From: a virus
Taxonomy: Duplodnaviria > Heunggongvirae > Uroviricota > Caudoviricetes
Reading direction: 5' to 3' (one strand)
Length of the DNA stretch: 20,834 bases
IMG/VR virus record: IMGVR_UViG_2778261058_000016
Span: 1-20,834 of that record
Part shown: positions 1-20,834 of the stretch, piece after piece
How the letters are laid out: the number at the start of each line of letters is the position of its first letter
Position numbering within the stretch: position 1 is the stretch's first letter
Made by a program: the position numbers and the translations under genes
Notes under the pieces: model-generated
What the model was told of the DNA's origin: nothing
Database searches by the model: none
Seen by the model: only the letters and a program-made list of their open reading frames with translations

Positions 1-1182
1 GTGCTCACAGATACTAAGTTACGAAAGTCGCTCGGAAAGCGCAGGGAGAAGGTTGAGGTTCTCTCTGATTCAAACGGACTGAATGTGCGTCTAAGCATAA
101 CCGGTTCTATCACATTCTTCTATCGGTATCGCTGGCTGGGCAAGCCTGTGCAGTTAAGCATTGGTGACTATCCAACTATTTCACTCTCTCAGGCGAGAGA
201 CAGAAGACAGCAGTTCAGAGCGTGGTTGAGCGAGGGGTATGATCCCCGGCAGAAAGTGCTGGTGGAGAAGGCTGAAAGAATAGAAGCGCTGACAGTCGAT
301 GAGGCCTATGAGTACTGGGTGAAGCATTACTGTATCCCGGAGGGGCTCATTAAAATTGATGCGAACGGTAAAAGCTTCAAAAAGCACATTAGCCCGCGGC
401 TAGGGAAGGCTATTGTGGACCAGACAGTGAAGGCGAACTGGCTTGAGGTTTTCGATGCAATGGGGAGGAGTGTCATATCAGGTGAGATGCTGTCTCTGAC
501 CAAGCGTGCTTTCCGGTTCTGCCACAACAGGGGAGTAATCAAAACCAATCCACTGGAGTCGTTACGAAAATCGGATGTCGGTATAGCAGCGAAGATGAAG
601 GAGAGGCGGCTTTCAGATAGTGAGATAAAGCAGGTGTGGGATACTCTTTTCTCTCTGCCTCCCTCTCAACAACTGGTAATCAGGTTCATGATTCTAACCG
701 GATGCCGCGCCGCAGAAATAAGAAAGTCGAGATGGGAGTGGTTCGATTTCAAAGAAAGGTCCTGGACTGTGCCGGCAGAGGATTATAAGACCGGTAAAAC
801 TATTCGTCGTGCGTTGCCGGATACTGCGGTCAGGCTTCTGCAAGAGCATCAACGCGGATCAATCACTAAGCACGTTCTGACTCCAGCACAGTTCCGGGAT
901 AAAGAAGATGTCCCACCTGGGCAGACGCTTGTCTCGACGTACTCAATGCAGGTAGTGCGTAAGAACGGAATGAAGGAGTGGTCATTACATGATTTGCGGA
1001 GAACGGTGGCCACGCGCCTGTCCGAGCTTGGCGCTCCACCACACGTTATAGAAAAGTTGCTCGGACATCAGATGGGCGGGGTTATGGCCAGATACAACCT
1101 TCATGACTATATGGACGATCAGCATGAATGGCTGGATATCTGGCAGAAGCATTTGCAGGAGATTATTGGGTATCCCCTTTAG
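1..1182 (+). CDS. int: Tyrosine recombinase / phage integrase, P4-type, with N-terminal arm-binding region; may lack 1-2 codons at the window edge
   Basis: 393-aa ORF from GTG at position 1. N-terminus LTDTKLRK...FFYRYRW resembles the arm-binding domain of P4-like integrases. C-terminus has HDLRRTVATRL (H-x-x-R) and a downstream Tyr in MARYNLHDY, consistent with the catalytic residues of tyrosine recombinases. Confidence 0.85.
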   Translation: MLTDTKLRKSLGKRREKVEVLSDSNGLNVRLSITGSITFFYRYRWLGKPVQLSIGDYPTISLSQARDRRQQFRAWLSEGYDPRQKVLVEKAERIEALTVDEAYEYWVKHYCIPEGLIKIDANGKSFKKHISPRLGKAIVDQTVKANWLEVFDAMGRSVISGEMLSLTKRAFRFCHNRGVIKTNPLESLRKSDVGIAAKMKERRLSDSEIKQVWDTLFSLPPSQQLVIRFMILTGCRAAEIRKSRWEWFDFKERSWTVPAEDYKTGKTIRRALPDTAVRLLQEHQRGSITKHVLTPAQFRDKEDVPPGQTLVSTYSMQVVRKNGMKEWSLHDLRRTVATRLSELGAPPHVIEKLLGHQMGGVMARYNLHDYMDDQHEWLDIWQKHLQEIIGYPL

Positions 1183-1378
1183 CAAAGTTGACCTTGTCTT
1201 CCCATGACTTGATTTCTGACTCACGCCAGCGCTTCGGATTTCCGGGGATGGTTGGTTTCGGGAATGGGCATGAAAAGCTGGATGGCATACGTGCGGGAGT
1301 GCTCCAGAAATAGAGCGTGCTGCGCGATATTTTGTAGCGCGCAAGGATTTCGCTTGTAACCAGGATGCTGTCATTCAT
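1163..1378 (-). CDS. AlpA-family (Phage_AlpA / MerR-like HTH) regulator or excisionase-like protein, 71 aa
   Basis: I retranslated the minus strand: MNDSILVTSEILARYKISRSTLYFWSTPARMPSSFSCPFPKPTIPGNPKRWRESEIKSWEDKVNFAKGDTQ. The pattern SRSTLY...FPKP...WRESEI..W matches AlpA/Vis-type proteins. ATG at 1378 sits 6 nt after a GGAGA Shine-Dalgarno; the ORF track's 101-aa version (to 1468) is probably an upstream over-extension. The 3' end overlaps the integrase 3' end by 20 nt (convergent). Confidence 0.65.
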   Translation of the reverse strand: MNDSILVTSEILARYKISRSTLYFWSTPARMPSSFSCPFPKPTIPGNPKRWRESEIKSWEDKVNFAKGDTQ

Positions 1379-1387
1379 CTGTGATCT

Positions 1388-1419
1388 CCAGAAAAAGAGC
1401 GCCCGGCGCGGGGCCGGGC
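1388..1419 (-). terminator. GC-rich hairpin (7-bp stem GCCCGGC / GCCGGGC, 5-nt loop) followed on the minus strand by CTCTTTTTCT; intrinsic terminator and/or the sub-terminal hairpin of the IS right end
   Basis: Perfect inverted repeat at 1401..1419 with an A-run at 1392..1396 on the plus strand, which is a T-run downstream of the hairpin on the minus strand. It lies about 85 nt past the tnpB stop and immediately before the alpA-like RBS. Confidence 0.45.
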
Positions 1420-1620
1420 AAAATGGGGGATAACTGAGCAGTGCTTTCGCACCCAATAGCCAGCTCATAACTGGCTATCAGTTGCTTGACATCCTCCCCG
1501 TCCTAAAGGAAGGGGATTCCTACAGCTAGACGGCGATGCCCCGCCGCGAGAATGTTCTTTGCGGCGTTCACGTCGCGGTCATGAGTGGTTCCGCACTCAC
1601 AACAAGTCCATTCTCTTATT
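1391..1620 (-). ncRNA. Putative omega-RNA (TnpB guide RNA) overlapping the tnpB 3' end and the IS right end
   Basis: In IS200/IS605 elements the omega-RNA is encoded across the 3' end of tnpB and the right end. This region holds three hairpins, one spanning the tnpB stop at about 1496..1515, plus those at 1456..1478 and 1401..1419. Extent is a guess and no covariance model was applied. Confidence 0.25.
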
Positions 1621-2594
1621 CGCAGGCCTGCTCTACCTTTCGGACTGTTGGCGGAGATAGCCCCGCAACACGAACAAGCTTGGGTGGAATAACTTTCGTT
1701 GACCACTTCAAACACCACTGACCGCGCAATCGCTTTATATTCCAGTTGTGTTTTGAGCATGAACCAGCCAGCGTCCAAAATGCTTTTTGCCATTTTGGTT
1801 TTAACCAGTTTCTTACTGCTCGCGTCGCCTACGAATATTGCCGCATGGCTGTTAACCAGCGCCGTGCTGTACTTGTGCAGGGCATCTTTGCGGCGGTTCT
1901 TAATTTTGGCGTGTATGGCGCGTACACGGGCTTTTTTGTTTGCACGCTGTGCCTTTCCTAATGCAGGCTCCAGATCTCGATAGAATCTACCGGCAATCAG
2001 CGGATCACCTTCTGACGGGGTGGCGTAGTCTTTCAGCCCTAAATCGATACCCACGGCGGAAGTGGCCGTTGATGGGACAGTTTCGACCTCTACGCAAACA
2101 TTGAAGTACCAGCGTCCACGGCTGTCTTCTGAAAAGCTTCCAGCACGGAATTTAAATCCTCCCAAGCCGTAGCTATCCCAGACATTAAAAATCCTGCCAG
2201 CGAACCGCACCGCGCCATTTTTCCAGACAGCGCTGCCTATTTTAAACGGCACCCAACCCAACGAACGGCGAGATCCCCCACTGACTCGCCAGCGTAAGCG
2301 AGAGCGTTTAAATTGCTTCCGTGCCTTGCCGTGAATTGCTGCGATTTCCTGTACGGTATGGCTGGGGATGGTATACCCGCGCTCTTTTCGCTCTTTAAGG
2401 AGCGGTTTCTGAACATCAAACGCCGATAGCCATTGCGGTTTTTGCGCGCCAAAAAAGCCAGCGTTGCCGTATGCTGCGCTGGTTATCTCGTTTGCCAGAT
2501 TAAAGATCTGATTGACCTCAAAGGCCATCTGCCGCAAAACGGCTGCGTGCTTGTCTTTAATTCGGACAGATAGTGTTTTGATCTGAATGTTCAT
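1503..2594 (-). CDS. tnpB: TnpB, RNA-guided endonuclease of the IS200/IS605 family (RuvC-like domain plus zinc finger)
   Basis: About 363 aa from the ATG at 2594 (MNIQIKTLSV...). RuvC-I-like GIDLGLKDY, and a C-terminal CSCCGAIS...CCECGTTHDRDVNAAKNI (CxxC...CxxC zinc finger with RuvC-III HDRD/NAAKNI). The ORF track's start at 2663 adds 23 unlikely N-terminal residues. Confidence 0.85.
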   Translation of the reverse strand: MNIQIKTLSVRIKDKHAAVLRQMAFEVNQIFNLANEITSAAYGNAGFFGAQKPQWLSAFDVQKPLLKERKERGYTIPSHTVQEIAAIHGKARKQFKRSRLRWRVSGGSRRSLGWVPFKIGSAVWKNGAVRFAGRIFNVWDSYGLGGFKFRAGSFSEDSRGRWYFNVCVEVETVPSTATSAVGIDLGLKDYATPSEGDPLIAGRFYRDLEPALGKAQRANKKARVRAIHAKIKNRRKDALHKYSTALVNSHAAIFVGDASSKKLVKTKMAKSILDAGWFMLKTQLEYKAIARSVVFEVVNESYSTQACSCCGAISANSPKGRAGLRIREWTCCECGTTHDRDVNAAKNILAAGHRRLAVGIPFL

Positions 2595-2684
2595 GGTCGT
2601 ATGTACATATAATGTGTTGATGTTCAGTTGATCGTCGTTATTTGGCGGGATGTCACCCGCCACACGGCGATGCGCTGATGCTGT

Positions 2685-2954
2685 TTACTTCCGCCAGGCG
2701 AAGCTAATTGGCTCCGGCGTAATCCACAGGTGGCGCATGTTCGCCACGTTCACCACATCATAATCCCGCGGGTAAATCTCCACGGCATCCCGATCCCCAT
2801 AGCCAACGGCTGACTTTATCTCCTGCAATGCATCCCAACTGATGCCATCCTTCCACCGGCCAGAGCTGCCAATGCTGGTGGTGTTCACCGTCAGGCGAAT
2901 AACACCGTTCTCTTCCTGAAACTCCTGAACAAGAAAGTAAGAGTTAGCCCACAC
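2685..2954 (-). CDS. Hypothetical protein, 89 aa, leftward, immediately upstream of the IS left end
   Basis: Protein-like composition (MWANSYFLVQEFQEENGVIRLTVNT...EIYPRDYDVVNVANMRHLWITPEPISFAWRK) and no conflicting gene on the other strand. The start is a GTG and the frame stays open upstream without start codons, so this may be the C-terminal remnant of a longer truncated gene. No family recognised. Confidence 0.35.
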   Translation of the reverse strand: MWANSYFLVQEFQEENGVIRLTVNTTSIGSSGRWKDGISWDALQEIKSAVGYGDRDAVEIYPRDYDVVNVANMRHLWITPEPISFAWRK

Positions 2955-3010
2955 GTTGCTCCGCTTGGGGTCGTGGCATCGTACCGGCCATTGCGATTCC
3001 GGTAACCGCG

Positions 3011-3910
3011 ATGTTCCGGGATATCGAGAAGCGATATATCGGCATCAAGCGAGCGCTGAAATCTCTGTTCGACCAGCGCCTTACCGGGCGTGAGCGCGAG
3101 GTTAACAGCCATAACTGGCACTTCCTTTGTCATGACCACGGCGCGGATATGCGCCTCTACCAGGTAAACGCCGGCAAGTTCATCTACGACATGTCGGCGC
3201 AGGAACTGGCGGACCTGCTGGAAGCGGTGCAGGCCATTCTCGACGATTACCTGCTGGATGGTGGCGAGCAAAATCTCTGGGCGATGGATTACGTCGTCGC
3301 AGAAGCGCAGCGCGGCACGCTTGAGGCATTCAATAACCTCTCGCAACAGTCGCAGGTGTATGCCAGTCAGACGACGCTGCAGCAGCTTTTAAGCAGTCCC
3401 GGTCATCTTAATCAGGTGGCAGCGGCAAGGCTGACAACGTTCAGTGACTGGAAGGTCATCAGCGATACAGCCCGCGGCGACCTGACCAACATCATCACCG
3501 ATGCGGTCGCGCGCGGGGTGAACCCTCGCGAGACGGCCAGCGTAATCAGCAAGCGCCTCGATGTGTCGATGTCGAAGGCAAAGACCATCGCTCAGACTGA
3601 GCAGGTCGGCGCACTGCGGCAGGCACAATGGAACGAAACCGACTGGGCTGCTGACCGGCTGGGGCTGAATACCGGCCTACTGTGGTTGTCAGCGCTAAAA
3701 CCAACGACGCGAACCTGGCATGCCAGCCGCCACGGCAAGGTCTACACCACCGAAGAGATTCGGGACTTCTACGCCGAGAACGGCAACCGGTACAACTGCT
3801 ACTGCAGCCAGATCCCAGTGCTGCTCAACGACGACGGCAGCATCTTCAATGAGGGGCTGGCTGAGAAACTGGCGAAAGAGAGGAAAGCTTGGAAATCCGA
3901 GTCGGAGTGA
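3011..3910 (+). CDS. Phage head morphogenesis protein (Mu F-like / SPP1 gp7 family minor head protein)
   Basis: 299 aa. The segment KAKTIAQTEQVGALRQAQWNETDW...TRTWHASRHGKVYTTEE fits the Mu F-like signature (TIA-TE ... W ... R-x-H-x-G-K). First start in frame is ATG 3011, with an in-frame stop at 2945..2947 upstream. Confidence 0.7.
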   Translation: MFRDIEKRYIGIKRALKSLFDQRLTGREREVNSHNWHFLCHDHGADMRLYQVNAGKFIYDMSAQELADLLEAVQAILDDYLLDGGEQNLWAMDYVVAEAQRGTLEAFNNLSQQSQVYASQTTLQQLLSSPGHLNQVAAARLTTFSDWKVISDTARGDLTNIITDAVARGVNPRETASVISKRLDVSMSKAKTIAQTEQVGALRQAQWNETDWAADRLGLNTGLLWLSALKPTTRTWHASRHGKVYTTEEIRDFYAENGNRYNCYCSQIPVLLNDDGSIFNEGLAEKLAKERKAWKSESE

Positions 3911-3949
3911 TATCATCATGTAAATGATAAAGTTGCTTAAGGGTGAGCA

Positions 3950-4465
3950 ATGAGCAGTGTAACTCCGGCAGAAGTCGGTTCATTCTTTTTATCTCTAGTT
4001 GTTCCAATCACCACTGGGGTTGTGGCAGCAGGATTTACTGCATTTTTCGCTCTGAATCGATTTTACAAAGAAAAATGGTGGGAGAAGAAACATGCTGCGT
4101 ACAATCAATTAATTGATAAATTATTTGAAATCAAAGCAATTTATTCCCACGCCTCAGATTTTTACGAGGCTGAATACAATGCTGGTATGTATGGTAGGCC
4201 GCCGCCGAAAGGGTCTGTTGATTGGAATACATTCCATCAAATAAAAGCGCAACTCCATCGGTTTTATGTGCTCGCACCAATCTCTCTAAGCAATAATACA
4301 AGGGATTTGCTCAATAATTTCTTCAAGCAGGACGCTGATTCCGATCATAGTGTTTACGAAGAGGGTTACCCAGATTTTGTGGCATACAATGATATGACGA
4401 TTGCGACCCAGCAACTTATTGATGCCATTGTCTTGGACGCTGAAAAAGAACTTAAATTTAAATAA
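3950..4465 (+). CDS. Membrane-anchored hypothetical protein, 171 aa (N-terminal TM helix plus soluble domain); AT-rich moron
   Basis: RBS AAGGGTGAG upstream of ATG 3950. N-terminal hydrophobic helix FFLSLVVPITTGVVAAGFTAFFAL followed by a charged/aromatic soluble region. Visibly lower GC than the flanking phage genes, and followed by its own terminator. No family recognised. Confidence 0.6.
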   Translation: MSSVTPAEVGSFFLSLVVPITTGVVAAGFTAFFALNRFYKEKWWEKKHAAYNQLIDKLFEIKAIYSHASDFYEAEYNAGMYGRPPPKGSVDWNTFHQIKAQLHRFYVLAPISLSNNTRDLLNNFFKQDADSDHSVYEEGYPDFVAYNDMTIATQQLIDAIVLDAEKELKFK

Positions 4466-4480
4466 CCTCAGAGCTCCTGA

Positions 4481-4503
4481 AGGTCGCTACGGCGGCCTTT
4501 TTT
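4481..4503 (+). terminator. Rho-independent terminator after the membrane-protein moron
   Basis: Hairpin AGGTCGC-tacg-GCGGCCT (7-bp stem including one G-U wobble) followed by TTTTTT, starting 16 nt after the TAA at 4463..4465. Confidence 0.55.
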
Positions 4504-4534
4504 ATTGCCAGATATCCAATAACGAGGACCCAGC

Positions 4535-5923
4535 ATGAAACGCAACCGCGTTAACGTGCTGACCGTCGTCAACTCCGCTTCAAACATCACCACTGAAACC
4601 ATCGACGGCAAGCCACATATCGTGGTTCGCGGCATCACGCCTGTCGTGGACGATATTGTGATGAACCGGAAGTTGTACCCGGCAGCCGAAATCGAAAAGG
4701 CCTACAACACACTCGAGCGCAACCCGATGCCGCTGGGCCATCCGAAAGTGGACGGCAAGCATGTTTCGGCGCGCGATGTCCGGGCGGTGAATGAGTATCA
4801 CGTCGGGGCATGGCTGCAGAACGTCAGCCACAAAGACGGGAAAGTGACGGGCGATATGTACGTTAACCGCCAGTACGCCGAATCCAGCGACAAGGGCAAG
4901 CGCCTGATTAACCGTCTGGATGAGATGTTGGCTGGTACCAACTCCGACCCGATCCACATCTCAACCGGTCTGCTGTATTCCGGCATCGCCGCCAATGGTG
5001 AGTCGAAGGGCAAGAAGTACAACGAGATCGCCACCAACATGATGTTTGACCATGTGGCGGTGCTGCTCGATGAGCCTGGCGCGGGTACGCCGGAGGATGG
5101 CGTGGGCATCTTCGTTAACTCTGAAGGTGATGAGCAGCAGATTGAAGTTGCCCGTCTGGCTGATGGCATCGACTGTACCCGAGACGGCCTGCTCAACAAG
5201 ACCAAATTCTTCTTCACCAATGCCTCTAATTTCTCTTTCGACGATATCTCCCGCGCTATCAGCGACAAGCTGCGCGAGGGTGACACCGAAGATAAGTGGC
5301 TTTGGTCTGAAACGGTGTGGCCGGACAGCTTCATCTACCGCAATGACACCAAATACCTGAAACAGAAGTACCTCATCGATGATGACGGCAAGGCCGTGTT
5401 CGTCGGCGAACCTGTAGAAGTCGTGCGCAAACCCACTGAGTACGAGATTAAAACCAACGGAGAGAACGATCCGATGAAAGAACTGATTATCAATGCGCTG
5501 CAAGCCGCTGGTAAGCCGACTGAAGGCAAGTCCGACGCCGAGCTGATGGACGCATACAACCAGATGAAGGCCGAAGAAGCCACCGCCAAGAAAAAAGGCG
5601 ATGAAGAAATCGACCCGGAAACCGGCAAGCCCAAGAAAAAAGAGCAGGCCGCCAATAACGAAGAGATGCCAGCGTGGGCGCAGAAACTCGCCGATCGCGT
5701 GGACGTCGTTTTCAACAGCCTGAGCGCTAACGCCGATAAAGAGAAAGGCGAAAAGCGCGCGGCTGTGAAGCTGGCGATGAACATGAGCGACGACGAAGTC
5801 GCGGATCTGGACGGTAAGGCGCTCGACGCCATGTACGCCAAGTGCCAGACATCTTTCGGCCTGAACGGTGCATTCCGCCATCAGGCAACCAACACCCAAT
5901 CAGTCAGCGAAATGCCGGAGTAA
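4535..5923 (+). CDS. Putative prohead scaffolding/protease-like protein (DUF2213-like N-terminal domain, charged C-terminal tail)
   Basis: 462 aa with GAGGA RBS 6 nt upstream. N-terminal pattern HIVVRGITPVVDDIVMNRKLYPAAEI...PLGHPKVDGKHVSA recalls the DUF2213 phage family. C-terminus is highly charged (KKKGDEEIDPETGKPKKKEQ), typical of scaffold proteins. Sits between the head morphogenesis and decoration/capsid genes. Confidence 0.5.
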   Translation: MKRNRVNVLTVVNSASNITTETIDGKPHIVVRGITPVVDDIVMNRKLYPAAEIEKAYNTLERNPMPLGHPKVDGKHVSARDVRAVNEYHVGAWLQNVSHKDGKVTGDMYVNRQYAESSDKGKRLINRLDEMLAGTNSDPIHISTGLLYSGIAANGESKGKKYNEIATNMMFDHVAVLLDEPGAGTPEDGVGIFVNSEGDEQQIEVARLADGIDCTRDGLLNKTKFFFTNASNFSFDDISRAISDKLREGDTEDKWLWSETVWPDSFIYRNDTKYLKQKYLIDDDGKAVFVGEPVEVVRKPTEYEIKTNGENDPMKELIINALQAAGKPTEGKSDAELMDAYNQMKAEEATAKKKGDEEIDPETGKPKKKEQAANNEEMPAWAQKLADRVDVVFNSLSANADKEKGEKRAAVKLAMNMSDDEVADLDGKALDAMYAKCQTSFGLNGAFRHQATNTQSVSEMPE

Positions 5924-5926
5924 AAA

Positions 5927-6361
5927 ATGGCTAAAGACGGAAAGCATATTATCCACGCCGGCGGCGTGTTCCCTAATCCGCTGCTTAACCGCGAAGGCGG
6001 GGCGGCTGCATCGACTCTGCCTGGTACTGTTGGCTTCTTCAGTACTGCTGACAAGTTCACGGCCTCTGTGGTCGGGGCAGAATCCGCCATCAAGTATGTG
6101 GCAAACAAAGACTACCTGCGCTGCCTGAGTGTTGATGACGCAATCCCAGCCAATGAATTGGTTGTTGGTATTCATCCGCTGCCTGGCATGTTCCTAAATG
6201 TGCGAGCAGCAGCGGGCACTTACACCAAAGGCCAGCCGGTTGCAGTAGCCAACGGTCAGATCACTGCGGTTGTAGATGATGTCGCCGTATTCGCTTATGT
6301 CGAAGAAGATAAAGCAGTCACTGCGGTGGCGGGCGATCTGATTCGCGTTGTGTTCAAATAA
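5927..6361 (+). CDS. Head decoration / capsid cement-like protein
   Basis: 144 aa, Gly/Ala/Val-rich, immediately upstream of the major capsid gene. Size and position parallel lambda gpD-type or DUF2190-type decoration proteins. Starts 4 nt after the upstream stop. Confidence 0.5.
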   Translation: MAKDGKHIIHAGGVFPNPLLNREGGAAASTLPGTVGFFSTADKFTASVVGAESAIKYVANKDYLRCLSVDDAIPANELVVGIHPLPGMFLNVRAAAGTYTKGQPVAVANGQITAVVDDVAVFAYVEEDKAVTAVAGDLIRVVFK

Positions 6362-6371
6362 GGAGCACTGA

Positions 6372-7469
6372 ATGTTTGTATTCTCCAAGTCTATCGGCGA
6401 GAAGACCGGTAACCTCGCGGTAAACCAGGCGCAATGGCGCGCTCTCGAACTTGAGCGAAACGCCAGTGCTCAGGCAGCAGCTGATTTTCTGGCGCGCACT
6501 CAGTTCCGTGGTGATGCAGAAAACGCCCCTTATCTCGACGCGGTGAACGCAGTTGACGATATCCGCCGCCTGTATCGCGCTTTCGACACAACTGTGCTTC
6601 AGCAGTTCGAGCCAAATACCGAATTCACCCTGCTGAACGATCTGATGCCGCTCTCTCGCTCCGTGCGAATTGAGCAGTCTCGTTACGATTACGCTCGTAC
6701 CGGCGGCCGCGGCTGGGCTCATACTTCCATGTCCGGTCAGGTTGGTGCGGCGCTGGATGCTCGCAGCTATTCCTTCGATGGCACCATGGTACCTATTCAC
6801 GACTCGGGCTTTAAGTTCGAATGGCGTGATCCAATCTTCAACAGCCCACAGGCATTGCAGTCGCAGGCTGATGCGCAGCGTGGTTCGGTTGAAGACGTTC
6901 AGCGTCGTTACGTTGACTACATCTTCAACGGCTTCCGCGACAAAGCTGGCAACTTCGCAGTGTTTGACGGTCTGACCTGGAAAGGGTTGCGTGACGATGA
7001 GCGCGTAGCGCAGATCGACCTTGGCGCTTCAGGCCTGAACATCGATTTTACCTCTGGCACAGCAACGTCTCAGGACATCCGCGCCGGGGCAATCGTGCTT
7101 CGTGATCAGATGCGTCGCGTAAACAACCAGTATGCAGAGCAGACCTGGTATGTATCCGGCGAAATCATCTCCAACCTGGAACGCTACTTCTCCGACAACT
7201 TCCAGTCCGGAACGATCATGGATGAAATCCTGAAGCTGACCGGTGTAGCGGCGATTAAAGAAGACAGCCAACTGTCAGGTAACGAAATCGTCATCGTTCC
7301 ACTGAGTGCAGGTGTCATTGCTCCAATCGTCGGCCAGGCTATCGGTACCGTTGCATCTCCGCGTCCTGAGTACAACAGCGACTACATCTGGCGCACCTGG
7401 GGTGCAATGGGGTTGATGGTCAAGCAGGACATCAACAACAAATACTCCGTAATTCACGCATCAAGCTAA
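6372..7469 (+). CDS. Major capsid protein
   Basis: 365 aa, preceded by AAGGAG RBS, in the canonical position after the scaffold and decoration genes and before the head-tail joining genes. Assignment is by synteny and size rather than a recognised motif. Confidence 0.6.
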   Translation: MFVFSKSIGEKTGNLAVNQAQWRALELERNASAQAAADFLARTQFRGDAENAPYLDAVNAVDDIRRLYRAFDTTVLQQFEPNTEFTLLNDLMPLSRSVRIEQSRYDYARTGGRGWAHTSMSGQVGAALDARSYSFDGTMVPIHDSGFKFEWRDPIFNSPQALQSQADAQRGSVEDVQRRYVDYIFNGFRDKAGNFAVFDGLTWKGLRDDERVAQIDLGASGLNIDFTSGTATSQDIRAGAIVLRDQMRRVNNQYAEQTWYVSGEIISNLERYFSDNFQSGTIMDEILKLTGVAAIKEDSQLSGNEIVIVPLSAGVIAPIVGQAIGTVASPRPEYNSDYIWRTWGAMGLMVKQDINNKYSVIHASS

Positions 7470-7478
7470 GGATAAATC

Positions 7479-7844
7479 ATGGCACTGGTAGAAATCGTGG
7501 CAAGTAACCTGCACGCCGGTGCCAATCTCCGCAAACTGGAGGTTGGTTCGGTGGTGGATGTTGACGACGCAACGGCTGAGCGCTGGATCAGCGCTGGCAA
7601 GGCGAAGCAAACCGACAAGAAGAAAGGCGAGAAGCTTACCTTCGAAGTGGCAACTCCGTCCGCGCAGGCGGCAGACCTTTCTGGCCTGCAAAAGCAACTC
7701 GCCGACGCGCTGGAGCAGAACCAAAAGCTAATCGCCGATGGTGAAGCAAAAGACAAGGCTCACGCCGACGCACTGGCAGCAGAAACAAAACGCGCTGACG
7801 AAGCCGAAGCGGCATTGGCGGAAGCAACCAAGAAGGCGAAATAA
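7479..7844 (+). CDS. Hypothetical head-associated protein with Ala/Lys/Glu-rich coiled-coil C-terminus
   Basis: 121 aa, RBS AAGGA upstream. C-terminal half LQKQLADALEQNQKLIADGEAKDKAHADALAAETKRADEAEAALAEATKKAK is strongly helical and charged. Confidence 0.5.
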   Translation: MALVEIVASNLHAGANLRKLEVGSVVDVDDATAERWISAGKAKQTDKKKGEKLTFEVATPSAQAADLSGLQKQLADALEQNQKLIADGEAKDKAHADALAAETKRADEAEAALAEATKKAK

Positions 7845-7846
7845 CC

Positions 7847-8227
7847 ATGGCTGACCCAATCACAGCGGCAGACGTGCAGGCGTACCTCGGTGAATTGGGT
7901 TACACCATTCCCATGGCGTTGCTGGATCCAATTCTCTGCGCGGTCAACAAAATTATCCCGTGCCTCGATGGTGCGGGGTATGACGAGTGCACTGCAAAGC
8001 TGATTCTGATGTACGCCGCCGCGCTTATGGCTACGTCGTCTGGTGCGCGCCGCATCAAATCACAGGGTGCGCCGTCTGGCGCGTCCCGCTCGTTTGAATA
8101 TGGTGACGACAGCATTACCTGGCTGCGCGACTCGTTGGCTCGTCTCGATACCAGCGGATGCACCGGTGAGTTACCGATCAGCGCTGGTAATAGTGTCGGC
8201 CTGTTCATGGTGGTCGGGGGCTGCTGA
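7847..8227 (+). CDS. Head-tail connector / DNA packaging (gp6-like) candidate
   Basis: 126 aa, starts 3 nt after the upstream stop, in the block of small genes between capsid and tail genes. Assigned by synteny. Confidence 0.45.
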   Translation: MADPITAADVQAYLGELGYTIPMALLDPILCAVNKIIPCLDGAGYDECTAKLILMYAAALMATSSGARRIKSQGAPSGASRSFEYGDDSITWLRDSLARLDTSGCTGELPISAGNSVGLFMVVGGC

Positions 8228-8400
8228 TGACGTACAAATCAGTTAAGCACGGCCTGCCGCGCTCATTCACCCGCGTCTGGGTGATGACCGACACAGGGCG
8301 GGAGACAACCGGTTACGTTAAGTCGGACGGCGAGTGGTTCATCAACTGCCCGCGCATCCGGGCGACTGGCGCCGCTGTGCTGCGATGGAGGGATGACTGA
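8227..8400 (+). CDS. Small hypothetical protein, 57 aa, translationally coupled at both ends
   Basis: Not in the ORF track (under 60 aa). Manual translation gives MTYKSVKHGLPRSFTRVWVMTDTGRETTGYVKSDGEWFINCPRIRATGAAVLRWRDD. Its ATG overlaps the upstream stop (TGATG at 8225..8229) and its stop overlaps the next ATG (TGATG at 8398..8402). Confidence 0.4.
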   Translation: MTYKSVKHGLPRSFTRVWVMTDTGRETTGYVKSDGEWFINCPRIRATGAAVLRWRDD

Positions 8401-8747
8401 TGTCGTCAACCGCTAATTGGTCATACACCGCGACGGCGACAATCTGGCGCAATCTCGGTAACGATGAATACGGTGACTCGCTCGGCTTCTCTGCCCCTGA
8501 GTCGATTCTCTGTGATTACGAAGGTGGCCTGTCAAAGCGCATCGGCAATATCGGATCTGAAATCGTCGTGAAGAATACCGTTTGGACTGAGTATGCACTG
8601 GCAGCGGCGGGTGATTACCTGCTGATTGGCCAGTCAACCGAATCCGATCCGGTTGTCGCCGGAGCAGACGAGGTGCGGCAGGTTATCCGCTACGCCGACA
8701 TGTTCGAGCGCCTAGTGGATGATTACGCCATCCTGACGGGGGTGTAG
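8400..8747 (+). CDS. Head-tail joining / head closure protein candidate (lambda FII-like position)
   Basis: 115 aa, translationally coupled to neighbours. Size and position match head-tail adaptor proteins. Confidence 0.45.
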   Translation: MSSTANWSYTATATIWRNLGNDEYGDSLGFSAPESILCDYEGGLSKRIGNIGSEIVVKNTVWTEYALAAAGDYLLIGQSTESDPVVAGADEVRQVIRYADMFERLVDDYAILTGV

Positions 8748-8749
8748 CC

Positions 8750-9214
8750 ATGGGCATCAAAGTGAAGGGCGTTAGCCAGGCGAAAAAGCACCTGAACGAT
8801 GTCATCAACGACGTGAAGTGGCGCAAGGTGATTCGCGCGCTGCAGTCGGCGATGATTCTCATCGGGGCACGGGCAGCCTATTACACCCCGATCGACACCT
8901 CTACGCTGATTAACAGCCAGTTTCGCGAAATTGACGCTGGCGGCGTGTTCATCACCGGGCGCATCGGTTACTCAGCAAACTATGCCGCGTACGTTCATGA
9001 GGCGTCAGGCAAGCTGAAAGGTCAGCCGCGCGCGCACTTTGGTATAACCAGCAACCGATCTGAGTTCGGTCCGCAGAAACCGAAAGAGTTCGGCGGCGGC
9101 ACCGGAAAGGGCAACTACTGGGATCCGCACGGTGAACCGCAATTCCTGACCAAAGGCGCGAATGATGAGCGCGATAACGTTGATGCGGTGATGCGCAAGG
9201 AGCTTTCGCTATGA
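8750..9214 (+). CDS. Tail completion protein candidate (HK97 gp10-like / lambda Z-like position)
   Basis: 154 aa. N-terminus MGIKVKGVSQAKKHLNDVINDVKWRKVIRALQSA resembles the start of HK97 gp10-family proteins. Overlaps the next gene by ATGA. Confidence 0.45.
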   Translation: MGIKVKGVSQAKKHLNDVINDVKWRKVIRALQSAMILIGARAAYYTPIDTSTLINSQFREIDAGGVFITGRIGYSANYAAYVHEASGKLKGQPRAHFGITSNRSEFGPQKPKEFGGGTGKGNYWDPHGEPQFLTKGANDERDNVDAVMRKELSL

Positions 9215-9594
9215 CACCCATGATGCACGAGCGGGTGCGCAACATGTTCGGCGACGCCGGGCTAACTACCGGTTTCACGGTGCAGCAGCTGATGTACGAC
9301 GACCCGGGAGACCTGTCGAAGGCGATCATGGTGTTCAGGCCTAACGGCGGATCGTATATTCGGACTGACCTCGGCTCTGAGTATCACGTCCTGGTCGACG
9401 TCGTAGGCGCAAAAGATAAGCGCAAAGACGCACTCAATGCCGTACAGCGCATCGTCGATTACGTCCAGGCCAACCCCATGGCTGACGAGTGCGTCGGCTA
9501 CATCCAGAACATGGGCGCAATTCCCGCGCCGGTGCTCACAGAAGAAGGGCGAATAGTCTTCAGACTCCAGTTCGCCTGCACTTACGGCGAATAG
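9211..9594 (+). CDS. Tail terminator candidate (lambda U-like position)
   Basis: 127 aa, last gene before the major tail protein, followed by a terminator hairpin. Confidence 0.45.
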   Translation: MTPMMHERVRNMFGDAGLTTGFTVQQLMYDDPGDLSKAIMVFRPNGGSYIRTDLGSEYHVLVDVVGAKDKRKDALNAVQRIVDYVQANPMADECVGYIQNMGAIPAPVLTEEGRIVFRLQFACTYGE

Positions 9595-9609
9595 CCATCC
9601 CAACCAAAT

Positions 9610-9635
9610 AACCCGCTTCGGCGGGTTTTCTTTTT
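9610..9635 (+). terminator. Rho-independent terminator (CCCGC-ttcg-GCGGG hairpin plus T-run)
   Basis: AACCCGCTTCGGCGGGTTTTCTTTTT directly after the stop at 9594. The same 20-mer core recurs at 11961..11980. Confidence 0.6.
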
Positions 9636-9657
9636 ATACGTCAAAGAGGAGTTTCAA

Positions 9658-10401
9658 ATGGCTAATTGCCAGAACTCGAACGAACGCCTGTTCGGCGGTG
9701 CGGTCGTGCTGGAAGTCGCCGATGGCTGCCCGGATGTCAAACCACTCGAATCTGAGTGGAAGGCGCTGGCTGCTGGTACGTCGAAAGGCTTCGACTTCAA
9801 CCCTAACTCGGTTACCTCTGATGCGGATGACGGCGGCGGCTATGTCGAGACCATCATCACCAACAGTGACTTCACCCTGAGCTTTGAAGGTGAAGTGCGC
9901 AAGAAGGACAAACTGGACCAGTACGGTGTCGGCAAGTTCATCAAGTATTTCGCTGATGAGCTGAAGGCTAAGCGCCAGCCAGGTATCTGGGTGCGCATGG
10001 ACTACGGTCCGATTGAATTCATCGGCTACATGAACATTAACGCGTTGAGTTCTGACGGTGGCACTAACGATATCGTCACGTTCTCTACTGAGTTCAAGGT
10101 CGGTGACGCGAGCACTATCGAAGTGAACGAAATCACTGCGGTAGCAGTGACTGGTGTGACGGTAACCCCGACTACCAGCACTGGCGCGGCTGGCGGTACC
10201 AGCACCTTCACGGTGAATATCGCACCAACCGGCGCAACAAATACTGGCTTCACCGTCGCTTCAACCGATCCCACCAAAGCCACTGCCACGGCATCAGGTA
10301 CTACCGTCACGGTTAACCGTGTGGCGACCGGCAGCGCGCAGATCATCATCAACACCGAAGACGGCAACTTTGTGGCCGTGCATACGGTAACAGTTACTTA
10401 A
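9658..10401 (+). CDS. Major tail protein with C-terminal Ig-like (Big_2-type) domain, lambda gpV-like
   Basis: 247 aa, strong RBS AGAGGAG. C-terminal about 90 aa (ITAVAVTGVTVTPTTSTGAAGGTSTFTVNIAPTGATNTGFTVASTDPTKATATASGTTVTVNRVATGSAQIIINTEDGNFVAVHTVTVT) has the alternating Thr/Val beta-sandwich pattern of bacterial Ig-like domains, as in lambda gpV. Confidence 0.7.
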   Translation: MANCQNSNERLFGGAVVLEVADGCPDVKPLESEWKALAAGTSKGFDFNPNSVTSDADDGGGYVETIITNSDFTLSFEGEVRKKDKLDQYGVGKFIKYFADELKAKRQPGIWVRMDYGPIEFIGYMNINALSSDGGTNDIVTFSTEFKVGDASTIEVNEITAVAVTGVTVTPTTSTGAAGGTSTFTVNIAPTGATNTGFTVASTDPTKATATASGTTVTVNRVATGSAQIIINTEDGNFVAVHTVTVT

Positions 10402-10458
10402 CGGACATTCCAAAGGGTGGCGTGCCGCCCTTGATAATGACCGTTTACTGGAAGGCCT

Positions 10459-11130
10459 ATGACCGCTTTAACAGATATTGGCGAACTCTCTATCAGCGAC
10501 AGCCGCGAAGGCGGGAAAGATTACCTGTTACGGCCGTCATTCGAGGCTATGGCGAGAATCGGCACTCCGGAAGAGATTGTGCAGGCGTATGCCACCATCC
10601 ACGGGAATGATGTCGCTCAACTCATTGAGGTGTGCACCGGCGGGCTGGGCCGCTTTCCTGAATGGCTATCACCTTCATTCAACCGCGCCGCTGAGAAGCT
10701 GTTATCAACGTGCATGCTTGTGCTGCAGGCGTGTTGTGATGATGACCTGACGCCAATGATTGGCGAATGGAAAGGGTGGCGACATTGTGTCGTCTACCGC
10801 CCGGGCCAGATGCCGAAGAACGACATCATCGTACTGGCGCAGCACCTCATGCAGCACGGGGTCGTAGGTAAAGCCAAAGTTCGACAGTTGCAGCGTCACG
10901 AGACTGACGAGCGCACTACCGAGTTTAAAGCCTTCGACTACATCAGCGCGGCACGAAGTCACTTCGGCATGAATCGCGCCGAAGCTTCGCAGCTAACGAT
11001 GACCGAATTTCAGATGCTGCTGGCCACGAAATACCCGGACCAGAAAGGTTTCACTCGCGAAGAGTACGACAGCATCGCCGACGAATACCTGGCTAAACAG
11101 GCCGCGCGCAGGGCACAAGTTAGTAGTTAA
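10459..11130 (+). CDS. Tail assembly chaperone candidate (G/GT-like position)
   Basis: 223 aa, RBS GGAAGG upstream, located between major tail and tape measure genes. I found no slippery heptamer or extended -1 frame, so a canonical G/GT frameshift product is not evident. Confidence 0.4.
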   Translation: MTALTDIGELSISDSREGGKDYLLRPSFEAMARIGTPEEIVQAYATIHGNDVAQLIEVCTGGLGRFPEWLSPSFNRAAEKLLSTCMLVLQACCDDDLTPMIGEWKGWRHCVVYRPGQMPKNDIIVLAQHLMQHGVVGKAKVRQLQRHETDERTTEFKAFDYISAARSHFGMNRAEASQLTMTEFQMLLATKYPDQKGFTREEYDSIADEYLAKQAARRAQVSS

Positions 11131-11176
11131 TAAAATGAAATTTACAAAATTACCTTTTATTTTGCACTAGCCATAC

Positions 11177-11205
11177 TTGCAGGGTTATTGAGTAGGAGTT
11201 ATAGT
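11177..11205 (+). promoter_or_regulatory. Putative sigma70-type promoter for the NYN-domain gene (TTGCAG - 17 nt - TATAGT)
   Basis: -35-like TTGCAG at 11177..11182 and -10-like TATAGT at 11200..11205 with 17-nt spacing, in an AT-rich intergenic stretch about 105 nt upstream of ATG 11310. Sequence-only prediction. Confidence 0.4.
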
Positions 11206-11309
11206 TCGCAACAATGATGTGGGCGGCTCGCACCCCATACAAGTGAGGTTTACCTCCGCGAGCCTAACCCACCACTCTCCCTCTAATTCCCCGAATTCGG
11301 TTAATAAAA

Positions 11310-11942
11310 ATGGAAAGACAGTACGCAGTACTTCTTGACGCAGGGTTCTTGCGCCGAAAATTAGGTACTCAGGCAGCACCAATGACAGCTCAAAATGTCG
11401 AAGATTTAGTTAATAAAATTAAAGCACGAGCTGAGTTATTAGGGATGCGGTTGTATCGTGTGTTTTATTACGACGCTGAGCCTTTCACGGGTACTAAGAC
11501 ACATCCTATATCCAACGCTGTTATTAACTTTGGCGCTACACAAATGGCCATTGATTGTAATACATTGTTAGATGAGCTTAAGGTCAAGCCTTTTTTTGCT
11601 GTGCGCCTAGGGGAACTCAATTTTAGAGGGTGGAAGGTTTCTGATGCTGCTCTTCAGTCAGGTGCAGGAGGGACGGCAACAATTAATGCTCATAATGTTT
11701 CTCCCAATCTTCAGCAGAAAGGTGTGGATATGAGGATCGCATTAGATATCTCATCTATGACTTTAAAAAACCAAGCAGACGTTTTTTGCTTGGTAACAGG
11801 TGACTCAGATTTTGCACCCATCATCAAATTTGCGAGATCTGAAGGAAAGCAAGTATTCACTTATACTCTCGGTCATAGAGTCAAACCATCTTTGCCTATT
11901 CATTCTGACCTCCATATCCCTGAAACGTACGCTAATTTGTAA
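11310..11942 (+). CDS. NYN-domain (PIN-like, LabA/YacP-type) putative ribonuclease, 210 aa; AT-rich moron
   Basis: N-terminal first-strand motif YAVLLDAGFL (acidic residue in the first beta strand), central KGVDMRIALDI, and CLVTGDSDFAPIIKFARSEGKQVF (GDSDF), matching conserved acidic motifs of NYN/PIN-like nucleases. Visibly much lower GC than the flanking chaperone and tape-measure genes, with its own promoter-like element and a downstream terminator. Confidence 0.75.
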   Translation: MERQYAVLLDAGFLRRKLGTQAAPMTAQNVEDLVNKIKARAELLGMRLYRVFYYDAEPFTGTKTHPISNAVINFGATQMAIDCNTLLDELKVKPFFAVRLGELNFRGWKVSDAALQSGAGGTATINAHNVSPNLQQKGVDMRIALDISSMTLKNQADVFCLVTGDSDFAPIIKFARSEGKQVFTYTLGHRVKPSLPIHSDLHIPETYANL

Positions 11943-11958
11943 ACTTTAATCATTTCTT

Positions 11959-11983
11959 AAAACCCGCTTCGGCGGGTTTTTTT
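11959..11983 (+). terminator. Rho-independent, near-palindromic (potentially bidirectional) terminator after the NYN gene
   Basis: AAAACCCGCTTCGGCGGGTTTTTTT: 5-bp GC stem with TTCG loop, flanked by an A-run upstream and a 7-T run downstream. Begins 17 nt after the TAA at 11940..11942 and ends 16 nt before the tape-measure ATG. Confidence 0.65.
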
Positions 11984-11999
11984 ATGTCCGGAGAACGAC

Positions 12000-14930
12000 A
12001 TGGCAGGTGAGAAAAACGCCGGTAGCATCGTTTATGAAGTCAGCGCCAATATTGAGCCGCTGCTGCAGGGCGGTAAACAGGCCATTGATGCTCTGGATAA
12101 ACTGGATGCTGCAGCCCAGCAGTCCGGGAAGGGAATGGATAACCTCGACCAGAGCACGTCTCAAACCGGATCCGCTTTTACTGAACTGGCTGGTTATGCC
12201 AATTCCATGGATAACCAGCTGCGCAAGCTGAACACCAACGTGAGCGGAATTGCCCGCGCTATGGAAGAGGCCCGCAGCGGTACCGGCGGCGCGAGCAGTG
12301 AATTCAGTCGCGCAGAATCAATCATCGAGGCGCTGGGTAACCAGCTGGCTGTGCTGGACGAAGCGCAGGAGAATGGCGCGCGTAGTGCCGCGGTTCTGGC
12401 AGCCCAGCTCCGAGCCGGGTCAAAAGCTACAGACGAAGAGAAGCAGAAGATCGGCGAATTGACTGGGCGGCTCTTCGACATGAAAGGCGCTGCTGATACC
12501 TCGATGGGCAGTAATAAAGGCTGGAAGGCCAGCATGCAGCAGGCTGGTTATCAGGTTCAGGATTTCATAGTACAGGTGCAGGGCGGCCAGTCTGCGCTGG
12601 TGGCGTTCGCTCAGCAGGGGTCTCAACTCGCTGGTGCATTCGGTCCCGGCGGCGCAGTCGTTGGTGCCATAATCGCGCTTGGTTCGGTGCTGGCTGGCGT
12701 GCTGATTACTTCGCTGAATGGCGGCAAGAATGCCATGGATGCGCTGAAAGACGCAGCTGAAGCGATGGATAAGGTTATCACCATTTCATCGCAAGGCGTG
12801 GCCGCGCTTTCCGACAAGTATGCTGCCCTGGCGCGCGTAAATGCCGACGTGGCTACTTTGCTGAGAAATCAGGCACTGCTCGAGTATAACCAGGCGATCT
12901 CAAAGATTCCTAAAGCCATTAGTGACGCGTCTGATGCTTTCATTACGTTAGGCGATCGCGCACTGGCGGCTGTTGGCGGTGCGTCTCCAAGCATCAAAAA
13001 GTTCAACGATGAGCTTTCTGCGCTTGGCGTTACCACAAATGACTGGAGCCAGGCCATTCAACAGGCCAACAGTCAGGGGCAATATGCCTCTGGCATTGTG
13101 AACTCTTTATCTTCAACGGTCAGCACGCTTTCTTCACGCCTCGGCATCAGCAAGCAATCAGCGTTTGATCTTGCAAGAGAGTTATCAGACCTGAGCAACA
13201 ACCCGTCGCCTGAAGCACTTCAGGAACTGGCGAAAAAGCTCCAGGAAATGAAGTCCTCCTCCAAAGATGGGCAGTCAGCCATTGCTGAGCTGGCTGGTAA
13301 ACTTGTCGATCTGGCAAGAGAGGCAGCCAATGCGAAGATCAATGTAGACAGCCTGAATAAGTCCACGGATAACCTTACCGCCGGACAGAAGAACCTGATC
13401 AAACAGTCCGAGCGCAACCTGGCACTCTCGAAGTTGCAGGGCGAGGCTCGCGCACGGTTGCAGGCGCAATACGCTGCCGAAGATGCTGGATTTGCGAAGG
13501 ATGATCCGCATGCCAAGCAGATGGAAGATGATGCTGCCGCTACGTACAAAAATACGGAAGAGCAAAAGAAGCTTAAATCGGAGCAGAAAAAAGGAGCATC
13601 TCAGGCAGAAACCATTGCTCAGAAGCTGGCGAACCTGAAACAGCAGTCAGAACTCGCTGCCGATTCAACGAATAAGCTGAGCCGAGAGCAGGCTATTCTG
13701 AATGCGCAGCAGTCGCTCGGGAAAGGTGCCACCAAAGAGCAGATAGCACTTGCCGGTCAGTATGCGGCCAAAAAATGGGACACCGCCAACGCCATTAAGG
13801 CTCAGGCTGCAGCGGAGAAACTTCTTCCTGAGGCCCGCGAGAACGCCAGCTACAGGCAGGATGTTGAGGACCTGAATACCGCTCTGGCTGCGAAGAAAAT
13901 CAGTCAGGAGCAGTTCAATCAGACATCCGAGCGACTGGAAGCAACTCACCAGGCCAACCTTGCGAAAATCCGTGCCGATCAGGCTGTCAGCCCACTGCAG
14001 GAAGCTGCTGGCGGTGTGGATCCGGTGCAGCAACTGGCGAATGAAAATGCCCGAAAACTCGCGCTTATTCAGGCTTACGAGCAGCAGGGGATTATTACTC
14101 ACCAGAACGCGCTTATGCTGCGCGCATCAGCTGACAGGGAGTACGAGCAGGCTCGCATCGCGGCGCAATGGGAGATTTTCCGTAACCAGAGCGCAGGCAA
14201 TGAAGCGCTGGCGGCGTCCTTTGATGCACTGGCCGGTAATGCGTCCAATGCCTTAACCGGCATCATCACCGGGAGCATGTCAGCTTCCGATGCTCTGCGC
14301 TCGATCGGGAATACCGTACTGAACAGCCTCATCAACACCTTCGTCCAGATGGGCGTTGAGTGGGTTAAATCGGCAATCATGGGGCAGACGGCCACCACTG
14401 CAGCGGTTGCAGCATCTACCACGGCGCAGGCAGCAGGCATTGCCACTACCACGGCGACGTCTACCGCGGCGGCGGCGGCCACAACTGCAGCATGGACGCC
14501 AGCGGCCATCATGTCCTCCATTGCGTCATTCGGTGGAGCGGTGGCGATCGGCATCGGAGCTATGGCTGGCATCCTGGCACTGTCAGGAAAGCGTAAGAAC
14601 GGCGGGCCGGTTAGTGCAAGCGGAATGTATCAGGTCGGCGAAGGTGGAATGCCGGAGATTTACCAGGCCAGCACCGGTAAGCAGTACATGATACCGGGCG
14701 ACAACGGCAAGGTGATCAGCAACAAGGAAATGACTGCCGGAGGCGGTGGCGGGGTAATTTTGAATATCAACAATTACTCTTCAGCGTCGGTCGATGCACA
14801 GGCTACGCAGGGCAGTGACGGCACCTGGACTATCGATACATTCATCGCTGACATGAATAATGGTGGACCAGCAAGCCAGGCTATTACCAGCAATTTGAAC
14901 GTTAAGCGCACGCCAAGGGGGCAGGGCTGA
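12000..14930 (+). CDS. Tail tape measure protein
   Basis: 976 aa, RBS GGAGAA. Long Ala/Gln/Glu-rich coiled-coil body, C-terminal hydrophobic Ala/Thr/Gly-rich segments (TTAAVAASTTAQAAGIATTTATSTAAAAATTAAW...AIGIGAMAGILALSG), and position after the chaperone gene. Confidence 0.85.
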   Translation: MAGEKNAGSIVYEVSANIEPLLQGGKQAIDALDKLDAAAQQSGKGMDNLDQSTSQTGSAFTELAGYANSMDNQLRKLNTNVSGIARAMEEARSGTGGASSEFSRAESIIEALGNQLAVLDEAQENGARSAAVLAAQLRAGSKATDEEKQKIGELTGRLFDMKGAADTSMGSNKGWKASMQQAGYQVQDFIVQVQGGQSALVAFAQQGSQLAGAFGPGGAVVGAIIALGSVLAGVLITSLNGGKNAMDALKDAAEAMDKVITISSQGVAALSDKYAALARVNADVATLLRNQALLEYNQAISKIPKAISDASDAFITLGDRALAAVGGASPSIKKFNDELSALGVTTNDWSQAIQQANSQGQYASGIVNSLSSTVSTLSSRLGISKQSAFDLARELSDLSNNPSPEALQELAKKLQEMKSSSKDGQSAIAELAGKLVDLAREAANAKINVDSLNKSTDNLTAGQKNLIKQSERNLALSKLQGEARARLQAQYAAEDAGFAKDDPHAKQMEDDAAATYKNTEEQKKLKSEQKKGASQAETIAQKLANLKQQSELAADSTNKLSREQAILNAQQSLGKGATKEQIALAGQYAAKKWDTANAIKAQAAAEKLLPEARENASYRQDVEDLNTALAAKKISQEQFNQTSERLEATHQANLAKIRADQAVSPLQEAAGGVDPVQQLANENARKLALIQAYEQQGIITHQNALMLRASADREYEQARIAAQWEIFRNQSAGNEALAASFDALAGNASNALTGIITGSMSASDALRSIGNTVLNSLINTFVQMGVEWVKSAIMGQTATTAAVAASTTAQAAGIATTTATSTAAAAATTAAWTPAAIMSSIASFGGAVAIGIGAMAGILALSGKRKNGGPVSASGMYQVGEGGMPEIYQASTGKQYMIPGDNGKVISNKEMTAGGGGGVILNINNYSSASVDAQATQGSDGTWTIDTFIADMNNGGPASQAITSNLNVKRTPRGQG

Positions 14931-15427
14931 TGCCAATTATCGACTATCCCGACTGGCTTCCGCTGGCGCAGAAGGCCAGCAAAAATATGACGCTCGATAC
15001 CGGGTTCCAGACCGACCAGCCAGCGGTCGGCCCGGCTATCTTCCAGAACCTTACTCACGACCTGAAAGTGACATGGTCCCTGACATGGATCTTCACTCTG
15101 GACCAGGAGCGCGCTTTCCAGCAGTGGCTGCGCAGCCCGAACTATCTCAACCGGGGCCTGAACTGGTTCCGGATGAATATCAACCTTGGCGGTAGCGGTC
15201 TGCAGCTGCAGGAGCTTCACTTCACGCAGATGCCGGTGCAAACCAGTATTGACGGCGGTGTGGTGACCTGGACAGGGACAGTTATTGCGAACCACCTCTA
15301 CAACGCCGACGACGAGTTCGACGACATCATTGTAGAGCTGCCGCCACCGTGGGATTCGTGGCTGGATATCGTGGTTACGGGTTATCCGGACAATAGAGAC
15401 CCAGAATCACTTCCGAGGGTGCCGTAA
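14930..15427 (+). CDS. Minor tail protein (lambda M-like position)
   Basis: 165 aa, ATG overlaps the tape-measure stop (TGATG). First gene after the tape measure. Confidence 0.5.
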   Translation: MPIIDYPDWLPLAQKASKNMTLDTGFQTDQPAVGPAIFQNLTHDLKVTWSLTWIFTLDQERAFQQWLRSPNYLNRGLNWFRMNINLGGSGLQLQELHFTQMPVQTSIDGGVVTWTGTVIANHLYNADDEFDDIIVELPPPWDSWLDIVVTGYPDNRDPESLPRVP

Positions 15428-15897
15428 TGCAGAGCTTCAGGGAGTACAAGCAGCAACGGCCGACGCGTGGGCTGTACGATACCATTACTTTCTACCATCC
15501 ATCCTTTGGCTACATCCACCTGGTCGATAAGCAGTTCTTTCCGAAGACGCTCGGCGGCCAGACGTACACGCCCGCGCGCTTTGAAATCGAGGAGAGTCAG
15601 CAGAGCGGCACGCCGGTAATCGACGCGACGGTGAAGTTAGGGCGGCTTTCGTCGGACATCAAAGCGCTGATGAAGCAGTGGAAGGGCGCGGCCCGGCTGA
15701 CGGCCATCACGGCCACAAGGCAGATCTTCGACAGCGGGGACGTGTCTGTGCCGATTAAGTCCTGGCAGTTATACGTCAAGACAGTGGACATCGATGCTGA
15801 CTCCGCGTCAGTAACCCTGTCCGTCACCAACCCGCTGAACAACAACATCGGAAGGCTCTATGACCCAACGGAATATACCGGCCTGCAGTACCTCTGA
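15427..15897 (+). CDS. Minor tail protein (lambda L-like position)
   Basis: 156 aa, ATG overlaps the upstream stop (TAATG). Second gene after the tape measure. Confidence 0.5.
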   Translation: MQSFREYKQQRPTRGLYDTITFYHPSFGYIHLVDKQFFPKTLGGQTYTPARFEIEESQQSGTPVIDATVKLGRLSSDIKALMKQWKGAARLTAITATRQIFDSGDVSVPIKSWQLYVKTVDIDADSASVTLSVTNPLNNNIGRLYDPTEYTGLQYL

Positions 15898-16276
15898 TTT
15901 TGTTCGGAAGGTGATCGGCGTGCCATGGGCTAACCGGGCCTGTTCGTTCGAGAAGTTGGATTGCTGGGGGCTGGTGGTGCTGTATTACCGGCACGTTCTC
16001 GGCATTGAACTGCACCAGACGCCGGACTACGAAGCCGGTGAGGATTTCTTCACCTGCTATCAGGGAGACGTCGTTTTCTGGCGCAAGCTCGATAAACCGG
16101 TCGATGGCGGGATATTCGTCGGGTACCGCGGCGCGCAACCTGCGCATGTTGGCCTGGTACTGAACCGGCAGGCGCTGCACTCGCGCGGCGAGAACGGAAG
16201 CGTGCGCATGGACTCGTTGCTGGTCATTCAGCGGGCATTCACCAAAGTGGAGTTTTTCGAATATGGCGTTGATTGA
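15860..16276 (+). CDS. Tail-associated NlpC/P60-family cysteine peptidase (lambda gpK-like)
   Basis: 138 aa. FVRKVIGVPWANRACSFEKLDCWGLVVLYY carries the Cys-containing DCWGLV motif, with a downstream His in AHVGLVL, typical of NlpC/P60 catalytic residues. Overlaps the upstream gene by 38 nt. Confidence 0.7.
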   Translation: MTQRNIPACSTSDFVRKVIGVPWANRACSFEKLDCWGLVVLYYRHVLGIELHQTPDYEAGEDFFTCYQGDVVFWRKLDKPVDGGIFVGYRGAQPAHVGLVLNRQALHSRGENGSVRMDSLLVIQRAFTKVEFFEYGVD

Positions 16277-17081
16277 GCTTCAGCGTTTCCCGGGGACGCC
16301 AAAAGAACGCTACAGGGTGCCAAACGGCACCCTTTTTTATGACTGGCTGGTGGCAAATGACGCTACCTTTCACCGCGATCTGCTGATTGTCCGGAACGGC
16401 GTAAAGCTTTGTGATGATGACGAGCTGGCGTTTGAGCTGAGCGAACTGGACAACATCCAGATTTTCGACCAGCCAAAGGGCATTGTCAGTGACATCCTGA
16501 GCCCGATTTTCAAAGTTGTCGGGTCTGTATTTTCTTTTCTGGCGCCTAAGCCGGCAATCGCAAATACCGGTGGTAACACTGTCGACTCGCCAAACAATAG
16601 CCTGACCGGTCAGACAAACACCGCGCGCGTCTATAAAGCCAAACCGGACATATACGGGCAGGTGCGTTCTTTCCCAGACCTGATTCAGGAATCACTGTTT
16701 GAGTACATCAGCACTGGCGTGCGAGACGGTGGCAAGAAGTACGTGACGGAATGGATGTGTATCGGGATTGGCAAGTACAATTATGAGTCTGTGCGCTACT
16801 CAGAATCGAGCCTTGGAAGCATGGCCGGAGCCGAATACCAGTTCATTCAGCCTGGCGAGGTAATCCCGTCGATTAACGAAGGCTACAGCTTCGATGACGT
16901 CGATGGGCAGGAAGTCCCGGGTGCGAACCAGGGCGAATCGTTCCCTGTTGAAACCGCTACAGCCAACACAGTGGTCAGCGGCACGTATGCCGGCGGTCAG
17001 ATAGCGGTGAAAATCGTTAAACAGGCGGAATTTGACTATTTCATGGCCTGGTATTGCCGCATGCCGTCTCGTTCGACATAA
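16263..17081 (+). CDS. Tail assembly protein (lambda gpI-like N-terminal region), 272 aa
   Basis: Position after the NlpC/P60 gene. Internal hydrophobic patch ILSPIFKVVGSVFSFLAP followed by a polar N/T/S-rich segment resembles gpI-type proteins. The C-terminal about 100 aa may belong to the downstream J-like protein (see findings). Confidence 0.45.
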   Translation: MALIELQRFPGTPKERYRVPNGTLFYDWLVANDATFHRDLLIVRNGVKLCDDDELAFELSELDNIQIFDQPKGIVSDILSPIFKVVGSVFSFLAPKPAIANTGGNTVDSPNNSLTGQTNTARVYKAKPDIYGQVRSFPDLIQESLFEYISTGVRDGGKKYVTEWMCIGIGKYNYESVRYSESSLGSMAGAEYQFIQPGEVIPSINEGYSFDDVDGQEVPGANQGESFPVETATANTVVSGTYAGGQIAVKIVKQAEFDYFMAWYCRMPSRST

Positions 17082-18739
17082 ACGTCACTTACGCGACTGC
17101 CTCTGGTTCGGTAACTACTGACGCCACGTTCTCCGGCACGCTTGTTTCAGCTGTAGAGACAAACGACGGCGCGGTGATAAACCCAGTCCGCTGGTACACC
17201 TTCACCATGGGCGACCTGGATGGCCCGCCAGATATCCCCGCTACCGCAACGATCAACACGACGAAGTTCGTGCTGAACGACAACGAAGCGCTGGTCGTAG
17301 GTCCGTTCTTTTCTCCGGTTGAATCAACGCAGTTGTGGATCCATACCCAAAGTAGCCTCGGTCCGAAGAAGCAGACCAACTGGAAGGTGGTGCTTTGGAA
17401 AATTGATGACGACTACAACATGATCCCTGGCACTCAGCAGACGCTGGTGTTCAAGCAGACAACCTGGCACAAGCAGGATAGCGAGACATTCTATCGGACC
17501 GACAAGATAGTGCCGACTGGCGGCTTCGGGAAGTACGCCATTAACCTGCAGCGCACCGATAACTCTGGTGATGCGTCGATACTCAAACTTGAGGAAATCC
17601 ACGCCGTAAACGTGCGAACAAACGTTGTCCATCCAACCGATACGCTGGTGCGCGTGAAGGTTAGGGCTACAGAGAACGCGCTGGGCAGCCGCGACCGCAA
17701 ATACAACGCCCTGGTAACGCGGCACACCATCACGTACGATCTGGACACGCAGACGGTAGATTACACGCTGCGTCCGTCGCGTTCATTCGCTGATGCAGTG
17801 GCTCACACATGGCTGATTATGGGTGAGCAGCCCGTAAGCAGCATTGACCTGTATGGGTTGTATTCGATCGCCGAAAGCCTGCCTGATGAGCGCCTTGGTT
17901 ACTTCGACTATACCTTTGATGATGAGAACGACTCTCTGGGAGACCGCGTGCAGGCGATCTGCAATGCGGCATCTGTGGTGGCGTACTGGGACGACGGTGT
18001 GCTCACGTTCACCAGGGACCAGAAAGTTGGCTACCCGGCGGCCGTATTCAACCGGGCCAACATGAAGACGGACGAGTACAAAATGACGTACGAGGCTACT
18101 CTTCCAGGCGGTTACGACGGCGTGCAGGTGTCCTACGTTCACCCGACCACGAACAACAAGACGTACATCAACTACCGTGTTCTGAACGGCGTTATCGTCG
18201 AGCAGGAAGCGGAGAACCCGAATAAGATCGAAATTGTCGGCTTCCGTAACGAGTATCAGGCGCGCGAACGCGCGCTGCGCGAAACGAAGCGCCTAATCTA
18301 CTCCCGGGTGAAGATGAACGCAAAAGTGTTTGAGGACGGTATTATCCAGGTTGGCAGCGTCATTCAGATGCCTGATATCTACGACAGCAACCAGCAACAG
18401 GGTTACATCACCGGCCGCGCCGGGAATAACTTCGATACCAGCGAGCCGCTCACCTTTTCCGGGGATATGTACGTGCTGGTGACCGACAGCCTGGGTAATC
18501 CGACGCTGCGCTATCCGGCGACGGCCCGCGGTGACACGAAGTACGGCTTCACCGCGGCAATACCCGACATTCAGCCCAACATATGGAACGGAGACACTGT
18601 ACAGCTCCCGTCGCGCTACCTCATTGCGACAGTGGAGGAACTGGACAGTCAGCTATGGACGGTCAACAGCATCAAACCGAACACAGATAACACGGTATCT
18701 CTGACCGTCGCGGAATACAGCGACGCAATCTACCAATAA
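17054..18739 (+). CDS. Tail tip / host-specificity protein, lambda gpJ-like central region, 561 aa
   Basis: Long beta-rich protein in the J position. The ORF-track start is a TTG inside the upstream gene; the first in-frame ATG is about 50 codons later and no candidate start has a good RBS, so the true start is uncertain. Confidence 0.5.
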   Translation: MPHAVSFDINVTYATASGSVTTDATFSGTLVSAVETNDGAVINPVRWYTFTMGDLDGPPDIPATATINTTKFVLNDNEALVVGPFFSPVESTQLWIHTQSSLGPKKQTNWKVVLWKIDDDYNMIPGTQQTLVFKQTTWHKQDSETFYRTDKIVPTGGFGKYAINLQRTDNSGDASILKLEEIHAVNVRTNVVHPTDTLVRVKVRATENALGSRDRKYNALVTRHTITYDLDTQTVDYTLRPSRSFADAVAHTWLIMGEQPVSSIDLYGLYSIAESLPDERLGYFDYTFDDENDSLGDRVQAICNAASVVAYWDDGVLTFTRDQKVGYPAAVFNRANMKTDEYKMTYEATLPGGYDGVQVSYVHPTTNNKTYINYRVLNGVIVEQEAENPNKIEIVGFRNEYQARERALRETKRLIYSRVKMNAKVFEDGIIQVGSVIQMPDIYDSNQQQGYITGRAGNNFDTSEPLTFSGDMYVLVTDSLGNPTLRYPATARGDTKYGFTAAIPDIQPNIWNGDTVQLPSRYLIATVEELDSQLWTVNSIKPNTDNTVSLTVAEYSDAIYQ

Positions 18740-18761
18740 GAACCGTCCCCGACCAACCAAA

Positions 18762-18786
18762 CCCGGCCACCGTGCCGGGTTTTTTT
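18762..18786 (+). terminator. Rho-independent terminator (CCCGGC-caccgt-GCCGGG plus 7 T)
   Basis: Perfect 6-bp GC stem followed by TTTTTTT, 23 nt after the TAA ending the J-like gene. Confidence 0.6.
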
Positions 18787-18797
18787 ATGGAATCAAT

Positions 18798-20834
18798 ATG
18801 GCTACGCAACCTACCAATTTGTCTGTCCCAAGCGAATCACCACGCGATCTGAAGTTTAATGCTGGTAAAATTGACGAGTTTGTAACGTCGCTGGTCAACA
18901 CTTATGTCGACCGTTTCGGTAATGAGCACTACACCATTGAAGGCCTGCGCTGGCTTGCGCAGCAGGCGATAGCCCAGTATGGGTGGATACCTGTGGAATC
19001 CTTTCAGGCGGGTGCCACTATCTCGCTGCCTAACCAGATCTTAAAAGATACATCTACTGGTGAATATTACAGATGGGATGGGGCACTTCCTAAGGTTGTT
19101 CCTGCTGGCTCAACGCCATCCTCAACGGGAGGAACAGGTGTTGGGGCTTGGTTAAGTGTCGGTGATTCAGCGTTGAGGAGCATGCTCGGAGCCAACGATG
19201 GGGAAAAGTTAGTAGGTGAGTGTCCAACTATTGCTGCGCTTCGCTCAATAGAGCCCACATATGATAAACAGCGAATTACTCTTCGCGAACACACAGCAGG
19301 AACCAGGCTTGGTGGAGGGCAATTCCGTGCCGTTCTTTCTGGATCTTCCTATACCGACAATAATGGCACGATAATCAAGACAGCAGGCGGGGCGGCGTGG
19401 TTACGAATTAATGCGGACGTAACAAACCCCCTTATGTTTGGCGCGCTTGGGGATGGCGTCACAAACGACGTGGTTGCTATTAATAGGGCTATTGCAAGCG
19501 CATCTAAGACGGACCTTCTTGGCAGAACATACCTTATATCTGGTGGTGCAATTGAGGTCTATAACACCAATCCTTGCTCTGTTTACAGCGGTAAGATAAT
19601 TGAGCCAGCTGTCAACAACAGTACAATGATGAGAGTATCAGGGGCAGGGAAAACTATTACCGACATCATTTTTGACGGAACTACAGGATTAACGAGTAGA
19701 GGTATCATTTTTGCTTCTGGCAGTTCTACCTCTAAGGTATCAGGATGTCAGTTCCTTAATCTTAAAATGCCTGGGATAGGTGTAAGTGGTGATTATACCA
19801 ACAACATCTTTTGCAGCGACATTACCATCGATAGAAATTTATTTAACAACTGTGGTAACTCAGGGGTAAATTACGACAAGAATACCATTGTTATGGATGG
19901 TGCTTTCCAATGCACAATTTCAAATAACAGAGCGACAAATTGTAATTGGGGTGTTATTTTTAGAAAGCCTTATACATACCCCGGTCTTACTGAAACTTAC
20001 TGCCTATATAATAGGGTGGTAGGTAACTATTTTTCAGCGAAAAGTGGATACCCTTATAACCAGTGCATTAGCGCGCAAAGTCAGAGGCACTTTGAAGCAT
20101 CTGGTAACTCTATAGAAGGCTTCCTTGGTAACGCTATCGACAACCAAAGGTGTGATTTTAGTCGCATAGTCAATAACAGGATAAACTCTGGGGATGATGG
20201 CATATTCCTTGGTGATCTGAACTTCAGGGGGCACGTTGTATCTAATAATGTGATTACTGGCTGTGCAAGGGGTATCCGTGTTTATGGGCTTGCAGCTGCG
20301 TCAGAAACTGATTTTAAAAATCAAGTAATGGCAGACTTGGTTATTACTGGTAATAGCATACATGATAGTTCATTATATGGGATCTATATTTACAGGACGG
20401 AGCCGACTGATACATTTAGCGGATTTAATATATCTAACAATGTTGTGGATAATTCAGGTAGTAGAACAATTACTACTTTGGCTCAGGCTATATTAATAAC
20501 AGGTTTATCTAATGGTGTGGTTAGCGATAATATTATTAGATACGCCAGGCAGGAAGGGCTCAGGTTTGAAAATTGTTATTCGATAAATGCAATGGGAAAC
20601 AACATATCTGGCCACGATGTAAGCAATACTGGCACGTATGGAGTTTACATTGATGTGAATTGTCGAGGCGTTATTTTGCGTAACACCAATATCACAGGAG
20701 GATCAGCAACAGGTGGAGCTGTCAGAGAGACCGGAGTAAACAATACAGTTACAGGCACTCGCTGGAATGCAGTAGCGTCTGGAGTAAACTCAACAGGCAC
20801 AGGAACAGTTGTGGCTGACAACGTACCATTCTAA
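18798..20834 (+). CDS. Tailspike / tail fibre with right-handed parallel beta-helix (pectate-lyase-like) domain; probable polysaccharide depolymerase
   Basis: 678 aa ending at TAA 20832..20834. GC-rich N-terminal about 80 aa, then an AT-rich body full of Asn/Gly/Ser/Thr-rich repeats typical of beta-helix rungs (NNRINSGDDGIFLGD, ITGNSIHDSSLYGIYIY, SNNVVDNSGSRTI, SDNIIRYARQEGLRFEN). Last gene of the tail module. Confidence 0.65.
   Translation: MATQPTNLSVPSESPRDLKFNAGKIDEFVTSLVNTYVDRFGNEHYTIEGLRWLAQQAIAQYGWIPVESFQAGATISLPNQILKDTSTGEYYRWDGALPKVVPAGSTPSSTGGTGVGAWLSVGDSALRSMLGANDGEKLVGECPTIAALRSIEPTYDKQRITLREHTAGTRLGGGQFRAVLSGSSYTDNNGTIIKTAGGAAWLRINADVTNPLMFGALGDGVTNDVVAINRAIASASKTDLLGRTYLISGGAIEVYNTNPCSVYSGKIIEPAVNNSTMMRVSGAGKTITDIIFDGTTGLTSRGIIFASGSSTSKVSGCQFLNLKMPGIGVSGDYTNNIFCSDITIDRNLFNNCGNSGVNYDKNTIVMDGAFQCTISNNRATNCNWGVIFRKPYTYPGLTETYCLYNRVVGNYFSAKSGYPYNQCISAQSQRHFEASGNSIEGFLGNAIDNQRCDFSRIVNNRINSGDDGIFLGDLNFRGHVVSNNVITGCARGIRVYGLAAASETDFKNQVMADLVITGNSIHDSSLYGIYIYRTEPTDTFSGFNISNNVVDNSGSRTITTLAQAILITGLSNGVVSDNIIRYARQEGLRFENCYSINAMGNNISGHDVSNTGTYGVYIDVNCRGVILRNTNITGGSATGGAVRETGVNNTVTGTRWNAVASGVNSTGTGTVVADNVPF

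What the first reader, a model, noticed from the sequence alone, without database searches (positions are those of the whole stretch)
1163..1378. Hidden AlpA-family regulator or excisionase gene, convergent with and overlapping the integrase 3' end
The ORF track shows only a 101-aa minus-strand ORF here, but the downstream 71 codons start at an ATG with a strong GGAGA RBS and carry the AlpA/Vis signature (SRSTLY...FPKP...WRESEI..W). Its last 20 nt overlap the end of the integrase gene on the opposite strand, so transcription of either gene is antisense to the 3' end of the other. A GC-rich hairpin plus T-run (1388..1419, minus strand) sits just upstream of its RBS and could attenuate expression, or could be the IS end. 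Together with the adjacent IS this arrangement may control or cripple excision.
Basis: partly seen in the sequence, partly recalled or inferred. Interest (0 to 1): 0.45.

Follow-up and report, generated by a model that had tools for sequence, protein, structure and literature searches.

The report
Phi80-type prophage excisionase gene
The 71-codon reading frame is a real, conserved excisionase gene of the kind first described in phage phi80, lying tail-to-tail with its integrase as in phi80, so it is ordinary; here it sits in a prophage remnant that has lost the promoter that would normally switch it on.

Summary
A 71-aa ORF (1163-1378, minus) has a GGAGA ribosome-binding site 6 nt before its ATG. 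It overlaps the integrase stop by 20 nt, and a hairpin plus T-run lies just upstream. It is not hidden: RefSeq annotates it as WP_053265484.1.

It is a phi80-type excisionase. It is 60% identical to phi80 Xis and matches PHROG 1553 at E=8e-30. The neighbouring Int is 52% identical to phi80 Int. The convergent, overlapping int/xis layout occurs in phi80 and in every relative examined. dN/dS is 0.03-0.05, and the 101-aa long form is out of frame in relatives.

Only a distant relationship to AlpA is seen, by profile comparison and by predicted fold.

The hairpin is not the IS end, because the TnpB element stops at about 1486. It is an intrinsic terminator within a conserved leader that precedes excisionase genes of several unrelated families in more than 120 viral contigs.

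Excision is more likely crippled by a 24-kb deletion (junction 3001-3008) than by the IS or the overlap. That deletion removed the repressor region, where pL would lie, plus the replication, lysis and packaging genes. Interest is low; the leader is the only unexplained part.

The parts
1..1182 (+). int: complete tyrosine integrase (393 aa, GTG start at base 1), phi80 type
   Evidence: Pfam Phage_integrase E=1.5e-20 and Arm-DNA-bind_3 E=2.5e-19. 52% identity to phi80 Int over the full length, E=7e-157. PGAP annotates the same CDS.
1163..1378 (-). xis: 71-aa phi80-type excisionase (recombination directionality factor), identical to RefSeq WP_053265484.1
   Evidence: PHROG 1553 E=8.4e-30; phi80 Xis falls in the same PHROG, E=7e-34. 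60% identity to phi80 Xis. dN/dS 0.03-0.05. AlphaFold model with pLDDT 82.7 has strand-helix-helix-wing-helix topology. Best solved-structure match is TorI 1Z4H at probability 0.92; viral matches are HTH, excisionase and AlpA-named proteins.
1163..1182 (.). 20-nt tail-to-tail overlap of the int and xis coding ends
   Evidence: Coordinates. The same 20 nt overlap is found in L002, L003 and L006. The overlap is 4 nt in phi80 and Kp4864-1, 37 nt in an Stx2a phage and 104 nt in a Klebsiella phage.
1385..1389 (-). Shine-Dalgarno GGAGA, 6 nt before the xis ATG; it is the last conserved piece of the leader (CTGGAGA)
   Evidence: Sequence. CTGGAG is conserved in front of unrelated excisionase genes.
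1390..1420 (-). Intrinsic terminator: 8-bp G+C-rich stem (1420-1400) followed by CTCTTTTTCT
   Evidence: Terminator scan and RNA fold. A hairpin plus T-run is kept in 119 of 120 copies of the leader, with at least four different stem sequences and freely varying loops.
1421..1485 (-). Upstream part of the leader. Its first roughly 50 nt (1485 to about 1435) are nearly invariant: stem-loop 1 (13 bp, 1481-1453) and stem-loop 2 (GUGC-GAAA-GCAC, 1452-1441). A variable linker (about 1434-1421) follows.
   Evidence: Identical across prophages with different int/xis modules and different upstream genes. The exact 39-mer occurs in more than 120 IMG/VR contigs. The whole leader folds with z = -3.3. No Rfam family matches.
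1486..2684 (-). TnpB-only IS200/IS605-type element: tnpB CDS 1503-2594 (or 2663 as annotated), right end at about 1486, left end just after the DUF7694 stop codon
   Evidence: Pfam Cas12f1-like_TNB E=8.3e-22 and OrfB_IS605 E=9e-13. IS-free relatives resume homology at 1485. A weak HgcC (omega-RNA-like) match covers 1473-1664, 19 bits, E=0.24. The two ends share GCATCGCCGT... (D1). Full-length in 10 of 5426 E. coli genomes, one copy each; in the seven of those whose neighbourhood was examined it sits at this same prophage position.
2685..2954 (-). DUF7694 gene, the last intact early-left gene before the IS
   Evidence: Pfam DUF7694 E=4.2e-16; PGAP annotation.
3001..3008 (.). Junction of a roughly 23.98-kb internal deletion (GGTA microhomology). 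It joins a truncated DUF4222 gene (minus strand) to a 5'-truncated Mu-F-like minor head gene (plus strand, ORF 3011-3910).
   Evidence: The window matches the intact prophage of strain 23CRST004 over 1-3008 and again from 3001, with 23,981 bp missing between the two matches. The missing DNA holds the XRE repressor, cro-like gene, replication genes, nin region, Q, lysis genes, terminase and portal.

Best explanation
The ORF at 1163-1378 (minus) encodes the excisionase (Xis, recombination directionality factor) of a lambdoid prophage whose integration module is of the phi80 type. The prophage is inserted at a 17-bp site at the 3' end of yciB.

By homology, Xis is a small winged-helix DNA-binding protein. 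It would bind the att arm beside the integrase and turn Int-catalysed recombination from integration to excision.

The layout is the phi80 one:
- int reads inward, away from the attachment site. In phi80 a possible promoter, pI, is annotated just upstream of int.
- xis is the last gene of the leftward early operon and reads toward int, so the two genes end tail-to-tail.
- A conserved intrinsic terminator lies immediately before the xis ribosome-binding site.

Inferred regulation: xis would be made only when transcription from the early leftward promoter reads through that terminator on induction, while int is expressed independently.

In this window the system is probably inert. A 24-kb deletion has removed the repressor region, where the early promoter would lie, and every lytic function. 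xis is left behind a truncated gene, a TnpB insertion element and the terminator, with no recognisable promoter.

What is shown and what is inferred:
- Shown: gene identity, homology, purifying selection, gene layout, terminator conservation, IS boundaries and the deletion.
- Inferred: DNA binding, directionality control, dependence on read-through, and present silence.
For: Family assignment:
- PHROG 1553 'excisionase', E=8.4e-30; phi80 Xis is in the same PHROG.
- 60% identity to phi80 Xis, E=7e-27. The same Xis is annotated as excisionase in mEpX1, mEp237 and HK225.
- Int is 52% identical to phi80 Int over its full length.

Layout:
- The phi80 records show convergent xis/int with a 4-nt overlap, attP upstream of int, and a possible int promoter pI.
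- The convergent overlap is seen in all eight modules examined.

Function of the family: phi80 Int plus Xis is used experimentally to excise DNA flanked by phi80 attL/attR (PMC2532685).

The gene is under selection and correctly delimited:
- dN/dS 0.03-0.05, and the long form is out of frame in relatives.
- The ORF is intact in L006.

Fold: AlphaFold model pLDDT 82.7. The nearest solved structure is the excisionase TorI, followed by MerR-type winged helices. Viral matches are HTH, excisionase and AlpA-named proteins at probability up to 1.0.

Terminator: found by scan. It is retained in 119 of 120 leader copies with at least four alternative stems.

Genomic context:
- An intact relative and the deletion are documented.
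- No sigma-70-like promoter is found in 900-3100 on either strand.
- The integration site was mapped by comparison with the empty K-12 site.
Against: - No experiment on this protein exists; its function rests on 60% identity to phi80 Xis.
- Pfam and NCBIfam do not recognise it. Phage_AlpA scores 10.3 bits against 21. Xis_Gifsy_1 scores 16.5 bits against 60.
- Sequence searches of the PDB find nothing.
- Fold matches have weak E-values (best 1.6e-3), as is usual for a 71-residue protein.
- The antitermination system of this phage was not identified, so the read-through model is an analogy with lambda (PMC2951348).
- The promoter scan is a crude consensus search. A weak promoter in the IS or the leader cannot be excluded.
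- attL and attR lie outside the window, so whether this copy could still excise is unknown.
Confidence: 0.85

Rival explanations
1. It is an AlpA-type transcriptional activator, which switches on the integrase gene as AlpA does for intA in CP4-57, rather than an architectural excisionase.
For: A profile comparison with E. coli K-12 AlpA aligns the whole domain: hhalign probability 63%, E=7.2e-5, 27% identity, with the same insertion before FPK. One RefSeq record names the gene 'AlpA family transcriptional regulator'. Several viral fold matches carry the AlpA name.
Against: Pfam Phage_AlpA is far below its cutoff for every family member; the best E-value among 32 members is 0.14. The close, significant relatives are phi80 Xis and PHROG 1553 excisionases. 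The gene is convergent with int, at the end of the early operon. It is not next to the int promoter, which in phi80 lies on the far side of int. The two roles are not exclusive: TorI both directs excision and represses intS (PMC2951348).
Confidence: 0.1
2. The tail-to-tail overlap is itself a regulatory device. Convergent transcription of int and xis would give antisense RNA or polymerase collision that sets the Int:Xis ratio.
For: The convergent orientation with overlapping ends is conserved in all eight phi80-type modules examined. No terminator-like site is found between the two genes in the window, so the transcripts should overlap.
Against: The overlap length is not conserved: 4, 20, 37 and 104 nt. 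That fits gene packing better than a specific antisense element. The phi80 record annotates a putative leftward terminator inside the 3' end of int. No transcript data are available.
Confidence: 0.2
3. In this window the gene is a stranded relic with no present function. It is intact only because the deletion that silenced it is recent.
For: A 23.98-kb deletion removed the repressor region, where the early promoter would lie, and all lytic genes. An independent deletion with a different junction exists in strain A14. No promoter-like site lies upstream, and a terminator sits in front of the gene. The window is 99.8% identical to the intact relative over 1-3008, so there has been little time for decay.
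Against: This concerns only this copy. The family is under strong purifying selection. Cryptic prophages can keep working int/xis pairs: KplE1 lacks its repressor module yet still excises with IntS and TorI (PMC2951348). A related superinfecting phage could supply Xis, or induce it, in trans.
Confidence: 0.5
4. The true product is the 101-aa ORF starting at the ATG at 1468.
For: It is the ORF reported by the mechanical ORF list. Some gene callers produce 100-107-aa versions in metagenomes.
Against: The upstream ATG is out of frame with xis in L002, L003 and L006. Its sequence is the invariant non-coding leader, which is read in different frames in different relatives. A terminator lies inside the extension. 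No ribosome-binding site precedes 1468, whereas GGAGA precedes 1378.
Confidence: 0.02
5. The hairpin plus T-run at 1390-1420 is the end of the insertion sequence.
For: It lies within about 100 nt of the tnpB stop codon, and IS200/IS605 ends carry hairpins.
Against: IS-free relatives (L002, L003, L005, L017-L021) have the same sequence from 1485 down to the xis start. The element's end is GTCAA|G at about 1486, directly after an omega-RNA-like hairpin. The hairpin occurs in more than 100 contigs; only 7 of 120 copies are immediately preceded by the element's right-end sequence.
Confidence: 0.02

Closest known systems
Phage phi80 Xis and Int (GenBank X04051 and NC_021190; also phages mEpX1, mEp237, HK225)
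   Same: The Xis proteins are 60% identical and fall in the same PHROG (1553). The Int proteins are 52% identical. xis and int are convergent with overlapping 3' ends. xis is the last gene of the leftward early operon. By genome context, attP would lie upstream of int here as it does in phi80.
   Different: The overlap is 20 nt rather than 4 nt. The attachment site differs: a 17-bp core at the 3' end of yciB, not att80 between kch and yciI (PMC11148124); the phi80 core sequence is absent. phi80 has only about 40 nt between the upstream gene and xis and lacks the long conserved leader. Here a TnpB element and a 24-kb deletion lie upstream.
TorI / IntS of the cryptic prophage KplE1 (CPS-53) and phage HK620
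   Same: Both are small winged-helix directionality factors. TorI (1Z4H) is the best solved-structure match to the model. In both systems the integrase is adjacent to attL and reads inward, uncoupled from the excisionase gene (PMC2951348). KplE1 is also a defective prophage.
   Different: No detectable sequence relationship: BLASTP E=0.11 and hhalign probability 0.1%. In KplE1 torI sits at the opposite prophage end (attR), not tail-to-tail with int. A TorI-type gene does occur behind the same leader and TnpB element in strain L73.
AlpA of CP4-57 (Pfam PF05930 Phage_AlpA)
   Same: Same size and the same predicted winged-helix topology. There is a distant profile match over the whole domain, including the insertion before the FPK motif.
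   Different: The match is below the Pfam threshold. AlpA is a transcriptional activator of intA and lies elsewhere in its element, not at the end of a lambdoid early operon.
Lambda Xis / Int
   Same: xis is the distal gene of the leftward early operon, reached in lambda by antiterminated pL transcription (PMC2951348). It plays the same directionality role.
   Different: In lambda, xis and int are on the same strand, overlap head-to-tail and are co-transcribed. Here they are convergent. No significant sequence match was seen to any solved structure, a set that should include lambda Xis.

Membership tests
phi80-type excisionase (PHROG 1553) | Significant sequence similarity to phi80 Xis over the whole protein | tested here: met
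   PHROG 1553 E=8.4e-30 covering residues 3-64 of 71. BLASTP against phi80 Xis E=7e-27, 60% identity over 60 residues. phi80 Xis hits the same PHROG at E=7e-34.
phi80-type excisionase (PHROG 1553) | Encoded convergently with, and overlapping the 3' end of, a phi80-type tyrosine integrase | tested here: met
   20-nt overlap with an Int that is 52% identical to phi80 Int. The phi80 layout is shown.
phi80-type excisionase (PHROG 1553) | Directs Int-dependent excision (attL x attR) and binds the att arm | not testable with these tools
   Only indirect support: phi80 Int/Xis helper plasmids excise attL/attR-flanked DNA (PMC2532685).
AlpA family (Pfam PF05930 Phage_AlpA) | Score at or above the Pfam gathering threshold (21 bits) | tested here: not met
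   10.3 bits, E=0.69. 11 of 32 family members match at all, best E=0.14. None of the 44 homologue clusters has a precomputed Pfam domain.
AlpA family (Pfam PF05930 Phage_AlpA) | Detectable homology to E. coli AlpA by profile comparison | tested here: inconclusive
   hhalign probability 62.8%, E=7.2e-5, 60 columns, 27% identity.
Excisionase / MerR-like winged-helix superfamily | Strand-helix-helix-wing-helix fold | tested here: met
   AlphaFold model pLDDT 82.7 with elements E5-7, H8-15, H19-26, E50-52, H53-68. Foldseek: TorI probability 0.92, then BldC, BmrR, CarH and the GIsul2 excisionase. BFVD hits reach probability 1.0 and TM 0.65-0.69. E-values are weak (1.6e-3 or worse).
Rho-independent terminator (feature at 1390-1420) | G+C-rich hairpin followed directly by a T-run on the transcribed strand, conserved as a structure | tested here: met
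   Scan hit. 119 of 120 leader copies keep a 5-8-bp stem plus T-run, with at least four unrelated stem sequences. Termination in vivo was not tested.
   The hairpin is present in IS-free alleles L002, L003, L005 and L017-L021. The IS right end maps to about 1486.

The most novel reading that the evidence does not exclude
The leader in front of xis is the part that is not understood. It runs from 1485 to 1385 on the minus strand. It consists of a nearly invariant block of about 50 nt with two stem-loops, a structurally conserved terminator and a shared Shine-Dalgarno sequence.

The leader sits immediately after the stop codon of the last early-left gene. It precedes excisionase genes of at least five unrelated families in lambdoid prophages of Escherichia, Enterobacter and Salmonella. 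It has no Rfam family and no literature match.

The most novel reading not excluded is that it is a functional RNA. Two candidate roles are a 3'-end-derived small RNA of the early operon and a cis-acting processing or antitermination element. Either would gate excisionase synthesis independently of which excisionase follows. The leader also doubles as the recombination joint at which int/xis modules are swapped.

The resident TnpB element abuts it exactly. Its guide RNA would therefore be predicted to read into the invariant block.
Probability: 0.3. Interest if true: 0.55.

Novelty: already known. Interest (0 to 1): 0.13.

Why it matters
It matters little for biology at large. The gene is a routine member of a recombination module described for phi80 in the 1980s, and the exact protein is already in RefSeq under a generic name.

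Practical value:
- The annotation can be sharpened from 'helix-turn-helix transcriptional regulator' to 'phi80-type excisionase'. The gene is missed in some phage records.
- The Int/Xis pair recognises a site at the 3' end of yciB that differs from att80. It could therefore serve as an additional orthogonal integration/excision tool of the CRIM type.
- The window is a clear example of prophage decay. The recombination genes are intact, but the regulatory and lytic core is deleted.

The conserved leader before xis is the one element that could repay further study.

Tried and rejected
- Pfam and NCBIfam on the 71-aa and 101-aa forms: no AlpA or Xis model reaches threshold.
- Sequence and profile searches of the PDB: only chance hits, to SARM1 and gp41.
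- Direct and profile comparison with TorI: no relationship.
- Search for the phi80 attP core in the related loci: absent, so the attachment site is different. A common-substring search between the annotated attL and attR intergenic stretches failed because the core lies just outside one of them. Comparison with the empty K-12 site solved this.
- Exact search for the deletion junction in one-genome-per-species contigs: no hit, so the source strain was not identified.
- Rfam on 1-3200 and on the leader alone: nothing near any gathering score. AgvB scores 13.4 bits against 56 and SorX 17.4 against 46.6; both reflect only the terminator.
- Full-text search for the leader sequence: no paper.
- Attempt to fix the left IS boundary from IS-free relatives carrying DUF7694: those relatives have another gene after DUF7694. 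The boundary is therefore only bracketed between 2684 and about 2650.
- The Lula/phi80 paper held no information on int or xis.
- Considered and rejected: the 101-aa form, the hairpin as the IS end, and the IS as the cause of a defect. The IS is present in otherwise complete prophages.
Full report
**What is there.** The window opens exactly at the GTG start of a 393-aa tyrosine integrase (1-1182, plus strand). Pfam gives Phage_integrase E=1.5e-20 and Arm-DNA-bind_3 E=2.5e-19. On the opposite strand the mechanical ORF list shows one 101-aa ORF, 1163-1468. Inside it an ATG at 1378 opens a 71-codon frame, preceded by GGAGA at 1389-1385 with a 6-nt spacer. The int stop codon is at 1180-1182 and the xis stop codon at 1165-1163, so the coding ends overlap by 20 nt. 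A terminator-like site lies on the minus strand: an 8-bp stem at 1420-1400 (7 G-C pairs) followed by CTCTTTTTCT.

**The gene is real, and the short form is the product.**
- Three diverged alleles from E. coli prophages at the same chromosomal site were compared. They carry 23-38 synonymous and only 3-21 non-synonymous differences, giving dN/dS of 0.03-0.05.
- In the one close relative where PGAP left the gene unannotated (L006, 91% DNA identity), the ORF is intact.
- The upstream ATG at 1468 lies 90 nt before the xis ATG in the window, but 89, 88 and 91 nt before it in the three relatives. The 101-aa form is therefore an accident of this allele.
- Across 32 homologues, conservation begins at the MND/DEI position.

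**The gene is not hidden in RefSeq.** The identical CDS is annotated as WP_053265484.1, 'helix-turn-helix transcriptional regulator', in at least seven complete E. coli genomes. An eighth genome calls it 'AlpA family transcriptional regulator'.

**What family it belongs to.**
- Pfam Phage_AlpA does not appear at E<=0.1. At a permissive cut it scores 10.3 bits (E=0.69) against a gathering score of 21.
- Only 11 of 32 family members touch the model at all, best E=0.14.
- None of the 44 homologue clusters found among 5.8 billion proteins carries any Pfam domain.
- NCBIfam gives only a weak Xis_Gifsy_1 match: 16.5 bits against a cutoff of 60.

The phage-specific library is decisive: PHROG 1553, 'excisionase', E=8.4e-30 over residues 3-64. 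A translated search of 50,697 phage records finds 51 hits. They include phi80, mEpX1, mEp237 and HK225, where the gene is annotated xis or excisionase. They also include the 1986-era record X04051, 'phi 80 int-xis region'. The protein is 60% identical to phi80 Xis (E=7e-27), which falls in the same PHROG. The neighbouring integrase is 52% identical to phi80 Int over its full length (E=7e-157).

The relationship to AlpA is distant. A profile of the family aligns with E. coli K-12 AlpA over the whole domain at 27% identity, probability 63%, E=7e-5. TorI gives nothing by sequence.

An AlphaFold model (pLDDT 82.7) has the strand-helix-helix-wing-helix topology of excisionases. Its best solved-structure match is TorI (1Z4H, probability 0.92), followed by MerR-type DNA-binding domains and the GIsul2 excisionase. 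In the viral structure library it matches HTH, excisionase and AlpA-named proteins at probabilities up to 1.0. All these E-values are weak, as expected for 71 residues.

**The convergent overlap is the family's normal layout.** In phi80 the record shows, in order: the attP core, a possible int promoter pI, int, and then xis on the other strand overlapping int by 4 nt. xis is the last gene of the leftward early operon. The same tail-to-tail arrangement was found in every relative checked:
- 20 nt in three E. coli prophages.
- 4 nt in phi80 and in Klebsiella phage Kp4864-1.
- 37 nt in an Stx2a phage.
- 104 nt in a Klebsiella phage whose Xis has a long C-terminal tail.

The orientation is conserved but the overlap length is not. 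Gene packing therefore explains the overlap more simply than a dedicated antisense mechanism, although convergent transcription must occur.

An integrase adjacent to attL, reading inward and uncoupled from the excisionase gene is a described paradigm (KplE1 IntS/TorI; PMC2951348). That phi80 Int plus Xis excises attL/attR-flanked DNA is routine laboratory practice (PMC2532685).

**Integration site.** Comparison with the empty K-12 locus shows a 17-bp duplication at the 3' end of yciB, between yciA and yciB. This is close to att80 but distinct from it. att80 lies between kch and yciI (PMC11148124), and the phi80 core sequence is absent here.

**The hairpin and the IS.** The TnpB gene (1503-2663 as annotated) has Cas12f1-like_TNB E=8.3e-22 and OrfB_IS605 E=9e-13. 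It belongs to a TnpB-only element of about 1.2 kb.
- IS-free relatives resume homology with the window at 1485...TGACG|CAACTGATAGCC in them, against ...GTCAAG|CAACTGATAGCC here.
- A weak HgcC-type (omega-RNA-like) match ends at that point.
- The two ends share a GCATCGCCGT motif.
- The full-length element occurs once per genome in 10 of 5,426 E. coli genomes. In the seven whose neighbourhood was examined it sits at this same prophage position, including otherwise complete prophages.

The hairpin at 1390-1420 therefore lies outside the element.

The hairpin is part of a leader of about 100 nt (1485-1385) with the following parts:
- A nearly invariant block of about 50 nt, forming a 13-bp stem-loop and a GUGC-GAAA-GCAC stem-loop.
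- A variable linker.
- The terminator.
- The motif CTGGAGA, which supplies the Shine-Dalgarno sequence.

Eleven copies from prophages with different int/xis modules and different upstream genes align with the first block identical. The exact 39-mer occurs in more than 120 IMG/VR contigs, and in Enterobacter and Salmonella phages. HK639 keeps the first stem-loop only.

Of 120 copies, 119 retain a hairpin plus T-run. The stems take at least four different sequences (GCCCGGC/GCCGGGC, GCCGCC/GGCGGC, GCCCTCC/GAGGGC, GCCCCG/CGGGGC) and the loops vary freely. This is the signature of selection on a terminator structure.

The genes that follow belong to PHROGs 539, 2907, 1553, 66 (TorI type) and 4745. 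The leader is therefore a portable terminator-plus-SD cassette at the joint where recombination modules are exchanged. The leader folds better than shuffles (z=-3.3). It matches no Rfam family and no paper contains its sequence. Its invariant part remains unexplained.

**Likely regulation (inferred).** A conserved intrinsic terminator sits directly before the xis ribosome-binding site, at the end of the early leftward operon. This implies that Xis is made only from transcripts that read through terminators, as lambda pL transcripts do after N modification (PMC2951348). Int would be made independently. The antitermination system of this phage was not identified.

**State of this copy.** The window is 99.8% identical to the complete prophage of strain 23CRST004 over 1-3008, and matches it again from 3001. 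Between the two matches 23,981 bp are missing, with GGTA microhomology at the junction. The missing DNA contains the rest of the early-left operon, the XRE repressor and cro-like genes, replication genes, the nin region, Q, lysis genes, terminase and portal. The junction fuses a truncated DUF4222 gene (minus strand) to a 5'-truncated Mu-F-like minor head gene (plus strand, 3011-3910). Head and tail genes follow to the end of the window.

Strain A14 carries an independent deletion of the same prophage type, with its junction inside tnpB. No sigma-70-like promoter was found between 900 and 3100.

xis in this window thus sits behind a truncated gene, an insertion element and a terminator, with its natural promoter gone. 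It is most likely silent. The remnant is immobile unless Xis is supplied or induced in trans. This deletion is the plausible cause of crippled excision, not the overlap or the IS.

**Verdict.** It is partly wrong: the gene is not hidden in RefSeq, it is not a Pfam AlpA member, the hairpin is not an IS end, and the arrangement is not unusual. The gene is a routine member of the phi80 Xis family in a decaying prophage. Interest is low. The conserved leader in front of it is the only element that may hold something new.

Noticed in passing
window 1385-1490 (minus strand): A conserved leader cassette. A nearly invariant block of about 50 nt with two stem-loops starts right after the upstream gene's stop codon (TGACG|CAACTG...). 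A structurally conserved terminator and a shared CTGGAGA Shine-Dalgarno sequence follow. It precedes excisionase genes of at least five unrelated families. It occurs in more than 120 IMG/VR contigs and in 40 of 5426 E. coli genomes. No Rfam or literature match was found. Changes in the 3' arm of stem-loop 2 are G-U compatible on the xis-sense strand.
   Followed up: partly
window 3001-3008: Junction of a 23,981-bp deletion relative to the intact prophage of strain 23CRST004, with GGTA microhomology. It fuses a truncated DUF4222 gene to a truncated Mu-F-like minor head gene. It removes the repressor region, replication, Q, lysis, terminase and portal genes. Strain A14 has an independent deletion with its junction inside tnpB.
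   Followed up: yes
window 1486-2684 (minus strand): A TnpB-only IS200/IS605-type element. Its right end is GTCAA|G, directly after an omega-RNA-like hairpin (weak Rfam HgcC hit at 1473-1664). The predicted guide would be the first 16-20 nt of the invariant leader. IS-free phages carry TGAC immediately before that sequence, so the element might target IS-free relatives. The full-length element is found once per genome in 10 E. coli genomes, and at this same prophage position in the seven whose context was examined.
   Followed up: partly
window 2594-2663 (minus strand): The annotated TnpB start (GTG at 2663) is only about 20 nt inside the outermost possible left boundary (2684), in what is probably the element's non-coding left end. 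The ATG at 2594 (MNIQIKTL...) is a more plausible start.
   Followed up: no
L010 5960-6000 (just upstream of window base 1) and L008 4400-4440 (phi80): Repeated GTGTACA motifs lie immediately before the int start codon, both in this prophage type and in phi80. A further copy lies near attR. They may be Int arm-type or operator sites, which would hint at integrase autoregulation as in KplE1.
   Followed up: no
L010 5810-5826 and 30441-30457; L012 1859-1875: The attachment core is a 17-bp duplication at the 3' end of yciB, between yciA and yciB. It lies about 1 kb from the classical phi80 site (kch/yciI) but is distinct from it.
   Followed up: yes
L002 (strain MB20) 3102-4479: Mosaic joint between int and xis. 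The MB20 integrase is 98.5% identical to the window's at the protein level, but its Xis is only 82% identical. Recombination has therefore occurred at or near the 20-nt overlap.
   Followed up: no
window 11310-11942 (plus strand): An ORF sits between the tail assembly genes and the tape-measure gene. Its counterpart in strain A14 is annotated as an NYN-domain protein. It looks like a possible moron or defence-type cargo gene inside the tail operon.
   Followed up: no

What the first reader, a model, noticed from the sequence alone, without database searches (positions are those of the whole stretch)
1183..3010. Prophage appears truncated: integrase abuts the head morphogenesis gene with no terminase, portal, lysis or immunity genes between
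In lambda-like genomes the Mu F-like head morphogenesis gene normally follows the terminase and portal genes. Here the roughly 1.8 kb between the integrase and that gene holds only alpA, the IS, and an 89-aa leftward ORF whose frame stays open upstream without a start codon, as expected for a 3' fragment left by a deletion. On the plus strand no open frame long enough to be a portal 3' end remains upstream of ATG 3011. This points to a cryptic, packaging-deficient prophage, possibly created by an IS-associated deletion, that retains intact tail genes and cargo. The missing modules could instead lie to the right of the window.
Basis: inference. Interest (0 to 1): 0.45.

Follow-up and report, generated by a model that had tools for sequence, protein, structure and literature searches.

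The report
Prophage gutted by one internal deletion
This is an ordinary defective E. coli prophage: one deletion of about 22 kb removed its control, replication, lysis and DNA-packaging genes. The only unusual point is that two other strains carry different deletions that reuse the same breakpoints.

Summary
Between the integrase (1-1182) and the MuF-like minor head gene (3011-3910) there are only an AlpA-like gene, a TnpB-only IS and an 89-aa gene. Intact prophages 99.9% identical on both sides sit at the same yciA/yciB site in other E. coli. They have the order int-alpA-TnpB-DUF7694-DUF4222-early genes-repressor-replication-nin-Q-lysis-terS-terL-portal-MuF.

The window has one junction at 3004|3005, with GGTA microhomology at 3001-3004. 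It removes 22,225 bp relative to GCA_045609385.1. A contig 100% identical to the whole window (Logan SRR3989737_31) shows only cargo genes and then yciB to the right of the tailspike. The missing modules are therefore absent, not relocated.

- The 89-aa ORF is a complete DUF7694 gene. The real fragment is 61 nt of DUF4222 (2944-3004).
- The IS is ancestral and ends about 400 bp from the junction, so the deletion is not IS-mediated.
- The TipJ-like tail gene carries a 1-nt frameshift at 17045.

One point is unexplained. Two other strains have different deletions that reuse the same left or right breakpoint to within 4 bp or less. Overall this is an ordinary defective prophage of low interest.

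The parts
1..1182 (+). P4-type tyrosine integrase (393 aa). This is the left end of the prophage, next to host yciA.
   Evidence: Pfam Arm-DNA-bind_3 plus Phage_integrase. yciA lies immediately upstream in relatives and in the source-like contig.
1163..1378 (-). AlpA-like small helix-turn-helix gene (71 aa), a probable excision/regulatory factor.
   Evidence: PGAP annotates it as 'helix-turn-helix transcriptional regulator' in relatives. It has no Pfam hit at E<=0.01. It occurs in 1195 blocks of the collection.
1486..2605 (-). IS200/IS605-family element carrying tnpB only (ORF 1503-2594, or 2663 from the GTG start), with no tnpA. It is ancestral to this phage lineage and is not at the junction.
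   Evidence: Pfam OrfB_IS605 plus Cas12f1-like_TNB. The right end at 1485/1486 comes from MB20, which lacks the IS, and from a plasmid copy. The left end at about 2600-2605 is where similarity to the plasmid copy stops. The position is the same in intact prophages.
2685..2954 (-). Complete DUF7694 gene (89 aa, GTG start).
   Evidence: Pfam DUF7694, E=4.8e-16, covering model positions 7-65 of 66. Its coordinates match the gene annotated in the intact prophage. Phage homologues align over the full length.
2944..3004 (-). Remnant of the DUF4222 gene: only its last 61 nt (about 20 codons). This is the gene actually cut by the deletion.
   Evidence: In strain 53, DUF4222 occupies L002 22944-23258. 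Identity to intact relatives ends at window 3004.
3001..3004 (.). Deletion junction. GGTA is a microhomology shared by both parents. The left parent ends at 3004 and unique right-parent sequence starts at 3005.
   Evidence: The left parent is 100% identical over 2600-3004. Right parents L016, L017, L019, L021 and L025 are 100% identical over 3001-3400.
3005..3010 (+). Last 6 nt of the portal-MuF intergenic spacer. The native upstream AGG of AGCAGGTAACCGCG is replaced by CGG.
   Evidence: Alignment to intact parents and to Klebsiella phage ST101-KPC2phi6.1, where the portal ends 31 nt before the ATG.
3011..3910 (+). MuF-like minor head (head morphogenesis) protein, 299 aa. The ORF is probably intact, but it has lost its late promoter and most of its 5' leader.
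   Evidence: Pfam Phage_Mu_F. The same 299-aa product is called just after the portal stop in many intact prophages and in phage ST101-KPC2phi6.1. PGAP instead-334 aa versions that overlap the portal.
3950..4465 (+). 171-aa cargo ('moron') gene of unknown function in a low-GC patch, bracketed by a promoter-like site (3889-3916) and a terminator-like hairpin (4479-4500).
   Evidence: It is present in 712 blocks of the collection, always after MuF.
4535..7469 (+). Head genes: DUF2213 protein (4535-5923), 144-aa protein (5927-6361) and major capsid protein DUF6260 (6372-7469).
   Evidence: Pfam. PGAP names in relatives.
7479..16276 (+). Head-tail and tail genes: DUF7370, tail terminator (9211-9594), Ig-like tail tube (9658-10401), DUF6246 (10459-11130), NYN-domain cargo gene (11310-11942), tape measure (12000-14930), two small tail genes, and NlpC/P60 (15860-16276).
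   Evidence: Pfam. Annotation of A14. 98.9-99.95% identity to relatives.
16263..18739 (+). TipJ-like host-specificity tail tip gene, split into 272-aa and 561-aa ORFs by a 1-nt deletion (GGG to GG) at 17045. It is a pseudogene.
   Evidence: The only indel against intact 825-aa homologues lies here. The same frameshift is present in 3 contigs.
18798..20834 (+). Tailspike (678 aa). The window ends at its stop codon.
   Evidence: Pfam Tail_spike_N, Beta_helix and NosD. The same 678-aa gene is in L012 and L051.

Best explanation
The window is the left four-fifths of a defective lambdoid prophage of about 25 kb, integrated at the 3' end of yciB between yciA and yciB in E. coli.

It descends from an intact prophage of about 47-49 kb with this order: int-alpA-TnpB-DUF7694-DUF4222-ASCH-TraR-exo-bet-gam-kil...repressor/cro-replication-nin-Q-tRNA-holin/lysozyme/spanin-terS-terL-portal-MuF-head-tail-tailspike-cargo.

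One illegitimate, homology-independent recombination event joined CCGGTA, in the 3' end of DUF4222, to ACCGCG, 6 nt upstream of the MuF start codon. The two sites share a 4-bp microhomology GGTA, or 7 of 8 bases if one bulged base is allowed (GGTA-CCG against GGTAACCG). The event removed about 22-24 kb.

Shown: the junction, the parents, the lost genes and the absence of those genes elsewhere in the element.

Inferred:
- The event was a break repaired by RecA-independent, microhomology-assisted end joining.
- The remnant cannot be induced, replicate, lyse or package.
- Its head and tail genes are now silent, because the Q antiterminator and the Q-holin region, where lambdoid late promoters lie, are gone. 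The self-contained cargo genes and int/alpA may still be expressed.
- The deletion is recent, because the flanks differ from intact relatives by 0.07% or less. A frameshift in the TipJ-like gene is the first sign of later decay.
For: Left side:
- Window 1-3004 is 99.9-100% identical to intact prophages in strain 53, 23CRST004, GCA_045609385.1 and others.

Right side:
- Window 3001-14465 is 99.965% identical to L016, and 5860-20834 is 99.95% identical to L006 and L012. L006 and L016 come from GCA_045609385.1, whose left arm (L027) is also 99.93% identical.

Junction:
- It was read base by base.
- The deleted length is 22,225 bp in GCA_045609385.1 and 23,981 bp in 23CRST004.
- The deleted genes are listed from RefSeq annotation.

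Source strain:
- Logan SRR3989737_31 is 100.000% identical to window 1-11923 and 6263-20834.
- It is bounded by tonB-yciA on the left. On the right it carries acyltransferase, a 102-aa ORF, UmuD-like, UmuC-like and SRAP genes, then yciB-yciC-ompW.

Other points:
- The K-12 empty site has yciA directly next to yciB.
- The gene order terminase-portal-MuF-171aa was found in every intact relative examined.
- No promoter-like site lies upstream of MuF.
- In E. coli, RecA-independent illegitimate recombination at microhomologies after break resection is established (PMC11372144, PMC3375238).
Against: - The repair pathway is inferred from the junction sequence alone. Four bp of microhomology is short; the lambda Spi- assay literature quotes about 9 bp (PMC11372144).
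- Silence of the late genes is inferred from the loss of Q and of the region where the late promoter would lie, not measured. Read-through from int cannot be excluded.
- The reuse of both breakpoints in other strains suggests the breaks were not random. The simple model does not explain this.
Confidence: 0.93

Rival explanations
1. IS-mediated deletion: the TnpB-carrying IS200/IS605 element, or its RNA-guided nuclease, caused the deletion.
For: An IS lies between int and the junction. In a relative, A14/L071, a different deletion has its left endpoint inside tnpB.
Against: - The IS and the adjacent DUF7694 gene are at the same position in at least 15 intact prophages, next to three different integrases.
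- IS-to-IS similarity ends at about 2605, roughly 400 bp from the junction, with a complete gene in between.
- No tnpA is present in the window.
- The 16-20-nt guide expected from the right-end flank (GCAACTGATAGCCAGTTATG) has no match with fewer than 3 mismatches anywhere other than its own site. None of its weaker matches lies near either breakpoint.
Confidence: 0.03
2. Different gene order rather than deletion: the packaging, lysis and immunity genes lie to the right of the tailspike or to the left of the integrase.
For: None, beyond the fact that the window ends at the tailspike stop codon.
Against: A contig 100% identical to the window shows yciA immediately to the left. To the right it shows only acyltransferase, a 102-aa ORF, UmuD/UmuC-like and SRAP genes, then yciB. 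All relatives have the same right end.
Confidence: 0.01
3. Site-directed or hot-spot breakage: the two breakpoints are preferred cleavage or stalling sites. Candidates are a nuclease or restriction activity at GGT(N)ACC-like palindromes, or a hairpin-prone site. On this view the deletion is one of a family of recurrent, semi-programmed prophage-disabling deletions.
For: - L025 (GCA_035787855.1) joins the same left site, CCGGTACC|TCCGATCG, with the crossover in TACC at window-equivalent 3003-3006, to GGTTACC inside a nin-region phosphatase gene.
- L040 (GCA_021697395.1) joins an internal point of the 323-aa gene next to gam to exactly window-equivalent 3005, GGCTT|ACCGCGATG.
- The left site is the centre of a perfect 10-bp palindrome, CCGGTACCGG, and the foot of a hairpin with a 7-bp stem and an 11-nt loop.
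- Both partners of the left site are GGTNACC. That motif occurs only 4 times in the 24-kb deleted interval.
- By my rough estimate from a 25-kb interval, the chance of two coincident endpoint pairs among four deletion types is about 1e-5.
Against: - Only one reuse of each site was seen.
- 15 of 16 other copies of each site are intact.
- No further variants were found in 5,426 complete E. coli genomes or among 3 metagenome hits.
- The hairpin is no more stable than shuffled sequence, z = -0.6 to -0.8.
- The L040 junction has no microhomology, and its left site is not GGT(N)ACC-like.
- The fourth deletion type (A14) uses neither site.
- The att core is unrelated, so Int pseudo-sites are unlikely.
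Confidence: 0.2
4. Functional domesticated element: the remnant is kept for a particle-related function such as a satellite, a tailocin or a gene-transfer agent.
For: int and alpA are retained, most head and tail ORFs are intact, and the arrangement is present in 3 contigs.
Against: - There is no portal, terminase, lysis, replication or regulatory gene.
- The Q-holin region, where the late promoter would lie, is deleted.
- The TipJ-like gene is frameshifted.
- Flanks that are 99.93% identical or better to intact relatives indicate a recent event, not long-term maintenance.
Confidence: 0.03

Closest known systems
Intact yciA/yciB-site lambdoid prophages of E. coli: strain 53 (NZ_CP048359), 23CRST004 (NZ_AP045762) and GCA_045609385.1
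   Same: Same integration site, same integrase-alpA-TnpB-DUF7694 left end (99.8-99.97% identity) and the same head-tail module. GCA_045609385.1 is 99.95% identical in that module.
   Different: They keep the 22-24 kb carrying early, immunity, replication, nin, Q, lysis, terminase and portal genes that the window lacks. Strain 53 and 23CRST004 have mosaic, more divergent tail regions.
Cryptic lambdoid prophages of E. coli K-12 (DLP12, Rac, Qin, e14)
   Same: Integrated phage remnants that have lost the genes needed to make progeny but retain some phage genes and cargo. This is the definition in PMC6832061; the names are from my own knowledge.
   Different: Those are old, multiply deleted and IS-ridden. 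Here a single datable deletion and one frameshift separate the remnant from a living relative, and nearly the whole virion module is still present.
Sister deletion derivatives of the same prophage: A14/L071 type, L025 type and L040 type
   Same: Same lineage (98.9-100% identity in the shared DNA) and same chromosomal site. Each has one large internal deletion.
   Different: The junctions differ. A14 runs from inside tnpB to inside the portal. L025 runs from the same left site to the nin region, so it keeps lysis, terminase and portal. L040 runs from the 323-aa gene to the same right site, so it keeps exo, bet and gam.
Klebsiella phage ST101-KPC2phi6.1 and Enterobacter phage ENT1 (temperate siphoviruses)
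   Same: Homologous portal-MuF-DUF2213-capsid-tail module at 79-93% nucleotide identity. A MuF start codon at the position of window 3011 is annotated in phage ST101-KPC2phi6.1.
   Different: These are deposited as complete phage genomes; ST101-KPC2phi6.1 carries terminase and portal directly upstream of MuF, while the ENT1 record is unannotated. Their hosts and early regions are different.
RecA-independent illegitimate recombination in E. coli (lambda Spi-/lambda bio type events)
   Same: Joining of non-homologous DNA at short microhomologies after break resection, with a prophage as substrate (PMC11372144, PMC3375238).
   Different: Those events are aberrant excisions with one endpoint in host DNA and microhomologies of about 9 bp. 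Here both endpoints are inside the prophage and the exact microhomology is 4 bp. The pathway was not tested.

Membership tests
Defective (cryptic) prophage formed by internal deletion | Phage DNA integrated at an attachment site between host genes that are adjacent in strains without the phage. | tested here: met
   yciA | element | yciB in the source-like contig. yciA and yciB are adjacent in K-12.
Defective (cryptic) prophage formed by internal deletion | A collinear intact relative exists, and the element differs from it by a mappable deletion junction. | tested here: met
   Both flanks are 99.9% identical to GCA_045609385.1. The junction is at 3004|3005 and 22,225 bp are missing.
Defective (cryptic) prophage formed by internal deletion | Loss of genes essential for induction, replication, lysis or packaging. 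| tested here: met
   Repressor/cro, replication, Q, holin/lysozyme/spanin, terS, terL and portal all lie in the deleted interval. They are absent from the window and from the source contig.
Defective (cryptic) prophage formed by internal deletion | Inability to produce infectious particles. | not testable with these tools
   Needs an induction experiment. It is predicted from the gene content.
IS-mediated adjacent deletion | One deletion endpoint coincides with a terminus of the IS. | tested here: not met
   The IS ends are at 1485/1486 and about 2605. The junction is at 3004, with the complete DUF7694 gene in between.
IS-mediated adjacent deletion | The IS insertion is specific to the deleted lineage or preceded the deletion as a new event. 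| tested here: not met
   The same IS sits at the same position in at least 15 intact prophages at several integration sites.
Phage satellite (PICI / P4-like) | A compact island with int, its own replication/primase module and capsid- or packaging-redirecting genes, and without a full virion gene set. | tested here: not met
   It has no replication or packaging genes and carries a near-complete head-tail module collinear with an intact phage.
Tailocin / gene-transfer-agent-like domesticated particle | Intact tail (or head plus tail) genes together with lysis and regulatory genes under host control. | tested here: not met
   The lysis and regulatory genes are deleted. The TipJ-like tail tip gene is frameshifted.

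The most novel reading that the evidence does not exclude
The deletion may be one of a set of recurrent, site-preferring deletions in this widespread E. coli prophage. The palindrome CCGGTACCGG in DUF4222 and the GGTAACC motif 6 nt before the MuF start codon would be preferred break points. Possible causes are an unidentified nuclease or restriction-like activity acting on GGT(N)ACC-type sites, or a structure-prone site. Hosts would then disable the prophage repeatedly, in different strains, at the same base pairs.
Probability: 0.2. Interest if true: 0.45.

Novelty: new member of a known kind. Interest (0 to 1): 0.2.

Why it matters
On its own this matters little. It is a clean example of how a prophage becomes cryptic: one illegitimate recombination event removes every gene that is dangerous to the host or needed for spread, and leaves integrase, cargo genes and an orphaned virion module.

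Its value is as a well-dated pair. An intact relative and its remnant are 99.9% identical, with the junction known to the base. That makes it a convenient natural system for studying early prophage decay.

The reuse of both breakpoints in independent strains is a small but testable lead on whether prophage-inactivating deletions are random or occur at hot spots.

For annotation, it gives three corrections. The 89-aa gene is complete. The MuF start codon is probably ATG 3011 rather than the longer form that overlaps the portal. The TipJ-like gene is a pseudogene.

Tried and rejected
- Exact-junction and right-site patterns in GTDB species representatives gave 0 hits in both scans. The source is not a species representative genome.
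- The left-site pattern in JGI metagenomes gave 3 hits, all intact.
- 300-bp probes across the intact left and right sites against 5,426 complete E. coli genomes found no further deletion variants.
- Rfam over the whole window gave no family at gathering score, so no curated omega-RNA/IS605 motif was detected.
- TnpB-guided cleavage: the putative guide from the right-end flank has no near match at any breakpoint. Rejected.
- Integrase acting on pseudo-att sites: the attL and attR flanks share no long repeat. Integration is at the yciB 3' end, and the sequence there is unrelated to GGTAACC. Rejected, though on weak evidence.
- Hairpin at the left site: it is predicted on both strands but is no more stable than shuffled controls. 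Left as a weak possibility.
- Derivation of the window junction from the L040 or L025 junction by a second deletion or by homologous exchange: rejected. The window keeps the intact parental GGTAACCGCG, and each variant keeps DNA that the others lack.
- Microhomology at the A14-type junction could not be assessed, because no close intact right parent was among the fetched loci.
- Local alignment of the four breakpoint contexts found only short similarities of chance level beyond GGT(N)ACC.
Full report
**Observation**

The window opens at the start codon of a P4-type integrase (1-1182, +) and closes at the stop codon of a tailspike (18798-20834, +). Between the integrase and the Phage_Mu_F minor head gene (3011-3910, +) there are only three leftward genes:
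- an AlpA-like 71-aa gene (1163-1378)
- a TnpB/InsQ gene (1503-2594, or 2663 from the GTG start)
- an 89-aa DUF7694 gene (2685-2954)

The rest of the window is a head-tail module. It holds a DUF2213 protein, the major capsid protein DUF6260, a tail terminator, an Ig-like tube protein, DUF6246, a tape measure, NlpC/P60, a TipJ-like protein and the tailspike. Two cargo genes are interspersed. No tRNA and no Rfam family was found.

**What it derives from**

Megablast against complete E. coli genomes showed that window 1-3008 is 99.8-99.9% identical to several chromosomes, and that the similarity stops abruptly there. In strain 53 the same integrase lies next to yciA. It is followed by alpA, TnpB, DUF7694 and DUF4222, then a full lambdoid genome:
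- exo, bet and gam
- a LexA-like repressor
- replication genes and the nin region
- Q, then holins and an endolysin
- small and large terminase subunits
- a DUF1073 portal, then the minor head gene and the tail genes

The prophage ends at yciB. Strain 23CRST004 gives the same picture and adds a tRNA-Thr between Q and the holin.

Draft genome GCA_045609385.1 carries an intact copy that is 99.93% identical to window 1-3008, 99.965% identical to 3001-14465 and 99.95% identical to 5860-19794. It is effectively the undeleted ancestor.

**The junction**

Base-by-base comparison gives these results:
- The left parent matches through window 3004 (...GCGATTCCGGTA, then CCGGCTTGAG in the parent).
- Five right parents match at 100% from 3001 (...AAAGCAGGTA, then ACCGCGATGTTCC).

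The junction is therefore 3004|3005, with the 4-bp microhomology GGTA. If one bulged base is allowed, GGTA-CCG pairs with GGTAACCG.

The left break lies in the last 61 nt of the DUF4222 gene. The right break lies in the 31-nt spacer between the portal stop and the MuF ATG, 6 nt before that ATG. The missing segment is 22,225 bp in GCA_045609385.1 and 23,981 bp in 23CRST004.

**Are the missing modules elsewhere?**

The TipJ-like gene of the window carries a private 1-nt deletion. Looking up its 272-aa N-terminal product found a 50-kb contig, Logan SRR3989737_31, that is 100.000% identical to window 6263-20834. A second look-up with the 462-aa head protein returned the same contig, 100.000% identical to window 1-11923 including the junction.

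In that contig the element is bounded on the left by tonB-yciA. To the right of the tailspike it continues with an acyltransferase, a 102-aa ORF, UmuD-like and UmuC-like genes and an SRAP peptidase. Then come yciB, yciC and ompW. The whole element is about 25.1 kb.

In K-12, yciA and yciB are adjacent.

1. The 89-aa ORF is not a fragment.
   - It coincides with the complete gene annotated in intact prophages.
   - It spans nearly the whole DUF7694 model.
   - Homologues in Vibrio and Gordonia phages cover residues 1-89.
   - It has GGAG 4-5 nt upstream of its GTG.
   - The gene that was cut is DUF4222.

2. The IS is not implicated.
   - Its right end is at 1485/1486, defined by MB20, which lacks it, and by a plasmid copy.
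   - Similarity between copies ends at about 2605.
   - The block TnpB-DUF7694-DUF4222 is present unchanged in at least 15 intact prophages, next to three different integrases.
   - The junction is about 400 bp away.
   - The guide sequence expected for this TnpB has no near match at any breakpoint.

3. The tail genes are not all intact. GGG to GG at 17045 splits the 825-aa TipJ homologue into 272-aa and 561-aa ORFs. The change is present in three contigs, so it is probably real.

4. The MuF ORF is probably complete. ATG 3011 is the start annotated in Klebsiella phage ST101-KPC2phi6.1. It is also the start called in many intact prophages, right after the portal stop. PGAP prefers 327-334-aa forms that overlap the portal by 50-75 nt.

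**Mechanism and consequences**

Shown: a single junction between two unrelated positions that share 4 bp.

Inferred: a break repaired by RecA-independent, microhomology-assisted joining of the kind described for E. coli illegitimate recombination (PMC11372144, PMC3375238).

The deletion removes the repressor/cro switch, the replication genes, Q, the Q-holin region where a lambdoid late promoter is expected, all lysis genes, both terminase subunits and the portal. From this I infer three things:
- The element cannot be induced, replicate, lyse the cell or package DNA.
- Its head and tail genes are transcriptionally orphaned. No promoter-like site lies upstream of MuF.
- The integrase and alpA, and self-contained cargo genes, may still be expressed. 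These are the 171-aa gene with a promoter-like site at 3889-3916 and a terminator at 4479-4500, the NYN gene, and the acyltransferase and UmuDC-like genes beyond the window.

The near identity to intact relatives indicates a recent event. The TipJ frameshift is the first sign of later decay.

**An unexplained pattern**

Four deletion derivatives of this prophage turned up:
- the window type, in 3 contigs
- the A14/L071 type, from inside tnpB to inside the portal
- L025
- L040

L025 joins CCGGTACC to TCCGATCG. Its crossover lies in TACC at window-equivalent 3003-3006, which is the same left site as in the window. Its partner is GGTTACC in a nin-region phosphatase gene. L040 joins an internal point of the 323-aa gene beside gam to exactly window-equivalent 3005, the same right site, with no microhomology.

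None of these variants can be derived from another, because each keeps DNA the others lack and the window keeps the parental GGTAACCGCG. Two coincidences within 4 bp or less in a 22-24 kb interval are unlikely by chance. My rough estimate is about 1e-5 for both.

Evidence pointing towards a hot spot:
- The left site is the centre of a perfect palindrome, CCGGTACCGG, and the foot of a hairpin with a 7-bp stem.
- Both of its partners are GGTNACC, a motif present only four times in the deleted interval. Partner choice therefore looks homology-driven.

Evidence against, or limits on it:
- The hairpin is no more stable than shuffled sequence.
- 15 of 16 other copies of each site are intact.
- No further variants were found in complete genomes or in metagenomes.
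- An integrase pseudo-site and TnpB targeting are not supported.

I treat a break hot spot as a 20% possibility that a junction census could settle.

**Comparison and verdict**

This is a defective prophage of the familiar kind: cryptic prophages that have lost the genes for progeny production but retain others (PMC6832061). It fails the tests for an IS-mediated deletion, a phage satellite, a tailocin-like element and an alternative gene order.

It is a new, precisely mapped member of a known kind. It is of low interest in itself, and carries a modest side lead in the reused breakpoints.

Noticed in passing
window 3001-3005; L025 1150-1165; L040 9990-10005: Independent deletion derivatives of the same prophage in other strains reuse the window's left breakpoint (L025, GCA_035787855.1) or its right breakpoint (L040, GCA_021697395.1) to within 4 bp or less. 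The left site is the palindrome CCGGTACCGG, and both of its partners are GGTNACC motifs.
   Followed up: partly
window 17045 (ORFs 16263-17081 and 17054-18739): A 1-nt deletion (ATGGGCCTGG to ATGGCCTGG) frameshifts the TipJ-like host-specificity gene, which is 825 aa and intact in all relatives. The same change is present in 3 contigs of the public collection.
   Followed up: yes
window 1486-2605; L032, L033, L036: A TnpB-only IS200/IS605 element with no tnpA sits at exactly the same position, beside DUF7694 and DUF4222, in many intact lambdoid prophages. These prophages have different integrases and integration sites (yciA, a pfkB-region site, fliE). It therefore behaves as a fixed resident of the phage left arm rather than a recent insertion. 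Its right-end hairpin is retained in a plasmid copy that is 84% identical; two base changes there make the stem perfect.
   Followed up: partly
window 3889-4500: A 171-aa gene with no Pfam family lies in a low-GC patch, bracketed by a promoter-like site (3889-3916) and a terminator-like hairpin (4479-4500). This is the classic layout of a cargo 'moron' gene. It occurs in 712 blocks of the collection, always between MuF and the DUF2213 gene. Some relatives carry other genes in this slot, for example a Lit-family exclusion protein in strain M10.
   Followed up: partly
window 11130-12000: A low-GC island (GC 0.43) between the DUF6246 gene and the tape measure carries a NYN-domain gene (11310-11942). 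In relatives the same slot holds KilA-N, SocA_Panacea, BamE/XhlA-like or no genes, so it is a variable cargo slot.
   Followed up: partly
window 3011; L001 23413-24396; L016 8957-9961: The start codon of the MuF-like gene is annotated inconsistently. Some annotations give 299 aa starting 31 nt after the portal stop. PGAP and some gene callers give 327-334 aa overlapping the portal by 50-75 nt. Both deletion variants that keep only 6 nt upstream (the window and L040) preserve the 299-aa form.
   Followed up: partly
L001 22374-23459 (E. coli A14): RefSeq annotates the truncated 3' part of the portal gene in A14 as an 'anti-CBASS protein Acb1 family protein' pseudogene. The full-length homologues are annotated as DUF1073/Phage_portal_3 portals. 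Either the name is misleading or the portal family carries an Acb1-like region.
   Followed up: no
L051 14587-18586 (right of the window in the source-like contig): The right-end cargo of the prophage comprises an acyltransferase_3 gene on the opposite strand (probably O-antigen modification, next to the tailspike), a UmuD-like/UmuC-like Y-family polymerase pair and an SRAP peptidase gene, immediately before yciB.
   Followed up: no
L064 640-670; L040 3440-3600; L051 18840-18870: The prophage integrates into the 3' end of yciB. The K-12 sequence continues into attL (GGTTAGGATTTATCTTCCTG...), while at attR the phage supplies a different yciB 3' end.
   Followed up: partly
window 14309-14320: A 12-nt in-frame insertion in the tape-measure gene relative to A14 (976 aa against 972 aa).
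   Followed up: no
window 3005-3154: The first 150 nt of the MuF gene are of different ancestry from A14: only weakly similar there (no blastn or megablast alignment), against 98.9% identity from 3155 onward. They are 100% identical to GCA_045609385.1. This marks a mosaic boundary inside the gene at 3155.
   Followed up: partly

What the first reader, a model, noticed from the sequence alone, without database searches (positions are those of the whole stretch)
1380..2690. TnpB-only IS200/IS605-type element apparently inserted between a leftward 89-aa gene and the alpA-like gene
A TnpB ORF (RuvC-like plus zinc finger) is bracketed by perfect hairpins positioned as expected for IS200/IS605 sub-terminal structures: 2644..2661 on the left-end side, 1456..1478 and 1401..1419 on the right-end side. 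The inferred right end abuts the Shine-Dalgarno of the alpA-like gene, and the inferred left end abuts the stop codon (2685..2687) of the 89-aa ORF. That suggests insertion into a short intergenic spacer of a leftward operon. TnpB is an RNA-guided nuclease, so the right-end region should encode an omega-RNA whose guide matches the flank. The family is known, but this copy sits where it could affect excision control of the prophage.
Basis: partly seen in the sequence, partly recalled or inferred. Interest (0 to 1): 0.5.

Follow-up and report, generated by a model that had tools for sequence, protein, structure and literature searches.

The report
TnpB element with degenerate left end
A known kind of transposon-derived RNA-guided nuclease gene (tnpB with its guide RNA) sits in a lambdoid prophage of E. 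coli, with a canonical right end but no recognisable left end, so it is ordinary and probably no longer mobile.

Summary
The tnpB gene is real (1503..2594, minus strand). The inserted block is 1486..2684, not 1380..2690.

**Right end.** It lies at 1486 (…GGAAT-CCCCTTCCTTTAGGACGGGG-AGGATGTCAA). Over 100 relatives share this motif and diverge right after it. The two "right-end hairpins" (1401-1419, 1456-1478) are not IS DNA. They belong to a roughly 105-bp phage module upstream of xis/alpA that many phages carry without the IS.

**Empty sites.** True empty sites exist: DUF7694 stop codon + C + GCAACTGATAGCCAG….

**Guide RNA.** The omega-RNA scaffold (about 1486..1683) shows strong compensatory covariation. 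A covariance model built without the window hits 1486-1620 (E 1e-43).

**Left end.** The 90 nt at 2595..2684 lack the family's TAM, DNA guide and hairpin. No tnpA is present, and every copy found is the same insertion. The unit therefore looks immobilised.

**Protein.** TnpB has the RuvC-II Glu-to-Gly change with a compensating Glu, a described clade feature, so it is probably still a nuclease. That is inferred, not shown.

**Target and expression.** Its predicted target, T(G/C/A)AC + GCAACTGATAGCCAG, is present in at least 120 viral contigs. In this window a deletion near 3005 removed the early operon, so the gene is probably silent here.

Known kind, modest interest.

The parts
1486..2684 (-). 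Inserted block relative to empty sites (1199 bp): degenerate left side, tnpB, omega-RNA scaffold and right end
   Evidence: Empty sites read DUF7694 stop + C + GCAACTGATAGCCAG (L174, L176, L181, L182, L205, L211, L212, L214, L216). Similarity breaks at 1485/1486.
1503..2594 (-). tnpB, 363 aa. The ATG at 2594 matches the start in relatives; RefSeq calls GTG at 2663. Key residues: D184, G256 (at the canonical RuvC-II Glu position), E300 (candidate replacement Glu), D341, zinc finger C307/C310/C331/C334.
   Evidence: Relatives of 363 aa start at the aligned ATG.
1486..1519 (-). Right end: DNA guide GAAT (1516-1519), hairpin CCCCTTCC-TTTA-GGACGGGG (1496-1515, overlapping the stop codon TAG 1503-1505), then 10 nt ending in the terminal motif TCAA (1486-1489)
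   Evidence: GAAT paired with TCAA in 103 of 104 relatives.
1486..1683 (-). Predicted omega-RNA scaffold overlapping the 3' end of tnpB. Best-supported helices are 1530-1547, 1520-1529 and 1495-1516.
   Evidence: RNAalifold on 40 sequences gave 46 pairs, 19 with compensatory changes. Helices 6-8 are 94-100% paired; 0 of 500 shuffles reach the observed covariation. Model R1, built without the window, hits 1486-1620 (-) at 149 bits, E 1e-43.
1466..1485 (-). Predicted guide and target segment, GCAACTGATAGCCAGTTATG. This is phage DNA immediately 3' of the right end.
   Evidence: Position rule from the TnpB literature (PMC10055086). Relatives diverge exactly here. The same sequence follows TGAC, TAAC or TCAC in unoccupied phages.
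1381..1485 (-). Conserved lambdoid intergenic module upstream of xis/alpA; not part of the IS. It contains hairpin 1456-1478 and the terminator-like hairpin 1400-1420 with a T run, then the Shine-Dalgarno of alpA.
   Evidence: Present without the IS in E. coli prophages, phage HK639 and at least 120 viral contigs. Terminator scan. Recombination breakpoints at 1388, about 1413 and about 1440.
2595..2684 (-). 90 nt between the DUF7694 stop and the tnpB ATG, holding hairpin 2643-2662 (TGGCGGG-TGACAT-CCCGCCA). It is a non-canonical or truncated left side.
   Evidence: No similarity to any relative's upstream region. The family hairpin motif occurs only once in the window, at the right end. The expected TNAC TAM and xAAx DNA guide are absent.
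2685..2954 (-). DUF7694 gene (89 aa), the upstream neighbour in the phage early-left operon
   Evidence: Pfam PF24746, E 4e-16. Homologues at 82-99% identity (best segment) occur in 80 viral contigs with varied downstream content.
1163..1378 (-). alpA/xis-like helix-turn-helix gene (71 aa)
   Evidence: RefSeq names it 'helix-turn-helix transcriptional regulator' or 'AlpA family transcriptional regulator'. It has only a weak NCBIfam hit to Xis_Gifsy_1, E 0.007.
1..1182 (+). Tyrosine integrase. In related genomes the prophage sits next to yciA-tonB.
3001..3008 (.). Deletion junction. The interior of the DUF4222 gene is joined to the interior of the minor head (Mu F-like) gene, removing the early, replication, lysis and terminase regions of the prophage.
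   Evidence: The window is colinear with strain 53 only up to 3008 and resumes in the minor head gene.

Best explanation
This is a tnpB-plus-omega-RNA unit derived from an IS605-group (IS608-like) element.

**Insertion (shown).** It inserted once into a lambdoid phage, 3' of a T-N-A-C motif formed by the upstream gene's stop codon plus C. That point is the upstream edge of a conserved module that precedes xis/alpA. The right end is intact and lies at 1486.

**Left side (shown).** The left side has lost, or never had, the family's left-end hairpin, DNA guide and TAM. No TnpA is present. The unit therefore most likely cannot be excised or transposed. It spreads only with the phage's early-left gene block, through recombination inside the conserved module.

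**Mechanism (inferred).** In intact prophages tnpB would be co-transcribed with the leftward early operon. The 3' part of that transcript would be processed into an omega-RNA whose roughly 16-20-nt guide is GCAACTGATAGCCAG…. The TnpB-omega-RNA complex would cut DNA carrying T(C/G)AC followed by that sequence, which is the unoccupied site of related phages. The resident copy would be spared because TCAA precedes the match there.

**In this window (inferred).** A deletion near 3005 removed the early promoter region, so the gene is probably not expressed and is a relic.
For: **Identity and catalytic residues**
- Pfam and NCBIfam hits; homology to the ISDra2 TnpB structure at E 1e-23.
- D184 and D341 are kept. 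G256 replaces the RuvC-II Glu in 127 of 127 relatives. E300 is invariant in 126 of 127. The zinc-finger cysteines are invariant.
- This matches the rearranged-RuvC-II clade, which was predicted to be active (PMC10691335).

**Right end at 1486:**

**Family geometry**
- The hairpin is followed by 10 nt ending in TCAA, with DNA guide GAAT (103 of 104 relatives).
- The TAM covaries with the left-end DNA guide: TTAT/AAAA, TTAC/AAAG, TGAC/CAAG, TCAC/GAAG.

**Empty sites and target prevalence**
- Empty sites.
- TGAC 109, TAAC 7, TCAC 3 among 120 unoccupied viral contigs, against 5 occupied.

**Omega-RNA:** structure covariation and the covariance-model hit.

**Left-side degeneracy:**

**Single insertion and mosaic spread**
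- Only one orthologous insertion is known: 9 of 5426 E. coli genomes, plus viral and metagenome contigs with the same flanks.
- The IS and the left genes are about 100% identical in backgrounds whose int/alpA modules differ, with breakpoints inside the module.

**Expression**
- No sigma-70-like promoter between 1100 and 3100; a terminator-like hairpin at 1400-1420.
- The early region is deleted in this window.
Against: - Nuclease activity, omega-RNA production and TAM preference were not measured.
- The closest relatives with an intact left end use TCAC, whereas most unoccupied phage sites have TGAC. Single TAM changes abolished cleavage in another TnpB (PMC10055086). The usable target pool may therefore be small.
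- The tnpB ATG has no clear Shine-Dalgarno sequence.
- Orthologous copies are 99.7-100% identical, so selection on the ORF cannot be assessed.
- The left side keeps an IS608-like layout: a stop-codon-adjacent junction, 22 nt, then a 20-nt hairpin. A divergent but functional left end is not strictly excluded.
Confidence: 0.6

Rival explanations
1. It is an intact non-autonomous IS. The left end would begin at the DUF7694 stop codon, with hairpin 2643-2662 as the left-end structure, and a TnpA supplied in trans could mobilise it.
For: - The inserted block begins exactly after the stop codon.
- A perfect 7-bp hairpin lies 22 nt from that junction, close to the 16-19 nt spacing seen in relatives.
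- The right end is perfect.
Against: - The hairpin sequence is unrelated to the family hairpin, which is the same at both ends in relatives.
- The 4 nt before it (CGTG) do not fit the xAAx DNA guide. The flank (TAAA/AAAC) does not fit TNAC.
- No copy with other flanks was found in E. coli genomes, plasmids, phages, viral contigs or metagenome contigs.
- Relatives 81-87% identical share nothing upstream of the ATG.
Confidence: 0.1
2. It is a decaying relic with no activity. The ORF is intact only because the insertion is recent.
For: - The left end is degenerate and there is no tnpA.
- No promoter was found and the tnpB start has no clear Shine-Dalgarno (sequence).
- Copies are nearly identical, so there is no sign of purifying selection.
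- Strain A14 carries a truncated copy, and an IncF plasmid keeps only a 353-bp right-end remnant of a related element.
- The prophage in this window is itself deleted.
Against: - The ORF, all catalytic and zinc-finger residues, the omega-RNA helices and the right end are fully intact.
- The unit is kept in prophages with different int/xis modules and at two chromosomal sites.
Confidence: 0.25
3. It is a nuclease-dead, TldR-like RNA-guided transcription factor recruited by the phage.
For: - It is prophage-borne and immobilised, as fliC-associated TldRs are (10.1101/2023.11.30.569447).
- The canonical RuvC-II Glu is missing.
Against: - Only one of the three canonical positions differs, and that change is a clade-wide trait with a conserved replacement Glu.
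- The C-terminal zinc finger and RuvC-III are complete.
- The guide position holds ordinary flank DNA at a transposon-type right end, not a promoter target.
- Relatives are multi-copy transposons with tnpA.
Confidence: 0.03

Closest known systems
IS608 / IS605-group elements of the IS200/IS605 family (peel-and-paste, Y1 TnpA plus TnpB)
   Same: - Right-end geometry matches what I recall for IS608: a hairpin, then 10 nt, then TCAA, with DNA guide GAAT.
- The family's left ends have a 4-nt T-N-A-C/T TAM, 16-19 nt, then a hairpin, with the DNA guide complementary to the TAM.
- Close relatives on Klebsiella plasmids carry a divergent tnpA.
- Insertion leaves no target duplication.
   Different: - This copy has no tnpA and no canonical left end.
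- It is known only as one insertion.
- The IS608 numbers (19 nt, 10 nt, TTAC/AAAG, TCAA/GAAT) come from my own knowledge of the IS608 literature and were not checked against a paper here.
TnpB-omega-RNA (OMEGA) homing nucleases, e.g. ISDra2 and ISGst2 TnpB
   Same: - RuvC plus zinc-finger protein.
- Guide RNA scaffold overlapping the 3' end of the gene and ending at the right end, with the flank as guide.
- The terminal motif differs from the TAM, so the resident copy is spared (PMC10055086).
   Different: - The RuvC-II Glu is replaced by Gly, with a candidate replacement Glu 44 residues downstream.
- There is no partner TnpA, so no excision product exists to re-cut. The only matching targets are unoccupied sites in other phages.
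RuvC-II-rearranged TnpB clade (RIIr-5 of Altae-Tran et al. 2023)
   Same: Glu to Gly at RuvC-II with a conserved alternative Glu, a DRDxN motif and a C4 zinc finger.
   Different: Placement on that paper's tree was not tested. The paper says the biochemical consequences of the rearrangement remain to be studied experimentally.
Rfam HgcC (RF00062), an RNA family overlapping the 3' ends of archaeal IS1341-type tnpB genes
   Same: The 3' hairpin and tail are alike: CCCCnnCCUUUAGGnCGGGGAGGAnGUCA. A 2015 study found a right-end-like tetraloop motif of tnpB 3'-overlapping RNAs inside HgcC (PMC4615843).
   Different: The score is 19 bits against a gathering score of 50 (E 0.3), so it is not a member by Rfam's criterion.

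Membership tests
IS200/IS605 transposable element (IS605/IS608 group) | TnpB (OrfB_IS605 plus zinc ribbon) gene | tested here: met
   Pfam PF01385 and PF07282; NCBIfam guided_TnpB at 230 bits.
IS200/IS605 transposable element (IS605/IS608 group) | Right end: sub-terminal hairpin, about 10 nt, terminal tetranucleotide, with a matching DNA guide 5' of the hairpin | tested here: met
   GAAT-hairpin-AGGATGTCAA at 1486-1519, shared with over 100 relatives that diverge right after it.
IS200/IS605 transposable element (IS605/IS608 group) | Left end: TAM, 16-19 nt, family hairpin, with a DNA guide complementary to the TAM | tested here: not met
   Only one family hairpin in the window, at the right end. 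2595-2684 is unrelated to any relative. CGTG stands in place of xAAx, and the flank is TAAA/AAAC rather than TNAC.
IS200/IS605 transposable element (IS605/IS608 group) | Y1 transposase TnpA in the element or window | tested here: not met
   tblastn with the Klebsiella-plasmid TnpA found nothing below E 0.19. Absence is allowed for non-autonomous copies.
IS200/IS605 transposable element (IS605/IS608 group) | Insertion 3' of the TAM without target duplication; an empty site exists | tested here: met
   Empty sites read stop codon + C + GCAACTG…; TGAC, TAAC or TCAC precedes the target in 119 of 120 unoccupied contigs.
IS200/IS605 transposable element (IS605/IS608 group) | Evidence of mobility (copies at different sites) | tested here: not met
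   All copies with this left side share the same flanks. Other collections hold only relatives up to 87% identical, and these differ upstream of the ATG.
TnpB-omega-RNA RNA-guided nuclease | RuvC acidic triad and C4 zinc finger | tested here: inconclusive
   D184, D341 and C307/C310/C331/C334 are present. The canonical RuvC-II Glu is Gly256. E300 is invariant in the clade and fits the published rearrangement, but its position in the fold was not checked.
TnpB-omega-RNA RNA-guided nuclease | Conserved structured RNA scaffold overlapping the 3' end of the gene and ending at the right end | tested here: met
   19 pairs have compensatory changes; 95.5% of cells are paired against 44-52% when partners are slid; 0 of 500 shuffles reach the observed score. 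Covariance-model hit at 1486-1620, E 1e-43.
TnpB-omega-RNA RNA-guided nuclease | RNA-guided, TAM-dependent DNA cleavage | not testable with these tools
   Needs an interference or in vitro cleavage assay.
RuvC-II-rearranged TnpB clade (RIIr-5) | Gly at the RuvC-II Glu position plus a conserved alternative Glu | tested here: met
   G256 in 127 of 127 and E300 in 126 of 127 relatives; description in PMC10691335. Tree placement was not tested.
TldR (nuclease-dead TnpB-like repressor) | [quoted passage not shown] | tested here: not met
   One clade-wide substitution only; the C-terminus is complete.
Rfam HgcC (RF00062) | Score at or above the gathering threshold (50 bits) | tested here: not met
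   19 bits, E 0.3, at 1473-1664 (-).

The most novel reading that the evidence does not exclude
The immobilised TnpB-omega-RNA unit may serve the phage as a homing or marker-exclusion device. When the early-left operon is expressed during induction or mixed infection, it would cut the unoccupied site (T-G/C-A-C + GCAACTGATAGCCAG…) carried by many related lambdoid phages.

The competitor genome would then either be destroyed or be repaired from the IS-bearing phage. Repair would copy the IS and its neighbouring early-left genes into the competitor.

The observed mosaic fits this reading but also fits ordinary lambdoid recombination. The IS and left genes are about 100% identical in backgrounds whose int/xis modules differ, and the breakpoints lie 45-100 nt from the cut site. 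My literature searches found no report of TnpB acting between phages in this way, but they were not exhaustive.
Probability: 0.12. Interest if true: 0.6.

Novelty: new member of a known kind. Interest (0 to 1): 0.3.

Why it matters
This is mostly a correction of anatomy. The exact ends, the target site, the predicted guide and the predicted TAM of a prophage-borne TnpB are now defined. The two structures taken for IS ends are shown to be a widespread phage intergenic module.

The analysis also gives a clean natural example of the TAM-to-DNA-guide pairing rule across a large TnpB clade that has a rearranged RuvC site.

If the unit is active, it offers a simple test of two things. One is whether Glu-to-Gly-rearranged TnpBs cut DNA. 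The other is whether a stranded TnpB can act between competing phages.

Tried and rejected
- **Rfam scan of 1..4000.** It gave only a sub-threshold HgcC hit and nothing for the 1381-1485 module.
- **Defining the left end from other copies.** Upstream regions of 16 relatives do not align with the window. Short-word BLAST of the 90 nt against all fetched loci gave only chance matches. Distant blastn against E. coli genomes and plasmids found nothing upstream of the ATG other than the same insertion. The one metagenome scan returned two contigs with the same flanks.
- **Possible homology of hairpin 2643-2662.** It matches a second hairpin in Salmonella plasmid pRSE40 at 14 of 16 positions, but 11 of 500 shuffles score as well. 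I left this as suggestive only.
- **dN/dS on orthologous copies.** There are too few differences, 0-1 synonymous.
- **First generic left-end hairpin finder.** It picked up unrelated hairpins and was replaced by a motif-based search. The motif script mislocated the left ends of L223 and L224, which I read by eye instead.
- **Covariation in the phage module.** The sample was seeded with an exact 25-nt pattern, so its conservation is biased and I drew no conclusion.
- **Defence-system library.** It only re-found the Cas12f/TnpB homology.
- **Not attempted.** ISfinder naming (no access) and a 3D check of E300 (the structure tools return no coordinates).
Full report
**What is in the sequence**

On the minus strand, a 363-aa ORF at 1503..2594 carries Pfam OrfB_IS605 and the Cas12f1-like TNB zinc ribbon. 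It scores 230 bits on NCBIfam guided_TnpB. It aligns to the solved ISDra2 TnpB at E 1e-23. RefSeq annotates the same gene from a GTG at 2663. Relatives of 363 aa all start at the aligned ATG, so 2594 is the better start.

The 89-aa ORF at 2685..2954 is a DUF7694 protein ending in TAA at 2685-2687.

**Right boundary**

megablast against 5426 complete E. coli genomes shows a sharp break at 1485/1486.
- About 30 genomes match 1381..1485 and stop there.
- Six plasmid records (about 67-78 kb; the one read is IncF) match 1486..1846 at 77% identity and start there.

An alignment shows unoccupied loci (strain XJ5.2, phage HK639) reading …CTGGCTATCAGTTGC|GTCAG…. The window reads …CAGTTGC|TTGACATCCTCCCCGTCC….

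Four divergent copies share …GGAATCCCCnnCCTTTAGGnCGGGGAGGATGTCAA and diverge immediately afterwards. They are the window, plasmid pET210, Salmonella phage LPSTLL and the IncF remnant. The same holds in over 100 relatives down to about 43% protein identity.

The right end is therefore 1486. Its hairpin is 1496-1515 and overlaps the stop codon.

The hairpins at 1401-1419 and 1456-1478 lie in a roughly 105-bp module. That module sits upstream of various xis/alpA genes in many lambdoid prophages and phages that lack the IS. The module ends with a terminator-like hairpin and T run at 1400-1420, followed by the alpA Shine-Dalgarno.

**Left boundary and empty sites**

DUF7694 homologues at 82-99% identity (best segment) occur in 80 viral contigs. 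In nine of them the stop codon is followed by a single C and then GCAACTGATAGCCAG…, which is a true empty site. The DNA that is extra in the window is thus 1486..2684 (1199 bp), beginning right after the stop codon.

**Family rules**

Relatives with intact left ends show a 4-nt motif, then C plus 16-19 nt, then a hairpin of the same sequence type as the right-end hairpin.

The 4 nt just before the left hairpin covary with the flanking motif: TTAT/AAAA, TTAC/AAAG, TGAC/CAAG, TCAC/GAAG. At the right end, TCAA pairs with GAAT in 103 of 104 relatives.

This is the IS608-type pairing of DNA guide with cleavage site. That comparison rests on my own knowledge of the IS608 literature. The TAM, terminal-motif and guide logic is also described for ISGst2 in PMC10055086.

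The closest relatives with a left end use TCAC.
- Klebsiella plasmid elements are about 83% identical and carry a divergent tnpA.
- Salmonella plasmid pRSE40 is 87% identical.

**The window's left side fails these rules**

- The family hairpin motif occurs only once in the 20.8-kb window, at the right end.
- The 90 nt at 2595..2684 match no relative. Copies 81-87% identical lose similarity exactly at the ATG.
- The 4 nt before hairpin 2643-2662 are CGTG, not xAAx. The flank is TAAA/AAAC, not TNAC.
- No tnpA is present.
- Every sequence that contains this left side has the same flanks. That covers nine E. coli genomes, the viral contigs that carry this tnpB and two metagenome contigs.

I conclude that the unit is most likely immobilised. 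A left-side truncation or replacement after a canonical insertion is the simplest history, but that history is inferred.

**Guide RNA**

An alignment of 40 diverse right-end regions gives a consensus structure with 46 pairs, 19 of them with compensatory changes.
- The three 3'-proximal helices (window 1530-1547, 1520-1529, 1495-1516) are 94-100% paired.
- Up to 26 of 40 sequences are changed on both sides of a pair.
- None of 500 shuffles reaches the observed covariation.
- Sliding the partners drops pairing from 95.5% to 44-52%.

This holds even though the region encodes the TnpB C-terminus.

A covariance model built from 37 relatives, without the window, hits 1486-1620 (-) end to end at 149 bits, E 1e-43. 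Because the model also captures coding conservation, this hit is not independent of tnpB homology.

Rfam gives only a sub-threshold HgcC match over 1473-1664. A 2015 study found a right-end-like tetraloop motif of tnpB 3'-overlapping RNAs inside HgcC.

**Protein state**

D184 and D341 align with ISDra2 D191 and D361. ISDra2 E278 aligns with Gly256, and this is so in 127 of 127 relatives. Glu300 is invariant in 126 of 127, and the four zinc-finger cysteines are invariant.

This is the described RuvC-II rearrangement, Glu to Gly with an alternative Glu. It was predicted to be active, and that paper leaves its biochemical consequences to experiment (PMC10691335). The protein does not meet the criteria for nuclease-dead TldR proteins.

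**Predicted target**

The guide would be GCAACTGATAGCCAG… (1485 downwards). It is preceded by TGAC in 109, TAAC in 7 and TCAC in 3, where the T-N-A is the upstream gene's stop codon. Five contigs are occupied.

The resident copy has TCAA in that position.

Whether this TnpB accepts TGAC as well as TCAC is unknown. This matters because single TAM changes abolished cleavage in ISGst2 TnpB.

**Context and expression**

In strain 53 the insertion lies in an apparently complete prophage of roughly 45 kb next to yciA-tonB. There it sits at the distal end of the leftward early operon.

Prophages with different int/alpA modules, and one at dsdC, carry the identical IS plus left genes. The breakpoints are at 1388, about 1413 and about 1440, inside the module. 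The unit therefore travels by recombination in that linker.

No sigma-70-like promoter is found between 1100 and 3100, so expression probably depends on the early operon.

In this window the prophage is deleted from about 3005, inside the DUF4222 gene, to the interior of the minor head gene. The upstream promoter region is gone, and the copy here is probably silent.

**Verdict**

This is a known kind of element with corrected anatomy.
- Shown: identity, right end, empty sites, RNA structure, non-canonical left side, single insertion.
- Inferred: nuclease activity, guide processing, TAM, loss of mobility, silence in this window.

The idea that it influences excision control has no support.

Noticed in passing
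window 1381-1485 (minus strand): A roughly 105-bp intergenic module is shared by many lambdoid prophages and phages, always just upstream of varied xis/alpA genes. It holds hairpin ATAGCCAG…CTGGCTAT, a GTGC-GAAA-GCAC mini-hairpin and a terminator-like hairpin. It begins one base after the stop codon of varied upstream genes and has no Rfam match. It also acts as a recombination linker, with breakpoints at 1388, about 1413 and about 1440.
   Followed up: partly
window about 3001-3008: Deletion junction joining the interior of the DUF4222 gene to the interior of the Mu F-like minor head gene. The window's prophage therefore lacks its early, replication, lysis and terminase regions. None of the 5426 complete E. 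coli genomes has this junction.
   Followed up: partly
L009 (E. coli A14, NZ_CP028760) 2854-3741: An independent deletion in the same prophage lineage starts inside tnpB (equivalent to window 2376) and ends in an Acb1-like/portal gene. This leaves a truncated tnpB next to the head genes.
   Followed up: partly
window 3950-4465 (+): A 171-aa ORF with an N-terminal hydrophobic stretch lies in a 39% GC island between the minor head and scaffold-like genes, whose flanks are 55-60% GC. It is absent from that position in strain 53 and has no Pfam or PADLOC match. It looks like a moron.
   Followed up: partly
window 16263-17081 and 17054-18739 (+): The tail host-specificity (TipJ-like) gene appears split into two overlapping ORFs spanning 2477 bp. 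Strain 53 has a single 2478-bp gene, so a 1-bp frameshift is possible.
   Followed up: no
L003 (IncF plasmid p4422IncF) 2501-2853: A 353-bp remnant of the 3' end and right end of a related tnpB (77% identity) lies between ykiE/fecI and a partial integrase. Matches of the same extent and identity occur in five further plasmid records of about 67-78 kb.
   Followed up: no
L069-L092 (uncultured Psychromonas MAG): More than 20 copies of a related tnpB-only element (about 60% protein identity) occur in one genome, all flanked by TTTAAC on the left. It appears to be an actively spread member of the same Glu-to-Gly clade.
   Followed up: partly
window 1163-1182: The integrase (+) and the alpA-like gene (-) converge and overlap by 20 bp at their 3' ends.
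   Followed up: no

What the first reader, a model, noticed from the sequence alone, without database searches (positions are those of the whole stretch)
3911..4505. Second AT-rich moron: membrane-anchored 171-aa protein with its own terminator, inserted in the head module
The gene at 3950..4465 is visibly AT-rich against GC-rich flanks, encodes a single N-terminal transmembrane helix followed by a soluble domain, has a good RBS, and is followed by an intrinsic terminator (4481..4503). Morons in prophage head operons commonly encode superinfection-exclusion, abortive-infection or lysogenic-conversion factors. I recognise no family for this protein, so it may be an undescribed membrane-associated exclusion or defence factor.
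Basis: partly seen in the sequence, partly recalled or inferred. Interest (0 to 1): 0.55.

Follow-up and report, generated by a model that had tools for sequence, protein, structure and literature searches.

The report
Membrane-anchored cargo gene in prophage head operon
A small AT-rich gene for a membrane-anchored helical-bundle protein of unknown function sits in a swappable slot of a defective prophage's head operon; it belongs to a large uncharacterised family and is a reasonable but untested candidate for a factor that excludes other phages.

Summary
ORF 3950..4465 (171 aa) has 39.9% GC against 58%/55% in its neighbours. It encodes one N-terminal transmembrane helix plus a confidently modelled four-helix bundle, and a hairpin with a T-run follows at 4479..4503.

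It is a moron. It lies between the MuF minor head gene and the DUF2213 gene. An Erwinia phage has this slot empty. In 75 prophages with a near-identical DUF2213 gene the slot holds at least 37 different contents, including the Lit exclusion protease. This family is the commonest cargo (15 of 75).

One correction: the terminator is not private to this gene. Different cargoes share it, so it is part of the slot's right border.

The protein matches no Pfam, PADLOC, NCBIfam or PDB entry, only PHROG 17948 (unknown function). It belongs to a family of about 1,250 clusters with an invariant RFYxEKWWEKK collar and a small-residue stripe on the transmembrane helix.

The gene stays intact in decayed prophage remnants, which suggests it benefits the host. 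The best reading is a prophage-expressed inner-membrane phage-exclusion or abortive-infection factor, at about 0.5 confidence. The function was not tested.

The parts
3011..3910 (+). Left flank: MuF-type minor head protein gene (299 aa). Its last ~15-35 nt form the left recombination border of the cargo slot.
   Evidence: Pfam Phage_Mu_F, E 1.1e-11. RefSeq names it 'phage minor head protein'. Homology to prophages with other cargo ends at 3874-3895.
3889..3916 (+). Promoter-like site: -35 TTGGAA (3889-3894), 16-nt spacer, -10 TATCAT (3911-3916). The TG of an extended -10 is supplied by the MuF stop codon TGA (3908-3910).
   Evidence: Consensus scan, 9 of 12 matches. The count is not above the shuffle expectation (1 found, 1.6 expected). 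A TGnTAnnAT-like element is kept at the same distance in most family-bearing cassettes, although the surrounding sequence diverges. Function not shown.
3939..3947 (+). Shine-Dalgarno-like AAGGGTGAG, upstream of the ATG
   Evidence: Read from the sequence.
3950..4465 (+). Cargo (moron) gene: 171-aa single-pass membrane protein with a four-helix bundle (PHROG 17948 family).
3983..4054 (+). Codons 12-35: the only transmembrane helix. Conserved small residues (P19, G23, A26, A27, T30, A31, A34) lie on one face.
   Evidence: Hydropathy. Periodic conservation, helical moment P about 0.007-0.011.
4055..4099 (+). Codons 36-50: juxtamembrane collar NRFYKEKWWEKKHAA. It holds the family's invariant EKWWE(K) signature.
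   Evidence: Invariant columns Y39, E41, K42, W43, W44, E45 in A1. W44 is invariant and E41/W43 are at least 90% conserved in 83 distant members. This region has the lowest entropy in the protein.
4479..4505 (+). Intrinsic-terminator-like hairpin GAAGGTCGC-TACG-GCGGCCTTT plus a T-run. It is the conserved right border of the slot.
   Evidence: It is shared by loci carrying Lit, the TM-zinc-ribbon ORF, and the 215-, 243- and 237-aa cargoes. An alternative stem ACCCGC/GCGGGT occurs in 3 sequences. Homology to other-cargo prophages resumes at 4480-4485. It is absent from the empty slot of Erwinia phage 49.
4535..5923 (+). Right flank: DUF2213 (XkdF-like) head gene, with its GAGGA ribosome-binding site at 4524-4528.
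   Evidence: Pfam DUF2213; RefSeq naming; alignment A5.

Best explanation
The gene is a horizontally exchanged cargo cassette (a moron) in a hypervariable slot between the MuF minor head gene and the DUF2213 head gene. The host phage belongs to a lineage of temperate enterobacterial siphophages; here the prophage is defective.

The product is predicted to be a single-pass inner-membrane protein. A short N-terminus faces the periplasm and a four-helix bundle of about 135 residues lies in the cytoplasm.

The conserved parts are one small-residue face of the membrane helix, the EKWWEKK collar, the APISLS loop and the C-terminal DAxxELKF. All lie at or near the membrane. The membrane-distal tip of the bundle is hypervariable.

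I infer the following. The protein is made from its own weak promoter in the lysogen. It associates through its membrane helix with copies of itself or with another membrane protein. It then protects the lysogen against other phages in one of two ways: it blocks genome entry at the cytoplasmic face of the inner membrane, or it perturbs the membrane once the variable tip senses a phage component (abortive infection).

Shown: the gene, its foreign composition, its cassette behaviour, the predicted topology and fold, the family and its conservation pattern.

Inferred: expression from the prophage, oligomerisation, and any anti-phage activity.
For: **Cassette behaviour**
- The slot is empty in Erwinia phage vB_EhrS_49, with a 26-nt gap.
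- Among 75 IMG/VR prophages whose DUF2213 is at least 92% identical, there are at least 37 slot contents. This family occupies 15.
- E. coli siblings carry Lit (PADLOC E 7.5e-42), Rap1a, a TM-zinc-ribbon ORF and other cargoes in the slot.
- The homology breakpoints are sharp: 3874-3895 and 4480-4485.
- 61 of 68 viral contigs with the family have it in this slot. Cargo identity ranges from 37% to 100% while the flanks stay at 83-100%.

**Not tied to head assembly**
- The same family lies next to xis/int in phages CobraSix and OS31.
- It lies directly after N in a Pantoea lambdoid prophage.
- It lies between Mor and the endolysin in Mu-like prophages.

**Benefit to the host**
- The ORF is intact in a Gibbsiella remnant where DUF2213 is frameshifted after 43 codons.
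- It is intact in a Salmonella remnant that keeps only 35 nt of MuF, the gene and the hairpin.
- It is intact in the defective prophages of this window and of E. coli A14.
- dN is far below dS.

**Membrane topology and fold**
-. In 76 of 77 family members the C-terminal flank has more K+R than the N-terminal flank.
- Conservation is concentrated in the membrane-proximal parts and is periodic along the membrane helix.

**Defence-type neighbours in some distant loci**
- An OLD-family nuclease operon, a type III restriction-modification system, HerA and GajA.

**Precedents**
- Tab is a defence moron inside a late operon (PMC10884400).
- P22 SieA and HK97 gp15 are small inner-membrane injection blockers (PMC10883804).
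Against: - There is no homology to any known defence or exclusion protein: PADLOC, Pfam and NCBIfam give nothing, and lambda SieB gives hhalign probability 0.1%.
- Fold searches return only generic four-helix bundles.
- The slot is not a pure defence hotspot. It also holds HNH/AP2-type endonucleases, a Rap1a immunity protein and many unknowns.
- Some distant homologs sit among metabolic genes.
- No conserved partner gene exists to hint at a pathway.
- The promoter match is no better than chance by count.
- No experiment was possible.
Confidence: 0.5

Rival explanations
1. It is a membrane protein that serves the phage during lytic growth. Examples would be a regulator of holin or lysis timing, or a late-expressed block to re-infection of the already infected cell (in the manner of T4 Imm/Sp). 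It would be read mainly as part of the late operon.
For: The gene is co-oriented with the head operon and sits only 40 nt after MuF. In two Vreelandella Mu-like prophages the family gene lies immediately upstream of an M15 endolysin and a 3-TM holin. A single N-terminal TM followed by a helical domain resembles antiholins and i-spanins in outline.
Against: The gene is kept intact in remnants that have lost all lytic functions and in defective prophages lacking portal and terminase. The slot is empty or differently filled in close relatives, so the gene is not needed for lysis. The positive-inside rule puts the bundle in the cytoplasm, the opposite of an i-spanin or of T4 RI, and there is no embedded o-spanin ORF. 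Klebsiella relatives have separate lysis cassettes with their own spanin-type genes.
Confidence: 0.13
2. It is a lysogenic-conversion or immunity factor unrelated to phages. Examples would be protection of the lysogen against a membrane-targeting bacteriocin or contact-dependent/T6SS effector, or a modulator of a host membrane process.
For: A Rap1a/Tai-family immunity protein occupies the same slot in other prophages. From my own knowledge, class IIa bacteriocin immunity proteins are cytoplasmic four-helix bundles that act at a membrane transporter. The family is widespread outside phages, in several phyla and sometimes in non-defence neighbourhoods.
Against: No cognate toxin gene is linked in any context examined. 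No sequence or specific fold match to known immunity families was found. Phage-specific positions (after N, beside xis/int, the slot shared with Lit) fit anti-phage cargo better.
Confidence: 0.17
3. It is a virion structural or head-assembly accessory protein of this phage lineage.
For: It is located between two head genes.
Against: Composition is foreign. It is absent or replaced in most close relatives, and the slot is empty in Erwinia phage 49. It is membrane-anchored. It matches no structural family. It occurs in early regions of other phages.
Confidence: 0.02
4. It is selfish or neutral cargo with no selected function in the lysogen, carried along by recombination at the slot borders.
For: The slot also carries homing-type HNH endonucleases and many short ORFs.
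Against: Purifying selection is strong (dN 0.19-0.42 with dS saturated). Motifs are invariant across about 1,250 clusters in several phyla. ORFs stay intact in decayed remnants.
Confidence: 0.05

Closest known systems
[quoted passage not shown]
   Same: Each is a small protein (SieA 162-164 aa) encoded by a temperate phage and located in the inner membrane. gp15 is a moron inside a morphogenesis operon. [quoted passage not shown] Here too, alleles as low as 37% identical sit in near-identical backbones.
   Different: No sequence relationship was detected. SieA has three predicted TM segments; this protein has one TM plus a cytoplasmic four-helix bundle. No injection-block phenotype has been tested. 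This family also extends far beyond phages of one host group.
Lit (Peptidase_U49) abortive-infection protease of prophage e14
   Same: It occupies exactly the same MuF|DUF2213 slot, followed by the same terminator hairpin, in sibling prophages of E. coli M10 and others.
   Different: Lit is a 284-aa zinc metalloprotease. The window protein has no protease motif, no Pfam or PADLOC match, and a different fold.
Tab of Pseudomonas phage JBD26 (a defence moron inside the late operon)
   Same: It is a small protein of no known family, encoded between essential late genes, and it protects the lysogen (PMC10884400).
   Different: Tab is an 83-residue protein that blocks tail assembly of invaders. No homology was found, and the window protein is membrane-anchored.
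Lambda/P22 SieB
   Same: The Pantoea homolog sits directly downstream of N, the map position of sieB in lambda. SieB is also a membrane protein of 170-190 aa.
   Different: The profile comparison is negative (hhalign probability 0.1%). By reading the translated sequence, SieB appears to have two hydrophobic segments and a different C-terminal domain.
Four-helix-bundle ligand-binding domains of chemoreceptors and sensor kinases (Tar/Tsr, McpN, NarX/NarQ)
   Different: Those domains are periplasmic and lead into a second TM and a signalling module. This protein ends after the bundle, the bundle is predicted to be cytoplasmic, identity is 4-14%, and the scores are typical of generic helical bundles.
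Cargo and defence hotspots of P2/P4-type phages and satellites (Rousset et al. 2022, cited in PMC10884400)
   Same: A fixed position in a conserved phage backbone holds many alternative accessory genes.
   Different: The phage lineage and position differ (inside the head operon). The slot is bounded by a conserved terminator, and the content is mixed and mostly of unknown function.

Membership tests
Moron (in the sense of Juhala/Hendrix) | An extra gene present in some, but not all, closely related phages at the same map position | tested here: met
   The slot is empty in Erwinia phage 49. There are at least 37 alternative contents among 75 near-identical backbones.
Moron (in the sense of Juhala/Hendrix) | Nucleotide composition differs from the flanking genes | tested here: met
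   GC is 39.9% against 58.3% and 55.4%. GC3 is 36.6% against 74% and 72%.
Moron (in the sense of Juhala/Hendrix) | Flanked by its own promoter and terminator | tested here: inconclusive
   The terminator hairpin is real and conserved, but it is shared by all cargo types. The promoter-like site scores 9 of 12 and is not above chance by count. An extended -10-like element recurs across cassettes.
Moron (in the sense of Juhala/Hendrix) | Expressed from the repressed prophage | not testable with these tools
   Needs RNA-seq or 5' RACE of a lysogen.
PHROG 17948 (unknown function) | Significant full-length match to the family profile | tested here: met
   E 3.4e-30, residues 11-170 against profile positions 5-167 of 185.
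SieB (lambda/P22) | Sequence or profile similarity to SieB | tested here: not met
   No Pfam hit at E up to 10. hhalign of A1 against lambda SieB gives probability 0.1%.
Lit / Peptidase_U49 | Peptidase_U49 domain | tested here: not met
   No Pfam or PADLOC hit for the window protein. The sibling-slot Lit does hit.
Known anti-phage defence proteins (PADLOC-DB 2.0) | Match to any defence-protein model | tested here: not met
   0 families at E up to 10. One homolog has a weak hit (E 0.006), confined to its N-terminal residues 8-55.
i-spanin (Rz-type) | N-in/C-out topology, a linked or embedded o-spanin lipoprotein gene, and a position in the lysis cassette | tested here: not met
   The positive-inside rule gives N-out/C-in. 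There is no embedded ORF in the other frames. The gene lies in the head operon.
Immunity gene of a MuF polymorphic toxin | The upstream MuF protein carries a C-terminal toxin extension | tested here: not met
   MuF is 299 aa, with the Mu_F domain at 159-267 and no further Pfam domain. Its gene aligns with siblings up to the last 15-35 nt, and its length is 296-337 aa whatever the cargo.
4HB_MCP / sensor four-helix-bundle domains | Sequence-family membership, and a periplasmic location between two TM helices | tested here: not met
Inner-membrane injection blockers (SieA / gp15 type), functional class | Blocks DNA entry of superinfecting phage without affecting adsorption | not testable with these tools
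   Requires phage challenge, K+ efflux and DNA-entry assays.

The most novel reading that the evidence does not exclude
The 171-aa protein is the founding example of a widespread family (about 1,250 clusters at 50% identity, several bacterial phyla) that acts as a single-protein membrane immune device. A glycine-zipper-like transmembrane helix would assemble into an oligomer and be held closed by the invariant EKWWEKK collar. A hypervariable cytoplasmic four-helix-bundle tip would recognise a phage component and trigger membrane permeabilisation or block genome entry. In addition, the MuF|DUF2213 slot, bounded by its conserved terminator, would be a previously undescribed hotspot for finding further prophage-borne defence genes.
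Probability: 0.22. Interest if true: 0.7.

Novelty: new variant of a known kind. Interest (0 to 1): 0.5.

Why it matters
If the protein excludes phages, it adds a new and very compact single-gene membrane defence family. Its conservation pattern is easy to probe by mutation: the small-residue stripe, the EKWWEKK collar and the variable tip.

Independently of its function, the slot between the MuF and DUF2213 genes holds dozens of alternative, mostly uncharacterised cargo genes in near-identical phage backbones. Lit is one of them. That makes it a natural, ready-made library for discovering prophage accessory functions in Enterobacterales.

The shared terminator shows how such cassettes are packaged and swapped inside an essential operon.

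Tried and rejected
**Searches that gave nothing specific**
- Pfam, PADLOC and NCBIfam on the protein: nothing.
- Pfam on 83 distant members: no consistent family.
- PDB by sequence profile: 0 hits.
- The AlphaFold database library was unavailable.

**Hypotheses tested and rejected**
- SieB relationship: rejected by hhalign.
- Spanin or antiholin reading: rejected on topology, the lack of an embedded ORF, and retention in remnants without lysis genes.
- MuF-toxin immunity: rejected because MuF has no toxin extension.

**Context searches**
- Search for a conserved partner gene across 25 genomic loci: none found.
- Neighbour scans showed mobile-element genes and a few defence genes (type III restriction-modification, GajA, HerA). 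The sample is too small for an enrichment statistic.
- The search for related loci with the very diverse alignment A2 failed for lack of a conserved stretch. A1 was used instead.

**Literature**
- Searches by PHROG id, RefSeq accessions and topic found no description of this family.
- The accessions do not appear in the DefensePredictor supplements.

**Other**
- A homology search for an alternative 247-aa cargo of the slot also returned only hypothetical proteins.
- The formal covariation count on the hairpin is weak because the alternative-stem sequences are misaligned by one column. The argument rests on reading the alignment.

Full report
**1. The observation**

The window carries an ORF from ATG 3950 to a stop at 4463-4465, encoding 171 aa. 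Its GC content is 39.9% and its GC3 is 36.6%. The upstream gene (3011-3910) has 58.3% and 74.3%. The downstream gene (4535-5923) has 55.4% and 71.7%. Only 3.3% of all 516-nt windows are this AT-rich, and they fall in three islands: this gene, 11.1-12.1 kb and 19.4-20.8 kb.

A Shine-Dalgarno-like AAGGGTGAG lies at 3939-3947. A 9-bp hairpin at 4479-4500 runs into a T-tract and folds at -15.8 kcal/mol. A sigma-70-like site lies at 3889-3916: TTGGAA, 16 nt, TATCAT, with an upstream TG supplied by the MuF stop codon. By count it is no better than shuffled sequence.

The ORF is a real gene. It has 64 close homolog clusters of 166-188 aa. Non-synonymous divergence is 0.19-0.42 where synonymous sites are saturated.

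**2. The flanks and the state of the prophage**

The left neighbour is a MuF-type minor head protein. The right neighbour is a DUF2213 (XkdF-like) head protein. A DUF6260 major capsid protein, tail genes and a tailspike follow.

Homology to intact sibling prophages starts abruptly at about 3001. To the left lie an integrase, an IS605-type TnpB and a DUF7694 gene. Portal and terminase are missing, so the element is defective. E. coli A14 has a similar ~24-kb defective element between yciA and yciB, with an identical copy of the gene.

**3. The gene is cargo in a hypervariable slot**

*E. coli genomes.* Only 26 of 5,426 complete E. coli genomes match the probed region (2900-5600) at all. Their slot between MuF and DUF2213 holds one of the following:
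- this family (A14, LR-28, MB20);
- Lit/Peptidase_U49 (PADLOC E 7.5e-42);
- a 215-aa protein plus a Rap1a immunity protein;
- proteins of 127+60, 243 or 237 aa;
- a 67-aa minus-strand ORF;
- an unannotated 146-aa TM-zinc-ribbon ORF.

*Isolated relatives.* The slot is empty in Erwinia phage vB_EhrS_49, where 26 nt separate the two genes. It carries other small genes in Klebsiella phages.

*IMG/VR prophages.* I examined 75 prophages whose DUF2213 is at least 92% identical to the window's. The slot has at least 37 distinct contents. This family is the commonest, in 15 loci as four divergent alleles, one of them truncated. Conversely, 61 of 68 viral contigs that encode a family member have it in this slot. 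The cargo is 37-100% identical there, while MuF and DUF2213 stay at 83-100%.

*Breakpoints.* They are sharp: 3874-3895 on the left, inside the last codons of MuF, and 4480-4485 on the right.

**4. The terminator belongs to the slot**

An alignment of the right junction from 15 loci shows the hairpin AAGGTCGC-nnnn-GCGGCCTT, the T-run and the GAGGA ribosome-binding site of DUF2213. All are conserved behind five unrelated cargoes as well as behind this family. Three sequences carry an alternative stem, ACCCGC/GCGGGT, that still pairs. The formal pair count is only modest because of a one-column misalignment.

The empty Erwinia slot lacks the hairpin.

On the left, the -35-like TTGGAA lies in the conserved MuF 3' end. 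A TGnTAnnAT-like element recurs about 35-45 nt upstream of the start codon in most family-bearing cassettes. This is suggestive of a promoter but not proof.

**5. The protein**

*Topology.* Hydropathy gives a single membrane helix, around residues 12-35, and nothing else. There are no K or R residues before it and five in the 15 residues after it. In 76 of 77 family members the C-terminal flank is the more positive. This predicts an N-out/C-in orientation with the soluble domain in the cytoplasm. The topology is an inference from the positive-inside rule.

*Sequence searches.* Pfam, PADLOC, NCBIfam and PDB searches are empty. PHROG 17948 (unknown function) matches at 3e-30.

**6. The family**

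An exhaustive profile search finds 1,251 representative clusters at E of 1e-3 or better (222 at 1e-10 or better). Nearly all are 150-200 aa. Members occur in Enterobacterales and also in Desulfobacterota, Planctomycetota, Omnitrophota, Fermentibacteria and others.

The signature is RFYxEKWWEKK immediately after the membrane helix. W44 is invariant, and E41, W43, A164 and L168 are at least 90% conserved in 83 diverse members.

Conservation is highest in four places: the collar (36-50), the membrane helix, the loop 109-114 (APISLS) and the C-terminal 161-171. In the model all four lie at the membrane-proximal end of the bundle. The distal loops are the most variable.

Within the membrane helix, conservation is periodic (helical moment P about 0.007-0.011). 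It marks a stripe of small residues at positions 19, 23, 27, 30 and 34. A single-pass protein has no intramolecular partner for that face. I therefore infer contact with another membrane helix, either its own copies or a host or phage membrane protein.

**7. Context outside the slot**

The family also lies in these positions:
- beside xis/int in Enterobacter phage CobraSix and Serratia phage OS31;
- directly after N in a Pantoea lambdoid prophage, which is the map position of sieB in lambda;
- between Mor and an M15 endolysin with a 3-TM holin in two Vreelandella Mu-like prophages.

Two decayed remnants keep the ORF intact:
- In Gibbsiella, the gene and hairpin are followed by a DUF2213 stub that is frameshifted after 43 codons. 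The remnant lies next to an OLD-family nuclease operon.
- In Salmonella strain s1, only 35 nt of MuF, the gene and the hairpin remain, near minC.

No partner gene is conserved across the 25 genomic loci. Neighbours are often transposases, integrases and phage genes. A few loci have a type III restriction-modification system, HerA or GajA within three genes. Others have ordinary metabolic neighbours.

**8. Interpretation**

Moron status is secure. The most likely function is protection of the lysogen against other phages at the inner membrane. The supporting points are:
- the shared slot with Lit;
- phage accessory positions elsewhere;
- retention in remnants and defective prophages;
- allele diversity decoupled from the backbone;
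- precedents of small prophage membrane proteins that block DNA entry (SieA, HK97 gp15; PMC10883804) and of defence morons inside late operons (Tab; PMC10884400).

The evidence does not decide between an injection block and abortive infection through membrane perturbation. The conserved membrane-proximal core with a variable distal tip fits a sensor-effector design slightly better. Overall confidence in an anti-phage role is about 0.5.

The rivals are:
- a lytic-cycle membrane function, weakened by retention in remnants and by the predicted topology;
- immunity to a non-phage membrane toxin, given Rap1a in the same slot but no linked toxin;
- a structural role, effectively excluded;
- neutral cargo, contradicted by strong purifying selection.

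**9. Novelty**

I found no description of this family in the libraries or papers searched. As a kind of thing, a moron-encoded membrane protein and a cargo hotspot in a temperate phage are both known. The protein family, its architecture and this particular slot with its shared terminator appear undescribed.

Noticed in passing
window 11310-11942 (+): There is a second AT-rich island (GC about 41-44%) between the DUF6246 gene and the tape-measure gene (12000-14930). It encodes a 210-aa protein with a NYN (PIN-like nuclease) domain, Pfam E 1.3e-12. E. coli A14 has a NYN-domain gene at the same position. This is probably another moron and a better-defined defence or RNase candidate.
   Followed up: partly
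window 1-3000: The left 3 kb hold a tyrosine integrase (1-1182), an IS605-type TnpB (1503-2663, minus strand) and a DUF7694 gene (2685-2954, minus strand). Homology to intact sibling prophages begins only at about 3001. Portal and terminase are missing, so the prophage is defective. E. coli A14 shows a related truncation with a partial portal gene.
   Followed up: partly
window 19400-20834: The distal part of the tailspike gene (18798 to the end; Tail_spike_N plus beta-helix) drops to 38-41% GC. This suggests a swapped receptor-binding module.
   Followed up: no
L003 2308-2748 (E. coli O22:H8 strain 154, NZ_CP067426.1); also L164: RefSeq leaves a 540-bp gap in the same slot unannotated. The gap contains a 146-aa ORF with apparent hydrophobic (membrane) segments and a CxxC...CxxC zinc-ribbon motif. 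Hits H7-H10 show the same two-piece match with nothing annotated in the slot, but only H7 was inspected.
   Followed up: partly
L124-L203 (IMG/VR loci), slot upstream of position 3501: The MuF|DUF2213 slot has at least 37 distinct contents in 75 near-identical backbones. They include HNH/AP2-type endonucleases (201-230 aa), a 118-aa ORF on the opposite strand (a Rap1a-family protein occupies this position in E. coli XJ55; this one was not scanned), a 245-247-aa family with only hypothetical relatives, and many 50-160-aa unknowns.
   Followed up: partly
L034 (MAG, Geopsychrobacteraceae, OY762430.1) 1247-10821: A distant family member sits in an odd array. Four copies of a 510-aa ORF alternate with single unrelated genes of 380, 157 (the family member) and 253 aa; a 202-aa gene follows the last copy. 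The copies are probably the four neighbours that matched DDE transposase families (DDE_Tnp_1_6/DUF772) in the pooled Pfam scan.
   Followed up: no
L012/L013 (Pantoea piersonii) 1-1085 and 6001-6522: In this lambdoid prophage, a 29%-identical family member follows N directly. The locus also has a 961-aa SEFIR/TIR-NACHT-type protein upstream of the immunity region, and ParE-like and GamL genes downstream.
   Followed up: no
L001/L055 (E. coli A14) record 2102877-2103962: RefSeq names the truncated DUF1073/Phage_portal_3 gene 'anti-CBASS protein Acb1 family protein'. In intact relatives the same gene is the portal (Pfam PF06381). The product name may mislead defence or anti-defence surveys.
   Followed up: no

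What the first reader, a model, noticed from the sequence alone, without database searches (positions are those of the whole stretch)
11131..11990. AT-rich standalone NYN/PIN-like nuclease cassette between the tail chaperone and tape-measure genes: candidate single-gene phage-defence or anti-host module
A complete transcription unit (promoter-like TTGCAG-17-TATAGT, about 105-nt leader, 210-aa NYN-domain ORF, near-palindromic intrinsic terminator) sits inside an otherwise tightly packed, GC-rich tail operon. Its base composition is visibly far more AT-rich than both neighbours, the classic signature of a horizontally acquired moron. NYN domains are PIN-like RNases, so an autonomous prophage-borne NYN gene is a plausible abortive-infection or superinfection-exclusion effector, or alternatively an anti-host RNase. 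I do not recognise it as a named defence system. The RBS is weak, which fits a toxic gene kept at low expression.
Basis: partly seen in the sequence, partly recalled or inferred. Interest (0 to 1): 0.75.

Follow-up and report, generated by a model that had tools for sequence, protein, structure and literature searches.

The report
Prophage NYN nuclease with partner RNA
An AT-rich cassette inserted in a prophage tail operon encodes a PIN-like NYN ribonuclease, and its "leader" is a structured RNA absent from Rfam that accompanies this nuclease family across many bacterial phyla, so the unit looks like an RNA–protein toxin/antitoxin-type module rather than a lone gene.

Summary
Window 11120-11988 is an ~870-bp low-GC insert (0.40-0.46 against 0.55-0.59) between the DUF6246 gene and the tape-measure gene. 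It has a conserved promoter-like site, a 210-aa NYN ORF (Pfam PF01936; AlphaFold model matches LabA-like and MARF1 NYN structures; invariant Asp residues) and an intrinsic terminator. The slot is empty in phage CobraSix, holds other cargo in phage ENT1, and holds NYN plus extra genes in Serratia and Morganella prophages.

The cassette is not a single-gene unit. The leader contains a ~54-nt structured RNA (11219-11272): two stacked stems, a conserved 10-13-nt bulge and a capping hairpin. Two covariance models found it next to ~71 distinct NYN loci in several phyla and nowhere else in 780 kb. Covariation is strong and no Rfam family matches. No protein neighbour is conserved.

In three loci the RNA lies on the opposite strand; two of these have a promoter-like site of their own. 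In 42 of 71 loci it ends in a T-run.

Best reading, not shown experimentally: an RNA-restrained nuclease module, like type III toxin-antitoxin or AbiF-RCd22 systems, acting in lysogens as abortive-infection, exclusion or addiction cargo. Toxicity, RNA binding and defence are all untested.

The parts
10459..11130 (+). Upstream flank: DUF6246 gene, in the tail-chaperone position of the tail operon.
   Evidence: Pfam DUF6246 E 6.9e-72. The same gene precedes NYN in Serratia, Morganella and one metagenome-assembled (Logan) contig.
11120..11988 (.). Inserted low-GC cassette (moron). Boundaries are where homology to phage CobraSix, which has an empty slot, is lost and regained.
11177..11205 (+). Promoter-like site: TTGCAG, 17 nt, TATAGT.
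   Evidence: Sequence. CTTG and TATAGT are invariant in the enterobacterial homologues. The consensus scanner did not call it.
11219..11272 (+). Conserved structured RNA. P1 is 11219-11223 with 11268-11272. P2 is 11225-11231 with 11258-11264. The unpaired conserved bulge J is 11232-11244 (ACCCCAUACAAGU). The capping hairpin P3 is 11245-11256.
   Evidence: Covariance model R1 hit of 50 bits, E 1.9e-9, the only hit in the window. Covariation. Folding z-score -4.06. No Rfam match.
11273..11309 (+). CU-rich spacer with no Shine-Dalgarno sequence and no T-run. Most distant homologues have a T-run here instead.
11310..11942 (+). 210-aa LabA-type NYN (PIN-like) nuclease gene.
   Evidence: Pfam PF01936. 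phrog_5783, function unknown. AlphaFold2 model with pLDDT 92.5. Foldseek matches 2qip and the MARF1 NYN domain. Invariant D10, D55, D140, D146, D165, D167 and D200.
11959..11986 (+). Intrinsic terminator: a 9-bp stem with a TTCG loop and a T-run, flanked by an A-run.
12000..14930 (+). Downstream flank: tape-measure protein gene.
   Evidence: phrog_1538 E 1e-213.

Best explanation
A horizontally acquired moron in a prophage tail operon carries a two-part RNA-protein module. One promoter drives a transcript whose 5' end folds into a ~54-nt conserved RNA: a long hairpin with a conserved 10-13-nt bulge. This is followed about 37 nt later by a poorly translated gene for a LabA-type NYN metal-dependent endoribonuclease.

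The most likely mechanism is that the RNA is the nuclease's own ligand. It would bind the enzyme, probably through the bulge acting as a pseudo-substrate or processing site, and keep it inactive. In most homologues it would also act as a terminator-like attenuator, so that RNA is made in excess over protein. If RNA supply falls, for example through transcription shut-off by an infecting phage or loss of the element, the nuclease would be freed to cut cellular or phage RNA. That would give abortive infection, superinfection exclusion or addiction.

Shown here: the anatomy, the NYN fold and conserved acidic residues, the RNA's structure and covariation, the near-obligate RNA-NYN linkage with no other conserved partner, promoter-like sites for the RNA in two of the three inverted loci, and mobile or defence-type contexts.

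Inferred: RNA-protein binding, toxicity, and the defence or addiction phenotype.
For: NYN identity and intact acidic residues.

The leader is more conserved than the protein and shows compensatory changes.

Specificity of the RNA: R1 gave 47 hits and R2 gave 33 hits in 780 kb searched on both strands. All hits adjoin a NYN start.

Covariation: 87.9% of cells paired against 33-55% in slid controls, with 14 of 16 pairs showing double changes. On a sequence-only MAFFT alignment, 92.9% were paired against 30-52%. Frequent G-U pairs make the signal strand-specific.

No conserved protein neighbour within about 3 kb on either side in 81 loci.

Terminator-like features: 42 of 71 elements are followed by a T-run, and the median distance to the start codon is 21 nt.

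Promoters: promoter-like sites lie 14-20 nt before the RNA.

Inverted loci: in L078, L080 and L082 the RNA is on the opposite strand. L078 and L080 have a promoter-like site of their own on that strand; the scanner found none in L082. L080 and L082 share only 63% protein identity yet keep the inverted RNA with covarying stems.

Other signs of an independent RNA gene: a tandem duplicate in L074, and orphan RNAs beside decayed NYN genes.

Context: moron slots, immunity regions and a defence-island-like locus.

Published precedent: the prophage AbiF toxin is neutralised in cis and in trans by its upstream RNA RCd22 (PMC12373285).
Against: No experiment or direct computation shows toxicity, RNA-protein binding or phage resistance.

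In the window and its enterobacterial relatives the RNA is not followed by a T-run, so there it is simply the 5' part of the mRNA.

The RNA is single-copy, whereas classical type III antitoxins are repeat arrays.

More than 95% of loci keep the RNA in the leader position, which also fits a purely cis-acting regulator.

PADLOC models match only weakly.

One homologue sits inside a nif-like metabolic cluster.
Confidence: 0.45

Rival explanations
1. Purely cis-acting leader. The structured RNA is an attenuator or autoregulatory site. NYN protein, or a small ligand, would stabilise the terminator-like hairpin or cleave the leader to set the expression of a nuclease that is not a toxin-antitoxin toxin. 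The RNA would have no function as a free molecule.
For: In about 68 of 71 elements the RNA lies on the same strand, 6-48 nt before the start codon. The hairpin is followed by a T-run in 42 of 71. The window's version has no T-run and must stay part of the mRNA.
Against: Three loci have the RNA on the opposite strand. It is conserved there across 63% protein identity, and two of the three have a promoter-like site of their own. There is a tandem copy in L074. Orphan RNAs persist without NYN. No alternative anti-terminator pairing is apparent, because the conserved bulge lies inside the terminator stem itself.
Confidence: 0.25
2. The RNA is a cofactor, guide or dedicated substrate of NYN in a ribonucleoprotein with another role. 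Examples would be phage counter-defence, host-RNA takeover or RNA processing, rather than an inhibitor of a toxin.
For: The RNA-protein linkage is obligate and there is no other partner. The single-stranded bulge is conserved and displayed on a rigid stem. The genes are phage-borne.
Against: The bulge sequence differs between types (UACAAUCCAAG, GACAUAUAACAG, UCAUAUAAG), so there is no common complementary target. Many copies lie in chromosomes with no phage nearby. The positions in immunity regions suggest expression in lysogens.
Confidence: 0.15
3. One reading: a single-gene NYN effector with an ordinary untranslated leader. On this view the hairpin is a generic terminator or insulator.
For: The cassette has one ORF, one promoter and one terminator.
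Against: The leader is more conserved than the protein. It covaries and travels with NYN across phyla and through unrelated genomic contexts. Generic terminators do not keep a conserved 10-13-nt bulge.
Confidence: 0.05
4. NYN is a conserved structural or assembly component of this tail module.
For: NYN recurs in the same DUF6246/tape-measure slot in Serratia, Morganella and E. coli prophages.
Against: The slot is empty in phage CobraSix, with a 12-nt gap. It holds an unrelated reverse-strand ORF in phage ENT1. The same gene occurs in the nin region of a Klebsiella prophage and in non-phage chromosomes. Low GC and an own terminator also argue against it.
Confidence: 0.02

Closest known systems
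AbiF-RCd22 system of a Clostridioides difficile prophage, with the abiF RNA motif upstream of Abi_2/AbiD/F genes (PLoS Genet 2025, PMC12373285)
   Same: It is prophage-borne and has one toxic RNA-targeting protein gene preceded by a conserved structured non-coding RNA on the same transcript. That RNA lowers expression and neutralises the protein in cis and in trans by direct binding. It is described as type III TA-like.
   Different: The protein here is a NYN/PIN-like nuclease, not an Abi_2/HEPN-like protein. The RNA is a different motif with one bulged hairpin, not two abiF motifs, and it matches no Rfam family. Nothing has been tested experimentally here.
Type III toxin-antitoxin systems (ToxIN, CptIN, TenpIN)
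   Same: The layout is promoter, then antitoxin RNA, then a terminator-like structure, then an endoribonuclease gene, and these systems have an abortive-infection role. In 42 of 71 homologous loci the RNA ends in a T-run just before the nuclease gene.
   Different: The toxin fold is NYN, not ToxN/AbiQ-like. The RNA is a single structured hairpin, not a tandem array of 34-36-nt repeats; only L074 has two copies. The window's copy lacks the T-run.
LabA-like / DUF88 NYN proteins (Pfam PF01936; PDB 2qip VPA0982; MARF1 NYN domain 5yaa/6fdl)
   Same: They share the fold and the acidic motif, including GDSD.
   Different: Sequence identity to the solved structures is only 12-14%. This ~210-aa subfamily has a large beta-hairpin insertion (residues ~96-137) carrying invariant R99, G107-W108 and Q136-K137, and it has a dedicated RNA partner.
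Prophage morons and lysogen-expressed exclusion genes (for example lambda rexAB)
   Same: It is an autonomous promoter-gene-terminator unit of foreign composition inserted between late genes. More distant NYN homologues occupy the rexAB-like position between the repressor and N in E. coli phage ev099. tblastn also finds this homologue in 48 Stx2a-converting phage records, where it is unannotated and its neighbourhood was not examined.
   Different: Mechanism and components are unrelated to RexAB.

Membership tests
NYN domain (Pfam PF01936, LabA-like) | Profile match above the curated cut-off | tested here: met
   E 1.3e-12, 48.8 bits against a 24.2 cut-off. Only residues 131-186 align.
NYN domain (Pfam PF01936, LabA-like) | PIN-like alpha/beta fold | tested here: met
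   AlphaFold2 model with pLDDT 92.5. The top Foldseek PDB hits are 2qip and MARF1 NYN, E 3e-6 to 7e-5, target-normalised TM 0.63-0.77.
NYN domain (Pfam PF01936, LabA-like) | Conserved acidic residues that bind the metal: an N-terminal Asp after strand 1 and the GDSD motif | tested here: met
   D10, D140, D165 and D167 are invariant in 27 sequences of 41-86% identity. Their clustering in three dimensions was not measured.
Type III toxin-antitoxin (ToxIN/CptIN/TenpIN) | Toxin of the ToxN/AbiQ family | tested here: not met
   The protein is NYN.
Type III toxin-antitoxin (ToxIN/CptIN/TenpIN) | Antitoxin encoded as tandem direct repeats upstream of the toxin | tested here: not met
   No repeats in the leader. 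There is a single element in the window. One homologue has two copies.
Type III toxin-antitoxin (ToxIN/CptIN/TenpIN) | Terminator between the RNA and the toxin gene | tested here: inconclusive
   No T-run follows the RNA in the window. A T-run is present in 42 of 71 homologous loci.
Type III toxin-antitoxin (ToxIN/CptIN/TenpIN) | The RNA binds and neutralises the toxin, and the toxin is growth-inhibitory | not testable with these tools
   Requires expression and binding experiments.
abiF motif / AbiF-RCd22 | Abi_2 protein and the Rfam abiF RNA motif | tested here: not met
   Pfam gives NYN only. No Rfam hit on the leader even at E up to 10.
Prophage moron | Own promoter and terminator, deviant composition, and presence or absence among related phages | tested here: met
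Known anti-phage systems (PADLOC-DB 2.0) | Significant match to a system protein model | tested here: inconclusive
   Only weak local hits to HEC-09 (E 4e-4) and a NYN model (E 8e-4), over the GDSD region.

The most novel reading that the evidence does not exclude
The cassette is a member of an undescribed, phylum-spanning class of RNA-antitoxin (type III-like) abortive-infection or addiction modules. In this class a single bulged-hairpin RNA restrains a LabA-type NYN ribonuclease. The class spreads through prophage moron and immunity slots and through defence islands. The family is sizeable: one-per-cluster sampling at 50% identity gives 596 protein clusters at E <= 1e-10.
Probability: 0.35. 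Interest if true: 0.8.

Novelty: new variant of a known kind. Interest (0 to 1): 0.7.

Why it matters
LabA/DUF88-type NYN proteins are widespread, and neither the profile libraries nor the papers searched here assigned this subfamily a function. Finding that one large subfamily always travels with a dedicated structured RNA gives a concrete, testable handle on what these proteins do.

If the RNA restrains the nuclease, this would add a new toxin fold and a new RNA architecture to RNA-antitoxin systems, which currently comprise three ToxN-like families plus AbiF. It would also explain a recurrent cargo of prophage hot spots in Enterobacteriaceae.

The RNA motif is compact (~54 nt), covaries well and is absent from Rfam 15, so it is also a candidate new RNA family.

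Tried and rejected
1. Rfam. A gathering-threshold scan of the window and of 14 distant loci, and E <= 10 scans of three leaders, found nothing on the element.

2. MAFFT plus RNAalifold on a mixed set of 32 elements recovered only P3, because stem lengths and bulges differ. I replaced this with two type-specific seed alignments and covariance models.

3. A pattern scan of IMG/VR for the type-A bulge returned nine hits. All lie in what looks like a conserved coding stretch and lack the stems, so they are false positives.

4. A PDB sequence search with the family profile found no relatives. Only fold comparison worked.

5. The consensus promoter scanner did not call the window's promoter. The promoter claim rests on conservation instead.

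6. A search for a conserved protein partner among ORFs of at least 70 aa within about 3 kb on either side found none.

7. The leader upstream ORF at 11214-11246 (MMWAARTPYK*) is not conserved in frame or length in the Serratia copies, so it was rejected as the conserved feature.

8. Flanking direct repeats as an insertion signature: only chance-size matches.

9. Literature searches for NYN together with an RNA motif, type III TA or defence found no description of this pairing.

Full report
**1. The observation**

The window carries a tail operon on the + strand: a terminator-type tail protein, an Ig-like tail tube gene, a DUF6246 gene at 10459-11130 and a tape-measure gene at 12000-14930. Between the last two lies a 633-nt ORF at 11310-11942, 210 aa. 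GC in 300-nt windows falls from 0.55-0.59 to 0.40-0.46 over 11100-12000 and returns to 0.56-0.59 afterwards.

TTGCAG, 17 nt, TATAGT lies at 11177-11205. A 9-bp GC-rich hairpin with a T-run lies at 11959-11986 and is called as terminator-like. The promoter is not called by the consensus scanner, because the -35 matches only 3 of 6. However, CTTG and TATAGT are invariant in homologous cassettes whose proteins are only 60% identical. No Shine-Dalgarno sequence precedes the ATG.

**2. The protein**

- The ORF matches Pfam NYN (PF01936, E 1.3e-12, above the gathering score) and phrog_5783, whose function is unknown.
- PADLOC gives only weak local hits.
- An alignment of 27 homologues (41-86% identity) has invariant D10, D55, D140, D146, D165, D167 and D200, plus the GDSDF motif. 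It is conserved from residue 1.
- RefSeq starts the identical E. coli A14 gene at Met25. That start would remove D10, so it is probably wrong.
- An AlphaFold2 model (pLDDT 92.5) matches the LabA-like protein 2qip and the MARF1 NYN endoribonuclease domain best (E 3e-6 to 7e-5).
- The family is sizeable: 596 clusters at 50% identity with E <= 1e-10, nearly all ~200-250-aa single-domain proteins.

**3. It is a moron in a variable slot**

- The cassette is 100% identical in one of 5,426 complete E. coli genomes (strain A14), in a prophage remnant between yciA and yciB.
- In Enterobacter phage CobraSix the DUF6246 and tape-measure genes are 12 nt apart.
- In phage ENT1 the slot holds an unrelated 98-aa ORF on the other strand, with no Pfam match. 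BHUENT3 and BHUENT6 match the flanks the same way, in two pieces spanning about 450 bp less than the window; their slots were not read.
- Homology to CobraSix is lost near 11120 and regained near 11988.
- NYN homologues of 53-60% identity occupy the same slot in Serratia and Morganella prophages, followed by further variable cargo.
- Another homologue lies in the nin region of a Klebsiella lambdoid prophage.
- This excludes a conserved structural role.

**4. The new element: the leader is a conserved structured RNA**

Aligning the regions upstream of the enterobacterial homologues showed that the leader core is more conserved than the protein. It also has compensatory changes: GGCUCGC/GCGAGCC against GGUUCGC/GCGAACC, and GAGG/CCUC against GGGG/CCCC.

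A protein-based scan of one genome per species returned 80 more loci. They come from Gamma- and Betaproteobacteria, Acidobacteriota, Gemmatimonadota, Deltaproteobacteria, Eisenbacteria and spirochaetes, at 35-54% identity. Folding and a rule-based parse of their upstream regions found the same architecture in most of them:

- an outer stem P1, then a small bulge, then an inner stem P2;
- a 9-13-nt unpaired stretch J on the 5' side only, with sequence UACAAUCCAAG, GACAUAUAACAG, UCAUAUAAG or UUUAUAUAAAC (ACCCCAUACAAGU in the window);
- a short capped hairpin P3 that abuts the 3' strand of P2.

In the window the element is 11219-11272. It folds better than all 200 shuffles (z = -4.06).

**5. Statistics and specificity**

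- Covariance model R1 was built from 18 type-A sequences and R2 from 19 type-B/C sequences.
- Both were searched over 92 sources, 780 kb, on both strands. They gave 47 and 33 hits at E <= 1, each directly next to a NYN start and none elsewhere.
- On the R1-derived alignment, 87.9% of cells pair, against 33-55% when partners are slid. 14 of 16 pairs show changes on both sides, and no shuffle reaches the covariation score.
- On the purely sequence-based MAFFT alignment of types B and C, 92.9% pair against 30-52%. 10 of 19 pairs have double changes.
- G-U pairs are frequent, which is expected for RNA on this strand and not for a DNA palindrome.
- Rfam 15 has no matching family, even at E <= 10. 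Literature searches found no description of the pairing.
- In the reverse direction, an exact-pattern scan of metagenomes for the type-A core returned 12 loci, all genuine elements. Six are followed by NYN. Three are followed by a decayed NYN 5' end, and in two of those VapBC-like genes follow. Three have no NYN.

**6. Is the RNA a leader or a gene?**

No protein-coding neighbour is conserved within about 3 kb on either side in 81 loci, so the RNA is the only constant companion. Several features suggest an RNA product in its own right:

- 42 of 71 distinct elements are followed at once by a T-run, 51 are preceded by an A-run, and the median distance to the start codon is 21 nt.
- Promoter-like hexamers sit 14-20 nt before the element (and the window).
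- Luteibacter locus L074 has two tandem copies.
- In L078, L080 and L082 the element is on the opposite strand. L080 and L082 share only 63% protein identity yet both keep the inverted RNA, with a conserved J and covarying stems. L078's nearest relatives, at 66% identity, have the forward arrangement.
- L078 has TTGACA, 17 nt, TAAATT 14 nt upstream of the inverted RNA. L080 has back-to-back promoter-like sites for the RNA and for NYN. The scanner found no promoter-like site in L082.

Against this, the window's own copy has a CU-rich tract instead of a T-run. There the RNA is made as the 5' part of the NYN mRNA unless it is processed.

**7. Context**

- Besides the tail-operon slot, homologues lie beside Fic in a Paraburkholderia prophage.
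- One lies in an island with HipA_C, HIRAN, RmuC, TerB and BrxC/BrxD-family (PF10923) genes.
- One lies inside a nif-like cluster.
- More distant homologues (26-37% identity) were found by tblastn in 65 phage records. In E. coli phage ev099 the gene sits between a cI-like repressor and N. In Streptococcus phage Javan85 it sits between an XRE regulator and the integrase. In Burkholderia phage phiE202 it sits beside a toxin-antitoxin pair and the integrase. The 48 Stx2a-converting phage records carry the same homologue, but it is unannotated there and its neighbours were not checked.
- In ev099 and Javan85 the region before the start folds into a hairpin followed by a U-run. For phiE202 a similar hairpin was only noted by eye. 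R1 does not match any of them, and their relation to this RNA is unproven.

**8. Mechanism**

The best-supported reading is an RNA-restrained nuclease. The RNA would be made in excess by promoter proximity and, in most lineages, by termination. It would bind NYN through the displayed bulge and inhibit it, or serve as its processing site. Loss of RNA supply would free the nuclease.

This mirrors type III toxin-antitoxin systems and, most closely, the prophage AbiF-RCd22 pair, whose upstream RNA neutralises the toxin in cis and in trans (PMC12373285).

It is not a member of either family. The toxin fold, the RNA motif and the lack of repeats all differ (see the membership table). Binding, toxicity and phage defence are inferences.

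The main rival is a purely cis-acting autoregulatory attenuator. The inverted, promoter-bearing copies, the tandem duplicate and the orphan RNAs argue against it, but they do not exclude it for the window's own T-run-less version.

**9. Verdict**

The cassette is a moron encoding a NYN nuclease, but it is an RNA-plus-protein module rather than a single-gene system.

The protein is a new member of a known domain family. The RNA and its pairing with NYN appear undescribed. If the RNA works as inferred, this is a new variant of RNA-antitoxin and abortive-infection systems.

Noticed in passing
window 11310-11381 (E. coli A14 NZ_CP028760 2112371-2112931): RefSeq/PGAP starts the identical NYN gene at Met25 (186 aa, WP_052322663.1). 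This drops the conserved N-terminal strand with invariant D10, so the annotated start is probably wrong.
   Followed up: yes
L078 4872-4925(-), L080 1293-1349(-), L082 4662-4716(-): In three loci (Terriglobia and two Deltaproteobacteria) the NYN-associated RNA lies on the opposite strand to NYN. L078 and L080 have a promoter-like site of their own on that strand; the scanner found none in L082. Each has a U-rich tail.
   Followed up: yes
L074 4833-4887 and 4923-4977: Two tandem copies of the RNA element lie upstream of one NYN gene in Luteibacter. This is the only repeat-like arrangement seen.
   Followed up: partly
L106/L109, L116, L107/L111, L112: Orphan copies of the RNA element. Three loci (L106, L109, L116) have no NYN gene downstream; L106 and L109 show identical sequence around the element. 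Three others (L107, L111, L112) keep only the first NYN codons, and in L107 and L111 VapBC-like genes follow.
   Followed up: partly
L121 (E. coli phage ev099, NYN CDS at 2498-3355); 48 Stx2a-converting phage records: In ev099 a 285-aa NYN-domain gene (26.5% identical) sits between the cI-like repressor and N, which is the rexAB position of lambda. It is preceded by a 50-nt hairpin plus a U-run. tblastn finds the same homologue in 48 Stx2a-converting phage records, where it is unannotated and its context was not examined. Its function and any RNA partner are unexplored.
   Followed up: partly
L122 (Streptococcus phage Javan85) 1100-1232; L123 (Burkholderia phage phiE202) 2150-2294: Gram-positive and P2-like phage NYN homologues lie in lysogeny modules. 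In Javan85 a promoter read by eye (TTGACA, 17 nt, TAAAAT) precedes a hairpin with a U-run just before the NYN start (z = -3.56). In phiE202 a similar hairpin with a U-run was only read from the sequence; the leader contains CACCAUCCAG, reminiscent of the bulge motif. R1 matches neither.
   Followed up: partly
L017 4398-4460 and 6396-6458: A Rfam DUF3800-IX RNA lies ~450 nt upstream of the NYN RNA, and a fluoride riboswitch lies downstream of NYN, in the same Proteobacteria contig.
   Followed up: no
window 1503-2663 (-): A full-length TnpB (OrfB_IS605 plus Cas12f1-like TNB domains, 386 aa) lies beside the integrase at the left end of the prophage. In E. coli A14 the copy is shorter, and the region 2377-3154 differs between the two. 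The A14 annotation lists no terminase, lysis or replication gene among the 28 features between yciA and yciB, so the prophage looks like a remnant.
   Followed up: partly
L001 2244-2540 (-) (Enterobacter phage ENT1): In ENT1 the same DUF6246/tape-measure slot holds a 98-aa reverse-strand ORF with no Pfam match, a different unknown moron. BHUENT3 and BHUENT6 match the flanks in the same way, but their slots were not read.
   Followed up: partly
window 11214-11246: A short upstream ORF (ATGATG...TGA, MMWAARTPYK*) overlaps the 5' half of the RNA element. The conserved CAAUGA before P1 in enterobacterial copies is unexplained, and the ORF itself is not conserved in length.
   Followed up: partly
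upstream of P1 in most non-enteric loci (for example L019 2359-2370, L035 4905-4916): A conserved A-rich string (G/C)AUAA(A/G)A(A/G)AC lies directly 5' of P1 across RNA types. It can pair with the 3' U-run. It may be part of the RNA or a promoter-proximal signal.
   Followed up: no

Follow-up and report, generated by a model that had tools for sequence, protein, structure and literature searches.

In type III toxin-antitoxin (TA) systems (ToxIN, CptIN and TenpIN), a promoter is followed by an antitoxin RNA, a terminator and an endoribonuclease gene; these systems are often carried by mobile elements and act in abortive infection. The 5′ untranslated regions of the Escherichia coli rnc and rne genes, which encode RNase III and RNase E, respectively, are autoregulated ribonuclease leaders in which the enzyme recognises a stem-loop of its own transcript, resulting in negative feedback, while the mammalian PIN/NYN-like protein Regnase-1 cuts a stem-loop in its own mRNA. 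A further point of reference is provided by phage morons, i.e. promoter-gene-terminator units located among the late genes of lambdoid and other siphoviruses. In the AbiF/RCd22 pair of the Clostridioides difficile prophage phi027, a promoter-proximal ncRNA acts in two ways: with its terminator it curtails transcription of the toxin in cis, and in trans it binds the toxin protein (PMC12373285).

The current study concerns a structured RNA leader and the NYN-domain nuclease gene that follows it in a stretch of DNA of 20,834 nucleotides (the window), which forms part of a siphovirus-like prophage. Its sequence occurs with 100% identity in E. coli A14. The tail module of this prophage includes an Ig-domain tail tube gene (9658-10401), a DUF6246 gene (10459-11130, with its stop codon at 11128-30) and the tape-measure gene (12000-14930), the Shine-Dalgarno (SD) sequence of which, CCGGAG, is located at 11988. 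Alignment of both junctions revealed an insert of approximately 855 bp (11134..11987, plus strand) that is fitted precisely into the gap separating the stop codon of DUF6246 from the SD of the tape-measure gene. In Enterobacter phages CobraSix and ENT1 and in Hafnia phage Pocitis76, only 12-15 nt separate the DUF6246 stop from the tape-measure start. The inserted cassette consists of an AT-rich upstream stretch, a promoter-like element, the structured RNA, the NYN gene and an intrinsic terminator (11959..11980, plus strand), which was identified by a terminator scan and reads AAAACCCGC-UUCG-GCGGGUUUU followed by U's. In terms of its predicted elements, the NYN cassette is an autonomous phage moron, composed of a putative promoter, a gene and a terminator between tail genes: it forms a unit between conserved phage genes, close relatives are found without it, and it occupies other positions in other phages. 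A Megablast search of phage GenBank records with the cassette as query returned no match.

The NYN gene (11310..11942, plus strand) encodes a protein of 210 aa whose only Pfam match is to the NYN domain (PF01936, E = 1.3e-12) and which belongs to PHROG 5783, a group of unknown function. The N-terminal strand YA(I/V)L(I/L)DAGF (YAILIDAGF in the window protein), which carries the catalytic Asp, is conserved in 22 homologues, and the ATG at 11310 is therefore the correct start; the RefSeq start at 11382 lies 72 nt too late and truncates the gene. Residues D140, D165 and D167 are invariant, and D10 is present in at least 90% of sequences. An AlphaFold model of the protein (pLDDT 93) gave its best structural matches with 2QIP (LabA-like) and the NYN ribonuclease domain of MARF1, and possesses an extra beta-hairpin insert (residues 96-137) which is absent from both of these structures and which carries the invariant residues R99, G101, G107 and W108 (RLGE...FRGW in the window protein). 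A sequence search of the PDB with the NYN protein produced no match, and PADLOC-DB 2.0 returned no significant system match, with weak partial matches to the NYN core (HEC-09, 4e-4; NYN, 8e-4). Judging from these conserved residues and from the structural model, the protein is a member of the NYN-domain nucleases with an intact active site.

The leader comprises three helices (P1, P2 and P3), encompasses approximately 75 nt at 11210-11289 on the plus strand, and ends 21 nt short of the NYN start. It is preceded by a promoter-like element (11177..11205, plus strand) that can be read as a -35 hexamer TTGCAG (11177-82), a 17-bp spacer and a -10 hexamer TATAGT (11200-05), the latter being located approximately 7 nt ahead of the RNA. 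This element falls under the threshold of the promoter scan, its -35 hexamer matching at three of six positions, and the transcription start that it predicts would lie at approximately 11211-11213. An unpaired 5′ lead (AACAAUGAU, 11210..11218) is followed by the 5′ strand of P1 (GUGGG, 11219..11223), an unpaired C11224 and the 5′ strand of P2 (GGCUCGC, 11225..11231). A one-sided bulge of 11 nt (ACCCCAUACAA, 11232..11242) then leads into an apical segment (11243..11257) that consists of a closing pair, G11243:C11257, a bulged U11244 and the P3 hairpin (GAGG 11245-48, loop UUUA 11249-52, CCUC 11253-56). The 3′ strand of P2 (GCGAGCC, 11258..11264), the trinucleotide UAA (11265-67), the 3′ strand of P1 (CCCAC, 11268..11272) and a pyrimidine-rich tail (CACUCUCCCUCUAAUUC, 11273..11289) complete the element. 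A small palindromic hairpin, CCGAAUUCGG, may be read from the sequence at 11291..11300 (plus strand), directly before the A-rich start region that lacks an SD. Unrelated small hairpins occupy the same place in two other enteric cassettes, namely UUGGUGUCACCAA in L005 and UUACCUAGCUGGUAA in L007.

A first-pass annotation of this DNA had drawn attention to a 7-bp inverted repeat, GGCTCGC at 11225-11231 and GCGAGCC at 11258-11264, which is indeed present and corresponds to helix P2. The stem described there is thus real, although it is not a simple hairpin, since the full element is the three-helix RNA. Similarly, the pyrimidine tract CCCACCACTCTCCCTCT was correctly placed at 11268-11284, but its first five bases are paired, as the stem is flanked by an outer helix formed by GUGGG (11219-23) and CCCAC (11268-72). 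The start region was described as A-rich and SD-poor, and we likewise found that AATAAAAATG is devoid of a GGAG-like SD. Folding of 11206-11320, which had been proposed as a check, yielded a structure that includes the noted stem together with the outer helix. RNAfold predicted these two outer helices and paired the apical region otherwise than in the comparative structure; the predicted energy of -29.9 kcal/mol, which was attained by 3 of 200 shuffled sequences (z = -2.26), is modest when taken alone.

The comparative evidence is considerably richer. NYN homologues number in the hundreds, and their loci were taken from genomes and from IMG/VR. Recognisably homologous RNA was observed at 40-55% protein identity in gamma- and beta-proteobacteria and their phages, its parts occurring in the order A-rich lead, P1, P2, a bulge of 8-11 nt, closing pair, bulged base, P3, the returning strands of P2 and P1, and pyrimidine tail. 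The A-rich lead of the relatives, AUAAAAAAC, stands in place of the AACAAUGAU of the window. In almost every leader, the closing pair lies 24 nt from the point where P1 begins. The bulge is the most sequence-conserved single-stranded part and contains the only two invariant columns among 58 aligned leaders. It is of the type AUACAA in enteric, AAUCCAA in gamma and GACAURUAA in beta leaders, always ends in AA and never faces an unpaired base on the opposite strand; it is a candidate site of recognition or cleavage by a protein.

The first-pass annotation had listed a lack of conservation or covariation of the stem in homologues among the outcomes that would refute its proposal; not only the stem but the whole element proved to be conserved and covarying. 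P1 covaries across groups (GUGGG/CCCAC, GGCGG/CCGCC, GCCGC/GCGGC, GGCUGCC/GGCGGCC and GAGGU/ACCUC). In cassettes that are 60% identical, the P2 pairing GGCUCGC/GCGAGCC is replaced by the compensatory GGUUCGC/GCGAACU, and GAGG/CCUC of P3 by GGGG/CCCC. The closing pair switches in step, being G:C in 40 and C:G in 18 of 58 sequences with no mismatch, and the pairs of P3 also covary. In a structure-registered alignment of 58 distinct leaders, both-side changes were found in 24 of the 28 pairs. The cells with such changes numbered 414, against 123±12 in column shuffles and 44-80 in slid-partner controls; as this N-padded alignment was fitted to the structure, a value of ‘100% paired’ carries no weight and only both-side counts relative to the controls are informative.

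For the same reason, that is the fitting of the registered alignment to the structure, plain MAFFT alignments were also employed. With RNAalifold, P1, P2, the closing pair and P3 were recovered from the beta group (19 pairs, of which 12 compensatory), and P2, the closing pair and P3 from the combined gamma and enteric group (12 pairs, of which eight compensatory). The mixed-group alignments (A2 and A4) yielded only three pairs because the register of P1 and P2 shifts by one column between groups. With a structure parser, 93% of the real sequences attained a score of 15; among dinucleotide shuffles the share was 18%, and among reverse complements 29%. The strand of the RNA is fixed by numerous G-U pairs and by model scores that drop sharply on the antisense strand (91.6 versus 23.6 bits in locus L019).

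Several other candidates for this segment were considered and rejected. A leader peptide (ATGATG...TGA, 11215-11247, 10 codons) is not conserved: in leaders of the L008 type the frame is shifted and continues, and the first ATG is replaced by TTG in L007. Sequestration of an SD by an anti-SD was discarded, as the GAGG/CCUCC of P3 becomes GGGG/CCCC in relatives, which retains the pairing and not the SD-like sequence. ARAGORN detected no tRNA-like element, and the CCCACCA ending corresponds to the P1 strand. Finally, inspection revealed no consistent complementarity across types that would allow a pseudoknot between the bulge and the tail, the 5′ lead or the P3 loop.

Association of the leader with NYN genes is close to obligate. 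By means of the covariance models R1 and R2, the leader was detected directly 5′ of an NYN homologue at 114 of 122 proteobacterial and phage loci, comprising 80 of 84 genome loci and 34 of 38 IMG/VR loci in unrelated contexts. All of these matches are on the sense strand and end 0-100 nt before the NYN start, save for weaker antisense echoes at the same sites, and no sense match to R1 or R2 was found elsewhere within the NYN-homologue loci. The loci that were missed represent contig ends, one truncated gene, sequence variants and one locus, L009, which lacks the 5′ half of the RNA. The beta-only model R1 barely detects the window copy (6.5 bits). Model R3, built from 16 gamma-proteobacterial leaders of distant relatives (at most 55% protein identity) and containing no enteric sequences, locates the window element at 11211-11283 on the plus strand with 34.3 bits (E ~3e-9), no other site of the 20.8-kb window exceeding 10 bits.

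Close NYN cassettes reside in five phage contexts, namely the tail module (after DUF6246, in another phage too), the baseplate region, a position beside a tail beta protein and, in lambdoid phages, the ninR and the early-left region, and in all five the same leader directly follows a -10 element. The exact enteric pattern occurs 16 times in IMG/VR, with a full NYN ORF next to it in 13 cases, an ORF truncated by the contig in two and a contig that ends too soon in one. Among complete E. coli genomes, 8 of 5426 carry the RNA, and in one lower-identity E. coli match that was inspected it is located directly 5′ of a 210-aa NYN gene. Counterexamples to strict linkage are the aforementioned L009, an NYN gene without the 5′ half of the RNA, and an orphan gamma-type RNA (L231/L298), which has its own terminator and no NYN gene. 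In a scan of IMG/VR with the gamma 15-mer, nearly all of the 80 sites retrieved were coding matches without RNA structure and only L231 and L298 were real.

RNA type follows protein relatedness for 67 of 67 nearest neighbours; because RNA and gene are physically linked, this tracking is compatible with recognition either by the protein or by the host. When RNA type was set against protein clade or host class, mean identities of 0.493 versus 0.492 and of 0.521 versus 0.526 were obtained. NYN homologues at 33-37% identity, encoded on AT-rich phage contigs, carry a differently shaped RNA at the same place. This RNA is closed by an 8-bp helix that covaries, and it further contains a loop-E-like internal loop (AGUA...CCGAA) and a hairpin of the form CCC-loop-GGG in which the loop ends in AUAA; a U-tract and then a normal SD and ATG follow. 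Since the distant homologues possess a structured RNA of their own, the RNA partner is a property of the whole protein family and not of one lineage.

The flanks of the RNA are also informative. In other enteric cassettes, the -10 hexamer (TATAGT, TATAAT or TATATT) is found at the same 13-nt distance from P1, and a hexamer resembling a -10 terminates 13-21 nt ahead of P1 in the majority of 64 leaders, which would place the RNA at the beginning of the transcript. On the 3′ side, the 12-nt tail is 76% pyrimidine among 64 unique leaders, the median distance from the RNA to the start codon is 21 nt, and an SD-like sequence is present in only 11 of the 64; as the pyrimidine tail and the missing SD recur across leaders, they are a family trait. 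The tail contains a run of at least five U residues in 23 of the 64 unique leaders, and in these relatives the combination of A-rich lead, P1 and U-run looks like an elaborate intrinsic terminator. The tail of the window copy, CACUCUCCCUCU, contains no U-run and no terminator was found there by the terminator scan; this copy has either lost the U-run or never had it. The earlier suggestion of a cis-regulatory attenuator or translational control site is in line with the position of the element between a conserved promoter-like -10 and the start codon, with the U-runs of 23 of 64 relatives and with the scarcity of SD-like sequences (11 of 64), while classical attenuation is unsupported for the window copy in view of the absent U-tract.

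Based on these findings, we see an even chance that the leader is the cognate control RNA of the NYN nuclease, which would operate in cis as an attenuator or translational operator and might, in addition, be an antitoxin in trans. That even chance is shared between two versions, in one of which the RNA would act in cis only, as an autoregulatory operator, and in the other both in cis and, as an antitoxin, in trans. An RNA that is recognised by the NYN protein is favoured because of the near-obligate linkage, the position at the 5′ end of the transcript, the terminator-like variants, the SD-less region abutting the structure and the structured RNA of distant homologues.

According to this control-RNA model, the NYN protein would recognise the bulge as displayed on the helical scaffold, and such recognition would in cis limit the synthesis of NYN itself. 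In relatives with a U-tract, P1 and the U-run would terminate most transcripts ahead of the gene. This attenuator half of the model is not directly applicable to the window copy because it has no U-tract; here, the mRNA would be blocked or destroyed through binding or cleavage next to its pyrimidine-rich initiation region, which has no SD. In trans, a short and stable 5′ RNA may neutralise the nuclease, as is the case for type III antitoxin RNAs and RCd22, and disturbance of the transcription of the prophage cassette, for example by an infecting phage, could set the nuclease free. Binding of the RNA by the protein, toxicity of the nuclease, its autoregulation and a role in defence are all presumed in this model.

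The alternative that survives best is that the core is an RNA-processing signal, either self-cleaving or a substrate of a host endonuclease (RNase E- or RNase III-like), which trims or destabilises the NYN mRNA and helps to excise tmRNA and tRNA spacers. The 15-nt core of beta-type leaders, GGUGACAURUAACAG, paired with UCGACC, recurs in phage contigs without an adjacent NYN gene, where its topology is circularly permuted, P2 being capped and P3 open. In phage two-piece tmRNAs, which match the Rfam families beta_tmRNA and tmRNA_permuted, it appears as a 41-nt insertion that makes up the intervening segment, from the 3′ ...CCACCA to the 5′ GGGG; it is also located just upstream of phage tRNAs. 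The core helices covary in these tmRNA and tRNA contexts, which, like the NYN-less orphan copy L231, is as expected of a processing signal and suggests a core that can be reused as a module for processing or recognition. The tmRNA/tRNA-carrying contigs yielded no NYN gene within the stretches of 2.5-15 kb that were examined, although one may be encoded outside the part examined in each. A processing signal is harder to reconcile with the 114 of 122 loci that tie the RNA to NYN, with the enteric form, which was not encountered outside an NYN context in IMG/VR, and with the inspected lower-identity E. coli match, which is again directly 5′ of an NYN gene. Furthermore, no Rfam ribozyme family was matched, and the clade-specific sequence of the bulge would be odd for a universal host enzyme. 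On balance we regard a processing signal as an unlikely explanation.

A more speculative proposal, and one that we deem distinctly unlikely, is that the core (helix, GGU-GACAURUAA-C-A, second helix, UCG-ACC) constitutes a phage module which is cut by NYN endonucleases or is self-cleaving and which serves to excise tmRNA and tRNA spacers, the copy in the NYN leader being an autoregulatory substrate. The recurrence of the core in tmRNA and tRNA contexts speaks for this proposal as well. If true, this would amount to a new pair of RNA-processing enzyme and signal, or to a new class of small ribozyme, and the ‘NYN moron’ would no longer be a simple toxin but a factor in the maturation or targeting of RNA.

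The leader might also be a riboswitch-like attenuator, whose bulge or junction binds a small molecule or ion (e.g. an infection signal), thereby stabilising or opening P1 as a terminator stem or as a mask of initiation. Its predicted location at the transcript 5′ end, its conserved unpaired core, the succession of P1 and a U-run in 23 of 64 relatives and the strong covariation, which is typical of aptamers, are all compatible with this possibility. It is nonetheless very unlikely in our estimation, given that only two columns are invariant among 58 leaders, that the bulge differs between the enteric, gamma and beta types and that distant homologues use a differently shaped RNA; no alternative antiterminator pairing is evident, and linkage to one protein family is a trait seen more typically in leaders that bind a protein.

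An equally slender chance is accorded to an expression helper without a specific partner, in which the 5′ stem would guard the mRNA from 5′-end-dependent decay and the pyrimidine tract would recruit ribosomal protein S1. Protection by 5′ hairpins (as in the ompA leader) and U-rich S1 sites (S1-dependent enhancers) are established mechanisms, and the present RNA is predicted to lie at the extreme 5′ end of the transcript, with the lack of an SD and the pyrimidine tail being family-wide. A generic stabiliser, however, needs neither a conserved bulge of 8-11 nt nor a fixed spacing of 24 nt nor a covarying closing pair, and the versions with a U-run would terminate transcription instead of aiding expression.

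The reading as a chance hairpin or functionless leftover of insertion, to which a fold only moderately better than shuffles (z = -2.26) might have lent some credence, is refuted by the comparative data, i.e. conservation with compensatory changes at more than 100 loci in unrelated contexts and an R3 score of 34 bits against a background of 10 bits, and its probability is negligible.

The window contains no match to Rfam 15 at gathering thresholds; within 11131-11309 there is none even at E <= 10, and none was obtained on the leaders of 20 relatives. We found no description of an NYN-associated RNA or of the core sequences in the searchable literature, including a survey of structured RNAs in phages (PMC10690425). 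The leader RNA is thus uncatalogued, yet it could sit among the unnamed candidates of large surveys. If it is the partner of the nuclease, as the control-RNA model proposes, it would represent a widespread and uncatalogued RNA-protein module built on an NYN (PIN-like) ribonuclease, carried by a self-contained cassette of 855 bp that shifts between positions in temperate phages of Proteobacteria, and it would extend the range of RNA-controlled nucleases (ToxIN, AbiF and Cas13 ancestors) to a new nuclease fold. A defined RNA of 75 nt with a predicted recognition bulge provides a handle for experiments, and in annotation pipelines the leader is worth marking and the NYN gene should not be truncated.

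Among the described systems, AbiF/RCd22 resembles the locus in being prophage-borne, in the order of promoter, structured RNA and ribonuclease-type gene, and in the conservation of an RNA motif with a protein family. The two differ in that AbiF is an Abi_2/HEPN protein and the present nuclease is NYN/PIN-like, in that the RNA fold is another one and in that a single three-helix unit is found instead of two abiF motifs. RCd22 is moreover followed by a terminator, which the window copy lacks. The order of promoter, RNA and gene is likewise that of type III TA systems, and an RNA followed by a U-run, as in 23 of 64 relatives, is absent from the window copy. The type III antitoxin consists of tandem repeats, whereas the leader is a single-copy three-helix RNA; in keeping with the first-pass annotation, which had seen no repeats of this kind, Tandem Repeats Finder detected none at 11000-12100. 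The toxin is of the ToxN/AbiQ type in the former, a fold to which NYN is unrelated. Since there are no repeats, the toxin fold is different and the leader gave no match to the abiF motif (RF03085), the locus belongs neither to the classical type III TA systems nor to AbiF.

With the rnc, rne and Regnase-1 leaders the locus shares a ribonuclease mRNA that contains a conserved stem-loop, recognition of which by NYN is proposed by analogy. Those enzymes have housekeeping or immune-regulatory functions, whereas NYN is encoded by an accessory cassette of a phage, in which the RNA element greatly exceeds the surrounding coding context in both complexity and breadth of conservation. With phage morons, finally, the NYN cassette shares its precise insertion from stop codon to SD, a promoter-like element and terminator of its own and absence from close relatives, and it is set apart from them by the inclusion of a dedicated structured RNA in the mobile unit.

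The RNA and NYN gene were found at no fewer than six distinct insertion points across phages, as seen when L005, L006, L007, L008 and L222, loci retrieved for comparison, are set against the cassette at window 11134-11987, and the contexts of insertion comprise the tail module, the baseplate region, a position beside a tail beta protein, the ninR region and the early-left region. This diversity of insertion points argues, from sequence comparison, that the cassette moves as one unit.

Certain copies of the RNA are unpartnered or incomplete. An orphan copy of the gamma type, a variant with its own bulge sequence, is present in L231 (611-683, 57 bits) and identical in L298; in L231 it is followed by its own hairpin terminator and is flanked by a small HTH-like ORF on one side and a 466-aa ORF on the other, and no NYN ORF was found within 900 nt of it. 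L009 (about 700-828), a 3.1-kb MAG contig, has an NYN homologue with 54% identity, and the RNA 5' of this gene is reduced to its 3' half (GCGCA..CCCGCCAAUU), which could reflect a deletion or an assembly artefact.

Concerning the NYN gene itself, the RefSeq/PGAP annotation of E. coli A14 places the start at window 11382, yielding a product of 186 aa and removing the conserved first strand, including the catalytic Asp. The start at window 11310 (210 aa) agrees with NYN homologues, and PGAP itself selected the long form in strain H9Ecoli; the positions concerned are window 11310-11384 and L001 3283. Three enteric cassettes carry small, unrelated hairpins, CCGAAUUCGG, UUGGUGUCACCAA and UUACCUAGCUGGUAA (window 11291-11300; L005 about 870-885; L007 about 2905-2920), downstream of the pyrimidine tail and ahead of the start codon; these may represent an element near the initiation site that is conserved in structure only.

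A different RNA fold precedes NYN homologues with 33-37% identity (L128-L167; for example L143 about 2890-2960, L137 and L146), consisting of a covarying closing helix of 8 bp, a loop-E-like internal loop (AGUA/CCGAA), a CCC-loop-GGG hairpin and a U-tract; a normal SD comes next. A 40%-identical homologue in L125 (about 2900-2990) is associated with a U-tract and a less elaborate hairpin, CCCCUUCCCC-ACCAUAUCCA-GGGGAGGGG. The loop of this hairpin is similar to the CAUAnAA-like bulge and loop motif of the other RNA types, a likeness that hints at a single-stranded recognition element common to all of them.

Two gathering-level Rfam matches in adjacent DNA are unconnected with the leader RNA: sRNA-Xcc1, 3' of an NYN gene (L126 3883-3966), and isrJ, adjoining the lambdoid Q gene (L008 6441-6519). 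Separately, L174 is a public viral contig with an untrimmed Nextera adapter, CTGTCTCTTATACACATCT, which interrupts the RNA midway at the IMG/VR contig end (about 9540-9564, minus strand).

The paired core of the beta-type leader, GGUGACAURUAACAG/UCGACC, recurs in circularly permuted form in L186-L190, L192, L200 (10455-10515), L201, L205, L209, L213 and L219. No NYN gene was found within the retrieved stretches of the tmRNA- or tRNA-carrying phage contigs. Their helices covary, their loops are palindromic and 9 nt long, and they either form the intervening segment in two-piece tmRNAs encoded by phages or lie immediately 5' of phage tRNAs.

What the first reader, a model, noticed from the sequence alone, without database searches (positions are those of the whole stretch)
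18798..20834. Mosaic tailspike: GC-rich conserved N-terminal anchor fused to an AT-rich beta-helix depolymerase-like domain
Base composition drops sharply about 250 nt into the gene (around 19040), and the downstream part encodes repetitive Asn/Gly/Ser-rich beta-helix rungs. This is the pattern of a horizontally swapped receptor-binding or polysaccharide-degrading module grafted onto a conserved virion-attachment domain. The enzymatic specificity (capsule or O-antigen type) would be dictated by the acquired domain and may be novel.
Basis: partly seen in the sequence, partly recalled or inferred. Interest (0 to 1): 0.45.

Follow-up and report, generated by a model that had tools for sequence, protein, structure and literature searches.

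The report
Mosaic prophage tailspike, swapped sugar-cutting domain
This is an ordinary but clear modular phage tailspike gene: a tail-attachment end typical of its phage group is joined to an AT-rich beta-helix domain that is traded, with a neighbouring sugar-modifying gene, between unrelated Enterobacter and E. coli prophages.

Summary
The ORF 18798-20834 (678 aa) is real and mosaic. Total GC stays near 0.51 until about 19460-19530, then falls to 0.40, against 0.54 for the rest of the window.

The protein has four parts:
- aa 1-65: Sf11 gp13-like anchor.
- aa 67-123: D1 "Tail_spike_N" head.
- aa ~124-205: neck and D3' module, as in CBA120 TSP2.

The N-terminal 248 aa hit 625 phage records. 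The C-terminal 430 aa hit only four, weakly.

Junctions map to domain borders. A sibling Enterobacter kobei prophage shares DNA up to nt 19459, then carries a different helix followed by gtrABC. Three podovirus-like elements share DNA from nt 19191 through the helix and through a convergent Acyl_transf_3 gene just beyond the window.

The best reading is a surface-polysaccharide (probably O-antigen) tailspike that is exchanged together with a receptor-modifying gene, as in P22, Sf6 and BTP1. Substrate and chemistry are untested.

In this window the prophage is a deletion remnant: portal, terminase, lysis and replication genes are missing, and the baseplate hub gene is frameshifted.

This is a new member of a known kind, of low to moderate interest.

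The parts
18798..20834 (+). Complete tailspike ORF, 678 aa. The stop codon is the last triplet of the window.
   Evidence: The same protein is indexed in 80 blocks of the public assembly collection, and all 24 contigs read carry it. PHROG tail fibre/spike families match.
18798..18992 (+). aa 1-65: virion anchor, predicted alpha-helices, homologous to the N-terminal helices of Shigella siphophage Sf11 tailspike gp13 that bind the distal tail protein. GC 0.50, GC3 0.54.
   Evidence: PDB 9occ_G aligns at aa 1-136 with E = 7e-46, 57% identity. R16 and K19 are kept. In Sf11, residues 4-59 form a helical bundle with the DTP adaptor helix (PMC12724387). The model has helices at 22-61 with low pLDDT. 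Megablast identity to CobraSix/ENT1-type phages ends at window 18944-18978.
18996..19166 (+). aa 67-123: D1 head module (Pfam Tail_spike_N). The GC3 change-point (codon 81, nt 19041) lies inside it.
   Evidence: PF18668, E = 1.4e-20, 73.6 bits against a cut-off of 25. PDB hits are CBA120 TSP1/3/4 and others. DNA identity to Cronobacter phage ENT47670 ends at window 19166.
19167..19409 (+). aa ~124-204: neck helix plus D3' module, an open-face beta-sandwich that precedes the helix as in CBA120 TSP2. It is conserved across all anchor types, and both mapped recombination junctions flank it.
   Evidence: 5w6p/6w4q TSP2 residues 256-~360 align to aa 131-~235, E = 1e-35. D3' is defined as TSP2 residues 270-328 (PMC7506556). 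The model has H145-150 plus four strands at 159-203 with pLDDT 83-91. Family-wide invariant columns begin at L130.
19191..19191 (+). Junction A (codon ~131): 84-88% nt identity to three podovirus-like elements starts here.
   Evidence: blastn of L001/L003 position 6394 against L010, L013 and L014. All three alignments start at the same base and run through the acyltransferase gene.
19459..19459 (+). Junction B (codon ~220): 85% nt identity to the sibling E. kobei prophage (L007, a different helix followed by gtrABC) ends here. It coincides with the total-GC change-point (19477-19526).
19416..20831 (+). aa ~207-678: capping helices (211-234) and a right-handed parallel beta-helix body (strands 237-665) running almost to the C-terminus. 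GC 0.41, GC3 0.36. This is the presumed receptor-binding and glycan-cleaving domain.
18759..18789 (+). Terminator-like hairpin (9-bp stem, 6 G-C pairs) plus a run of seven T, ending 9 nt before the tailspike ATG. It is nearly invariant in related prophages and in the lytic phage CobraSix.
   Evidence: MFE -16.7 kcal/mol, z = -2.3. In one search, the only change within the hairpin is a single loop base.
14930..15427 (+). Distal tail protein (165 aa), the presumed docking partner of the tailspike anchor.
   Evidence: 9occ_C (Sf11 gp17) residues 1-150, E = 8.6e-64. Adaptor-helix residues E129 and E136 are kept, and E147 is Ile. Their role is described in PMC12724387.
16263..18739 (+). Baseplate hub 2 / tail-tip gene. 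It is a single 825-aa gene in relatives. Here it is split into 272 aa plus 561 aa by a 1-nt deletion (GGG to GG) at about 17045.
   Evidence: The intact copy matches 9occ_E gp14 with E = 4e-253.

Best explanation
The gene encodes a modular tailspike of an Sf11/CobraSix-like temperate siphovirus of the Enterobacter cloacae complex.

Anchor. The first ~60 residues form helices that, as a trimer, dock on an adaptor helix of the distal tail protein (window 14930-15427). By analogy with Sf11, this places six spikes around the tail tip.

Linker modules. A D1 head module, a neck helix and a D3' module then lead into the helix.

Receptor domain. A long right-handed beta-helix binds a host surface polysaccharide and most probably cleaves it. 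The most likely target is the O-antigen.

Origin of the mosaic. The gene was assembled by recombination at module borders. The anchor belongs to the phage backbone. The D3' module is a conserved linker. The AT-rich helix travels as a cassette with a convergently transcribed membrane acyltransferase (Acyl_transf_3, GC 0.33) that lies just past the window. Other helix subtypes are followed by gtrABC instead. The inferred role of the acyltransferase is to modify the same polysaccharide in the lysogen so that the spike of this phage type no longer binds or cuts it, giving lysogenic conversion and superinfection exclusion.

Shown here: the domain architecture, the fold, the composition steps, the DNA junctions and the cassette linkage.

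Inferred: trimer formation and docking, enzymatic activity, O-antigen as substrate, and the protective role of the acyltransferase.

In this particular genome the prophage is a deletion remnant, so the spike cannot be assembled into virions without a helper.
For: - Architecture: Pfam Tail_spike_N plus Beta_helix. PDB sequence hits are Sf11 gp13 at aa 1-136 and CBA120 TSP2 at aa 128-266.
- Docking partners: the DTP matches Sf11 gp17 (E = 9e-64) and the hub matches gp14 (E = 4e-253), in the same gene order. The mechanism is described in PMC12724387.
- Mosaicism: 625 against 4 phage records for the two halves. At least five anchor types sit on one helix family.
- Junctions: nt 19191 and 19459.
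- Composition.
- Cassette linkage: the window-type helix is followed by a convergent Acyl_transf_3 gene in an Sf11-like siphovirus backbone and three podovirus-like backbones. A 55%-identical helix in an E. coli P22-like prophage is followed by an 83%-identical acyltransferase. The P0032-type helix is followed by gtrABC. A phage-like contig carrying DNA polymerase and helicase genes (no integrase seen in the stretch read) has neither.
- Precedent: a convergent tailspike and acetyltransferase pair in Salmonella prophage BTP1, in which GtrC protects the O-antigen from the prophage's own tailspike (PMC4413052).
Against: - No enzymatic or binding data exist. The fold is shared by hydrolases, lyases, epimerases and pure adhesins.
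- Catalytic residues cannot be transferred from CBA120 TSP2, because the alignment beyond aa ~235 is unreliable.
- O-antigen is inferred only from linkage with gtrABC or an acyltransferase and from homologous systems. Acyl_transf_3 enzymes also modify capsules and other glycans.
- The acyltransferase has no PHROG match and no tblastn match in 50,697 phage genomes, so it is not a close relative of Sf6 Oac or BTP1 GtrC.
- AlphaFold confidence for aa 1-139 is low, so the anchor structure rests on sequence homology to Sf11.
- In this window the prophage lacks portal and terminase genes, and the hub gene is frameshifted.
Confidence: 0.75

Rival explanations
1. The spike is a depolymerase for a capsule or exopolysaccharide (for example a K-type capsule or colanic acid) rather than for the O-antigen. 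The linked acyltransferase then modifies that polymer.
For: Many of the best structural matches are capsule depolymerases, including Klebsiella K1 and K2, Acinetobacter APK phages and Pantoea WceF. PHROG 4250 'EPS depolymerase' matches aa 120-239. Prophage acetyltransferases that convert capsules have been described in Acinetobacter (PMC13228068, title and abstract).
Against: The alternative cassette in the sibling prophage is gtrABC, which is classically an O-antigen glucosylation system. The homologous anchor system in Sf11 uses O-antigen. The PHROG and WceF matches cover only the D3'/cap region, not the helix body.
Confidence: 0.2
2. The composition step is only a by-product of the amino-acid make-up of beta-helix rungs (Asn, Ile, Ser, Thr) and says nothing about horizontal exchange.
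For: GC1 falls from 0.59 to 0.41 and GC2 from 0.53 to 0.46 at the helix. The helix is enriched in Asn and Ile. This explains why total GC drops only at about 19460-19530.
Against: GC3 is also low (0.36, against 0.64 in upstream genes) and drops earlier, at codon 81. The adjacent, unrelated acyltransferase gene is even more AT-rich at 0.33. Exchange is shown directly by DNA junctions and the module identity matrix.
Confidence: 0.05
3. The beta-helix is a non-catalytic receptor-binding fibre or adhesin that binds without cleaving.
Against: Across sequences that are 37-95% identical, a cluster of invariant acidic and basic residues lies on consecutive rungs: D448, D467, D473, H479, R491, R494, with E440 and D453 nearly invariant. 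That pattern is expected of an active-site groove. The closest sequence relatives with known function (TSP2, and the P22-like class) are enzymes.
Confidence: 0.1
4. In this genome the gene is an inert relic of a decaying prophage, with no current role beyond being a reservoir of sequence.
For: About half of the prophage is deleted, from immunity genes to the portal gene. There is also a frameshift in the hub gene.
Against: The ORF is intact and identical to copies in complete prophages. The relic status concerns this copy, not what the protein is. The gene could still be rescued by recombination with incoming relatives through the conserved flanks.
Confidence: 0.3

Closest known systems
Shigella siphophage Sf11 tailspike gp13 with DTP gp17 (PDB 9OCC; PMC12724387)
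   Same: The N-terminal 136 aa are homologous (E = 7e-46, 57% identity), with R16 and K19 kept. The tail-tip gene set and order are the same: TMP, DTP, hub 1, (NlpC/P60), hub 2, tailspike. The DTP residues 1-150, including the adaptor helix, are homologous.
   Different: The receptor domain is unrelated; Sf11 has an Sf6/P22-like body and is 585 aa. The DTP here is 165 aa and lacks Sf11's large C-terminal appendage (457 aa). One of the salt-bridge glutamates (E147) is not conserved. This element is temperate.
CBA120 (Kuttervirus) tailspike TSP2, PDB 5W6P/6W4Q (PMC7506556)
   Same: It has the same D1 head, neck helix, D3' module and beta-helix (D3) layout. The D3' and cap region is about 60-70% identical over roughly 100 residues, judged by eye from the printed alignment rather than computed.
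   Different: The helix body is only about 20-25% identical. There is no T4 gp10-like N-terminal assembly region and no large D4 beta-sandwich. The TSP2 catalytic residues (D506, E568, D571) cannot be mapped reliably.
P22 / Sf6 / BTP1 arrangement: a tailspike gene followed by a convergent O-antigen-modifying conversion gene at the prophage end (BTP1: PMC4413052)
   Same: The tailspike is followed directly by a convergent Acyl_transf_3 gene (or gtrABC in the sibling prophage) at the right end of the prophage. The P22-like E. coli member of the same helix family (L015) has exactly tailspike, acyltransferase, int, host.
   Different: The backbone here is a siphovirus with an Sf11-type anchor. The acyltransferase has no detectable match in sequenced phages. 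No functional data exist.
Enterobacter phage vB_EclS_CobraSix (Cobrasixvirus) and Cronobacter phage ENT47670
   Same: The tail module is colinear, with 78-83% nt identity up to codons ~50-123 of the tailspike gene. The intergenic hairpin is conserved.
   Different: Their spike bodies are different (54% identity over aa 1-245 for CobraSix, none beyond). CobraSix was isolated from sewage as a free phage rather than found as a prophage, and no conversion gene follows its spike.

Membership tests
Phage tailspike with right-handed parallel beta-helix receptor domain (Pfam Beta_helix PF13229 / Phage_tail_beta PF27114) | Right-handed parallel beta-helix body | tested here: met
Phage tailspike with right-handed parallel beta-helix receptor domain (Pfam Beta_helix PF13229 / Phage_tail_beta PF27114) | N-terminal virion-attachment module, and a gene located in the tail module | tested here: met
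   It is the last gene of the tail cluster.
Phage tailspike with right-handed parallel beta-helix receptor domain (Pfam Beta_helix PF13229 / Phage_tail_beta PF27114) | Homotrimer | not testable with these tools
   Only a monomer could be modelled.
Phage tailspike with right-handed parallel beta-helix receptor domain (Pfam Beta_helix PF13229 / Phage_tail_beta PF27114) | Cleaves or deacetylates a host surface polysaccharide | not testable with these tools
   This needs purified protein. The only support here is invariant acidic residues on adjacent rungs.
Sf11-type siphophage tailspike docking (gp13 helices on the DTP adaptor helix) | Homology of the first ~60 residues to gp13, with the contact residues R16 and K19 | tested here: met
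   alignment; 57% identity over the first 60 aa.
Sf11-type siphophage tailspike docking (gp13 helices on the DTP adaptor helix) | DTP with the adaptor helix and its acidic contact residues | tested here: inconclusive
   The DTP is homologous over residues 1-150 (E = 9e-64). E129 and E136 are kept, E147 is Ile, E152 was not aligned, and three prolines (138-140) fall inside the region.
CBA120 TSP2-like architecture | D1 head, neck helix and D3' module before the helix | tested here: met
CBA120 TSP2-like architecture | C-terminal D4 beta-sandwich and a gp10-like N-terminal assembly region | tested here: not met
   The protein ends at aa 678 with helix-type strands up to 665. The N-terminus is Sf11-like, not gp10-like.
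   17.5 bits against a cut-off of 27, covering only aa 213-238, the cap motif FGAxGDG.
Tailspike plus lysogenic-conversion pair (P22 gtrABC, Sf6 oac, BTP1 gtrC) | A glycan-modifying gene directly downstream and convergent, at the prophage end | tested here: met
   L001-L005 and L009 carry Acyl_transf_3 14 nt after the stop codon. L007 carries gtrABC. This lies outside the window.
Tailspike plus lysogenic-conversion pair (P22 gtrABC, Sf6 oac, BTP1 gtrC) | The modification blocks the cognate tailspike | not testable with these tools
   This requires genetics and biochemistry.

The most novel reading that the evidence does not exclude
The unit of exchange may not be the receptor domain alone. It may be a self-contained 2.7-kb 'serotype cassette': the D3' linker, the AT-rich beta-helix and a convergent acyltransferase that ends in a shared hairpin. 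This cassette moves intact between siphovirus-like, T7-tail-fibre-type and P22-like prophages of Enterobacter and E. coli. Each transfer would then deliver both a new receptor specificity and the matching self-protection (exclusion) function. The helix would have an uncharacterised glycan specificity and chemistry.
Probability: 0.4. Interest if true: 0.4.

Novelty: new member of a known kind. Interest (0 to 1): 0.22.

Why it matters
Tailspike modularity and its pairing with O-antigen-converting genes are textbook for P22-like phages, so nothing conceptually new is shown.

Three practical points follow:
- The junctions map to base resolution at domain borders (nt 19191 and 19459). These are natural splice points for engineering Sf11/CobraSix-type Enterobacter phages with new host ranges.
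- The helix family is small (37 clusters in 1.84 billion) and has no close solved structure. It is therefore an uncharacterised candidate enzyme against surface glycans of the Enterobacter cloacae complex, an ESKAPE group.
- The helix and the acyltransferase transfer together across phage morphotypes. This is a tidy example of attack and self-protection functions travelling as one unit.

Tried and rejected
- Two scans of species-representative genomes, one with the helix and one with alignment A1, found no relative apart from a weak Chitinophaga D3'-like hit. They gave no host-species census.
- tblastn and PHROG searches with the acyltransferase found nothing in phages. I could not tie it to Oac or GtrC lineages.
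- I tried to transfer the TSP2 catalytic residues (D506, E568, D571). The phmmer alignment beyond aa ~235 has low posterior probability, so I rejected this.
- I considered GH28-like motifs (IDN, GDDG, RGH, RGIR at aa 446-494) from memory. The spacing does not match GH28 and no GH28 Pfam hit appeared, so it remains only a lead.
- I considered that the upstream integrase marked a separate element. Comparison with complete prophages showed that it is the normal left arm, joined to the head genes by a deletion.
- The first Python run failed on file names and was repeated.
Full report
**1. The observation**

The ORF 18798-20834 (+) is a complete 678-aa gene whose stop codon ends the window. Quantitatively, the gene has GC 0.441 against 0.541 for the preceding 18.8 kb. 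The best single change-point is at 19477 for the whole window and 19526 within the gene, with 0.508 to the left and 0.403 to the right. Within-gene permutation gives p of about 0.0015.

The 200-nt windows stay at 0.505-0.52 until about 19500. It is, however, exactly where third-position GC falls. The GC3 change-point is codon 81, at nt 19041. GC3 goes from about 0.55-0.65 to 0.28-0.45, while upstream genes average 0.64. The second step, at about 19460-19530, also involves GC1 and GC2. Part of it therefore reflects the Asn/Gly/Ser/Ile-rich rungs: N 11.4%, G 11.4%, S 9.2%.

**2. Anatomy of the protein**

- aa 1-65 are homologous to the N-terminus of Shigella siphophage Sf11 tailspike gp13. PDB 9OCC aligns over aa 1-136 with E = 7e-46 and 57% identity.
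- aa 67-123 are the Tail_spike_N (D1) module, at 73.6 bits.
- aa ~124-205 match CBA120 TSP2 residues 256-~330, with E = 1e-35. In the TSP2 paper's nomenclature this is the neck helix plus the D3' open-face sandwich (PMC7506556). The model shows the expected helix plus four strands.
- There is no separate D4 domain.
- PF12708 (formerly Pectate_lyase_3) matches only the 26-residue cap motif and falls below threshold.

**3. Context in the window**

The window carries a tail module colinear with Sf11 and with Enterobacter phage CobraSix: tape measure, a 165-aa distal tail protein, hub 1, NlpC/P60, an 825-aa hub 2 and then the tailspike.

The distal tail protein matches Sf11 gp17 residues 1-150 (E = 9e-64), and hub 2 matches gp14 (E = 4e-253). 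In Sf11, gp13 residues 4-59 of the three chains bundle with one adaptor helix of gp17, and six trimers decorate the tail tip (PMC12724387). R16 and K19 of the spike and E129 and E136 of the DTP are conserved here, but E147 is not. Docking is therefore inferred by homology and has not been shown.

**4. Mosaicism**

tblastn of aa 1-248 finds 625 phage records across many genera. aa 249-678 finds four, all Enterobacter phages, at no more than 32% identity. Megablast identity to the closest phages stops inside the gene: at 18944 for the ENT1 type, 18978 for CobraSix and 19166 for ENT47670.

In the large protein database the helix occurs at 94-95% identity on three different N-termini. At 52-63% identity it occurs on further ones. 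These include the P22 head-binding domain (PF09008) in E. coli and the T7 tail-fibre N-terminal domain (PF03906).

The module matrix summarises the pattern (percent identity to the window protein):

| Protein | Anchor | D1 | D3' | Helix |
|---|---|---|---|---|
| P0032 | 92 | 100 | 93 | 53 |
| P0001 | 15 | 15 | 91 | 95 |
| P0002 | 26 | 23 | 89 | 95 |
| P0034 / P0035 | 15 | 15 | 89 | 52 |

So the anchor plus D1, the D3' module and the helix assort independently. D3' is the conserved linker.

**5. DNA junctions and the cassette**

The window is identical to a Logan contig (L003). Sibling copies show what lies beyond the window: a convergent 345-aa Acyl_transf_3 gene begins 14 nt after the stop codon, followed by a UmuD-like gene and then host genes.

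Against the sibling E. kobei prophage L007, 85% nt identity runs from the tail genes to window 19459 and then collapses. That prophage has a different helix followed by gtrABC.

Against three podovirus-like elements (L010, L013, L014), 84-88% identity starts at the same base, window 19191. It runs through the helix and through the acyltransferase gene.

GC values are 0.555 for the tail genes, 0.51 for spike aa 1-226, 0.405 for the helix, 0.328 for the acyltransferase and 0.54 for umuDC.

An E. coli P22-like prophage (L015) has a 55%-identical helix followed by an 83%-identical acyltransferase, then int and host genes. A phage-like contig carrying DNA polymerase and helicase genes (L016) has no conversion gene.

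The exchanged unit is therefore the D3' module, the helix and a glycan-modifying gene.

**6. Mechanism**

The best-supported reading is a trimeric spike that docks on the distal tail protein and whose beta-helix binds and probably cleaves a surface polysaccharide.

O-antigen is favoured for three reasons:
- the helix is linked to gtrABC or an acyltransferase;
- Sf11 uses O-antigen;
- in the BTP1 precedent, a convergent acetyltransferase protects the O-antigen from the prophage's own tailspike (PMC4413052).

Candidate active-site residues, by invariance only, are D448, D467, D473, H479, R491 and R494, plus the nearly invariant E440 and D453. Hydrolase and lyase chemistry cannot be told apart from the fold.

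**7. Novelty**

The exhaustive HMMER search finds only 37 clusters (50% identity) related to the helix among 1.84 billion, and no close solved structure exists. However, the identical protein is indexed in 80 blocks of the public assembly collection, and the biology matches known P22, Sf6, BTP1 and Sf11 paradigms. This is a new member of a known kind.

**8. State of this copy**

Window 1-3008 is the prophage left arm: int, a TnpB, DUF7694 and part of a DUF4222 gene. It is 99.9% identical to complete prophages. From 3001 onward the window is identical to the Mu-F head gene and what follows. The two alignments overlap by 8 bp at the junction. Immunity, replication, lysis, terminase and portal genes are missing.

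The hub 2 gene carries a 1-nt deletion at about 17045, relative to five near-identical copies. The spike ORF itself is intact.

Noticed in passing
window 2955-3010 (junction at about 3001-3008): The prophage in this window is a deletion remnant. The left arm (int, TnpB, DUF7694, a truncated DUF4222 gene) is joined to the Mu-F-like head gene, and the two alignments overlap by 8 bp at the join. Complete relatives carry about 25 kb there: immunity, replication, nin/Q, lysis, terminase and portal genes.
   Followed up: yes
window ~17045 (genes 16263-17081 and 17054-18739): A single-base deletion (GGG to GG) splits the 825-aa baseplate hub 2 / tail-tip gene, which is intact in five near-identical copies. 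It is either a real pseudogene or an assembly error.
   Followed up: partly
window 1503-2663 (-): A TnpB-like gene (OrfB_IS605 plus the Cas12f1-like TNB domain) sits between the integrase and DUF7694. It is a constant part of this prophage's left arm, and the identical protein is indexed in 793 blocks of the public assembly collection. No TnpA is adjacent. An associated guide RNA was not looked for.
   Followed up: no
window 11310-11942 (+): An AT-rich ORF (GC 0.42, GC3 0.35) with a NYN ribonuclease-like domain is inserted between the DUF6246 tail gene and the tape-measure gene. Relatives have nothing there, or a different small ORF. It looks like a moron, possibly defence-related.
   Followed up: partly
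window 3950-4465 (+): A second AT-rich ORF (GC 0.40, 171 aa, PHROG 17948, unknown function, no Pfam hit) lies between the Mu-F-like gene and the 462-aa head gene. It is conserved in the complete relatives.
   Followed up: no
window 18759-18789 (+): A strong terminator-like hairpin plus a run of seven T ends 9 nt before the tailspike start codon. It is almost invariant, with only one loop base varying, in CobraSix and in E. kobei prophages whose flanking genes are only about 83-85% identical. It may attenuate spike expression or act as a conserved recombination anchor.
   Followed up: partly
L003 8035-8063 (just beyond the window end): The tailspike stop codon and a run of seven A are followed by the hairpin GAGCGCC-TTAGT-GGCGCTC, whose loop contains the stop codon of the convergent acyltransferase gene. 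Read on the minus strand, this is an intrinsic terminator for the acyltransferase. It is shared by all cassette copies examined.
   Followed up: partly
L007 and L008 (CP133814.1, 2821723-2835750 and 2869089-2883116): One E. kobei chromosome carries two copies of the same tail module, tailspike and gtrABC about 47 kb apart. This suggests tandem or duplicated prophages.
   Followed up: no
P0037 (337 aa, from a 4.76-Mb chromosome): In another genome the same tailspike is truncated after residue ~331 and ends in unrelated residues (…GVSGDLILPT). This suggests disruption by an insertion or a frameshift.
   Followed up: no
L009 1520-3089: In a sibling prophage, two HNH/NUMOD4 homing-endonuclease-like genes are inserted among the minor tail genes. 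They are absent from the window.
   Followed up: no
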